DNA of 64,000 bases from Rhizophagus irregularis (GCF_026210795.1 NC_089432.1:3472001-3536000), one strand, 5' to 3'. Positions 1-64,000 are shown, counted from the stretch's first letter. The notes: a model not told the origin generated them from the sequence alone. Made by a program: numbers and translations.

Positions 1-779
1 GAAAAAATTTCACGTCTTCTAAAGAATAAATGTATTGTTTTCATTCAGAAGTCATTATAACAAATGTATAAATTGAATTCACTCTAAATAGGATTTACAA
101 GAAAATTTTAAGCTTCATACCTTTAATGTTTCACTCAAAAAAAAAATATTCATAGATGCTCATTATGCATTGGTACTTATTTGTGCGATTTCTTTGCCTT
201 CAATTATATTGTATATTTCAACTTTATAATTCGAATCAATATATGAATTTTTTTTTTTGATCACTCAAAAATAATTAAACATTTTTAATACACTTAGGAA
301 ACTGTTTATTAATTCAAAAACTATTGAATATGGCCCCTACTCTCGCCATATTCTGTCACTTCCAAAAATCAAAATTTGAAGTGTCCAACCCCTAATCCTT
401 CGAAATACAGTACAATAATAAATAATACATTCCTTAACATAACAAAATTAAATATTTCCTGGATGCTGCCCCAATCGTAAGCCAGGTATCAAACGAATAA
501 TAGGCAAAATAAAATAAAAAAAAATCAGAAACTGGACAATTCTGCTCTATTAAAGAAAAGGATACATTTAAACCATGTCCTCAGGAGTTAATTTATGCTT
601 TCTAAAAATACTTGGTAACCTAGAAGAAAAAATGCGAGAAATAATAAATTTAGTATATACATAAATCATTACCTTTTTAGCCATACCCCTCATCCAGTCT
701 TTGAGAAATATCCAGTTAGGAAGTAAGAAATCAGCTGCCTATAAAAGCAAATAAAATAAATTTAATGGATTAATTAATT

Positions 780-1238
780 TTAAATATAAATATTAAAATT
801 AGTACATACACAATCCAAAAGGTAATCTGATATTTTCTTATATATCACATTAAGTACAATCAGATCAAACCTTCTGAAAAAACGTCCAGCTGATTCAGGA
901 TATTCTTGAAAAATCCAAATGAAAAGGGAAGGTACCATGTGATCTCCCCTTTCCATTAGTTCTTTCAAGTTCCTTATAGAGCAGAAGTCCGAATAGTTAT
1001 TGTATAGTTTTTTGATATAAATAACTATTTGTTGTCCAGTTTCTGATTTGTAAAAATCTAAAACTAAATAAAATAAAGTAAAAAGAAAATTAAAGAAATC
1101 ATAAAAAAGTGATGGCCTTCCAAAGGCCAACACAACCAAAGAACCAAAAAGAAACCCAGTAAGAAACCATACAGTCCTGCTGCATGGTGAAAGGCCTGGG
1201 TTGTAATAGAGCGGAAGAATAGTACGTTGATAAGCCAT
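780..1238 (-). CDS. hypothetical protein; probably followed by small downstream exons toward ~560
   Basis: 152-aa ORF with a hydrophobic N-terminal stretch. Minus-strand splice-like signals (ttac ... cta on + strand) lie downstream at ~610-740. No family recognised. Confidence 0.3.
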   Translation of the reverse strand: MAYQRTILPLYYNPGLSPCSRTVWFLTGFLFGSLVVLAFGRPSLFYDFFNFLFTLFYLVLDFYKSETGQQIVIYIKKLYNNYSDFCSIRNLKELMERGDHMVPSLFIWIFQEYPESAGRFFRRFDLIVLNVIYKKISDYLLDCVCTNFNIYI

Positions 1239-2465
1239 TTTTTTTATATTGCCAGCAAATAAATAAAAAAGGCTTGAATATTTTTAATTTTCGCATAGAT
1301 AGGATATATATATTGTATTATCCTCAAATTCTGATTGGTTAAGCTTATGAAAGTTGGCGTTGGCGTTATAATTACATAATAATTATTTACAAAACGCGTT
1401 GTAGTTATCGAAAATATCACGCGTTTTTTAAAGTCAGACTGCCTGTCGTATTTTATCACCTGGTTACTAATTGGTATTCCGCCAGTTCCAATCAGAGTAT
1501 GACCCACGTGACGATCAACAGTACACCAATTCCAAAAAGTAGTCCTTTGCTTTCGCTCCGGCAAAAATCGGAATTTTTTGTTCACAAAACAAGATATTTT
1601 TTTTAAAAAAAGGTGAACTTACACAAATTAACTACGATTCTAAACTCTTATTTTTCAAAACATTTTATCATTAAAAACAGTTACAGTATTTTAAAAAACC
1701 GTTAAATTATTAGATGGTAATATTTTTTATTTTTCAATACTACTTTCGCATCCTTGTATACTTTTTGTACAATCTTTAATTAGTCTACAATTATCATAAT
1801 AGTAATCTTTGCACATGATTAATTTAGATTATATAATAGTTTCTCTATTTTTCTCGTCATGTATTCATATAATATAGTAATTATATACTGTATAATATAA
1901 TCTTGATAATAAATTGACTACGGGTCTTAATTTAATAAAGAAAAATTCATAAAATATAGCTTAAAACAACAACATTTATATAAAAATACAAGAAAAATAA
2001 TGCCATCTGAATGTTTACCGAAATAATTTCAAACTTGCTAAATAATTTATTCGATTCTTTTGCCGGAGGATTGTGGACCTTTGGGTTCAAGGCCGGAGGT
2101 GAGCATTAATGTAAAAGGTTTTTTTTAAACAATCACGCAATATAAAATATAAATAATTATGTACTATTGACACTTAACAAAATTATTTTTTTATTTTAAA
2201 TTGAGAGCAAATAGCCAAATACATAATTAATATAATGAGTAATACACAATTCCGCTGACGTCATCATAGATTCTGCAACAGGTGCTGTCAATTATATTAT
2301 TTATAGTAAGGGCGTAAGGCAAACAATTAAAGCAATTAGCGAATAATTCGGAAGTGTCACACGGGACGGGAACATCGATCATTTCCTAGTTAAAACTTTC
2401 AATGAACCCAATTTTGTATAACTATATATAAATTTCAATTCATTGACAATAACTCCATTCTTAAA

Positions 2466-3989
2466 ATGACTTCATTTTTTCATTCCAACCTTTCGAAAGA
2501 CCTTTCCTTAATATTAAATGATGCTGATGATTATAATGTTATTATTCAAGTAGGCGAGAATAACAATACAAAAGAATTTCGTGCACATTCAGTAATTTTA
2601 CGTGCTCGTTCTCCTTATTTCAAAGGTGCTCTTTCATCTTGTTGGATTACAAAGAAAAATGACATGATCATATTTAATAAATCAAATATTACTCCGAATG
2701 TTTTTGACATGATTTTAAGGTATGAATAAATTTTTTCATTCAAATAATTCATTTCATAGTAAAAATAACATTATAAAATATAATTTTATTTATTTATTAT
2801 AAGATATATTTATACTGGTGAACTTAATTTGACTAAACAATCGTGTGAAGACATTCTTGGATTACTAATTGCATCAGACGAATTATTAATTGAAGAATTA
2901 TGTAATTATATTCAAGATTATTTAATTGTAAAACCAAATAAATGGATTAAAAATAATTTTACTCTTATTTTCCGTACTGCGTTTAAACTTACTGGTTGTA
3001 AGAAATTGCAAGATTATTGTTTTGAATCTATTTGTAAAAATTTTGATTCATTTATTACTACAAATGATTTTCTCTCACTAGACAAGGATATTCTGTATGA
3101 ATTACTTAAACGAGATGATTTGCAGATTGAAGAAGTTGTTGCTTGGGATTACTTAATCAAATGGGGTATTGAACAGACCCCTAGTTTGGGAAATGAGAAT
3201 AATGATAGAACCAAATGGAATAATGAAAATTATGAATCATTAAAGAAAACTTTAAATCAATTTATTCCTCTTATTCGATTTGTGGATATTTTTTCTGATA
3301 AATTTTTTGATAAAGTTCAACCTTATAAAAATATTATTCCCGATCAAATTTATAAGGAATTTGAAGATTTTTATAATAATAATAAATATACCTTATCAAA
3401 AACGAAAATTTTACCACCTAGAATAGGAAATTTTGAATCAGAAATAATTAAACCAAAACTTGTTAATATAATTATTAATTGGATTGATAGAAAAGATTAT
3501 TATACAATTAATGATTCACGTTATAGGTTTAACCTTATTTATCGTAGTAGTCTTGATGGTATTAGTAAAGAATCATTTAAAATCAAATGTAAAGGTCAAG
3601 TAGAAAGTTTGGTTTTAATTAAAGTTGAAAGATCAAACAAAATTTTTGGTGGATATAGTTCTATTGGACTTAACTTGGATGAAAATGATATGGATTCTAA
3701 TGATCATGAAAAATTTTATTATTCTTCAGATAATTTTATTTTTTCATTTGAAAATAATGAAGATATTCAAAATATGAAAATAAGTCGTATAATAAATCAT
3801 TATAAGGCTATATATAATCATTCTAGTACCGGATTTAATTTCGGTTTTAATTCATTATTCATAACATTTGTATCAGGAAAACAATATTTATACGCTCATA
3901 ATGAAAGTCATAATTATGAAGATAATTTAAATACAAATGAAATTTATGTTATTGAAGAAATTGAAACTTTTAATGTAACTAAAGAATAA
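2466..3989 (+). CDS. BTB/POZ-BACK-TLD(TLDc) domain protein, 2 exons (2466-2719, 2804-3989)
   Basis: BTB motif EFRAHSVILRARSPYF. A GT-AG intron at 2720-2803 joins ...DMILR/YIYTGEL in frame. BACK-like LLKRDDLQIEE..WDYLIKWG and TLD-like LIYRSSLDG..IFGGYS..FIFSF..GFNFG..IEEIETF. No internal stops. Confidence 0.92.
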
Positions 3990-4749
3990 TTAATAAAATT
4001 ATGAAAGTTACCTCGTAAAAAAATTTGTCAAATTGTGATATCCAAATTTTTCGATTTTTCATGTATCGAATAATTAAGTAATAACAAATCAAGAAATTTT
4101 AAAAATGGTGATAGTTGCAAATTATAATTTAATTAAATATTTTATTATTATAGAAAATTTCAATGTCACTAATTTATTCATTATTAGCTCTAAACTCTGA
4201 ATGGAAATAATTAATTTGAAATACGAAATATAACTGTACCACAAGAAACGAAATAAATTATATCGTATTGAATTTAATCTAGCCAAATATTTTTTGGTGC
4301 CAATTTTCATTTAAGAGATCATGATTTAAATTTTTTCACTTTTTAGTTATCTTTTTAATGAAATATAGAACTTTATTTAAATCCAAGGAAGGTTCAGTGA
4401 AACTATTTGTTGAAGCTTTATGAACATTTTAATTAATGATTTACGTCATTGACATGTTTAATAGCTACTAAAGTAACAGAAATTTTATATAAAAGGATTC
4501 AATTAAATAAATAAATATTTATAAAGTACATAACAATAGAAATAGCAAATAGCTTACAAGCTGTATTATTAAATAATTTTTATAAATAAAGAATTTAGTT
4601 AGTTTAAATTATATGTAAATATTATATAAATAAGTAATAATAGAATTAAATAAATAACTTACAAGCTATATTATTTTAAATAAAGAATTTAGTTAGTTTA
4701 AATTAAATTATAACAATAAGTAATAATAGAATTAAATAAATAACTTACT

Positions 4750-5285
4750 CGCAATATTATTTAATAATTTTTTAAAGTAAATATTGCATAATATGTTGAG
4801 TAACATGTTAAAAATTTTTTATATATGAAGAAAATGAAGAAAATTTTTTTGATTTGTTGATTTGAATAAATTGATAAATTTATATTGTGTAAAATAAAGT
4901 AATATTGATTATTTTAAGTACTTTTTTTTTATTTTTTTTTGCGTAAGTAAATTGTGTAATTTGCGTAAGTAAATATTGCGTAATACGTAGAGTAACCCGT
5001 AATTTTTCTTTTTTTTTTTAAATGAAAAAAAATGGAGAAAAAATATATATAGCCCATCCATTCATAAGGAGGGAGGGTGAGCGTTATACTCTTAGATTTA
5101 GGATTCATTATTATTATTACTAAATCTATAATCTAAAATCTAAGATATTAAATTCGCAGGCAAACTTTTCGTGTTGATCACAACCAAAAAAGAGTATACT
5201 TTGCAAGTGTTTTGATGATCGTTTAACCGGGAGTCTATGGGACACATTATTTTAAAAAATATAAAAAATAATTGCAACACTATAT
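4750..5285. repeat. dispersed repeat, copy 1 (related copies at ~24170-24530 and partially ~32515-32620)
   Basis: Shared blocks GGAGGGTG..TTATACTCTTAGATTTAGGATT and GATCACAACCAAAAAAGAGTATACTTTGCAAGTG. Confidence 0.75.
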
Positions 5286-8089
5286 TTCAGGGAGTACGAC
5301 AGACTACCGAATAGGAAAAGGCCATTGTCTGTTTTTACTCTACGATAATATAATTAGAAAAAAAATATTATTAAAAAAAAATTAGTAAAAGACACTTAAT
5401 ATAGCATCGCATCAACTGATCCAAACTTAAAAGTTGAAAAAGAATGAAAAATAATTAGAAAAAAAATTATTATTAATAAAAAGGTGCTTACTGTAATACT
5501 GCAACGTCATTCTGATCCAGATTCAAGTCTAAATAAAAAATCAATATATTAAATATATTATAAAGGAAACTACATTAGTAAAAAAAAATGGTGAAAAAAA
5601 AATCTGAAAAAAAATAAAAAATATTGAAAAAAAAATTTCAGTTTTAAGTGAAATTCTATTTTTGTATTATATAACCATCCGGTTTAGTGAAAAAAAATAT
5701 ACCCGAATTATTAATTTACAATAAATTGAATTTATTTCTTTTCTAACGAATTTTTCTGACAATCTCTCATTATCTGTTATATTATTTCATCATTAATATT
5801 TTAAATTACGAAAAATTTTAACAATTAAAATAGTCATATCATAAACTATTCAATTTATTTTTGAACTTTTGATGGTATCGTACATCTATCAATATTAAAA
5901 AGCCTATCTATCATAAAATTTTAAGATATGATTAAAACGATGCTCTCACACGAAGAACGGAATTAATTATCAATTTTTAAATTAGACGAAGGTTTCGATC
6001 TATAAAATTTAGCCGATGATGATCTGCTTATATAATCCAATTTTCAAATTTGATTTGTAGATTATGGCGTAAATAGAAGTAGTATTTGAGTATTTCATGT
6101 ATTCCATTTAGCCATTTTTGTAAAAAATCAACATTAATAAATACGGTAACAAGTTTTTTCACACTTGTAAGTTATAAAATATAAACATAACAGATAAATG
6201 AAAAAAAATTGAATTTTAGTTAACTTGGTCTATACCTTAAGTATTAACCAAAACCATTTATTATGCGTAAAATGATATAATCAAATGAAATTTCACTACA
6301 TTGAGCGGAATATTTGCACTTACTGTATTACAGTTTTATGTTTAAAATCTTTATTTATATAGAATATTCTTAAATATAAAATCTGATAAATCTATATGTA
6401 CTATATATTATAAAAATTTATAAAGTAAACTAACTTCAATACACGAATTTATTTAACTTTAACTTTCACATAAAAAGAAACTTCATTCAATATTATCTTC
6501 ACCATCTTGACAAATTTCATTTAACTCTATAAAAAAAGATAAATTAGATATAGAATATCAATAAAATTATAAATAATAATAACTTACCTAATTCACTTAA
6601 TTGAACATCTAAGCATTCTGAAACTGTATATTATGTATTTATAGTATTTAAATGTTAGTAAATTTAAATAAAATAATTATAATAATAAAGGGAATACTTA
6701 CTTGGATTTGCTGATGTTGATTGAGCAGTATCTATTAAAACATAAAATAACATCAATAATGTAAAATGAATTATTTGATAAAACAAAATAAAATTTAATT
6801 ACCTGAACTGAATTGAAAAGATGATAAATCTGAAGAATTTACTGGTTTTGGAAGATTTTTGAAATTTAAAAGTCTACTAGTATAAATTGCTTGTGGGTGA
6901 GTTTTGAAACTTTTGGATTTATCTTCATTTAATCTGTTTTTGAATTTTTCTTTACTAATTTTATCACATTCTTTTATTTGAAAATATATTTCACTATTGT
7001 CACCATTTTCACTATTTTCGCCATCTTTACCATCTTTAATATTTTTAATCTCAACATTCCATTTCTTTAATAGTTGATACAATTCTTTAGTGGTTGGCCT
7101 ATTTTTTATTTCAGCATCCCAACATTTTATTATCAAATCTGCAAGTAACTTTGGTATGTCTTTAGAAATTGTTGGTCTAAATCCTTTACATATTTTAATA
7201 GCTAAAAATTCATTATGAGGAATATCATTAAAAGGAATTTCTTCAGAAAGAAATTCGTTCATTATTATTCCAAATGAGTAAATATCTGCTGCTTTTGTAT
7301 ATTGTTGTCCACGTAAAACTTCTGGTGCCATATATGGTAATACTCCATAAATTCCTTCTTCTTTAACTGTTTGCTTTATATTTGCTGGTTGACACATTCC
7401 TAAATCACTTATATATGGATAATAACTAAATAATATATTGCCTGAATGAAAATCTTTGTGAATTTTTTCAGCATTATGAATATCTAAAAGTCCTCTTGCA
7501 ATTTGTTGTAATTTATCAATTTTTGATTTATAATTTATATAATTTTCAGATTTATTTAAATAATTTCTCAAATTTCCATCATTACAATATTCTATAACCA
7601 TCATATACTCTTTATTATTTGGATCTTGAGTAATTCCAAAACATTGAACAATATCTACAAGATGAATCTGAAGATGAGATTTAATCTAATTATCATCAAA
7701 AAGGAAAAATTTTATTAATAAGTAAATGCAAATAACAATCTTTATATATAAGACAAAGTAAGTTTAAATTACCTCATTTAAAAAATCTGAACATATATCA
7801 GATGAATTATTTAAACTTTTCAATGCATATTTATTAGACTTTCTTCTATACCATTTTTGATTTTCAATATCCCAATTACACCCCACTCGGGTGATCATCA
7901 AAGGATATAACCTTATTATTTACGTCACAAGTGCATAGGATATATCCTTTGGTGGGCGGCCCATGGGCATTATTATATAAGTCACGTGACTTATAATTTT
8001 AACGTTAATATTTTAATGCTAATTTCAGCACATACTTATAATGCCCATAATGTCTGGCACACAATCCCAGAAAAACATGCGTTGGTTTA

Positions 8090-8640
8090 GCGCATGTTTC
8101 CCAGAGTAACATGCGGTAACTCTGGCGCATGTTCCCAGTAACATGCAATGACTCTGGCGCATGTTCCCTACTGTAACATGCAATGACACTGGCGCATGTT
8201 CCCTACTGTAACATGCAATGACTCTGGCGCATGTTCCCTACTGTAACATGCGATGACTCTGGCGCATGTTCCCTACTGTAACATGCGGTGACTCTAGCGC
8301 ATGTTCCTACTGTAACATGCGTGGACTCTGGCGCATGTTTCCTACTGTAACATGCGATAACTCTGGTGCATGTTTCCTACTGTAACATGCGGTGACTCTG
8401 GCGCATGTTTCCTACTGTAATATGCGGTGACTCTGGCGCATGTTTCCTACTGTAACATGCGATAACTCTGGCGCATGTTTCCTACTGTAACATGCGGTGA
8501 CTCTGGCGCATGTTTCCTACTGTAACATGCGGTGACTCTGGCGCATGTTTCCTACTGTAACATGTGGTGACTCTGGCGCATGTTCCCTATAGTAACATGT
8601 GGTGACTCTAGTTTATTTTTCTTACTGTAACATGCAGTGA
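8090..8640. repeat. subterminal tandem array, ~35-bp unit GACTCTGGCGCATGTTTCCTACTGTAACATGCGGT
   Basis: About 15 head-to-tail units, each with the internal palindrome GCATGTT..AACATGC. Confidence 0.9.
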
Positions 8641-9650
8641 TTTTAGTACATATTCTTATATCTAAAATACCAAATATTTAATACTAAGCATTACTAGTAT
8701 TAATGCATATTATGTTATAGAATATTGCATATTATGTTTTAGAAATATATATAACTTTACTAAAAATGGCCATTTTTTTGAAATAGTATTTAAGGTTTAT
8801 TTTTAGTAATTTTAGCAAAAAAATAATAAAACAAAAAAAAATAAACAAAAAAAAAATAAACAAAAAAAAAAATAATAAAATAACAAAAAACAACAAAAAA
8901 TAAAAAATAACAAATGATTTGCATAATCATGTATATTTTAAAGTTTATAAGTAATTAATTTTATGATTACTTTACTGATACAAATATAATAATCATTTGT
9001 TTTTTTTCATTCCTATATATTCAATTTTTTCTTTTTTTTTTATTTGATTTTATTTTTTTTATTGATTTTATTTTTTTTTGTTAATTTTATTTTTTTTTTG
9101 TTAATTTTATTTTTTTTGTTAAAATTTTATCTTTTTTTTTTTTGTTAATTTTATTTTTTTTTTGTTTATTTTATTTTTTTTTGTTAACTTTATTTTTTTT
9201 TATTAATTTTTTATTGTTTTATTATTTTTTTGCTAAAATTACTAAAATAAACTTTAAATACTATTTCAAAAAAAATATATAACAATTTAATATGTATTTT
9301 CTACCATAATATGCAGTAATCATAGCACATATTCCAGATGCTGTATATTATTTATTAATATAATATGCAGTAATTTAGCATACATTCCAATGTAAATTTA
9401 TAATATATATACAACAATTCTTGCATATATTCCTGATGCATAATATGCAATATTCTATAATATAATGCAGTGATTCTGGTAATATTCAGTTTAAATATTT
9501 GATGTTTTAAACATAAGAATATGTATCAGAAATCAGAATCATTACAGTAAGGAATATACACCAGAGTTACCACATGTTATAGTAAGAAACATGCACCAGA
9601 ATTACTGCATGTTACAGTAGGAAATATGTACCAAAGTTATTGCATGTTAC

Positions 9651-9929
9651 CACTGGTAAAAAAATGATTTATCCTACACATATCTTACACATATTGGGCA
9701 CTCAAAATGTAGAAAATCATACACAAATAATACACATATCATACACATATCGGGTACTAATATATATATCATACATATATCAGGTACCTGATAGGTATAC
9801 TATATATATAAGTACCCGATATGTGTATGATATGTGTATTATTTGTGTATGATTTTCTACATTTTGAGTACCCGATATATGTAAGATATGTGTAGGATAT
9901 GTGTAGGATAGACCATTTTTTTACCAGTG
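9651..9929. mobile_element. CACTA/CMC-type MITE (279 bp, CACTG termini, 3-bp TSD TAC) nested in foldback copy 1
   Basis: Ends CACTGGTAAAAAAATG...CATTTTTTTACCAGTG. TAC at 9648-9650 and 9930-9932. The empty site catgttacagaaataaa is present in copy 2 at ~16324. Confidence 0.93.
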
Positions 9930-10094
9930 TACAGAAATAAACATGGAGAGAATTTGTGTGCTAGAATTATCATATATTGCTTTAGTAATATGTTCCAGAA
10001 TTAAGATATTTATAAAATTATATGACACGTGACTTATATAGTAATGCCTATGGGATGCCCACCGAAGGATATAACCTCTGGAAAATGTGTGGTA

Positions 10095-10845
10095 GGGACT
10101 AGCGCATGTTACTCTGGAAAACATATGGCAGGAATTAGTACATGTTACTCTGGGAAACATGCGGCAAGGACTAGCGCATGTTACTCTAGGAAACATGCGG
10201 CAAGAACTAGCGCATGTTACTCTGGGAAACATGCGGTGGGACTAGCACATGTTACTCTGGGAAACATGCGGCAAGAACTAGCGCATGTTACTCTGGGAAA
10301 CATGCGGCGGGACTAGCGCATGTTACTCTGGGAAACATGCGGCAAGGACTAGCGCATGTTACTCTGGGAAACATGCGGCAAGGACTAGCGCATGTTACTC
10401 TGGGAAACATGCGGCAAGGACTAGCGCATGTTACTCTGGGAAACATGCGGCAAGGACTAGCGCATGTTACTCTGGGAAACATGCGGCAGGACTAGCGCAT
10501 GTTACTCTGGGAAACATGCGGCAAGGACTAGCGCATGTTACTCAGGGAAACATGCGGCAAGGACTAGCGCATGTTATTCTGGGAAAACATGCGGCAAGGA
10601 CTAGCGCATGTTACTCTGGGAAACATGCGGCAAGGACTAGCGCATGTTACTCTGGGAAACATGCGGCAAGGACTAGCGCATGTTACTCTGGGAAACATGC
10701 GGCAAGGACTAGTGCATGTTACTCTAGAAACATGCGGCAAGGACTAGCGCATGTTACTCTGGGAAACATGCGGCAAGGATTAGCGCATGTTACTCTGGGA
10801 AACATGCGGCGAGACTAGCGCATGTTACTCTGGGAAACATGCGCC
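10095..10845. repeat. subterminal tandem array, ~36-bp unit GGACTAGCGCATGTTACTCTGGGAAACATGCGGCAA
   Basis: About 20 near-identical units with no spacers. Source of the repetitive ORFs in the track. Confidence 0.92.
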
Positions 10846-11710
10846 AGACTAATGCATGTTTCTCTGGAAATGTGCGCCAGACGTTATGGGCATTATAGGT
10901 ATGTGCTGAAATTAGCATTAAAATATTAACGTTAAAATTAAAAGTCACGTGACTTATATAGTAATGCCCATGGGCCGCCCACCAAAGGATATAACCTATG
11001 CATTTGTGACGTAAATAATAAGGTTATATCCTTTGATGATCACCCGAGTGGGGTGCCCAATTATAAATATATCCTTCAGGCCATTCAGCTGAATAAATCT
11101 TACCAAAACCACCTTCCGCAATATAAGTGATATTTTGAAATTTTTCAAAAGGTATCCATTCAAGATATTTTTTATGATATACAGCATTAAGTTGTGATTG
11201 CTGTATAAATTTATCAATATCTTTATTTCCACTAGTCCAATTTTTAAAGTTATCTTTAAATCTTTTAGCATTACAAGATTGACACTATTTTCTTCCTGTG
11301 CCAGGTTCTTTACATTCTCCACATATTCCATACGCTTGTTTTCTTTTTTCTAAATCTCCTATATAAACTACTCTTTCATCTACATTTTCTGATTCAATAG
11401 TTGAATCAATAGTAGGAATTGTAACATGGGCCTTTTAATAGACAAAAGATTATTAATATTTTTAACTACAAAAATTCAATAAAATAATTATAATTATTAA
11501 AAATATTAAATTGCTATTACCTGATATTTACTTGTATCAGCATTAGTAATCCATAAATTTTTTGGGGTTTCATCCATATTAATTGAGTTATGGATTATAA
11601 TTTTAATTTTAGTTACTAATATTAATAAATAACTTTGTTACTCAAAATAAATTTCAGAATTATTATGGGAAAAAGAAAAAAATTATAAATTAAACAAAAA
11701 TTCACATTAT

Positions 11711-14470
11711 TTGTATTTATTTATTTATTTTATGTGAAGCCAGACAGACTATTAAACAGGACATATACCATACGTGAGTTATCCTACTTCTAGCTATCAT
11801 CCATCACCAGGATGGACCCAAACTTCTTTAAGACCGTTGGAACCAGCCTGATCCCCCTCCACTACCGAAAGAAGAACAGGAACGACAATTAAAAAGTGAA
11901 CTAATTAACCCGTATTTTTCTTTCAACCAACCAGGGTTGCCACCTGTAAATACTGTCATAGGTGGAATAATTCACACTATTTGTAGTTGTTAATATCTGT
12001 CCTAAAACGAACTAATGTTTCAAAATATGAAATACAAAATATAGAAACTAAACTATTTCAAATACGAAATTGAAAAATTAAATCTATATTAGTGGGTAAG
12101 AAGTCTTCTTCTTTGGTATCCCTAAAGTTGAAAATACAAACTTTTTTAGTAGGAGGTATAAGATCTATAATTATTATAATGTGTGTGTCTGGCGCGATGC
12201 TTTTTCGGGTGACGTTCTACTATTTTTGTATCATCGGAGGTATCACCAAGGTCATCTTTTACGTATTGGACATCATTCGGTCAAATAATAGCGCGGTACA
12301 GTTTGAAGGGGTAGTGTTCATCCCTGTATTTTTTACCAAAATCGGTTATCAAATTGTTGAGACGCTTCGATGCAACTGCACGTCGATCGGGAGATTTCTT
12401 GGTGTTATGTCCATATGCGTAATTGCGAATTTTTATCATGCGATCATGAAAATCATTAGTCATCCGCGTAAAAAAATCCATGGCATTCGTACGCCTGAGA
12501 TAATGTTTTGTAGAAGTGTTATGATCCCTGATGTCTTTAATGACATTTTCCCTCTCGTTAAGACGATCATGAGCTTTAATCTTGTCAATACGGTCATCAT
12601 TTAGACCTAACATATACGCATCTCTTAAGGATAATTGGATTGTAGAATCTTGTAATAGTAATATAGCATCTATGTATTCTGATGCACCTTTACCATAATG
12701 TTCATCGATGAGATTTGCGATGTACCAATCCCTATAGGAATGTTCAATTGTATCATCATTACTGCCATTATCGGCTGAAAAATCATCATCTTCATCTATA
12801 TGTTGATTCATAGATGCATTCCTGATTAACGGAGAAATGTGAGAAGGTAGAATCTTATCCTCGTGTAAGCGTAAAAGAACGCGATTCTGATCATATGGAA
12901 AACGAAATAAAGGGACAGTTGCATAGCGTTTGAATAATGCCATGTTAAATTTCAAATGAGGGAGTCTTGTTAGGATCTTTGGTGCTGATGAAAGAGGAAC
13001 TTCCTTTGATTCGCAAGTTTAATCTTATGGCGAAGTTTGAGAGCTGGCCCTATTCTGGGTTTTCTATTGTTGAAGATACGTCTACAAGATCGATCAAAAT
13101 GAGTCTTTTACTTTGCAGCAGTTCGAGAATTAGAACTTAATAATTTGGAGAAGTTTTTGTATATCTTAGTGTACATAGGACCGATGGCCTTATTAGGCGG
13201 AGAGATTGCGTTGAGGTCGTGCACTTCATAACGCGTTGTATAAGAAATGCCCAATCGATTTGAAAAAATCTGTTGCCTCGAGTTATTGTTGTATTTTTCA
13301 TAAATAATGTTGGCGTGAAAACTTTTATGATGAATAATATTGTTCGTAGAGGTTGGTATAACTTTTTCCTCCATAGGTAAGTTTATATCTTGAGAAATAC
13401 GCGAATGGTGTTGAATGCAAGCGTGTCTATTAAAATTTTTAACAAAAGGACAAGGTATACGGCATGGTGTTGGTTTTTGATGAGGAAACTTCTTTGTAGG
13501 TAGTTGATTACAAGCTACATAGATACCAAAATGAAATCTGTATCATTTGTAAGAGAAGTTAAAAAAAGTTTTAGTAATATTATTGCTGCACGTGATTTTT
13601 CTCTCACGTGATGTTATTAGATTAATTCTATCCAACAATTTGAGTCGTATCATGTTAAAAAATTTGTTCTGAATACGCCGAGGAATAACTCGTTGATGTA
13701 GAAAAAAGTGCGTGAGGCATTTCGATATTTGAAATCTGTGATTAGGTAATTTACTTGTGAAATAATACCGAATTGGGGTTGATAACATATGATTATCATT
13801 TGTGTATATTTTAAGATGAATTTCATTGGTGTCGGGTATATGATCGATAACCTCAAAAAAGAAACTTTTTGAACGCCTGAATTCATAGATCTTGTTGTAA
13901 CCTGCTTTAGACGTAGCGGTCATGTGAAATTTTTCGAAAGAGACCAAAAAAGAGAAGGTCGAAAGTATTGGTTGAGGTGAAGGAGCTTTGATTATGATAG
14001 TCTGAAGTACGTTATCCTGTGGTTTAATATTCATCCCTAAAACTTTATCAGTAGCAAGTCCGCCTTCAGGAATGTTTCTTCTGTTATCGGAATGTCTGTC
14101 CAACTGCGGATAAGGTTTCGGAAGTTCATATGAGGCCAAGGAAAAGTTGGTGTTCTTGTTGTTTAAAGAAGACATAGTCCCTTAATATTGGGATAAGGTG
14201 AGAAACAAAAACCTTGTATAACGACCAAGGCGCCCTACAGGGCCTCTTTCCCTTTGGAGTTTTCGTAGAAAACTATAAAGATAACTGAACGCAATTTTAC
14301 TGCGGAATACTAACAATTTGGAAAAAAGGGGAAAGAGTTTTTTTTTTTTCACATTATTTGTATTACCATTTGTACTACTATTGTATACAAAAATTACTAT
14401 TTTTGTAACAAAGAAAATTCGTAAGCAGCAGCTGATCATCATAAAAACAAATCTAACCCGAAATGGTTAA
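11711..14470 (-). mobile_element. possible non-LTR retroelement derivative (ORF1-like gene, GC-richer 3' region, (TAAA)n tail)
   Basis: One long decayed intronless ORF. A GC-richer 3' region at 11735-11960 ends in TAAATAAATAAATA on the minus strand. No RT motifs seen. Confidence 0.35.
12281..14175 (-). pseudogene. ~630-codon basic protein pseudogene of unknown function
   Basis: ORFs 13543-14175 and 13108-13374 are one frame broken by TGA (13545-13543, FSYK*YRFHFGIY) and TAA (13110-13108, AAK*KTHF). A frameshift near 12980 leads into ORF 12281-12955. Confidence 0.75.
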
Positions 14471-14484
14471 AATGAAAAATGCGA

Positions 14485-17347
14485 GGGTGATCATCAAAGG
14501 ATATAACCTTATTATTTACGTCACAAGTGCATAGGATATATCCTTTGGTGGGCAGCCCATGGGCATTATTATATAAGTCACGTGACTTATAATTTTAACG
14601 TTAATATTTTAATGCTAATTTCAGCACATACTTATAATACCTATAATATCTGGCACACAATCCCAGAGAAACATGCGTTGGTTTAGCGCATGTTTCCCAG
14701 AGTAACATGTGGTAACTCTGGCGCATGTTCCCAGTAACATGTGATGACTCTGGCGCATGTTCCCTACTGTAACATGCGATGATTCTGGCACATGTTCCCT
14801 ACTGTAACATGCGATGACTCTGGCGCATGTTCCCTATTGTAACATGCGATGACTCTGGCGTATGTTCCCTACTGTAACATGCGATTGGTTTGAACTTGGC
14901 GTTATGTAACATGCGGCGACTGGCGCATATTCCCTACTGTAACATACGGTGACTCGGCGCATGTTCCCTACTATAACATGCGGTGACTCTGGCGCATGTT
15001 TTCTACTGTAACATGCAGTGACTCTGGCGCATGTTTCCTACTGTAACATGCGGTGACTCTGGCGCATGTTTCCTACTGTAACATGCGATGACTCTTGCGC
15101 ATGTTCCCTACTGTAACATGCGATGACTCTGGCGCATATAACATGCGGTGACTCTGGCGCATGTTTCCTACTGTAACATGCGGTGACTCTGATGCATGTT
15201 CCCTATAGTAACATGTGGTGACTCTAGTTTATTTTTCTTACTGTAACATGCAGTGATTTTAGTACATATTCTTATATCTAAAATACCAAATATTTAATAC
15301 TAAGCATTACTAGAATCAATGCATATTATGTTATAGAATATTGCATATTATGTTTTAGAAATATATATAACTTTACTAAAAATGGCCATTTTTTTGAAAT
15401 AGTATTTAAGGTTTATTTTTAGTAATTTTAGCAATAAAATAATAAAACAAAAAAAAATAAACAAAAAAAAATAAACAAAAAAAAATAAACAAAAAAAAAT
15501 AAACAAAAAAAAAATAAACAAAAAAAAAAATAAACAAAAAAAAAATAAACAAAAAAAAAAATAAACAAAAAAAAAATAAACAAAAAAAAAAAAAATAATA
15601 AAATAACAAAAAACAACAAAAAATAAAAAATAACAAATGATTTGCATAATCATGTTGTATATTTTAAAGTTTATAAATAATTAATTTTATGATCATGTAA
15701 ATCACTTTACTGATACAAATATAATAATCATTTGTTTTTTTTCATTCCTATATATTCAATTTTTTCTTTTTTTTTTATTTGATTTTATTTTTTTTATTTG
15801 ATTTTATTTTTTTTATTGATTTTATTTTTTTTTGTTAATTTTATTTTTTTTTTTGTTAATTTTATTTTTTTTTTGTTAACTTTATTTTTTTTTATTAATT
15901 TTTTATTGTTTTATTATTTTTTTGCTAAAATTACTAAAATAAACTTTAAATACTATTTCAAAAAAAATATATAACAATTTAATATGTATTTTCTACCATA
16001 ATATGCAGTAATCATAGCACATATTCCAGATACTGTATATTATTTATTAATATAATATGCAGTAATTTAGCATACATTCCAATGTAAATTTATAATGTAT
16101 ATACAACAATTCTTGCATATATTCCTGATGCATAATATGCAATATTCTATAATATAATGCAGTGATTCTGGTAATATTCAGTTTAAATATTTGATGTTTT
16201 AAACATAAGAATATGTATCAGAAATCAGAATCATTACAGTACCAGAGTTACCACATGTTATGGTAAGAAACATGCACCAGAATTACCGCATGTTACAGTA
16301 GGAAATATGCACCAAAGTCATTGCATGTTACAGAAATAAACATGGAGAGAATTTGTGTGCTAGAATTATCACATATTGCTTTAGTAATATATTCCAGAAT
16401 TAAGATCTTTATAAAATTATATGTCACGTAACTTATATAGTAATGCCCATGGGATGCCCACCAAAGGATATAACCTCTGGAAAATGTGTGGTAGGGACTA
16501 GCGCATGTTACTCTGGGAAACATGCGGCAAGGACAAGCGCATGTTACTCTGGGAAACATGCGGCGGGACTAGCGCATGTTACTCTGGGAAACATGCGGCA
16601 AGGACTAGCGCATGTTACTCTGGGAAACATGCGGCAAGGACTAGCGCATGTTACTCTGGGAAACATGCGGCAAGGACTAGCGCATGTTACTCTTAGAAAC
16701 ATGCGGCAAGGACTAGCGCATGTTACTCTTGGAAACATGCGGCAAGGACTAGCGCATGTTACTCTGGGAAACATGCGGCGGGACTAGCGCATGTTACTCT
16801 GGGAAACATGCGGCAAGGACTAGCGCATGTTACTCTGGGAAACATGCGGCAAGGACTAGCGCATGTTACTCTGGGAAACATGCGGCAAGGACTAGCGCAT
16901 GTTACTCTTAGAAACATACGGCAAGGACTAGCGCATGTTACTCTTGGAAACATGCGGCAAGGACTAGCGCATGTTACTCTGGGAAACATGCGGCGGGACT
17001 AGCGCATGTTACTCTGGGAAACATGCGGCAAGGACTAGCGCATGTTACTCTGGGAAACATGCGGCAAGGACTAGCGCATGTTACTCTGGGAAACATGCGG
17101 CAAGGACTAGCGCATGTTACTCTGGGAAATATGCGCCAGACTAATGCATGTTTCTCTGGAAATGTGCGCCAGACGTTATGGGCATTATAGGTATGTGCTG
17201 AAATTAGCATTAAAATATTAACGTTAAAATTAAAAGTCACGTGACTTATATAGTAATGCCCATGGGCCGCCCACCAAAGGATATAACCTATTCACTTGTG
17301 ACGTAAATAATAAGGTTATATCCTTTGATGATCACCCGAGTGGGGTG
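14485..17347. mobile_element. non-autonomous foldback DNA transposon, copy 2 (8-bp TSD AAATGCGA; left TIR lacks its terminal 10 bp)
   Basis: Colinear with 7879-11055. TSD at 14477-14484 and 17348-17355. Tandem arrays at ~14690-15250 and ~16495-17135. Confidence 0.95.
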
Positions 17348-18429
17348 AAATGCGAAGTAAAATTATTTTCGGTAATGTAGATCATATAATTTTTTTTTTT
17401 GTATTTTCAAAAAAATAAATAGCAATAAACCTATAATAGAAAATCATTGCATATATCAAAAATAAATTAGTTTGGAATAAACATCAACCTATAATAGAAA
17501 ATCAAACATTTTAATTAATATATTTTAATTAATGAAAATCAAGGTTACAGATTATAGTTTGCACATACACTAAGCTTTTTTTGTCTTTACGCTAGGAAGA
17601 TAAATAATAGTATTGTATAATTGGTTTAAATGAACCTTGTCTAGTAAATATGATAAATGAAAGAAATGTAAGGTATTTCATACTATTATCCGTATTGAGA
17701 AGATAATATTATGAAGATGATCAAACATTGAAGTATCGAAATTTTATTGTATATACGTACAGTAAATCAATAAATAATCTTGAAAAGTTTTATTATGCAA
17801 TTTTAAATTGAGTAAATTTTAAAACAAAAAAAAAAATTATTTATCTTTTATCTTAGTAAATGATATTTATTTAATTATGTATTAAGAGATATATTTTTTG
17901 AATAGAGACCATATTTTCCACATTACCTTTGCACTAATCTTATTAATCTTAAAAAAATTGAGAATGAATAAAGTGTGAAAATTATGGTCAAGTAGTAAAT
18001 AGCTCTTATATTAACAAATCTATTTCTATGATAAAAATATTAATAAATGTTTTTAAAAAGGACAATCTAAGTATCTAACGGATTACAGGTTTCATGAAGA
18101 TAAATACATCATATTTTGAATATTGTATTTTTAAGTTCGAAAATTATTATTTATTTTTTATGTATTAAAAAAATAAATTCCATTTTCCTTTGTTGCTCTT
18201 ACTACTATTTTAATATTTATCTCCTCTAATCTATTTAAATATTATTAACTAAATTAAATCTATACTATTATCATTTAATATTTATATTTGTTTCTAATTG
18301 AGTAAGAGGGAGGTTAGTTGTTATGTTAGCTGACATTTCTGTTTTCTTATTGTTATGGTAGTATGTAAAAAAAAATTAAGATTTGAAAACACACAAGTGC
18401 ATGTGTACCAAGCCTATAATTATAAAGCA

Positions 18430-18626
18430 TTGTCGGAACATTTCCTGAATGCCATTTTCCTGAATATATCTTTTTCCGAAGTCAATTACCTGAATACTAA
18501 TTGCCCAAACTGGACCCTTTCTGAAAAATACAATTTCCGAATCCATATTTCCCAAACTCCAATTTCTTGAAATCTATTTCTCGAATCCTGAATCTCGAAT
18601 ATCTCGAATCCCAATATCCTGAATCC
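18430..18626. repeat. degenerate short-period TTTCC(C/T)GAA repeat, likely transposon subterminal remnant
   Basis: tttcctgaa, tttccgaa, tttctgaa and tctcgaatc recur about every 8-20 bp. Confidence 0.5.
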
Positions 18627-20139
18627 TAATAATAACCCAAGCATAAATCAACCGGAAAGAATGATCTAGATTTTAAGTACTAAGTCCAAATTTGTTATCA
18701 TGAAATGAAGAGAGTTGAAAGTGTTTAAGGAAGTTAATCATCATTTCAAATATTAATCATTTTATAAATTGTCAAGAAAAATAATGAATAAACTAAGTAA
18801 ATTTAATTGAAAAAATTCCCATCATTTTTATCAAAATGATTCTTTACAGCTGATGTTTTTTGATATTTATTTTTTTTGCATTATTCTTAACAATAATTGA
18901 GTGTTTTAAATTAAATCTAATACACAATGTAATATAATTTTCTGGTTATATTTTATGCTTTGAAGTAAATATTTAATACAGTAATATAGTTTAGACATGC
19001 AGTAGATAAATAAACTTATAGTAATTATCCGAAATGTACTGAAAGACTATATACTTTTATACTTCTATGCAAAGGTCAAAAATGTTCATTCTGTCCGTCC
19101 AGCACGTACTTTTAAACAGCACGCACTTCGGACTTAAAACAGTTTCCGTTTTCTAGTATAACATAATTATAAGCGTATGCCGCTGGATAGTCGCTGGATC
19201 TTGTAATTATAATACAAGATATTTAATAAAGGAAAAAATTTTCGTAAAATTTTTCTGTCGTTCTTTGGCAGGAAATAAAATATTATTTGATAAAAATTTT
19301 CAGAAAAATTGTCCAAATTTACGATATGTTAAGCATGATGTGCTAAATATTGGTACTATGTCGTATAATAATTATACTCCTGATCCATCCACGTTAAGGT
19401 AATTTTAGCAGGTGTTATATGATAAAAAAAAGGAACATTTATTATATTTTTAATATCATATTTATTAATTTATGATGAAATTTTTTCTTTTGTTGGAAAG
19501 CACAACATAAGAAATATATTAACAACGATGTAAAAAAAAAATAAAAAATTTAATAAAAAGAAAATTATAATAATGTACTGTTAGGTTAGAAATTTTAAAT
19601 AATATTTAAAAACGAGATGCCGACTTACAATAAATCTTATGTTACACTATATATACTAAGAATTTTTTATGCCCGTCCCTTAAGATATTATATAATATCT
19701 GTCACTGCCTTAATAAAACAAACTTTAGAAACAAAGTATCATGATAATTTTGTCGACCTTGAACGAAGTTTTGCTTCTTTAAAAGAAAATTTTTTCTTTA
19801 TAATTAAAATCAAAATAAAATCTAAAATTTATAGAACATGTGTAGCATGAACATTTAAGAACGCGTAATCTGTGACAAGTTGATATTATCTGAATAATAC
19901 GAGTATTTATAAACACAAATCTGAAACTGAACATGTTTTATAGAAAATAATAATAGCTAGTAGTGCATTTGTCCTTTTGGAAGTATAAGTTAATATTAAA
20001 CTAGTCTGATTTACTCAAATACCACTATCAGGTGCCAGCATATTCAATAAGAATATTCTTATTTTTGAAAAAAATTTCAAATTAGTTAATTGATTACCGT
20101 ATATTATTAAATTTTTTTTTTCACAAAAAAATACATGTA

Positions 20140-20960
20140 CAATTCCTTTCGCTCCTTTGCACGGCACTCAAGATACATTTTCTTTCTTTTTTTTTATTTG
20201 CTTCTTGCATTTTGTTTCCTACTAACTTTATTTCATTTTTTTAGGTCCTTTAGCTCTTTCGGCTTTGCAATTAAGGTATATATATCCAGCACTAGGCCGT
20301 TTCTTATTTTTTATTTCATTCTTATATTTCGTTTCTTACATTTTGTATTTCACTTTTTTTAGATCTTTCGGTTCTTCTCTACAACTACTAAGGTATGTTT
20401 TTATTTTTTTATTTTCGTTTATTTATTACATGTAATTTCTGTTCCCTACTAACTTTATTTCTTCTTTTATTTTATGGGTTTGGTTTTACTTGGTCCCCTG
20501 TTTATCTCATTTTCGTTCCTTCTCCATTTTTTGTTCTTTTTCGTCTCTTCATTTTTTTGCTTATTTATTCTTCCCTTCCTTTGTTTTTTCCATTGTTCTT
20601 TATTTTCTCTTCGTTCCTTTCATTTTTTTTTGTTCCACTTCGTCTCTTTCGTTCCTTTACACTACCCTTCATTCCTTTTGTTTTATTCCATTCCCCACTT
20701 CATCTTTTTTATTCCTTTACACTACCTTTCATTCTTTTTATTCCCCCTTTGCTCCATCTCGTCTCTCCTTCATTCTTTTCATTTTTTTTCATTCCCACTT
20801 GATCTTTTTTGCCCCTTTCGCTTTTTTCACTCCCCCTTTGCTCCATTTCGTTCCTCCTTCAATCCCCCCTTTGTTTCTTTCATTCCCATTCACCCTCATT
20901 TTTTTTTCCTTTTTTTATTCACATATTCTCTTTTCTTTATCGTTGTGACTTTTTTTTGTT
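20140..20960. repeat. pyrimidine-rich low-complexity tract with short internal duplications
   Basis: T/C-rich sequence with repeated ttcctttacactacc and ccccctttgctccat. Produces spurious Phe/Leu ORFs. Confidence 0.7.
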
Positions 20961-21436
20961 ATTCCTATCAAAAAATCTAGTATTTTGGATAGTATGAGTT
21001 TGTTTTTTTCAATCAATGATTAATGTAATCTATTAAAAATTAATAAATTGCTATAAACTTTTAGTGCGAAAATATTTTAAGCATTGTTTATTATATATTT
21101 AAAAATTTAGCCAATCAAAAAATTTCAAAAAATTTGCAGAGGATTTATATGCAAATTACGAAGTGAGAAATATTAAAATTTACATCAATCAAATTTAATA
21201 AATTTAATAAATTAATCGTGAGTGAAATCACCTAGATGAAATCACCCTAGGTGATCTTCACCCGGAGAGAAAGTTAGCAACAGTCATCTTATTAAATAAG
21301 TTTTATGTAATTATTTCAACCTCCAATACCTTTTTTGTTTACTATTGATTTTTTTACGTCCAGTAATTATATGGTTAAAAAAATATATATATATATATTT
21401 TTTTAAAAAAAAGAAAAAGAGAATGATTATTATTAT

Positions 21437-23415
21437 TTAAGTTTCACTAGAGGTTTCATTTTGAGTCATGGTTGGAAGAAGATTTTCTTGTAATGCGGAT
21501 GCTAGTGATTGGCTTCGAGTCTTCTTGGTGGATGATAACTGCGAAAGTATAACACAACCTCTTCTTGAACGTATGAGGTGTGTTCCTTGAACTTGTTGAC
21601 TCTTCAACCATGGTAGGTTAGTGGATTGAACAGATATATTGCTAGAAATTAGTGATATATCATCTAATTTCAAGACATGTTTCCTAGGGATGGGAACGTT
21701 CCACGACTTAGCGACTCGAGCACAGTTCGGAACCGAGAATGGAACTGAAACTGAAAACTGGTTCGGTTCTTTGGAACCGAGTCGTTCAACTTGAGCAGCT
21801 CAGTTCCGTTCAGAATATTAGTATAATTTTTTAAGAACCGTGAAGATCATTAACATCACACTAGTAATAATAGGCAGTCACCCATTGCGCATCGGGACCA
21901 ATGAGTTTGTTTAGATAGAAAATTTTAGTATCATAATGTAATACTAAGTAAATTAAAGATGGTTATAGTAGTTTTTTGTTTATAATTAGGAATTTAATAA
22001 ATATGGTAATAACTAATTAGTTAACAAAAAAGAATAAAATAATATGTATTAATTATTGATGATTTGACGTTTGAGTGTAGAATGAAATTTGGATTAATTA
22101 AGGAATTGTGAAAAAATAATTATCAATAAAAATTGATTAATTTTTTTTAGAAGTATTTTCTAAAAAACTTTAATATTATGAAAATATTACAAATATATTT
22201 ATTAATTAGTAATTATATTATTTCTTATAAGTTTAAGATTAACGTAATATAAATAATAACCAACTTAGGAAAAATATTTGAACAATTAAATGTATTAGAA
22301 TCTCATTTCATTTATTATTATTCTTTTGATACTCATTTTACTCGATAAATTATTAATTTAACTAAGCCATTTGAACTAAAAACTTTATTCAAAAATCTGG
22401 TGATTATTTAGAGAATTTCGGATATGGATTTGGTTATAATAACCTATTATCAAATCAATTAATTAATTATAAAATATTGTAAAAATATCAATTTTTTTAA
22501 TTTGAAAATCAAACTATTTATCCAGCGTTCAATTTAATTGAAATAATCTTAATCATATTATCAACATCAGTCAATTTTCCTACATATTATATTAATTTTT
22601 TTAAAAAAAATATAATTGTAAATATATTTAATATAATATTTTATTTTTTTATTTAGTAATGAAAAAAAATAAAAAAAATTTGAGGGGAAGAAAAAGGATA
22701 AAGAAAAAAAGGATATCCGAAAAAAAATAAGTACCGAAAAAATTCGTTCCAAAAAGAGTGGAAAAAAAATAACAATACCAGACTAAGAAAAAGATTAAAA
22801 AATTCCGATTAAGGTAAAATTGCATTAACCGAAATTGGATTAGTTGATTGAAATGTGCACAGATATAAATCATCATCTTTTAAATGGGAACGTAAAATTT
22901 TTAAGAATTTCTATGCAGTTACACTACGAAATTAATGATTATAAATCAACTGTTCGAGAACCATCCCGTAATTAATCAAGTAAGATAGCAACCCATTTAG
23001 AGAAAATTTTGGATCTATTCGGAATTTCGGATTCAAACTAGTAACTTAGTTTCAGAAATTATCATCTAGTGATCCAGACAAGCATTGTAAGATAAGCATT
23101 CATCTGGAATTTATCCGCCTAAAAACATTACGTATTAGTGCATAAAAAGTCCCAAACCGACTCAAGCCATTCTGTGAAACCGAACCGCTCAGAACTGGTT
23201 TTCCAGAACGGTTCTGCTCAGAACCGGTTCCTCTGCTCAAAAGAACTGGAACCAAACTGATAGAACCATCCCCATCCCTAAAGTTTCCCAGGTGTAGTTT
23301 CTTGATAATAGAGTAGGCCTGTTAAAATTGCCATTGTAGATCTCATCGTTTGATTGATAGAATTAGTTTTATTAGCCAAATAATTAATATTTGGATTACC
23401 ACAAGAACAGATTCG
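21437..23415 (-). pseudogene. gene fragment of unknown function interrupted by a hAT element
   Basis: Removing 21685-23280 plus one TSD gives the continuous frame NYLANKTNSINQTMRSTMAILTGLLYYQETTPGKHVLKLDDISLISS...SSET*. Confidence 0.6.
21685..23280. mobile_element. non-autonomous hAT element (1596 bp)
   Basis: TIR TAGGGATGGG...CCCATCCCTA (Ac-like). 8-bp TSD ATGTTTCC/AAGTTTCC (7/8 match). GGTTC/GAACC subterminal repeats. Confidence 0.9.
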
Positions 23416-23964
23416 TCATCCAAATTTTTTAACAGTTTGAGCGGTCAAACCCGTTTATGCCTATAGCTGGCATCATATCAAAATCAAGATTTTCCAAGAT
23501 TCATTTTTTTTAAAAAAAAAAACTTTTATTTGATATTTGATAAAAAAAAATCTAAATTTTTTTCATTTTTTTTTGATAATTTCGATAATAAAATAAAGGA
23601 GTTTAATCACTGGAAAAAAATCTATTTTGAGATTTATTTTTTTTTTGATCATTCATATATGCTTTTTTGTAATTATTCATTTATATCTTTATAAAAAAAA
23701 AGTTTTTACAAAAGAAAAAAAAAACTGATCTTTATTTGTTTCCTATCTCTTTTTTTTTTTTACTCATTTACTCAATCAAATTTCATAATTTACATTAATA
23801 AATGAATCAAATAAATTCATGCAAATATTGGTTTTTGGAATTTGTAATGAAAATATATGTAAAAAAAAAAACATTTTTTTTTGTTTCGCAACTTTTATTT
23901 GGCTGTTCCAATTTCCATAAGAAATTTTTTTATAAAGAATTTTTATAAAGAATTAAATTTTATA

Positions 23965-24161
23965 CAGTGACACCTCTCTAAGTGCACCCTCCTTGGGACC
24001 ATAGTAAAAAAATAGTAGAATGTGCACTTAGAGAGGGTGTGCATTTATAGAGAGTAAAATATTAAGAGCTCTTATAAGTTGGGACCAGGCCCACCGTGCA
24101 CTTAAAGAGAATTTATATAGTGCGTGCACTTATAGAGGGTGCACTTATAGAGGTGTCACTG
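23965..24161. mobile_element. Tc1/mariner (pogo/Tigger-like) MITE, 197 bp
   Basis: TA|CAGTGACACCTCT...AGAGGTGTCACTG|TA, with repeated GTGCACTTA subterminal motifs. Confidence 0.92.
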
Positions 24162-24169
24162 TATTGCGA

Positions 24170-24530
24170 TATTGTGTAATAAAGTATATTGAGTAATACG
24201 TAAAACATTTTTTTTAATAATTTTTATTTTGCATAAATATTGCATAATACTGTATGTTGAGTAACATGTAAAATTTTTTTATTTTATGAATGAAAAAAAT
24301 GAAGAAAAAATATATATATATAGGCCATAGATTCATAAGAAAGGAGGGTGGCCATTATACTCTTAGATTTAGGATTTATTATTCTTATTCCCAAGTCTAT
24401 AATATTTTTCTAAGATATTAAATTCGGTCGTATAGATGAGTAGATCACAACCAAAAAAGAGTATACTTTGCAAGTGTCTATGGGTCACTTTATTTTTAAA
24501 AAATATAAAAAAAATTGTAACATTAGTATT
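24170..24530. repeat. dispersed repeat, copy 2 (see 4750-5285)
   Basis: Direct similarity to 4750-5285. Confidence 0.75.
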
Positions 24531-25399
24531 TTATTGTATGCGTGACTGTAGATCATGCGTGATTATTAACCGGCCAAATATAGATCATGTGGGGTGAAAA
24601 AAATGGGAAGATATAGGTCGCCTAATCTAATACATATTATTCTGCACCTTATTTCTTTCTAGTTAGATCAAATGATTTCTTCTACAAGTCGTGTATCTAT
24701 TGGTCAATATTCTGAACACAGTGAAAAGATTGAAATGTATTGGGTTGAATTCACTATCATTTTCAACTAAAAAAGAAAAAAAAAATTTGTTCGCTTCACA
24801 AATGTTTAATATATTATCTAAGTTATTACTAGCACATTGTCCGAATTATATCATCATCAAAAGCCAATGAAGACTTCGATGGATAAAATTGAATGGAGGA
24901 TTGAGAAAGAAAAAGGGTAGTTAATTTTGCAAGTAGTAGCAGTAGTATTACCAATGATGAAGTTAGTATAGACTATGGAACAGTGGGAGGGAACTCTCAT
25001 TTTATGGATTAAGGCTCGAAATGTTTCTAATTTTTCTTTTTCTAAAATAAAAAATAATAAAGAAAGTTTTCAGTTTTGCCTGATTTTGTTTGGGTTTATC
25101 TTTTTAATTGTGCACATATGTGAAAATAATTACTTTTTATTTACTTGGATACAATATAAATCATGATAAAAAAAAATACAGCTTTATCTATAAAAATTAT
25201 AAATGAGACTTATTACCAAATATAAGCAACCAGCCACTATCTCTATAATAAAGTAGATCATTTCTTAGAAATTTTTTGTTAGAATCTAACTCCAATAAAA
25301 TAACCCCATCGGCCTATCCTACAAACATTATGCTCATTTCATTAAAGCTATTATAGTGACTATTATATTATAGTGGCTATTAAGAATAATAATAAAGGA

Positions 25400-27053
25400 T
25401 AATATTACCAATGACAAAAGCTGTTTTGTTGGCTGTAATTAAAAGAATCAAAAGAGAACGATCAAACTTCCCAAGCTGGTTCGGTTATTAATATCGGTTG
25501 GTGCAACTTGAGTTTCTGAATTTTTAAATTTGATAATAAAATACCTTTCTTTGAAATCGACGAATAATTGTGCTCCATGTGCATATAGAAAATTAGTCCC
25601 AACTCCAAAGGATATTCAGATGAAGCGATCATGTGATACTTTTACCATGGTCATTCTTTTATTAAGTCTCACATGATGGATTCTTCTGGGTCAGTAAATA
25701 AACAGTTTATACGAATTCAATACCTCATCGCATATAATGATTTCCTTCGACTATAACATTATTTTCCATAGTATAATTCAGTGACAAGTCTACTATCCTC
25801 CAAGTTATCATCTAATAAGTAGTCATGATTTTTTTCCAACTGCTTATTTTTGATTACTAATGCTAATTTTTTTTCTTTTTTAAATTTGCTTTCTTCTTTT
25901 TTTAGTATTGCTTGACCTAATTTTTTTTTAAAAAAAATCACTCCCACTGCGAATAGTGATAGCTTAAGTTTATTTTTATACTAACAAATCCCCAGTTAAC
26001 GACATTCTTAAGTAGGTGTAATTCTGTTTGGTTTACAGGAATTTGTGTTGTCATAATTTTGCGGATGATCCATACCTCTGGCGCCTCTAGTGTAATTAAC
26101 GCGGCTTCTAATCGAAATCCTAGCAAACAAATCATTTTCCTTACAAATATTAGGAACACCTAAGTTGACCACGGAATCGTGGACTTATCCTCATCTTCCT
26201 CCTCTTCCATCGTCTTAATGCTCTCGGTAATACTTTTAAGTATTTGTCAGAGAGTAAGTACTTTATCCATATTTCCTTATCTTTTTTGCAGTTAGATGGA
26301 ATGTGAGTAAAGAGTACAGTATTCAAATATTTCGTAATAAAATTCTTATATCAATTACCTTGAAATTGGATTCCTGCAATACCAGCTGTCAAATATTCTA
26401 TTCCTAATAAGATGAAAGAACCTAAGAAATTTGTGAATTTGAAGATCAAGACAAGACGCGTTGACTAATTTATTATGACTCACTTACTGGTGGCATCAGG
26501 TTGCTCTATAAAAACACGAATGCGTTCTTTGGGCGGGTTTGACTATAAGAAGCAGGAAAGAAAAGCACGAGATTATGTAAGTATTTGGTATTATTGACAA
26601 ATAATGACAAAAGACGAAAAAAATATAAATTTTTTTATAACTCACCGGTGAGAACGGGCTATTCAAGCAAATGATTACATATTCATTTATTATATAAGAC
26701 ATTATTAGGGAAAAGTAGAAAAAAATCATGTAAATTTAGAATATGATGAAGGTAGTGGATATGGGAAATATTGTGGTCTTGGTCACGATCGTGATGGAGA
26801 AGGATGACAAGACGGAAATTGTGGTGATAGTGGTAGTGCATAATACTCTAACAATGTTTCCTTTGATGCTTCTTCAATGAAGTTAAATTTGTTTTCATCA
26901 TTTCGTCAATAGGAATGGCCTTGATCGATGTTGACTTTCCATAGAGTGAGTTGGAATAACCTCTTTTAGGTCATCGATATCATTTTTGTTTCCTATAGCA
27001 ACTTTAAAAGCAGAACTATTTCCACGAATAAGACACCAAAGTCTGATAAGCAT
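25400..27053 (-). pseudogene. Crinkler (CRN) family pseudogene
   Basis: ATG at 27053: MLIRLWCLIRGNSSAFKVAIGNKNDIDDLKEVI, then after a frameshift QLTLWKVNIDQ. Downstream is heavily decayed and the 3' limit is approximate. 26120-26905 has an inverted paralog at ~43090-44003. Confidence 0.65.
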
Positions 27054-27949
27054 TCCAGAAATTGTAATTGTAGACATTTTGTATGTTTCTATTTGTATGA
27101 CAACAGAGAGGAAAATTTTTTTTTACACAGCCGGTCTCCATTTTGATAGTCAAGTATCACTTTTATCACCCGTAAATTTGTGGTTAACACTAGTGCGATA
27201 ATAAAAAAATGAACCTTTGACCACAAAACCAAAGTATCTAATGACTTAAAGAAAGAAAAAAAATTAGAAACAAAAAGCAAGAGGAAAAAAAGAATAAATA
27301 AGAAGAAATGTACCTTTGATTACAGAAATGCCTTCGTCAATCATTGAAGTCCACAAGTTGCTATTTGAAGAACTCATTAAACCTTTTGACAGTTGACAGT
27401 CATTGCATTGCGCAAGCTTCAAGCAGTGATAACGCAAATTAACAAAGAGCTTGAAGACCTAAAGAAAAAAAAGAAATTAGCAACGAGAAGCAAAAAAAAG
27501 AAATAAAACAAGAAAAAGAAGGAAACGCACCCTTTGCTGCACATAATAAGAAAAAAAAGAAAAAGAAAATTAAAAATAAATTGTTAAAAAATAAGAAACC
27601 AATGATGATTTGATTATTGACGTAATATAATTAAAAAAGAAAAGCAAGGGTAAACGTATAGGGTAACATACTGTAGCTCTATAAATGGAATGAATTGCAT
27701 GGGTTGACGATTAAATCATCTTCCTTCCTTACAATTAAACGTTTTTTTTCTCTTAAACTGACTTGGAGTTTTTTTGGTCTGAGCTCCATTTGTCACCACA
27801 TAATATGTCACCTTTACAAATAACTATGTCCGTTGCGTCAGCCGAGGTCGTTAAAAAGCAGATGTTCTTGAATATATAAAGTCCAAACAAAATGAGTTTG
27901 ATCTTGACGACGAGGATATAAATATAATTATATAATTGAGAAAAATAAG

Positions 27950-29520
27950 GTCGCTGGTCAAGTCTTTATTACTTTGACAGAAGAAAAGCTTTTAGCCCCT
28001 CCGTATAACCTTCTCGGCGGACCAGCTGGAGCAATAGAACTTTTGATCAAGGAACTTATTTGCAAAGTGCAGGGTAAGTGCATTGCATTTCTATTCTCTT
28101 AAACATTGCTTTTCTCGTTGTCTTAGCTTGTTTTACATTTCATTTCAAGTAACGGAATCTCTTCATGAGCTAGAAAAGTCAGAAAAAAGAAGTTTTCAAG
28201 AAAAAAATGATTTACAAACCGCCGAAGCTACATATGCTAATGAACCTCAAAATCATATATCAACTTCCGAAGAAAGTTTTCAAGAAATTAATTTACAACC
28301 CGTTGAAGCTACAAACTCTCAAAATCCTATCAACTTCCGAAGAAAGTTTTCAAGAAATTAATTTACAACCCGCTGTAGCTACAAACTCTCAAAATCCTAT
28401 ACGATTTCTGAGTTCTAAAATTAACATTCACTTACCAGAAAATGCTTCTCAGAAGCTCCGTTACTATGGTAAATATTTGCAAACATTATTTATTTCTTGT
28501 TTATGAAGTACATATTAATTTTTCTCATTTTGGCAGAACTTTGGAACAAACACTACAGTAAATGGCCAAGCCTCAACGAGTTTACAAATCACTTACACAA
28601 TGTCAGCAAAGGTCATGCACATAGTTCGTTTAAAAGAGAGATAGCTGTTTTAAAAAAGCTGTTTGCGGAGGAACATCCCGCTCAGTTACGTCTTGCACAT
28701 CTGGAGGGCCAACTAAAGGTAGTGTAGAAGAAACAGTCAGCGGACCGATTATCTACACAGGCTGTGTGCTTGTTAGCGAGCTGGTGCTTGTTAGCAGGGT
28801 GTTTCCCTCTTTGTTTAGGTTATTTCCGAAGGGATTTCGTGTCTGGTTGCATTTTATCATTTTGGAGAAAATAAGTGGGGTGTGTCCTCATTTACAAGTT
28901 GCGTGCTTGAGGGCAAGGTGTATCCTTGTTTGCAGGGTGCGACCTTGTTTTACTATCTCCTGGCAGGGGTTTATTACCTCAAGCAGGGTGTATCCTCGTT
29001 CGTTCTGATAAAAGTGCAACGTTTCAGGCTGTTTTATGGACCTTATGAGTAACTTAACGTGTTTATATGGTTGTTCTATACTAATTAATTAAATTGCCAT
29101 TCAGATGAAACAGATGCCACGAATTTTAATGAAGGTTCAAAGAAGAAAAATAGCAAAAGTATCCAAAATGTTCACCAAGCAAGTTGTTGTGAAAAATGAA
29201 CTGGAAATCCTGTCCGCAAAGCAAGAGGCTATGAAAAAAGAATTGGAAATCTTGTCCACTAAGAAAGATGCTGTGAAAAAGGAACTGGAAGTTGCACAGG
29301 TTATATTTCTTTTTGGTTTCACTATGTTTATGGTCATACTTGAAATTCATCTTGCCAATATTTTAATATTTAGGATTCTGTAATTCTCGGTGCGTATCAC
29401 CGTATCAATGATCATTATAATAACTACCACAAAGCCAGTACATTATTGCTTAAGCGTAAACTGTTTGAAAATGGTAATGATACGGATGTTAAATTGTCCA
29501 AAAAAAACCGCGAATCATGA
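27950..29520 (+). CDS. multi-exon hypothetical gene or pseudogene
   Basis: Exon-like segments bounded by AG/GT: ~28150-28469, 28538-28719 (ELWNKHYSKWPSLNEF...LEGQLK), 29105-29300 (coiled-coil repeat). Start and end uncertain. Confidence 0.4.
28188..28400. repeat. ~70-80-bp tandem repeat x3 (EESFQEINLQP..EAT)
   Basis: GAAGAAAGTTTTCAAGAAATTAATTTACAACCCG recurs at 28269 and 28339, with a diverged copy at ~28188. Confidence 0.8.
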
Positions 29521-30430
29521 ACCGAAATTAACCTAGTTTTTTTTTAGTTTTTTATTTTTATCATGTATTGTTTTCGTGTTCTTTCAATTTATTATAAAAA
29601 ATAAAGTTTTCACTAGCAAGTTTTTGAAGCAAATCAAGCGCGATGTGAACTAGAAAATTTATAAACTTTTTAATAACATTTGTGGGGTGAGAATAATTCG
29701 ATGGGACAATTGACACAACGGGTAAATATTTCCGCGAAAAAATAAAAATGTTTATATGCCGGTCTCGTATACATAATAGCGTTTGCTCTATTGTACGGGA
29801 TGACAATCACAGATCGAAATTTTTCTTGTATCCCGTTCCCGATCAGAGTTACACAAAATTTTCCGATCACCCTGAAATGCGCAGAAGATATTCGGTAAAA
29901 TTCTTGCCGAAGAATAGGGGCTGTGCGACGTAAGATTTGCATATATATATTTCGCATCTGAGTTGATTTGCGATTATTTCGTGTCATGTCTCCAGTTCAC
30001 GCTAGTATCATACTAAGAAAACAATATTCGAAAATAGTCACCATCACCATCGCCATCATCATCATCAGCACTACCGTCATCATTATTATTAATAATTATT
30101 ACCACCATCATATCGTTCTGACTTTTTTTTACCATTTGACTCGTTACGTTATATTTTCATTTAATTCGCAATCAACAGGTTACAAAATTTGGTCTACAAC
30201 CTTAAATTCATCATTAAATATTCTGTTAAGTTGTTCTAAAATTGATGTGCTGCCACCCAACAAGTAGTAATATATGGGAAGTTGTAATTTTCGCGAAGTT
30301 GAGACATATGAAATATACAGGTTGCGATGTATTTTTTGGCAAACCTTATTTCGCATATGGGATTTGGAGATGCGTATGCTAATCCTTCGTCATTTTACGA
30401 AATTACGAAATTACGAAATGCAATGCGTAA

Positions 30431-31015
30431 TTGCTAGTGAAGATCCGGGATTACTTTAATATAAAACAAGCTGGGCATTTTTTTGCTCAAGTTTCTTTAC
30501 CCTACGTGAAAAGTGAAACGAGACAGTACGAATCACAAATCATAGCTCTCTCAATAAATAATCTCAAATCAGCACCTGGAACTCTTGCTACAGATGTCCA
30601 AGTTCCGAAAGTGGATCCGTGTTTGTTGTATGGAGAAGAACTACTTTCGAATTCGTCTGATCCGATCAAAGAATTTACCCTAGCTTCATGTGGTCACATC
30701 TTTCACCAGAAGTGCCTCGAGAAAAATCTTGTGAGTGGTGAAGTGATATGTCCGAATAAGGAGTGTAACAAAGCTATAGAAACTTTTCTCTCTCCGGATC
30801 TTTTTAAGGAGGGAAAAGGAGGTGGGTTACAAAAGTCTACAAAAGCATCCGCGGATGAAACGAACATCACTACTACAGAAATGGTTAATACAACTGCTTC
30901 CACTGACGCTACAGCCATACAAATAGATTCGGAAAATCAACTTCCATGGATGACAATAATGATCCATCGGAACCGGGGAGTCATGCGGAACGAAATCTAC
31001 CAAAACTTCTCTTGA
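30431..31015 (+). pseudogene. RING-H2 finger protein (degenerate)
   Basis: DPCLLYGEE...LASCGHIFHQKCLE...CPNKEC. The second Cys position is Tyr (TAT at 30629-30631). No ATG start; C-terminus appears frameshifted. Confidence 0.7.
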
Positions 31016-31286
31016 TCAGGCTCATGAGACGGACTTGGATAATCTAAGCAATATGCGCAGTGAATACGCAGTGAATACGTCATGATTTTTTTCCCGATGG
31101 CCATTTATGTAACGTTTTTAGGTGTTCCGAAATGATCATTTGACAATAGGAAATATCGCAATGATCTCTCATGAAATGATGTTTGAGTCATTTATTAGGC
31201 GTAGCGATTAACAGGTTTGTTGTGAGAAAGGGCGTATTGAAAATTGAATTATAAATACGTAGATTATGGGTAATCTTTACAGAATC

Positions 31287-31970
31287 ATGGTAGATATTAA
31301 TTTACTTTACCGTCTCTTGACGCAGATGCTAAAGAATCTCCAATTAATGTAATTAATGGCAACACCAGTGATCATATTGATGACCTCAAAGAAAAAATTT
31401 ACGAAGAAGTTAAAAAGAAACATAATGATTTCTTAGACATTGAAGCAGAAGACTTAAGGTTATGGAAGGTAGAAATCAATAATAGCAGTGATGATGAATT
31501 TTCAAGTCTTGTTCTGAAAAACGATAATACGAAAAATATAACTAAGCTTCGGGGAACAATTAGAGAATTTTGGGATGATGATGAAAAGCGTCCAAAAGTA
31601 GGATGTACTCATATTATTGTTGATTCGCTACGTTTAGTCGAGAGACGAAAAATGGATAACCATATTCAGGATCAAGGCGAAGGATTGAACTTATTAATTG
31701 GTCAGTTACGAGAAATGGGGCTACAAAATCCGGGTAGGCCAGATATTTAGATTTTACATTATTTAATAAATTCAGACATTTTTTCACGACGCAACATGAT
31801 AAACTTGCAACTGATAATTTAATAGAACATCAAGATTTAGATAATCACAAAATCTTCGAAAAAACTTTACGATTTTGTTGTGCTCTTTTAACAAATGGAC
31901 AAGCATGGTTGCAAGAGATAGTTATTAGGTGATGTCACTAATGGTAGATCGATTAAAGAGGGAACGAGAG
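31287..31970 (+). pseudogene. Crinkler (CRN) N-terminal domain pseudogene
   Basis: MVDINLLY, then after a frameshift ...IDDLKEKIY...AEDLRLWKVEI...CTHIIVD..., followed by an intron donor at ~31734. Not in the ORF track. Confidence 0.75.
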
Positions 31971-32870
31971 TTAAAATTACATAATTAATTTAGTTTTTCT
32001 TTAGTTAATGTATAGTATTTAGATAGATCGGTTAGTTATAGAGGATAATATAATTTATTTATATTATTTTCTAGGTGTTTGTGTAATTATGTAATATTTT
32101 TGTTTACGGGGTATCCCGATTTTTATTGTATGCAAAGTTTTAAAATTATATTATTCTAATTAAAAAGCTAGCTACAAATTTGCTGTACACAAAGCAGATA
32201 GCCACTAGCCAATAGCATATGGCCTAGATCACAATTTTGAATGATTTTAAAATAGAATAAAAATAAAAAAATTTTTTATTTTTTGTGATCGTAAAATAAC
32301 AGCTCATTAATTAAGCATCAATATTCCTAAATAATAAACAATTTTATTGCGCTGCGAGATTTTTTAAATTAGTCGTTGGGGCTTATCAATTACCTTTTTT
32401 CGGATTTAATTTCTTTTTTTTTCTGACACGTCATAAATCCATTAGTTAAAAAAAATTTTTTTTTTTTCTCACATTTTTGCATTACAAATTTTTTTTAACT
32501 ATAAAATAAGACCCAATTTCGCAAGGTGGGAGGGTGGGCGCTATTATTTCACCCAAAGTATTTCCTTAAACGTATGAGTAGATCGTGACCAAAAAAGAGT
32601 ATTTATTGCAAGTGTTTTAGTAGTTTAAAAATCTTTGGATGGGAACTTCACGGAATACATACATATGCGCGGATCTTAACTCTAACCCCAATTTTTAAGA
32701 CGTAACCCCAAATGACGGTCATGTTAAATTGGATATGGTAACACTACATCAAACCATTTTATTGGTCGATCTAATCTGTAACACAAATTTCATGCAAAAA
32801 AAAAAAATTCACGAAACTTTGTAAAATAATTACGCGGTTTAAAAAATTATTCCTAGCTTCTAATTTGCAA

Positions 32871-35138
32871 ATGTCTGACACACAAGAAATTCATAATTAC
32901 CCCTTTGACTCAATTATTAATTTTAAAAAATCAGGACATAGTTTTTCATATAAAATTATAAAAGAAGGAACGTATCCTAATAAATCTTTATTAGCGTACA
33001 CTCTTCCTCCTAATAAATATCGAATCCCTGATGATTATATGGTAGAAACAACTTGGGGTAGAAGTAATAATCGATGTGTTGTTCAGTGTTTTATTAATTA
33101 CATTGATAATAAACCAGTTTTTCAAATCTGGTTTGGAAAGTGTTTTGAACATGTAGTATCTTCAGTTAGAAGTGCGACGGATGTTACAAATTTATTTCAT
33201 AAAGTTTGTACACTAAATTATTTTTTTTTAGTTTTTCTATTTTTTTCTATTTATAAATTAACTTTAAAATATTTATTTCAGGAATATACATCTTTAAAAA
33301 AAACAAAAACATCAGGAATTTATTTGTTTGGTCTTCATCTCAAAACATTAGAAATGGCAAGAGAAGGCAAGCGACGTGCACATATATTAAAACCAATTGA
33401 CCAATGTGGAAATTCCACCCTTACAAAACGTGCTATGAGTATTGGAAAACATATATTAGCTGAATTCAACGAAAAAACACAGAAGCTATATAATTTGGAA
33501 GACGTACCAGCATTGGAAAGTATATGTTATTCTGTTAATAAAAAACATACTTTTAATATCAGTTACGAGAATGAAGATAAAACTAAAAAAAAACAAAAAC
33601 TTGAATCAATAGTTAGAGCATTAGATGAAGGCAATATTCCAAGAGATTCTTATAGACGTCTATGTGCTATAGAATATAACCTACCACGTGAAGGAGAAAT
33701 ATCTAAAGAACGTATAAATATAAATGAAATAATGGTCCAGCTCATACCAATAACAATAGTAGATATAAATACTAAAAGTCAAGTGGATGAATCCGAAGGA
33801 GTAGATATAGATGATGAATCTATAACACAAGAAGTAATTAATGCAGTTGGTAAAGGTGGCTATAGAAATATTAATAATATATTGTATTATTTGGTTCCTA
33901 ACCTTGTTCAAAAAGGCATCTTGAATCCAGATCAGCCCATAATTAATCTTCGAATCTCTGGAGATGGGTGAAACGTAGGAAGGAAAGTAAAACATGTAAT
34001 CATCACAGTGGCTATTTTAGATGATAAAAATACTTCACACAAACCAGATCATCATTATACGACCATACTCTATCCTGGATGTGAAGATTACAACTCTCTA
34101 TCAAATGCAATGACCCAATTCTGCCATGATCTAAGAAATTTAAAAGAAGGACTGGTAATTGATAATGTAAAGTGGAATTTTCAATTTTATTTTTCGTCTG
34201 ACTGGAAGTTCTTAGCAATCTGTTTGGGTTTTAATAGCGCTCATAGTAAAAATTTCTGCCCTTGGTGTACAATTGATAAATCACAACAAGGAGATCTATC
34301 AAAAGAATGGAAGATTAATAAAGAAATAGATAAGTTAGTTGAACAAAATAATTACTATAAAGGACATATAAGAAAACCACTTTTTGATATGATACCTCTT
34401 AATCACTGGGTTCCTGATGAATTGCACATTATGCTTAGAATTACTGATCGTTTATGGAGTCTTGTGATAGCAGAATTAACAGAATATGGTTTGTTTAATG
34501 ATACTGCACGAAAGATAATTGTAGAGGAAATGAAAAGAATTAAAGTTAAGTTTCAATTCTGGCAAATTCAAGAATCTAAAACTTGGAGCTACACATCATT
34601 AATGGGAAATGATAAGATCAAAGTATTACAATTCTTTGATTTATCAAAAATTCTTTTAAGATAACGCGCTAATATGATACGAAATCTATGGAATAAATTT
34701 TATGAACTCTACATAAAAATGAAGGACCAAAAAACAAATGCTGAAGAATTTCAAAATGATGCAAAGAATTGGCTTACTTTATTCTTAACGCCATCTGAAG
34801 GTATTCCAAATACTCAAGGATTCAAAAAAGGTCTTTATAAACCTAATGATATGACACCTTACATTCATGTGTTAGTCCATCACGTTTCTGAATTTATGAC
34901 AATTCATCAAAAATGGGGATTAAAGTCATTTTCATGTAGTGCAGTGGAAAAAAAAAATCATCAGCAAGTTTCTTATTTTTTTCGTAAAACAATGAAAGAT
35001 GGAGGTAGAAAATCCAAGTCATCAGCAATTATTGAGATCTTAGAACATGAAAATCGATCTCTTTTTTACAATTACCATAATGTTTCCTTAAACTCTCAAA
35101 AACCTCATAAAATTCATATTAAAGCTGAAAATAATTAG
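32871..35138 (+). pseudogene. RAG1/Transib/Chapaev-like DDE transposase (~729 codons, intron 33204-33281, two nonsense codons)
   Basis: Three track ORFs share one frame, separated only by TGA at 33969-33971 and TAA at 34662-34664. Motifs ISGDG, SSDWKF-..-FCPWC, PDELH, TPYIHVLVHHV and SAVEKKN match the order and spacing of RAG1 core motifs. Confidence 0.85.
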
Positions 35139-35194
35139 AATGAAAATGCTTAATATACTTTGATACTGTTTTTTTCGTGTTCAAATAATCTATT

Positions 35195-35888
35195 TTATTC
35201 AATCATAGCCTGGCTATTGTAAAAATGAAAATAAATGTGACCTGCGTGAGTGAAATTACCATTAAAATCAGTATTTTTTTGTTTTTTCCATTCTACTACT
35301 AATTGACCACGTATGCATTTTGGTTTGCGTAATTTTTTAATTGTTTCATAAGTTAATGCAGCTGTAATAGGATTTTCGTCTCCATCTTCAATATTATTGT
35401 CATCATCACAAAGTACAACATAAGTACATTGCCGTTGATCGTAAAATTTAGTCTCCCAACCTTTCATCTCTAGAATATTTGCTAATATTTGATTTGATGA
35501 ACCTTTACGAAATATACACTTGTAAATACCCTTTGTAGCAGAGTAGTAATGTATATAGTTTTTAAATACTGCATAAAACTGACTTTCAGTAGCGGGAATA
35601 GAAACTGTTTGTTTTCCTAATTGCCTATATCCTTTTGGTAATCTTTTGCGAATATAGTGAACTAAGATGGCTTTAAATTGGTGTACGGTATTATCAGGTA
35701 AAGCATCAATATCTGGATGTAAAGAGTTGTATTTTATAATAGTATTTAAATGTCTAGTCAATCCCCCCTTTTTTAAACAGTTTCCCGCATATATTACATT
35801 CAAATTTTGAATCATTAGTTGTTAGAGTTGTTATTTGAGTTGTTGTTGAAGGTGGAAGAGCACCGGTAGAAACTACAGCTTGATTCAT
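35195..35888 (-). pseudogene. zinc-finger-containing partner gene convergent with the transposase
   Basis: ATG at 35888: MNQAVV...SKFECNICGKLF, a frameshift in the A/G run at ~35763-35775, then KGGLTRHLNTIIKY and a ~190-aa domain. Upstream intron at ~35899-36097. Confidence 0.7.
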
Positions 35889-37856
35889 ATTACCATACCT
35901 AAAATATAAAAAAAAACACTTTATTAATTAAAAATATTAAACACTGTTGTAAACTTTATTCAAATTAATATGCGAAATTTACAAATAACAAAAATTTTAC
36001 AAGCAAACTACTTTTGAATTACTAAATGTAGTTTAAATAAAGTTAAAAAATATTTTTTTGTATATAGAAATAGAATAGTACACTCAACATAATTTACCTT
36101 TGAAGGAGATTGGTTTCGTAGGGAGGAGATTGGTTTGACGCGATAGTTACTATTAAATTTTTTTTTTTAGGGTTTTTCGGTGAGAGAGTCTAACGCTTGA
36201 CATATGATTGTTGTGTAACATTTACGATGGTCACATGCAATTTTAATAGTAATTTGGGGCCTTAATTTTGGTCCAATTCCGATAATAAGCCGATATGATA
36301 TAAAAATAAATAACTAATTACTTAAATAACATTTGCGTTACAAGACTTGTTTTCGGATCATACAAATAGAGATCAGGCCAGTAAAAAAATTCAAGTCCCT
36401 CAGAAACATAATAAAAAACATAAACAGGTCAGCACGTGATGATGTGACAAAAACATCACAGGGGTGGTGTGGTAAGATAATTCCTTGTTTTCTATCCTAC
36501 GATAATTAACCAATAAAGTATGTTCGTTAAGATTTAATATACTATAACGATTGTTACCAGTACTAGTATTTAATAACACATCAGAAACTGTCACAGTAAA
36601 AGTGCTGTAGCTGCCCTAAAACATAATTAATTTTTATGAGTATGAAGACAACCAGAAATCATAATCTGCAGTTGCGCTCCTTAATGACATGCGATAACTG
36701 ATAATAAATATAATAGAATTAAAATAATCACTATAAAAACAGATTATAAATAATAATACCAATGATCGCATCAGATAATTTTACCGCAGGTCAGTCCATG
36801 ACTCTGTGTGACAGGCTTACGTAAGTGCAAACTTATAAATGGATTTTCCCCGTTTTTTGACTTTTTTTTTTATTAAAAAAAATTTTTTTTTTATAATTGC
36901 ACTAAGTTACTGACTGTTAAAGTTCTTAATAGATATTAAAATTTTCCTTATTCCTTAATTTCACATTTTAAACACTTTTAAAGTGAGTATTTGTTACGAA
37001 ACCAATACAAATTCTGTAACAAGATTTCTTTGGAAAAGATTTTCTAGCTTCCTTCAGATAAAAAATATCTTTCTTTGGATTTTTGAAACACAAAATTATT
37101 CTTATTCTTGAAATTTCATTAACTTAGATACACTTTCATTTTTGGAATATAAATTAGATACTAGCTCAAATTTTGATACTTAGAGATACAATAAAATCAG
37201 TTATGATGGAAGCAACAGATCCTTCAGAAGAAATCAAAAAAATTTTGCTCAAGTCAAAGGTGATGTTGCTAAAGTCAAAGCTAGCATTAGTAAACAAATT
37301 CAATGCTTGGTAATCAATTTGAGATTTTTGTATGATATGAAATTGCAAAAGAGTTCAGTCAACATTATGCAGAAAGTTTTGACCTGTTTGACCTATATGG
37401 AGTAGTACAACTTGCTTTTACAAAAGAGAGACTTCCAGGTGAAAGTCGACAATATTATACCCAAGCTTATCTATTAGAACGTCATGTTCACAACTTGACC
37501 AACAAAATTTATGTAAGTAGTAGCTATAGCTAGATGGATCAGATTAATGAAAGCTAATATTTTTGTATATTTTTATAAGGAATGATACTCTCTTAAAACA
37601 TATAAAGAAAGCAGAGCAAATTCTTCAAAATGTATTTTACAAGAAAGATAATGAAATTAACTTGGAAATCCTACCTCAACTTCATAAAGTTAAAACTATT
37701 TTGAATGAATATGATGAACCATTGGAGAAAGCTACAGAGGATAACTTTGTTGATCTTGATTCAATCTTATTTGTGCCTAATTATCAAGGCAATTACAAAT
37801 TTCAACAACACTGGTTGATGAAATGGGTAGGTAACATATTTCAAGTTTCTACTATT

Positions 37857-40572
37857 CATCAGTAAATTTTTTGGGGTGCAGATCCTTAGAAATTCCAAAA
37901 ATCCCGTAATTAGTAAAGATCCCTAAGAATCCTTCCCCACCAGCGAGGATTCCCTATCATAAAATTTTTATAGAATCCTTAAGGATCCATTAAGGAATCC
38001 TTAAGGATATTTATTGTTATATTTATTTATATATTTATCGATAGATTTATTGTTAATTTATTTATTTATAGATTTATTAATGTATTTATTAATTTTATTT
38101 ATTTGTCAATATATTATTACATATTTTTTCAAATTAATAAAATATAAAGAAAATTCAAAATAAAAATTAAAGATAAATAAAACATAGCTTCTTAATATAC
38201 ACTTTCTACCGAAAAACATTAAATGATAGATTTAGCAGCAAAACTTATCATTTTTAAATTCTTATTCTCCCAATACCCTAGATAACCTAAAATAAAGAAC
38301 GTTATTTAACTTTTATAAAAAAAAAGAAAATAAACAAGATGTTTTTTAATGAAACTTATCATTTTTAAATTATTAACTTTTCTATCAATACCTAGACAAC
38401 CTACAAAAAAAACAAGTAAAAAAAATATTAATAAATATTTTTTTTTTAAAAAGGAGTTTCTAAAAAGACTCCAAATCTTAGCCAAAGTTTCAAGCAGTTT
38501 AAACTAAATTGTAAATTTTGCGGCTACAAAGTTCATATTTAGTAATGTAAAGTACATTCAGTCTAAAAAAACGTGAAAAAAAGAAAAATAAATGAATATT
38601 TAATAATGTTTATTAAAACAAAAAAAAAGTGAAAACAATCTTTTTTTTACTCACCCAATTTCATTATATTATCATATTTCACATCAATAAAAATGGTGTG
38701 AAAACAGATTCTATCCATATACTTCAATATCTGGATGCTGCTTTATCATAATATCCAGACTCCAGAGAGTATCAAAAAACCACCTAAAAAAGAAAATAGA
38801 ACGAACATTAAGTAATATTTGTTAGAATAAAAAAAAAATTTTCAAACTAAATAAAGAAAAATAACTGATTACTTTTTTACTTGTAAATTTTTTCTTACTT
38901 TATTGGTTCCATATCTATAGAGACTCAGAAAAACTGCTTAAAAAAGGAAAGAAAATGAATTAGTAATGTTCGTTAAATTAAATAAAAAAAAAAATCTTTT
39001 TTTACTTACCGATATTCTAAGTCTAGAGAGACTTGAAAAACGGCCTAAAAAAAGAGGATTTCACATCCAGAAAATATTCAAAATCCGCCTAAAAAAAAGA
39101 AAATAAACGAACAGTTAGTAATGTTTATTTATATAAAGAAAAACTCGAAAAGAATGAAAAAATATTATTTTCTTACCTACCAGTCCCACGTCCGGAGGCT
39201 CAAAAAAAATGCCTAAAAAAAAAGAAAAAACAAACAGTTAATAATGTTTATTAAAATAAAAAAATAAAAATTTTTTTTCTATTTTACTTGCCAAATGTCC
39301 CGTTCAAATACCCAAAAACTCAACCGTCTAAAAAAAAAGAGAACAGTTTATTTAGTAAAGTTCTTTAATAAAAGGAAATATCACTTTTTTACTTACCGAA
39401 ATCCACATTCAAATACCCAAAAAAAGGATGCCTAAAAAAAAAGGAAATAAAATGGAACGTTAGTTAACGTTTTGTTAAAATAAAAAAAAAATTAAAAAGT
39501 TCGAGCTTACCATAATGCAGCGTGCAGGAAAATCTAAAAGAACCTAAAAAAAAGAAACACTAGTTAATGTTTTGTTAAAATAAAAAAAAATTTTACCAGT
39601 TACTGCAAGAAAATCTAAAAGAACTGCTTAAAAAAAAGAAACGAAATATTAGAGATTGTTCATTAAAAGACGGAAGAAACAGATAAAAAAAAACAAAAAC
39701 TTAAACTTACCAGAATATCGCCTCCAAAGAAATTCGAAAGAGCTGTCTAAAAAAAAATAAAGAAAATAATTTAGAAACTGCTTATTAGAAGAAATAGTTA
39801 AATCTAAAAAAAATAAAAATAAAATCTTACCAGAATCTGACTGCCGAGTGCTGACTAAAAAAAAATAGCAAAATGTTACTCAACGTTTCATTATAGATTT
39901 TGTAGAGAGAGAAAAAAAATGGGTGAAGATAAAGAATGGGGAAAGAAAGGCAAAAAGGAAGGGAAGGGAGATAAGGACGAAGGAAAGTTTAATTAAAAAT
40001 TTAGACAATGATGGAATAATTAAAAAAAAAATCAGCTGATAAGATTATCAGCTGGTAAGATTATCACATGATACACGTGATACAATATTTTATTTTTTCT
40101 GGTTCTTGTCTATATTATAAAAATAAAATAAAAATTCTTGGATTTCTTAAAGATTTTTATTTAGAAATCTTTAAAAATCAATCCATAGCATATGCTCTTT
40201 GTCTCCCGGCTGGTCAGCCATAGTGTTTGAAGTCATAGCTCTAGTTAATACCAATTCATAGAATTTTTAAGAATCTTTATAATTTATCTAAGAATTTTTA
40301 AGGATTCTATAAATTGCCAGATCCTTAAGGATTCTAAGATAATTTAAGGAATCCTTAAGTATACATGCTGCCCAAATTATTTTGGAATGTCATAATTATA
40401 ATTTAAGATGCTGTAATTCATTCAGTTTATATATAATTTACTATGTAAAGTGCCAAAATAATTTGGGATGCCATAATTGAATTTGGGATTTTACTTATAA
40501 TTACGGCAGTCCAAAATAATTTGAGTGGTATGTATATCCTTAAGGATCTATGGTCCAAAAAATTTACTGATG
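37857..40572. mobile_element. non-autonomous TIR element (2716 bp, 2-bp TSD TT; CMC/EnSpm-like) carrying a micro-exon array
   Basis: 18-bp TIR CATCAGTAAATTTTTTGG...CCAAAAAATTTACTGATG. The empty site ctactattaattgtc occurs in sister tandem units. ATCCTTAAGGAT-type palindromic subterminal repeats. Confidence 0.9.
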
Positions 40573-40915
40573 TTAATTGTCTACTTTTTAACTTATATAA
40601 TTTTATTAATCCTTTATGTTTATAGTTTAATGTATTTTCAATTAACAAAACATATCTTAAATGATGAAAGGAGCAGTGAATATCAGTATCAAAGCTGATT
40701 TGTGAATTTACTATGTGAAGACATGTTTCTTGATTTAAACAATACTATCTAATTACCAATATAAGACTGATAGTTTTTAAAATAACATTTTTAGTATGAC
40801 AGATTAGATGGTATAAAATGTTAAAGAAAGAAAGGAACCAATGGCACATATTGATGGTATATTAAATGATGAAAACAAATTAAAAATTTCAGGATTAACT
40901 GTTAAATATTTTTAT

Positions 40916-41255
40916 GGATAAATCTAATTGTAACAGCCTGTTACACATCTTATTTGTAACAACCTCCAATTTTATCCAATTAAAATTTAAGATCAGGCTA
41001 AATGTAAACAAAAACAAAAAGATCAGTCGTGTAACTAAGACAAAAGAATTTTTTAAAAAATTTAAAGAAACTGCTTATAACTTGAAATTTTGTCTATGAA
41101 ACTGTCTTAAGTACATTAAGTAAAAGTTTTCCAAATTAAATTTTGCATATAAAAATTTTATTTGTAAATTACATACTAAATTTATTATTAAAAAAAAATA
41201 AAAAAAGGATGTTACAAATAAGATATGTAACAGGCTGTTACAAATACATTTATTC
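40916..41255. mobile_element. Mutator-like MITE, 340 bp, 9-bp TSD TATTTTTAT
   Basis: ~50-bp TIRs containing TTGTAACAGCCTGTTACA, G...C ends. TSD at 40907-40915 and 41256-41264. Empty site in sister units. Confidence 0.93.
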
Positions 41256-43089
41256 TATTTTTATAAGGAATAATACTCTCTTAAAACATATAAAGAAAGC
41301 AGAGCAAATTCTTCAAAATGTATATTACAAGAAAGATAACGAAATTAGCTTGGAAGCCCTACCTCAACTTAATAAAATTAAGACTATTTTGAATAAATAT
41401 GATGAATCATTGGAGAAACTGAAGCTACAAAGGATAACTTTGTTGATCTTGATTCAATCTTATTTGTGCCTAGTTATCAAGGCAATTACAAATTTCAACA
41501 ACACTGGTTGACGAAATGGGTAGGTAACATATTTTAAGTTCCTACTATTAATTGTCTACTTTTTAACTTATATGATTTTATTAATTCTTTATATTTATAG
41601 TTTAACATATTTTCAATTAACAAAACATGTCTTAAATGATGAAGGGAGTAGTGAATATCAGTATCAAAGCTGATTTGTAAATTTACTATATGAAGACATA
41701 TTTCTTGATTTAAATAATACTACTATCTGATTACCAATGTAAGACTGATAGTTTTTAAAATAACATTTTTAGTATGACAGATTAGATGGTATAAAATGTT
41801 AAAGAAAAAAAGAAACCGATGGTATATATTGATGGTATATTAAATAATAAAAACAAATTAAAAATTTCAGGATTAACTGTTAAATATTTTTATAAGGAAT
41901 AATACTCTCTTAAAACATATAAAGAAAGCAGAGCAAATTCTTCAAAATGTATATTACAAGAAAGATAACGAAATTAACTTGGAAGCCCTACCTCAACTTA
42001 ATAAAGTTAAGACTATTTTAAATAAATATGATGAACTATTGGAGAAAGCTACAAAGGATAACTTTGTTGATCTTGATTCAATCTTATTTATGCCTAGTTA
42101 TCAAGGCAATTACAAATTTCAACAACACTGGTTGATGAAATGGGTAGGTAACATATTTCAAGTTCCTACTATTAATTGTCTACTTTTTAACTTATATGAT
42201 TTTATTAATTCTTTATATTTATAGTTTAACATGTTTTCAATTAACAAAACATGTCTTAAATGATGAAGGGAGTAGTGAATATCAGTATCAAAGCTGATTT
42301 GTAAATTTGCTATATGAAGACATATTTCTTGATTTAAACAATACTACTATCTGATTACCAATGTAAGACTGATAGTTTTTAAAATAACATTTTTAGTATG
42401 ACAGATTAGATGGTATAAAATGTTAAAAAAAAAAAGAAACTGATGGTATATATTGATGGTATATTAAATAATAAAAACAAATTAAAAATTTCAGGATTAA
42501 CTGTTAAATATTTTTATAAGGAATAATACTCTCTTAAAACATATAAAGAAAGCAGAGCAAATTCTTCAAAATGTATATTACAAGAAAGATAACGAAATTA
42601 GCTTGGAAGCCCTACCTCAACTTCATAAAGTTAAGACTATTTTGAATAAATATGATGAACCATTGGAGAAATAAAGCTACAAAGTATAACTTTGTTGATC
42701 TTGATTCAATCTTATTTGTGCCTAGTTATCAAGGCAATTACAAATTTCAACAACACTGGTTGACGAAATGGGTAGGTAACATATTTCAAGTTCCTACTAT
42801 TAATTGTTTACTTTTTAACTTATATGATTTTATTAATCCTTTATATTTATAGTTTTACATGTTTTCAATTAACAAAACATGTCTTAAATGATAAAGGGAG
42901 CAGTGAATATCAGTATCAAAGCTGATTTGTGAATTTGCTATGTGAAGACATGTTTTTTGATTTAAACAATACTATCTGATTACCAATGTAAGACTGATAG
43001 TTTTTAAAATAACATTTTTAGTATGACAGATTAGATGGTATAAAATGTTAAAAAAAGAAAGGAACCGATGGCACATATTGATAGTATAT

Positions 43090-44003
43090 TAAATGATGAA
43101 AACAAATTAAAAATTTCAGGATTAACTGTTGAAGAAGCATCGAAGGAACAAGACCACAATATTTCCCATATCCACCACCTTCATCATATTCTAAATCTAC
43201 ATGATTTTTTTCTGCTTTTTCCTGTAATCATTTGCTTGAATAGCCTGTTCTTACCGGTGAGTTATAACAAAATTTATATTTTTCTCATCTTTTGTCATTA
43301 TTTGCCAATAATACCAAATACTTACATAATTTCTTTCTTGCTTCTTATAGTCAAACCTGCCTAAAAAACACATTTGCGTTATTATAGAGCAACCTGATGC
43401 CACCAGTAAGTGGGTCATAATAAATTAGTCAATGTAAGTGAATGCGTCTTGATTTCTTAGGTTCTTTCATCTTATTAGGAATAGAAAATTTGACAGCTGG
43501 TATTGCAGGAATCCAATTTCAAGGTAATTGATTGTTTTGGCTATATAAGAATTTTATTACGAAATATTTAAATACTCTTTACTCACATTCCATCTAATTG
43601 CAAAAAAAATAAGGAAATATGGATGCACTATAATGATGAATACGTCCCTATTAAACAAAGTACTTACGCTCTGACAAATACTTAAAAGTATTGTCAAGAG
43701 CATTAAGACAGTGGAAGAGGAGGAAGATGAGGATAAGGCCATGATTCTGTGGGCAACACATGTCAAATGATCAAAAATAGGCAAAAAAAATGGCGCAAAT
43801 CGCATAAACTATTCGCAAATTTGTATAAACTATTTACAAATAGTATAGGTTAATTCGTAAATAGCCAAAAACAGCCAAGAATAGCCAAGAATAGCCAAGA
43901 ATAGCCACTGCTTTTCGCGCCATTTTTTTTGCCGATTTTTAGCATTTCGACCTGTGCAACTTAGATATTCCTAATATTTGCAAGGAAGATGATTTGTTTG
44001 CTA
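43090..44003 (+). repeat. inverted paralog of the CRN pseudogene segment at 26120-26905
   Basis: Reverse-complement similarity throughout, e.g. GACAGCTGGTATTGCAGGAATCCAATTTCAAGGTAATTG and GAGGAGGAAGATGAGGATAAG. Confidence 0.85.
43757..43956. mobile_element. CAC-ended MITE, 200 bp, 3-bp TSD CAA (CMC superfamily: CACTA/Chapaev3-like)
   Basis: ~40-bp TIR CACATGTCAAATG..GGCAAAAAAAATGGCGC. CAA at 43754-43756 and 43957-43959. Empty site in the paralog at ~26165. Confidence 0.88.
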
Positions 44004-44007
44004 TGTT

Positions 44008-47000
44008 ATTGGTAATAAAATAAAAAACACCATTATTTGAAATATTTCTTTATCTATTACATTAACAATTAATAAGCAATTCTTAAAATTTGTTAACTGT
44101 TAATTTTAGCTAGTTATTACAATTGTTAAAAGCTATAATAAAGTTTAATTAATTAATTAAAGTTAAATAACTTTTATATACAATGCGCATTTGTCCTATT
44201 TGAATTTAATTAAAGAAATCTTAATGATTAATAATCTAATAATCTTTGGATGTTATTAATACATTTGTGAAAATTAAAAATTGAATAATCAAAATAATAA
44301 TCATAGATGAGAAAATAAATAAAAATTTTATTTTTAATTTATAGTTTAATATAAATATATTGAACAAAACATTAATATTTAGCCAAGTCTTTAAAAAATT
44401 TGTTGTCATCTGGTCACTAGCAGCAAGGGGAAAAGGAAGGGGAAAGAGCGAGGGAATAAGAGAAAGGGAAAGGGAAAAGGAAAGAAGAAAAACAAGAGAA
44501 GAACGAGGACATCACCCACCTATACACAACCCACACTCCCAACCTACATAGTACATACCTAAAAGAAAATATAAAAAAAGGGAGCCAACGAAAAGATCTA
44601 ATAAAAAGAAGATCCAGTAAAGTGCGATCTGGTCAGCTGATTATCCAGTCACCTGAGCCGGTTACACACGGATATGCCGATCATTTCCTTTTTGGGTGAT
44701 ACCCACCTACAAAAATTATTTTTCTAAACATGGAAATGCCACTTTTGGAAATTTGTGTAACTTTCAACTCAAAAAAAGAAAATGATCGACAAGATCACGT
44801 GACTTGACCGAATCAAAAAATAAAAGAAAATCTAAAGAAAAGAGAAGAGAAGAGAAGACAGAGAGTCCAGAGACACTTAAAAAAAGGTATTGGGTTTATA
44901 TTTAGATTTGCCACCAAATTTTTTTACAGCTACATTATTTTATAATTATTATTAATAAAAATATATTACTCAGATCTAGTGATTTAACAAGTTAAAACTA
45001 TTTCAACAACGTTGTTAATTATAATTCTGTTGAAACCAATCAGTTAAGTCAGCATCATTATAAACAATATTCAATTAACTTTCCATAAAATTCTTTCATC
45101 TTTTTTAAAAAAAAAAGGTATAAATAGCTTACTCCGACACACTCTTCTGCCTACCCAATTTGCAAATAAAGCGTAATTTGTATTAAAGGTTTCTATGTTA
45201 AAGGTTTCATTATATAAAGTTGTGTTGATATGTTGTCGTAAATAAGAGTTCAAGAATTGCGATTCAAATATCCGCAGAAAGGTATAAGATGAAAAAAATA
45301 CTAAATGAAAAATCAAGTAAACATATCTCCTAAGTAAACATACCTCTTTTTAAGTTCATTTCATTTAAACTTTTGAACATAGATCTCTCACACACGTGAT
45401 CCATAATGACAAAAATTACGACTTTTTCCAGAAACAGGTTTGAATTGTTTTGTTAAAAAATGTTTGAAGTTTTTTATAGTTGGTAAAATACCAGATTAAT
45501 TAGTTAAAAAACTAGAAGTAATGTAAACTTTTTCAAATGCATTTCATAATAAATACATTTGGTAAAATTAATGTTGACTGAATACAATTTGAAAATTAAA
45601 ATACAATTTGGTTTTAAATTGTGAAAAAAAAATCCTATATACTTTAAATTTCATAATATTTATACTATTTTAAAATTTGTTATAATGTTTAAAACATGAA
45701 CTGATGAACATAATAACATTCTACATAATTAAAGTATTTGTAACAAAATAAACACAGCTGTTTTGTTAATTATTTTTGAGCATCTTCTTAATTCCACGTT
45801 AATAGAAGTGTTGGTACACGCTGGTCTTGCCATGTAAGAGAAAGTTATGCAGCACCCTCATTATAATTTAACAATAATTTGGTATCCTGAGATGACGCAT
45901 GTGTTATCAGTAAAGAATCATTAAAAAAATGTATTTGATTTTTTTCTAGGAATAATGTGAGTGCAAAAGTCCGGTAATTATTTTTTAAAATAAATGATTT
46001 TTAATTTTCTTTAGAAAATGAAAATGAGAACAAACCAGTTACTAAAAAAAAATAAAATCATACGTGAAAATGAATAAATACTTGAAAATATCGTCTAAAA
46101 AATGTAGTCTTCATGATAAAAATTATGGGATAACTTGATGACTTGGTGGTCAATTTATAGTGATCATATAATCTTTTTTTTTAGAGCATTAAATTTTTAA
46201 GAAAAATAAGATTATGGATATTTACTTAATAAGATTGTTGAAATTATAATAAGAGGGCAAAAAATGGGTTGATTATAATTCACATAATCACACAATTCGT
46301 GTTTACGGTCATAAAAAAATTTAGATATATTTATTCATATATTCATAGAATAGGAGTATAAAAGGAAAAGAAAATTTTCTTTGAACAGAATTCCAAAAAA
46401 AGGACACAGAAAGGAAGGACTTAGACGATCAAATCCAATCTGACTCATAAATCATGATCCCGAAAATTCAAAATTCTCAACATTCATTATTCTGACACTT
46501 AATAATATTTTCATAAATAAAAATAAAAGGTATCCAGACACCAAAGTCTATTTCACCGAAATCAATTTTGCCAAAGCCATTTCGCTAAAAAGATATTTCA
46601 GGAAAATAAAGTGATTTATTAATTAATATCAGTTACTTGAATGTTAAAGTAATGATATTCTGAAAAAAAAAACTCTAAAAATAATTTAATTTTTATATTC
46701 ATTGCGCGATTTATTAAAATATTAACCGCTACAAAAAAAAAATTTTTATCTTTATATCTTTATATGCAATTGTTATTAAAATTCCACATATTTCTAATCG
46801 ACTAAACAATAGATTTTGCGAAGTATGGTTGATAAATATTAATAAAAATATAATTTTTAAAAATATCATATTACAGGTACGCCTATTTTAACGAACACAC
46901 TTCGGGTCATTAGTAAATTTTTTCTAATTGTCGTTATAATGTGATTTATTATGTTTTATATAATGATATAAAGGAATTCAAAAAATGGTATGTCATTATA

Positions 47001-47034
47001 CAATAATATGTTATTATAACGAGATGTCATTATA
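44008..47034 (+). repeat. left arm of ~3-kb inverted repeat (partner 59896-62962)
   Basis: Colinear reverse-complement similarity along its whole length. Ends inside a truncated pogo-like MITE (46874-47034). Confidence 0.92.
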
Positions 47035-48588
47035 TTTATCAACTTTAACGTTCTCAAATATCAGCGTCTTAATAACCACTCAATTAAATAAAAATTAATA
47101 AAATATTCAATTTGTTATGTAATTTTTTGTATTGAACGTTAATCAGATTTCTCTTACGTATAATAAAATAACGATGCATTTCATTTGGACAAAAAATTTT
47201 GTGGGCTTGATAATAAGATTAAACAAAATGTAATACAATATATAAAAAATTTGCGGTATATTAATGGTCTTTTTTAATTTAAAGGCTTTAATATTTACTA
47301 TTATAAGTTTGCTATAATAGTAAAACAATATAATATTACAATTAATAGCGGCTATATTGCATTACACGATATAAGGCGTCAAATTATGTGCACGTAAAGT
47401 AAGATGTGCTGGAAATTTTTTTAATAATCATATTTGATTATGTCACAATTTTATATAACTTATATAACTTGTCACATACTTTTTTTTCTAATCAATATTA
47501 GATCTGAATTTTACTAATATACACCTCTTCAAGAATTAAATATAAATGAATAAACTTTAAAAAAAATATTTTAAAATTTTATGATATTTAAGATAATATG
47601 ATTTTGATATTATAGAAAGGTAAAATTATATTACACAAGACACTATGAGAAATATTTGGTTATAATATTAGTTATGACTCGTAAGTTAATGAGTCATAAC
47701 TAATTAATTTCGTTGGAAAAACTACTCATATTTCAAAAAAAAAGTATAAATACTTTACCTTTCCTTTATCCTGTAAGTAAGATTTTTTTTTTCTTACAAT
47801 ACATTTTACTTTTTTTTACACTTTATAATAAAATATTTTTTTTTTTACAATATAATAAATTTTCTAAACTTTATAACGAATTTTCTACAAGTACAACAAT
47901 ATTTCACTCTTTTCTATGAAAAATGATTCATTTTTTTTTACATTTTTCTCATTTTCTAAACTTTATAACAAATTCTCTACGTGTTTCATTTTTTTTTTTG
48001 AAACTAAGTTTTTCAGGGCAGCATAACATTTCTTTCTCACGCTAATATCCAGTATTATCCCTCATATTAATCCTTCTAATAACTATGCAACTAAGTACTA
48101 TCACTCTCAATATATATTTGTAGTAAGATGACAAAAGAAAAAATATTCTGCTAATGATAGTTTTAACATTTTTTGTATTAGATATCTAATAATATTTATA
48201 TTATTTACTTTACAACAGAGAGACTTCAAGCTATTAGCAGATGCTATCTGAAGAAGCCTAACAAACAAAGACATCACGTACGCCTAAGAAAGGGATGAAG
48301 TGATGTCTGTAACCAAAATTTCTGCTGATATTTTCAGCAAAGCTAATAGTAAATATTTATTATTTTATTATTTTTATACTTGAATCAATATTAAAAAAAT
48401 CATTTTTTTTATTATAGAGTGATAGGATAAAATGAAGATGAAGGTGTATATAAAACACTCCACATATTATTTGTGCAGTTTTCAGTTGTTTTATAAACTT
48501 ATTTCTTAGAGGAGTTCTTGAAAAAGGGTGTGTATCAAATATTAAAAACACAAAATTTTTTTTTTGATGTTTATACTTATACTTTATA

Positions 48589-48992
48589 CAGTCAAACCTC
48601 GATATAACGAACTCGCGGTTCAAGGGCAAAAGTTCGTTATATAGTAGAAGTTCAGTATGTAAATTTTTTTTGTGTACCGAACTCCATAAGTTTTACCGGT
48701 ATATAAAGTTATCACGTGATTAAAGAATATTAATTTTGGCCAGAAATTAAGATTTAACAGTATAAATTATGTGAAATTTCAACCACGTGATCAAGTTCGG
48801 TATATAAAGAATTTTTTTTATATGCTTTATTATAAACGGTAAATCATAAAAGTTCGGTATACGTTATATCGAGTTTATATGAAATTCAGTATATCGAGAT
48901 TTTTTTAAATAATATGAACCCGGTTTTTAAAAAAAAGTTCGGTAAGTCAAGAGTTCGTTATATCGTGGGTTCGTTATATCGAGGTCAGACTG
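48589..48992. mobile_element. pogo/Tigger-like MITE, 404 bp
   Basis: TA|CAGTCAAACCTCGATATAACGAAC...GTTCGTTATATCGAGGTCAGACTG|TA. Empty site in the local duplicate at ~50010. Confidence 0.93.
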
Positions 48993-50325
48993 TATTTGTT
49001 ATCTGACTTCTTATCATTGGATCATATTTATTCCTTTTTTTATTTATCAGTTATAGCACTATTTTGTATTGAAACATTAAACAACAGATGAAAGTTCTCT
49101 GAATGGTGCATTACCAGTTTTCTAGAAGAGTGTAAAGTAATAAAATGGCTCAAGAGACTTTAAAAGAGGTGTGTATTTTTTTATTTGCAAAGTGGGAAAC
49201 TTTATAAGCTAAAATTACTTTGCTATCAGTGGTGATTTTTTTGGTAGTATTTTATAATGCTTTTTAAATAATATTAATAGAAATTTTTAACATGTCATAT
49301 AAATATCATATTTAATAACATATATATTAATAAGTCTATTAACAAGTATGATATTTAATATTAATATTGTAACTAATATAAAAGGATAATTGTCATATAT
49401 TACAAAATTATTATTTTTTTACATTTTATTGTAATATGGTATTTTAATATATATTAAATTATAATAGCAATTATATTGTCAATTATTACAAAATATACAT
49501 TACAGGATTATTATATGGTAATCAAAAAAATAGGCACTGATAGCTAAGTAGAATGGATAACTCATTGAGTTAGGAAGTTCACAAATTTTACTTAGGAGGG
49601 TACTGAATTTATTTGTTTGAGTTGGATAAGGGTGAGCAAAGTGGGTAATTCCTATAAAATTACCTGCTTTTTCTTTTTTATTTTATTTTTATTTTTATTT
49701 TTTTATTCCCTTTTTTCTTTTTTTTCTTTTTTTTATTTCTCTTGTTCACTTGATAACTAACTCAAGCAAATAACATCTTACTTTGTTATTGATAAAGTCT
49801 GCTAATTCTAAAGGAAGAATTGGCTATGTCTTCTTTATCATTAAATAAAAATTTAGTACACTATTAATAATTTTTTCTTTCTTATAATAGGTAAATGCAG
49901 AGATTTACAATTACTGGTAAAATGAAGAAATTTCCTAAAGGAATTCTTGAAAAAGAGTGCATATCAATTATCAAGTATTAAAAATGTGAAAAATTTTTTT
50001 ATGTTTATACTTTATATTTGTTATCTGATTTCTTATTATTGAATTATATTCAATTATTTATCAATTACAGCATTATTTTGTATTGAAATACTAGACAACA
50101 GATGAAAATTCTCTGAATAGGCAAATCATGGTATATAAAAATATAGTCAAAGATAATATACCCCATGAAGAGGCAAAAAAAAAGCTGTAAGGACTAAGCT
50201 GAGTAGTCAGATCGCATACATTATTATATTATTTTTTTCTTGTGAAGTAAATATTAAGTAATACAATATATCTCTAAAATGAAAATTACACATCTTCCAA
50301 TCATCCTAGCGAGTATGTAAAAAAT

Positions 50326-50628
50326 ATGGAAAAGCTATCAAAGTTAGCAGGACTTGATTATCAAAATTCTATAGTATTTAGCACGCTTATTGGAGAAATC
50401 AAAGTATTAGAGAAAAAATTAAGTAATCATCATTCTCAACTCAAAAAGCTTGAAAGATCTGTAGACTGTATAGAAGAACAAACTGGTCTAGAGCCTGGCA
50501 AAGAACTAACTGATTCCTCTGAATCTAGTTCATCTGAGTCTGAAGTGGAGGAGATAGTTGCATCTGAGTGCAGTTCATTCGAAGAAATGAAAGTCAAATG
50601 CTATAAACCAAAAAAAAAGACTAGATAG
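50326..50628 (+). CDS. small coiled-coil, Ser/Glu-rich hypothetical protein
   Basis: 100-aa ATG ORF with protein-like composition, convergent with the F-box gene. Confidence 0.4.
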   Translation: MEKLSKLAGLDYQNSIVFSTLIGEIKVLEKKLSNHHSQLKKLERSVDCIEEQTGLEPGKELTDSSESSSSESEVEEIVASECSSFEEMKVKCYKPKKKTR

Positions 50629-50681
50629 ATCAAGAGAGTCTAATAGACCGAAAAACTCTGGCTAGCCTACAAAATTCATCT

Positions 50682-51640
50682 TCAGTATAGCCATAGGACC
50701 GGCAAACTCTGGCCAGTGAGCGCCAGTCTAAGAAATTCACCCCTTATATCGTATTGGGATAAGATATCCTGATTAGGGATGGCAACGGTCAGTCATGGTC
50801 AGTTACCAGTCGGTCATAACCGGTTATGGGTCTTTGACTGACTGACTGTTTTTGCTGACCATTTTTCTGACCGTTTAACTGACCATTTAACCGTTTTTTT
50901 AGTGAATTTAATTAAGAAAAAACATTAAAAAGTTTTTTTTTTGATTAAATCCGCTAACAAAAACATTATACAACTTTTTTTATTGATTCAGCTCATAAAA
51001 AAAGTGTTAAATAAATAGGGTTAATTAAATGGTCAGTTAACGATCGGTTAAACGGTCGGTCAAACGGTCGGTCAAAACTGGTCAGTTAAATAATCGGTCA
51101 GAGCCTTTGACTGACCGATATCGGTCACGGTTATTAACCGGTCATGACCGGTTATGACTGTAACCATTGCCATCCCTAATCCTGATAGTACCTGTTTAGT
51201 TCATGGTCATGTTTTAAATAATATTGTGTACGACGATTTGTAAAATAACATATAAGTCATTTTTTATTATGAAGTAGTTGTCTTCTACCATAGAAAGAAG
51301 AATTTAAGAAACCTTTATGATTATATAGCATAGAAAGAGAAATAGTCCTTGCATATAAACGATTAAGAATATTTCTCCATATCTCACTTACCTTGCAGTA
51401 GTTAACAATTTCAGTAATATTGAGATGATCATATAGGTGAAAAATAATATTATCCCGAATGCTGGGAATACTAATAAACTCAGCTTTTCTTTTTTTTCGA
51501 ATACTATGCTTAGATACAGCATTCCATTGGTGATTTACTCTGGCACAACTCCTATAAAGATCTTTCTTACTAAGAAAGGCAAAGATAGTTTCAAGTAATT
51601 TATTATACATATTTTTTTTCCTGCAGATAATCATCGTCAA
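50682..51640 (-). pseudogene. F-box protein pseudogene with two F-box-like segments
   Basis: LLETIFAFLSKKDLYRSCARVNHQWN and IPSIRDNIIFHL..NYCKVSEIWR. Beyond TGA at 51257 the frame stays open across the hAT empty site (YYQD/ILSQYD). Confidence 0.65.
50774..51178. mobile_element. hAT MITE, 405 bp, perfect 8-bp TSD ATCCTGAT
   Basis: Ends TAGGGATGGCAA...TTGCCATCCCTA. TSD at 50766-50773 and 51179-51186. GGTCA/TGACC subterminal repeats. Confidence 0.95.
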
Positions 51641-53031
51641 TTGAATTGGATAAATTATCTAGTAATGGCTAGAAAATCTAGAAATAAAATTATAGTACAA
51701 ATAAACGTAAGTATATATTCTTATAATTTTATTTTTATATGATTTAGAATTTTTATTAAATAATTATAATTAAATTTTGTAGTTTCTAATAATAAAACAA
51801 ACTAATAATTCTGATGAAAACAAGAATTCAGAATAAACTCTACAAGATAATTTAAGTAAAAAATCTGTTACTGTTCGTCGCTCAACAAGAAAACATACTT
51901 TTTCTACTATAAATCCCTCATCAAAGAAAATTAACCCTAAAAAATCCAAATAATAGGCGCAAGACTGCAGGTAAGTTCACTACTAACCCCACGCAGTATT
52001 TGCCATTATGCAATCCGGCCAAATATGATCACACATATAATAGGGCAACTGGCTTTATCACTGTCAAGAATATAAAGGAAGACAGGATTGTTAGCGTGTT
52101 TGATTATCCCGAACTGTGCGAATATCTGAGAACCTGAACCAGTCCGGAGCAGTGATCAACTAAATATTGCACAATTTTATTTTTTCTTCCCAATAATTAG
52201 ACTAACTTCCGCAGTACTGAAGGTAAGAATGGAAAGCGAGCGCCAAGCCGAAAGGAACCAAGTGAAAAAGATTTATCCAATAATTTACCTAGCGATCCGG
52301 AGGAGCTAACCAAAGTATTTGAGAAAAATTTGGAGGGACTAGAAAACCTTGTAAAATTGTTTAAAAGCGATGTTAGTAAAATGTTGATCCCAATTTCCCA
52401 AGCAGATCGATTAATGCTAGTCCGGAGAAATGATCATCATCTCGGAAGAATTGCTGAGCCATGCACTGCGCCTTCGGCCAAATTGTGCGACAAAATAAAT
52501 GATCACACGGGCAGGTCTGTGTGACAGGGAAATTTCTCACATATCAAGTGAAAGAAGTGAAAGAAATTACTATTCTTATTTTATTCCCAAACAAACATGA
52601 GAAAAATGTGAAAGAAGGTCTAGTTGCAACACAGGACCTACCCTATAAGTTAATAGTGCCGACAAAGGCATATGTTATGAAAGGCTGAGGGACTCGCAAT
52701 TTCGAGATCGCCAGGCGTAAAGCCAACTATTTGTCTTGCAAGGTAGATCTACATGTGAAAAGGTATGAAGATTCCATTAGCATGTGCCTTCAAAGAACTC
52801 TTGGCATCATACGACAATGTTAATTACGCCTCATACCTCCTTAAATTTTTCCCAGCAAGATATAAACCATGTATGAGTATGTGGAAGTTCAGCCAACCTT
52901 CCCGCAAAAACATTCCCAGAGAAAATAACATAAAATAAGGTATGTATATACCCTAAATTATGTATGTATGGGAGGGTCCCTGGGACCGAGCGAGTTTTTC
53001 TCACTATGGGCCTTGTATTTAGGAAAGCAAG

Positions 53032-53409
53032 ATGTCTTCCAGCTCCACTATAGCTGAGAGGTTAGAAGGATATGAAACGAAAAGACTTATCGATTTTTTG
53101 CGGGGAGATTCTGAATTAAGTCATATAGAACTTGGGGATGGCTTTTTTACGAGACTTGAGGAGGAAAAAATCACCAGTCATTTATTTTCAAGTTAACCAG
53201 ACAGGAATTTAAAGAATTTGAAATGGGATTGAGACCAGCATTGGAGCTTGAGGACTACATTAAGAAGCTGTGTGAGTAATTTGGCCGAAAGGCGCTTTGC
53301 ATAATGTTATAGCTGAAATCTAATGAGCGTTGTTCTTACTATCATTATCTTTGTAACAGATGATCGAAAAGCAAGAGTAAATTTAGAAGATGTTCGCGTT
53401 AAAAAATAG
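53032..53409 (+). pseudogene. small SAM-like domain gene, frameshifted
   Basis: MSSSSTIAERLEGYETKRLIDFL...LEEEKITSHLF, frameshift, KLTRQEFKEFEMGLRPALELEDYIKKL. Intron ~53272-53359. Confidence 0.65.
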
Positions 53410-53590
53410 TATTTTTTTATTCATATAATGTAAAGCGATCTATTCGCAATTTTTATGTATTGTAAGCCGGCTTCCGGCAACGTTTTTATTTCATAAATAA
53501 AGTATTATCTTATCGAACATATATGAGAAACGGGTCACGTGAAATGATGCAATGCCTTTTAACCGAGCCAACTATCCCTGTAAATACGCC

Positions 53591-55010
53591 ATGTCAACTA
53601 TTACTCTTAGCTGTTTGGAGAAAACCCTTACGATAATTCTTTTCCGGTTGATATTGATACTAACAAGGTTAAGACTGTTGGGCATCTCAAGGACGCTATC
53701 AAGGAAAAAATTGACGATAATGTTAAGGCAAAAGACCTCAAGCTATGGAAGGTCGACATTTGCTTCGAAAAAGAAAACAAGAAACTTGAGCTCGTCAACA
53801 CAAAAATAAATAAATGTTAATATCAAGGAGGACCTTGGTGGTGAGGAACTTCCACCTCTTTCGAAGATTAGCAAACACTTTTCTTCCCAGCCAGCCGACG
53901 AGCACATACATATAATCGTACAGCGTCCTGTTGAGACGAAAGAAGTTCACTGCACCGCAACGTATGGTCGTAAGTCAGAGAAATTCTTGTGGGCTGTAAC
54001 TCGTGGGCAAATAACCTTGTCAGCTTTGAAGACGAGGCTTCGAACTTGTTTTGCTTTCCCGGATGGAACTGAAGACGAGCATATTGTCATAATTCGTGAG
54101 AGTGGAAAGGAACATGTTCGTTTGGTCGATGATGAGGATTTGGCATGTATAATCTGGACTCAAGGATTCAAGGTGGACCTCCCAATTATCGTGGACACAT
54201 GTAGGTGTGTGGTGATTTTTTTATGAGATTTATGCAACAGACTCTAACAGATTTAATCTTGGTGTTTCTACAGCACAACAACCATTCTCGTCGTGGACGT
54301 TTCCTAAAATCAAGTCATTGTTCGGGTTAACAGCTGATAGTTATATTGATCTACCTAGGTTCGATGGAGGCTCCGCTGATGCCTCCGATTACAAAAAGGT
54401 ATTGGAGCACGTTTTGGAAGATATAGCTATGAAGCATAAGACTTGCATTCACGTAACTAGTGCAAACGAAGCAACAAGACGCGAATTTATTTCCTCCATT
54501 CTTCACGGCGTAGCCTCTTGCTATGATGGAGAAGTGAAAGTATGTCCAGAATATGAGTTATCCGGAAGCCATGGTAAAGGGCCAGTGGATTGGGTTATCA
54601 AGATTGGAGATACGATTATTGTCGTTACCGAGGCTAAAAGGGAGGATATTAACCAGGGTGTTGGCCAGAATGCAATTCAGTTACAAGCTTCGTCTCAACG
54701 CAATAAAAAGAAACGCACATACAATGAGGCTTTACGTGAAGATGTAATGTATGGTATCGTTTCGACAGGGGTTGACTGGGTCATAATTAAGTTAGTCACT
54801 ACTGGCGAATGTAATGACAATGATAATGGGAATGTTGAGGTATTATTGAGTTCGCGAACACCATTTACTTTTCCTATTAATGAGAGTGTGTTTGACAAAA
54901 GTCTTATGCTTGAAAAACTCAAGAATTTGTTCGGGCAAATCAAGTGGGTGTTTGATAGTCAGATCGAATCACAGGAATCGTTGAAGCGGGTAAAAACAGA
55001 AGATAAATAA
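53591..55010 (+). pseudogene. Crinkler (CRN) protein with C-terminal PD-(D/E)XK nuclease; N-terminus frameshifted
   Basis: MSTITLSCL, ...DLKLWKV, ...HIHIIVQ, a middle domain, intron 54201-54273, then NEATRREFIS..PEYELSG..GPVDW..VTEAK..Q...QL..YGIVSTG. Frameshifts near 53618 and ~53810. Confidence 0.85.
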
Positions 55011-55170
55011 GATAGTCTTGTTAGACACTAGCATAGAAAAAATCGTCATGTATCCTGGGCAAAGTCCCGATCATTGTATTTATTTTTTTATTCTATCTTA
55101 ATAAAACTTGTCTTTACATTCACAACAAAACATTGAATAATTCACATTCTTGTATAAAATTTTATTGATC

Positions 55171-55598
55171 ATGTCAAGCACTCAATCCAACGATTCATTA
55201 AGAGAATTAAATGCCAAGCTCTTAGCTGAGATTTGTGAGCTTAGGAAGAAGGTTGCTGAGGATGAGGTTGAAAAAATGAAACTGAGACAGGAGCTTAAGG
55301 CAAGAACTGATGTATTTCTTCTGTGAAGAGTCATGATGATCAGAGTAGTTCAGAAAATTCGGAAAAAAATGGAAATTCCGTCACGATTCGTGACGATCGG
55401 CAGAAAAATATTCCGGTCATTACTACGTCTCAGGAAAATAATGATGATGACATTGAGTTCACTAAAAGTCAGGTTATAGAGCAAGAATTAACAAAGGAAT
55501 TGCTCACGGTATCATTTCCGCGATTTTTTTATGCCGATCAGAAGGAAATCAGGACAATGCCTAAATGCGGTGTGATCAAAGGGATTTTGCGTGCGTAA
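55171..55598 (+). pseudogene. coiled-coil protein family fragment
   Basis: MSSTQSNDSLRELNAKLLAEICELRKK..., frameshifted into ORF 55323-55598. Confidence 0.5.
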
Positions 55599-56066
55599 TG
55601 GAGAATCCTGTTATCATTACCATTTAAAGGAAGTTACGGTTTTTGTATGAAATCGATCGATGTCATTAATAAGTCGTATATGATTTTCTAGCATTCTAGA
55701 TTCGCTGAATCCAGGCCGATCGAGATTTGTAATGCAATAGATGAGCTACATTAATCATCCATTTTTACCGTTTCAGGGATAAACTATACACAACTTTGGG
55801 CGAACTAACTCGGGCAGGATAAAAATCTCTATTTTGCCATATCATGATCCGCAGAATGCAAATCGGGGGTATCTTGCGTACGTAATGAAAGAACTTTCGG
55901 GAAACATGTAATCAACACGGTTAATTTTTGCAAGATTTATTACAGCAAAAAGCAATGCAAACTACGCAAAACATTTTTATTAGCCAATATTTTTACACAT
56001 GTTAACACTATACTTTTCTGATTATTATACTGTACAAATTTGGGAACGGAGGCCCCTTATATACAA

Positions 56067-57692
56067 TTAAATTTCACTCATAAGTTTAAAACTTACTTCA
56101 AACTCACTTCGAACATGTTGTAAAATCAAATGAATAGGAACAACTGATACTAATAAACCATCCGGAGAAACTCCTTGAAGAATCCCCCACAATGTATTAT
56201 TTTTATCGAAAACCGGAGAACCTGAATCTCCGGGAGCACCTATACATACAGTAGGATGATGAGAATCTGGAAACAAGCCCAAATAATCTTTGCTAAACAG
56301 ATACTTACCAAATCTTTCTTTGGCGCTAACGACTAAAGTTTTCACATGACCAAATTTACGATTATAAAAAAATTCCAACCTATCCTCTACCACTCCTTCA
56401 GTATAATTTGTTGTCCTACCAAATTTACGAATCTCATATTCAATTTCAGGGCCACTCCCGGAATCCTTCGTATTACTTATACAAAATTCAGGGGTATTAT
56501 TAGTAGACACTACTTGGCTATTAATAACCTCGCAGAAAGCGTAGTCAAGCAAAAGTGCATCTGCATCTTCATGTTCATGTATAACACCATAAAAATTATA
56601 CTTTGATACCTTGGCACAAATGGTATAACCCTTTTTATCAAAAAAATATTAGTAAGAAGAAAAATAAATGTCAAAACTTCATTGAGTACATACTTTTTCG
56701 GCATCAGAACTACCCGGCTGAATTACCGTACTGTCAGTATTTCCAACGCTATGCTTCGTTGTAAGTATAAAGATTTTTTCCATTTCGGTTTCATTTTTAA
56801 ACATTGCTCCTAACGTACAAGCACTTACACTACCAATGCTGATACCGGGTGAAAGAGCTACAGGTCTTGTATGACAAGCCGGTTCTATAGTTCCGTAGTC
56901 TAAGAGTACAGGATAACCTTCGAACTCCGTAGGGAGTTCAACCGGCGTACCCTTGGGTACATGAACATAAGCAATTATAGCCGGTCCTCCATTAACTATT
57001 CCTGAGTTCATATATGACAATGGAGTATCCTTTATATATGTACTCCAAAATCTTGAAAGAATTACACGTCGTGGTAACATGCCAGTGCCCGTAATTGGTA
57101 GTATTTCCTGATAACCGATGTATGACTGACTTTTTTTTTCTAGTCGCATCAGAGGTGTTAGAAAATAATTAAAAATGCGAAACATTCAAATTTGACAAAT
57201 TACACCTGTCATACTCAAACGGTTAAATGTTTCAGATAAATCCGCCTCAGCAGGAATGAGATTCGTGAATTTAGCCTTTGGTTCATTGGGCGTATTGGTC
57301 TCCCAAAGGACAAGTTGCACGATGATGTGAACGGCAGACTTGCTTCCCTCATCTTTGAAACTATTCTCATTGAAATATTCACTAAGACTTGATTGAGGAT
57401 TCATCAATTCGCCTCCAAGTTTTTCTCTGATGTCACTTTCAGTAAATTCTTTAAGATTGTCTTCTTCTTCATTAACTTTCATGCTGTCAATTTTCCAAAG
57501 ATCCATTTCTCCAGTATTTCGAACTACATCTTTTACTTCGCCCCTACGAAAGAGCATCTCTTTGAAGTGTGAAACCTTAAATTCAGAAAATTTGATTTCA
57601 ACATTATTATCATCGGAATATCTTTCGCCAATGTTTTCAGTGAAACTTTTTTCAGAAGCTTGTCCTAGAATCAAACAATTAAGCGACAACAT
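56067..57692 (-). CDS. Crinkler (CRN) N-terminal domain fused to a trypsin-like serine protease; 4 exons, probably intact
   Basis: CRN motifs LNCLILG, LWKI, VHIIVQ. Protease triad LTTKH, LDYAF, PGDSGSPV, plus KFGRTT. GT-AG introns at ~57206-57141, ~56692-56631 and ~56307-56240 join the ORFs in frame. Confidence 0.85.
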
Positions 57693-58761
57693 TATTTCAT
57701 TCCTGTAAAAGCGAAAAAAAGTTTCAAGAAAATTTGAGCAGAGAATTTTTTGTGAACTTTGTATACTTTTCTGAATAAATCATGATTAATTAATTATAAA
57801 ATGATCTTTATAAACTCTTAATTGGTGACACGAAATATGATATAATGACATAAAGGATATAAGTATAGTAAAAAAAAAGTTTATAAAATTAATTTATCAG
57901 AGAGCGAAAAAAGAGTGATTCATACGATTTTATTGTTACTATTGTTACTCAGATAGGTATTTATTTAACCCTTCGGTTGTACAACAATTAGTAGCCAATA
58001 AAATTAAATTTAAATTATGTCATAACGATAACTTGTAAAGTCTCCATAAAGTCTCAGTATATTCCCATAAACTTCAGAAACCGATCTCCAAACACATAGC
58101 TTCCTCCACCTCTTTTAGGAATAATTCCAGTTAAGCAAACCTTTTTTTTGGGTTTGCTGTGCTATAAAGCTTAATTAGTTACTTTTCTTTAGCAAAAAGT
58201 GAAACATAGTCAATATCTTGATTAATATCGACTTCCTCTGTAATATCTATGTATATCTAATATTATTGTATTTTTTATATTATTGTATTTTTTATTTTAT
58301 TGTAGTGAAAAGATTTTTCTAATAATTGTATTTTTTATTTTATTGTAATGAAAAGATATATATATATATATATATATATTTCTAATAATAAGATTTTTCT
58401 AATATAGAAAAGGAATTTATTTTTTAAAGTTTATTGACAAAATAATCCAATGTTTCTTGGCAATTTATTGTTAGTAAAAATGATGTGTCATAAATAAACC
58501 ATATGAATTTAACTTTTATAGATTTCAAACATTTAACAGCTTTTATTTTTTATTAAATTCCAAATATATAAAATATGACCAAAACAGAGAGTATTATTAA
58601 TTCTTAACTAAGAAAATATTTTTATTATTAAACAATAATCCCCTGTCGCACTAAGTGTCACTCATGATCACCTTCATACTAATTTTTAAAAATTGCGAGA
58701 TAGCCGAATTTTAGTTTAAAATAGTTAATATTTAATGTGTAACACGCTCCAGGGGATTACC

Positions 58762-58848
58762 CATTTATTTCATGGGAAGGGGAAACATTAGGGTTTTTTC
58801 CCTTCGGGAAAAAAACCCTATTATTCCCAACTCCCCATGGAATAAATG
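58762..58848. other. ~87-bp imperfect palindrome/hairpin
   Basis: CATTTATTTCATGGG..TAGGGTTTTTTCCC TTCG GGAAAAAAACCCTA..CCCATGGAATAAATG. Confidence 0.75.
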
Positions 58849-59103
58849 ATACTAATTCGGTATCAAAATATTCATTTTTAAAAAACTTTCTTATACTAAA
58901 ATAATGAATAATTAAATTTATGAAACATAATTGTATTATTCTCATTGTTTTTAGTATTATTTAATTATTAATCATATAAAACTTCTTTCTGAGAACCGTT
59001 CAAAAACAAAATTTTACATTATTTGTAATAATTTTGTTAATACTTTGTAACGAATAACAAAATAGTAAATGCAATCATATGACGATTTGTCTCATCTCGT
59101 GAT

Positions 59104-59247
59104 GGACAAATTTATCCTGAACCGGGGTCCAGGTTCTTTATCCTAAACCCCCTATATAAATAAGTTTTTTCAGAGTAATCGTCACGTGATTAATACAGTT
59201 GCGGTCTAGGATAAGAACCTGAACCCCGGTCTATTTTAAGGACACTC
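59104..59247. mobile_element. Mutator-like MITE, 144 bp, 9-bp TSD TCTCGTGAT
   Basis: TSD at 59095-59103 and 59248-59256, G...C ends. The inverted repeat ACCGGGGT.CAGGTTCTT(T)ATCCTA.ACC starts about 17 bp inside each end. Confidence 0.8.
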
Positions 59248-59882
59248 TCTCGTGATTCGTTTTATCACATGACTCTCAAAGATCGCATCTCGAATTTATT
59301 TCGCTGTCCAGCATGTGTAATATAAAATTATAAAATTTAAATGTCATAATATTTCATAAATTATAATTATTAACAATTTATTTGATATTATGCTATATGA
59401 TTTAATATGATACTAAAATTACAAATATTACGACTTTATTGTAATTTATTTGTAGAAGTATATACCTAAGTTGTAATAATGAGTAAGAGTAAAAATACAA
59501 ACGATGAATACCTCAAGTTTTACATAATAATAATGAATAATATACATAATTAGAAAATTTACCTATCTTTACGTTAAATAGGACATATTATAATTCAATA
59601 ATATGAATGTTGCGGTTATACGATTTCGAATCATATGTACACGACTAATAGTATCACACGTCTATTCACGTCTATAAAATTGATATATACTGAGTCATGT
59701 GATAAAATGAGAATTCTGGTAATAAACGATCAAATTTATTATGCCAATATGCAATAGTGCAGTAGTGAGTCGGACTGACATAAAATGCTTAATTTTTTTG
59801 TTAACACATGATAATTTTTAATTAAATTTATGAATATTGTAAAAATTAATATTCTTAAAAAAATTAAACATTTTTATATATA

Positions 59883-60066
59883 CAAGTGCCGCCCGTTATA
59901 ATGACATCTCGTTATAACGACATATCTGATATTATTGTATAACGACATACCATTTTTTTGAATTCCTTTATGTCGTTATATAAAACATAATAAATTACAT
60001 TATAACGACAATTAGAAAAAATTTACTAATGACCCGAAGAGTGTTCGTTATAACGGGCGGTACCTG
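59883..60066. mobile_element. pogo-like MITE, 184 bp
   Basis: TA|CAAGTGCCGCCCGTTATAA...TTATAACGGGCGGTACCTG|TA. Confidence 0.88.
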
Positions 60067-62962
60067 TAATATGACTTTCGCAAAAATCAATGTATTTATT
60101 TTTAAAAATTATATTTTTATTAATATTTATCAACCATACTTCGCAAAATCTATTGTTCAGTCGATTAGGAATATGCGGGATTTTAATGACCGATATTTTT
60201 ATGAGACATCAATCGTTATTAGTAGCATTAATTCCTATTGGTCACCTTAGTATTCCTAATGACTATAACTCAGTTATTGGGTAGAAAAATAAATTAATTT
60301 CAGTTTTTTGCTTTATATTAAATAAAAATATAATGTTTTGCATATAAAGATATAAATTTTTTTTTGTAGCGGTTAATATTTTAATAAATCGCGCAATGAA
60401 TATAAAATTAAATTATTTTTAGAGTTTTTTTTCCAGGATATCATCACTTTAACATTCAAGTAACTGATATTAATTGTTAAGAAATAGATAAATCACTTTA
60501 TTTTCCTGAAATATCCTTTCGGTGAAATGGACTTCAGCGAAAGTCCGGATACCTTTTTTATTTATGAGGATATTATTAAGTGTCGGAATAATGAGTGTCG
60601 AGAATTTTGAATTTTGGGGATCATGATTTATGAGCCAGGTTGGATTCTGATCGTCGGGATTTCGTAAGTCCTCTCTTTCTGTGTCCTTTTTTGGAATTCC
60701 GTTCAAAGAAAATTTTCTTTTCCTTTTATACTCCTATTCTATGAATATATGATAAATATATCTAAATTTTTTTATGACCGTAAACACGAATTGTGTGATT
60801 ATGTGAATTATAATCAAACCATTTTTTGCCCTCTTGTCATAATTTTAACAATCTTATTAAGTAAATATCCATAATCTTGTTTTTCTTAAAAATTCAATGC
60901 TCTAAAAAAAAAAAGATTGTATGATCACTATAAATTGACCACCAAGTCATCAAGTAATCCCATAATTTTTATCATAAAGACTAAATTTTTAGACGATATA
61001 TCATATTCGTTTCCACGCATGATTTTATTTGTTTTTTAGTAACTTGTTTTCTCATTTTCATTTTCTAAAGAGAATTAAAAATTATTTCTTTTATAAAACA
61101 ATTACCGGACTTTTGCTACAATTTCTTTCTCTCACCTTCTTTTTTTTGGTCTCATAAATATTTATTACGAACTTTTCCTTTCAAAAAGTTATTTTGAATT
61201 ACCATGAATATCGACGAAGTAGTACAATTAAAGAAATCGTTAGCCAAAGCGATCAGCGAAGAGAAGACCTCTGTAAATGATTAACTGCATTCGCATTATT
61301 CCTAGAAAAAATCAAATACATTTTTTTAATTATATATCATAATTGTCCCTTTACCGATAACACATACGTCATCTCAGGATACCGAATCATTATAATTTAA
61401 TGGTTGAATTATAATGAGGGTGCCGCATAACCTTCTCTTACATGGCAAGACCAGACGTGCACCGACGCTTCTATCAACGTGGAATTAAGAAGATGCTCGA
61501 AAAGAATCAACAAAACGGTCAACATTAATTTTACCAAATTTATTTATTACGAAATGCATTTGACAAAGTTTACATTACTCCTAATTTTTTAACTAATTAA
61601 TCTGGTATTTTACAACCATAAAGAACTTTAAACATTTTTTTAACGAAACAACCCAAACCTGTTTCTGAGGAAAGTCGTAATTTTTGTCACTATGGATCAC
61701 GTGTGTTAGAGATCTAGTCCAATGAACGTTCGAGAGTTTAAGTACCACAACGAAATGAATTCTTGACTCCTGAAAAGAGGTATGTTTACTTAGGAGAAAT
61801 GTTTGCTTGATTTTTCATTTAGTATTTATTCGTCTTATACCTTTCTGCGGATATTTGAATCGCAGTTCTTGAACTCTCATTTACGACAATATATTAACGC
61901 AACTTTATATAATGAAACCTTTAACACAGAAACCTTTAACACAAATTACGCTTTATTTGCAAATTGGGTAGTTCTTGTAGACATGTTTTTTTCAAAAAAA
62001 AAATGAAAGAATTTTAACGGAAAGTTAATTAAATATTGTTTATAGTGATGATTGGTTTCAACAGAATTATAATTAACAACGTTGTTGAAATAGTTTTAAC
62101 TTGTTGATCTGAGTAATGTATTTTTATTAATAAAAATCATAAAATAATGTAGCTGTAAAAAAAATTCGATGGCAAATCTGAACATAAACCCAATACCTTT
62201 TTTTAGGTGTCTCTGGACTCTCTGTCTTCTCTTTCCTTTAGGTCTTCTTTTATTTTTCGATTAAACAATCTTGAACATCGTTGAATAATTCTCCGATAAG
62301 CAATGCATCTCTGTCTTCTCTTCTTTTATCTTTTCTTTGGGTCTTCTTTTTATTAGGTCTTCTCTTTGGCTCCCTTTTTTACATTTTCTTTTAGGTTGGG
62401 AGTGTGGGTTGTGGATAGGTGGGTGATGTCCTCGTTCTTCTCTTGTTTTCCCTCTTTCCCTTTCCCTTTTCCTTTCCCTTATTCCCTTGCTCTTTCCCCT
62501 TCCTTTCCCCCTTGATCAATGTTGCTGCTGGTGTCTGGCGACCAGGTGACAACAAATTTTTTAAAGACTTGGCTAAATATTAACGTTTTGTTCAATATAT
62601 TTATATTAAACTATAAATTAAAAATAAAATTTTTATTTATTTTCTCATCTATAATTATTATTTTGATTATTCAATTTTTAATTTTCACAAATGTATTAAT
62701 AACATCCAAAGATTATTAGATTATTAATCATTGAGATTTCTTTAATTAAATTCAAATGGGACAAATGCGCATTGTATACAAAAGTTAATTTAACTTTAAT
62801 TAATTAATTAATTAAACTTTATTACAGCTTTTAACAATTGTAACAACTAGCTAAAATTAATATAATAAATTTTAAAACGAATTTTTAAGAATTGCTTATT
62901 AATTGTTGACGTAATAGATAAAGAAATATTTTCATATAATGGTGCTTTTTATTTCATTGTCA
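59896..62962 (-). repeat. right arm of ~3-kb inverted repeat (partner 44008-47034)
   Basis: Reverse-complement similarity to the left arm. Retains more CpG than the left arm. Confidence 0.92.
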
Positions 62963-64000
62963 TTGGAATTTATTTTAACAAGTACATTTGTCCAATTAAA
63001 ATTTTGTCAGAAATGACTATAACTTTTTAGGCAATAGAAATGTGGAATTCGGATTACCAAATTTATTCTTAAAAGCTTTATATAAAAGCAGTTTTTGTAA
63101 AACGTGTTGCAAAACTATTGCATGCTTCTATTATTCCCATTTAAAAGTGAAACATTATTTAGCGAAGTTAGGAATTTTAAAGAAACTGCAAATCTTGTAG
63201 AATTTGTAAACAGAGACGCACACTGTACGTCTATGTATTGAAATGAGAAATTCAATCACTTAATTTATTACAATCATATTTGTAATATTTTTTCATATTA
63301 GGATTTAGGAAGCTAAAACAATATGTGATATCTTTCTATTATGAGTATTATCATCACGTATGTTCCAGTCAGGGGGCCTTCCTGATTTCAAATTGTTAAG
63401 TAAAATTTTTTGAATATTCACTAAACAAAATTGGGTTAAACATAATTTTTATTTTTAATGATTCCTATTATCCAATAATATCTTCACGTTTTATTATATA
63501 TTCAGATCGTATGATATAATGATTTGCTCGATCTTCTTATGATCACTTCCAAAATAGGTTAGTTACATGAAAATCTGTGAAAAAAAATGAGTAAAGTTCA
63601 GGTTTACCTTGTCCACGTGGATACCAGCTTTGAACGAAATTTCAACGTTCGATCATCCGCAACACTATATATTCATGATAGTCATGTGAAGTACACAAAT
63701 TTAATTGCTTACGATATCATCACATAAGCAAGGGAAAAACGTAACACCCGAAAAAAAAAAACTTTTCATAAATCTATAAAATTCCTTCGAAGTTTTTTTT
63801 TTCGTTTTATTAATGATGATGGAATTGAATTCATTAACAGTATTATCTATCGTTTCATTTTTCTTTGTGATTTATCTATCAATAATAAAATATGCATTTA
63901 TGAAATATAGTGTGAAAGGTTGTTCAAAAGGATATCCTACTAATATTTTTAATTATGATGTAAAAGAGAAAAAAGCGTAAGTTAATCATAATTAATACTT

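Follow-up and report, generated by a model that had tools for sequence, protein, structure and literature searches.

A stop-inactivated copy of a multi-copy Rhizophagus irregularis element with a predicted RAG1/Transib-type transposase

The window, which is the whole 64,000-nucleotide stretch of DNA analyzed here, contains on its plus strand a copy of a Rhizophagus irregularis transposase gene (32871 to 35138). Three stop-to-stop open reading frames that share one frame (32775 to 33971, 33972 to 34664, and 34665 to 35138) are divided by a premature TGA (33969 to 33971) and a premature TAA (34662 to 34664), both on the plus strand, which are Arg and Gln, respectively, in intact copies. The spliced transposase frame is 729 codons. 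Exon 1 (32871 to 33203, plus strand) encodes residues 1 to 111, with the start of a predicted FYR-like domain, and exon 2 (33282 to 35138, plus strand) encodes NBD-like helices, the RNase H core, the ZnC2 and ZnH2 residues, and a C-terminal domain. The 78-nt intron between them (33204 to 33281, plus strand) has GT..AG ends and is in frame without a stop codon. It is spliced out of the annotated 729-aa proteins, and its GT and AG are both retained in the diverged locus L002. No joint across this sense intron is present in the RNA run examined (X17). The preliminary description, made from the sequence alone, had proposed three ORFs in one frame split by two C-to-T stops, a 78-bp intron, and a product of ~729 aa, and all of these are borne out. 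Runs X3, X8, X9, X2, X11, and X17 have C at both stop positions, and run X1 has the window's own letters at both. The T and C forms are both present at position 33969 in X8, X9, and X11, so the TGA is not private to the window copy.

A separate observation concerns the type of mutation in this element. Within 32662 to 36297, DNA run X2, X8, or X11 differs from the window copy by a substitution at 11 positions. Every one is C-to-T or G-to-A, with the plus strand accounting for 10 (p 0.004) and CpG sites for 4 (p 0.03). This bias suggests either methyl-C deamination or a strand-biased mutational burst.

The transposase gene lies within a multi-copy element of 3,636 bp (32662 to 36297) with CATAT...ATATG ends. 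Contigs in X3 and X9 collapse over the gene beginning at 32662, loose contig ends are found at 32660/32661 and at 36297 (those behind 36297 in X2 and X11), and the diverged loci L003 and L004 align from exactly 32662 and have the start CATATGTGC in common. The left end (32662 to 32736, plus strand), 5'-CATATGCGCGG..., is part of an imperfect inverted repeat and has a subterminal CCCCAAAT block. The right end (36223 to 36297, minus strand), 5'-CATATCGGC..., is the best ungapped match to the left end in a scan of 35900 to 36900, with identity at 20 of 40 bases and at 8 of the first 12. Read inward, the ends are CATATG and CATATC. These ends were not detected by a generic repeat finder. A candidate right end at 36206 (CATATG) was rejected, since contigs run through it. 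The sequence CATATGTGCACA at 25120 (minus strand) matches the L004 left end over its initial 12 bases and has no transposase match nearby; it is either a relic or a chance occurrence.

The flanks differ among copies, while the sharp ends stay common to them. Two contigs join a left-like flank to a right flank with no element between; these flanks differ slightly from the window's, which indicates that the contigs represent related repeats and not this locus. The window copy is bordered by ATA on the left (32659 to 32661, plus strand) and on the right (36298 to 36300), a possible 3-bp target duplication (chance 0.026 for 3 bases), and two unpaired flanks in X11 have a 4-bp match, TAAA/TAAA. The related empty repeat implies a duplication of 1 bp, or of 3 bp with one AT slip. 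The 5-base flanks, ACATA/ATATA, agree at 4 of 5 positions and are the worst fit to the empty repeat, needing two more changes. The window's left flank ends in TA and its right flank starts with AT; the right flanks of other copies start with TT, TA, or AT.

Several other features are present in the window. Inverted blocks at 26106 to 26784 and 43146 to 44018 (82 to 99% identity, 16 to 18 kb apart) flank the element. A tandem repeat of about 625 bp has three copies at 41256 to 43133 (95 to 96% identity) and pieces at 37567 to 37859 and 40573 to 40915. An inverted repeat of about 3 kb (44014 to 47034 and 59897 to 62958, 81 to 87% identity in blocks) encloses about 13 kb, and either an inverted duplication or one large element could account for it. 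The stretch from 7875 to 17351 is made up of direct and inverted repeats nested in one another, together with short-period arrays and two long palindromes (9651 to 9929 and 15327 to 16023). An ORF at 31301 to 31750 (plus strand) encodes a Crinkler N-terminal domain (Pfam E 2.3e-9), to which an ORF at 57186 to 57779 (minus strand) appears similar by eye; an ORF at 30431 to 31015 (plus strand) has a RING-like zinc finger; and one of two ORFs at 56067 to 57185 (minus strand) has a GDSGS motif, seen by eye, as in trypsin-like serine proteases.

The element ends, the second gene, and the antisense RNA considered next were absent from the preliminary description. ORF2 (35195 to 35888, minus strand), the only other gene within the element ends, is convergent to the transposase and encodes a protein of about 231 aa with one C2H2-like finger. 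It is frameshifted near 35768 in the window copy and is intact elsewhere (231 aa). In the ORF2 protein P0307, the finger is below the Pfam cut-off and its second His is missing in the alignment. ORF2 accessions adjoin transposase accessions at 4 of 4 loci of isolate A1, the same adjacency is found in two subfamilies that are about 75% identical, which brings the subfamilies showing it to three, and L001 carries the transposase and ORF2 together. There are 53 ORF2 relatives, the named ones being from Rhizophagus, Dentiscutata, and Cetraspora, and the range of ORF2 may be narrower than that of the transposase. The ORF2 structure model is mixed helix/strand (pLDDT 66.6), and fold searches with it reached at best a Foldseek E of 0.066 and a Z of 3.7; this absence of a clear match is not evidence of a new fold. 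We ruled out a RAG2-like six-bladed kelch propeller based on the length of ORF2 and its mixed helix/strand model.

The evidence for RNA antisense to the transposase comes from one of six listed RNA runs (X17), the contigs of which are unstranded and represent a diverged copy. RNA coverage in X17 includes ORF2 and transposase exon 2, and one contig spans ORF2 into the 3' end of the transposase. All 7 splice joints in this run have CT..AC ends, which are minus-strand GT..AG (chance per joint, 0.005 to 0.018); none of the 7 is compatible with plus-strand splicing. The joints define minus-strand introns at 33433 to 33507, 33583 to 33684, 33820 to 33902, 33958 to 34044, and 34296 to 34395 and one with alternative forms (34504 to 34777 or 34686 to 34777). 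We infer a single spliced transcript (33290 to 35898, minus strand) that is derived from ORF2 and runs over the transposase. Besides ORF2, its exons contain no ATG-started ORF longer than 42 aa. Four diverged loci, which are not independent of one another, retain the antisense splice dinucleotides in 28 of 39 cases, versus a background of 253 of 494. A passage of PMC11075540 gives R. irregularis about 40 AGO-like genes, which makes an RNAi outcome plausible for this RNA.

A homolog search with residues 240 to 755 as the query returned 210 proteins, 120 of which were listed. The best match is an intact 729-aa R. irregularis protein, P0002 (PKY53560.1), with 98% identity, which agrees with the earlier proposal that decay is light and that intact copies may exist elsewhere. 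Other named genera among the 120 of 210 proteins listed are Rhizophagus, Diversispora, Gigaspora, Scutellospora, Racocetra, and Entrophospora. For a second protein, P0122, the two stops and S570L are the sole differences from the window protein. The P0122 sequence is identical under four accessions, which are four loci of isolate A1, and this identity among loci suggests that the element was active recently. Comparison with the stop-free locus L002 gave a dN/dS of 0.17 (613 codons), and comparison with three loci that hold stops gave about 0.3.

With a family profile, 4,065 representatives reach E 0.001 and 557 reach 1e-30. Most of these records are unnamed; the named distant relatives are from scallops, a sea urchin, a sea cucumber, two cnidarians, and Lithocolla globosa, a nucleariid protist. 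Relatives are found across Glomeromycota and in marine animals. Scans of viral contigs (315 pattern matches) and of prokaryote genomes (103 pattern matches) gave 0 confirmed relatives each, and a metagenome scan gave 4 related loci, 0 of 4 with both element ends. For residue counts we used a family set of 72, made up of 35 close members (the homolog-search matches) and 37 distant relatives. In a tree of these 72 rows, the 35 close members, a grouping that is a search label and not a checked taxonomy, form one side of a branch (100/98). The tree holds family members alone, with no RAG1, Transib, Chapaev, EnSpm, Plavaka, or ESTA references, and the 26 proteins of a final homolog search include no RAG1, Transib, or Chapaev reference.

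The preliminary description had called this locus a recombinase gene, and one could suppose that mycorrhizal fungi have domesticated it as a host recombinase gene, of which the window has a pseudogenized copy, since it shows purifying selection and is widely present in Glomeromycota. However, the sequence is multi-copy, with sharp inverted ends, varied flanks, a related repeat that is uninterrupted, and many broken copies. The domesticated-gene reading is largely refuted and is, in our estimation, very improbable; we conclude that the gene is the transposase of a transposon and not a host recombinase.

The motifs of mouse RAG1 are, in order, SCDG (D600), GYDEK (D708), C727/C730, DALH, TNYFHKTLAH (H937/H942), and EGNESGN (E962). 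RAG1-type motifs in this order and spacing had been proposed for the window protein, and every one of them was found. The second Asp (D418) and the ZnC2 residues C437/C440 (34200 to 34268, plus strand) are present in 72/72, 72/72, and 71/72 members, with 19 residues from the Asp to the CxxC. The ZnH2 residues H640/H645, which form an H-x4-H, and the catalytic Glu, E667, which is 22 residues farther on (34866 to 34949, plus strand), are present in 70/72, 69/72, and 67/72 members. In the profile alignment, D418 and the CxxC are in register with GYDEK and CTLC of RAG1, H640/H645 and E667 are in register with TNYFHKTLAH and EGNESGN, and DELH is in register with its RAG1 counterpart. D339, in ISGDG (33963 to 33965, plus strand), is D in 70/72 members and lies outside the profile alignments; it is the inferred first catalytic Asp and counterpart of RAG1 D600. 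The spacing from the second Asp to the Glu is 249, with a median of 250 in the 67 of 72 members in which it was measured.

A profile built from 34 family sequences matches RAG1 at E 2.5e-9 and RAG1L at E 4.4e-6, a narrower close-family profile matches RAG1L and RAG1 at E 0.04 only, and HzTransib was not matched in family profile searches at E 1 or E 10. The read-through protein, searched as a single sequence against Pfam and PDB, gave nothing useful. The structure model of P0002 (pLDDT 86.9, pTM 0.71) was compared with known structures, and the Foldseek E values are 2.9e-13 for RAG1, 8.4e-9 for BbRAG1L, 4.3e-8 for HzTransib, and 7.3e-4 for Hermes. Based on the profile and Foldseek values for RAG1, we conclude that the likeness is not due to chance. 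A wide search with the same model by VIA gave RAG1 a Z of 23.9 (rmsd 3.6, 443 aligned), followed by BbRAG1L (22.4), apo HzTransib (15.1), the P element (12.4), ISCth4 (9.7), and Hermes (8.7). In this structural check against the RAG1 core and Transib, which the preliminary description had advised, RAG1, RAG1L, and Transib come ahead of P and hAT; the unrelated DDE families that might have claimed the protein (hAT, P, and IS256-type ISCth4) all rank well below RAG1. A repeat comparison gave a Z of 25.8 for RAG1 and 22.6 for the HzTransib hairpin complex (rmsd 3.9, 413 aligned). With RAG1 at 24 to 26 and HzTransib at 22.6, structure alone barely separates RAG1 from Transib, and the structural identity to RAG1 is 12 to 14%. 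Based on these comparisons, the transposase is predicted to have a RAG1/Transib catalytic fold with a DDE triad.

Pfam RAG1 is found in 5/72 members (best E 2.4e-6), DUF1280 in 3/72 (weak, best E 9.2e-4), and DUF1258 in 1/72. P0002 itself matches none of Pfam RAG1, DUF1280, Transposase_21, or Plavaka, and no Transposase_21 or Plavaka domain was found for the 72 members among the 25 of 96 families listed. In an Atlas ranking of predicted proteins, RAG1 clusters score 0.95 and Transposase_21 clusters 0.87; DUF1280 marks 16% of the top Atlas cluster and 12 to 16% across two near clusters.

The N-terminal part of the transposase and its C-terminal tail were considered separately. Residues 9 to 142 of the whole-protein model match the FYR domain 2wzo (Z 11.8, rmsd 3.6, 122 aligned), and the N terminus is predicted, from the model and without Pfam support, to be a FYR fold. 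This part is covered by 22 of 82 aligned members. No FYRN-transposase fusion was found in the literature, as judged by title or start of abstract. Pattern searches found a CTT* tail (Cx2Cx3GHx4C) in 0/35 close members, N-terminal zinc fingers and RING in 0 of the same 35, and, with shortened motifs taken from part of PMC1131882, Chapa/RING in 0/35 close and 1/37 distant members. A CTT*-like tail, with G or S preceding the His, is present in 12/37 distant relatives. CTT* has been assigned to RAG1L and subgroup I Transib (PMC9435367), and an excerpt of PMC7204232 reports that the CTT* tail of BbRAG1L binds the terminal repeat.

The zinc and catalytic motifs place the protein in a broad group. 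The CMCT zinc residues C437/C440 and H640/H645 are in 69 to 72 of 72 members, and the CMCT 5'-CA..TG-3' termini are present as CATAT at 32662 and ATATG at 36297. CMCT elements also duplicate 2 to 5 bp of target; the flank matches here are ATA/ATA in the window and TAAA/TAAA in X11, and the empty repeat implies 1 bp, or 3 bp with one AT slip. One alternative is that the element belongs on the EnSpm/Plavaka/ESTA side of CMCT and matches RAG1 for no other reason than that the available CMCT structures are those of RAG and Transib. A second ORF, as found here, is frequent in EnSpm elements. According to the parts of Kojima 2025 (PMC12730594) consulted, these motifs define the whole CMCT clade and are common to all its lineages, ESTA transposases also match RAG1, and, in supplement Fig. 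S2, PlavakaB has CATCA..TGATG ends and short duplications; our element resembles ESTA/Plavaka in its fungal host, its CMCT motifs, its CA..TG ends, and, for ESTA, its RAG1 similarity. In contrast, the element is not flanked by TA at both ends as the TA target duplication of ESTA would require, P0002 has no Plavaka or Transposase_21 Pfam match, the ranking that places the protein nearer RAG1 (0.95 versus 0.87) is of predicted-protein clusters as well, and the CTT*-like tails and D-E spacing point to RAG1L. We consider this alternative improbable.

We conclude, with a probability of roughly 0.72, that a multi-copy 3.6-kb element of R. irregularis, likely a DNA transposon of the cut-and-paste type, is present at this locus as a copy inactivated by stops, and that its transposase, which is predicted to have a RAG1/Transib fold, likely represents an unnamed lineage that falls, within the CMCT clade, on the side of RAG1, Transib, and Chapaev. 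The D-E spacing, the CTT*-like tails, Pfam RAG1 in 5/72 members, and the Atlas scores point to the RAG1 side. The CAT ends and the absence of RAG2L, of Chapa or RING, and of TA flanks speak against the named families. The earlier assignment to the RAG1/Transib/Chapaev clade is partly supported: this is a RAG1/Transib-type DDE enzyme in a fungus, but several defining features of Transib, RAG1L, and Chapaev are absent. The window copy is dead, and the transposon itself is probably still active.

RAG and Transib enzymes pair the ends, nick, form hairpins on the donor flanks, and insert elsewhere. By analogy, an intact transposase would bind and pair the CATAT ends and, through D339/D418/E667 with two metal ions, would make nicks and seal the flanking DNA into hairpins. 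Joining of the ends to another site would then leave a short duplication there, and the insertion domain would be held by the zinc site. The ORF2 protein is probably an accessory DNA-binding or regulatory factor, perhaps replacing the CTT* end-binding tail, and the FYR-like head might steer the enzyme on chromatin. The long spliced 3' RNA of ORF2 would probably damp the transposase by antisense pairing or transcriptional interference. The window copy would be mobile only with transposase supplied by an intact copy.

A bolder possibility, which we advance only tentatively and think doubtful, is that the family is a sister lineage, not yet described, to RAG1L together with subgroup I Transib and has members in mycorrhizal fungi, a protist, cnidarians, molluscs, and echinoderms. 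In the fungal branch, the tail-to-tail two-gene plan of ProtoRAG would have been rebuilt independently, an unrelated zinc-finger partner would have taken the place of the CTT* tail, a FYR fold like that of chromatin proteins would have been gained, and a spliced antisense brake of its own would have been acquired; this branch would still be mobile.

Work on RAG origins has so far been based on few transposon families. If this family is large, with RAG1-like spacing throughout, CTT* in animals, and numerous intact copies in fungi, it would be a new outgroup, and its transposase could be expressed and assayed with no need for RAG2. Part of the repeat content of R. irregularis that is now unclassified would also receive a name, and recent activity is relevant for this fungus, for which genetic tools are few.

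RAG1-like and Transib elements have already been published for fungi, and the label "Transib" has been applied in R. irregularis itself. Muszewska 2017, in the part of PMC5751038 consulted, reported Transib as absent from fungi by Pfam RAG1. Tao 2022 described one chytrid RAG1L and 20 fungal Transib-like proteins (PMC9435367), with no Rhizophagus in the part of the supplement examined. For R. irregularis, Oliveira and Corradi 2024 list families under the names Transib and CMC-Chapaev (PMC11075540); these match our element in species and clade label, and in the sections and table rows consulted the names are by HMM assignment, without detail on sequence, ends, ORF2, or structure. One of these two families may be this element. 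We found no published description of the family, ORF2, the FYR-like head, or the antisense RNA in the literature, Repbase being outside the scope of the search.

The DUF1280 matches and the short flank matches point to Chapaev, and a part of PMC3985635 has DUF1280 corresponding to Chapaev and grouping with RAG1. The element could be a divergent Chapaev subgroup that has lost the Chapa/RING head, perhaps the "CMC-Chapaev" listed for R. irregularis. It has the CMCT motifs of Chapaev/Chapaev3, weak DUF1280 matches (3/72, best E 9.2e-4, and 12 to 16% of two near Atlas clusters), and 3-bp and 4-bp flank matches that would fit the 3- to 4-bp duplication described in a section of PMC4079192. However, that same section calls the CAC..GTG ends of Chapaev "invariable," and the ends here are CAT..ATG; the Chapa/RING motif is absent in 35/35 close members; Pfam RAG1 (5/72, E 2.4e-6) scores higher than DUF1280; and 12/37 distant relatives have a CTT*-like tail. 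A Chapaev identity is unlikely.

Slightly less likely again is a true subgroup I Transib or RAG1L that has lost RAG2L and CTT* in the fungal branch, which may be the "Transib" listed for R. irregularis. The element is like Transib (HzTransib) in its fold, its catalytic and zinc motifs, and its cut-and-paste anatomy; its D-E spacing is RAG1-like, distant relatives have CTT*, for the 5-bp target duplication of Transib, the window's flanks agree at 4/5 bases, and, according to part of bioRxiv 10.64898/2026.08.26.747230, terminal features and duplication length are labile within Transib. In contrast to the Transib spacing of 206 to 214 (RAG1, 253) given in a portion of PMC1131882, which predates subgroup I, its spacing is 249. 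It also has a second ORF and no CAC heptamer-like end, P0002 lacks a Pfam RAG1 match, HzTransib is unmatched by the profiles, and the structural identity to RAG1 is 12 to 14%, compared with an average identity of 26% for RAG1L and Transib (PMC9435367).

For the likely unnamed lineage, one near comparison is with the RAG1 core and the ProtoRAG RAG1L (Branchiostoma belcheri, PDB 6b40). Unlike these, the element has no RING or N-terminal zinc fingers, a predicted FYR-like head, no CTT* in its fungal branch, CAT and not CAC ends, an identity of 12 to 14%, and as its partner a 231-aa zinc-finger protein and not a kelch-PHD RAG2L. Like them, it has the fold over about 440 to 490 residues (Z 22 to 26), the DDE and C2H2 zinc residues in register, and a D-E spacing of about 250, and, as in ProtoRAG, two convergent genes lie between inverted ends and a CTT*-like tail is present in 12/37 distant relatives.
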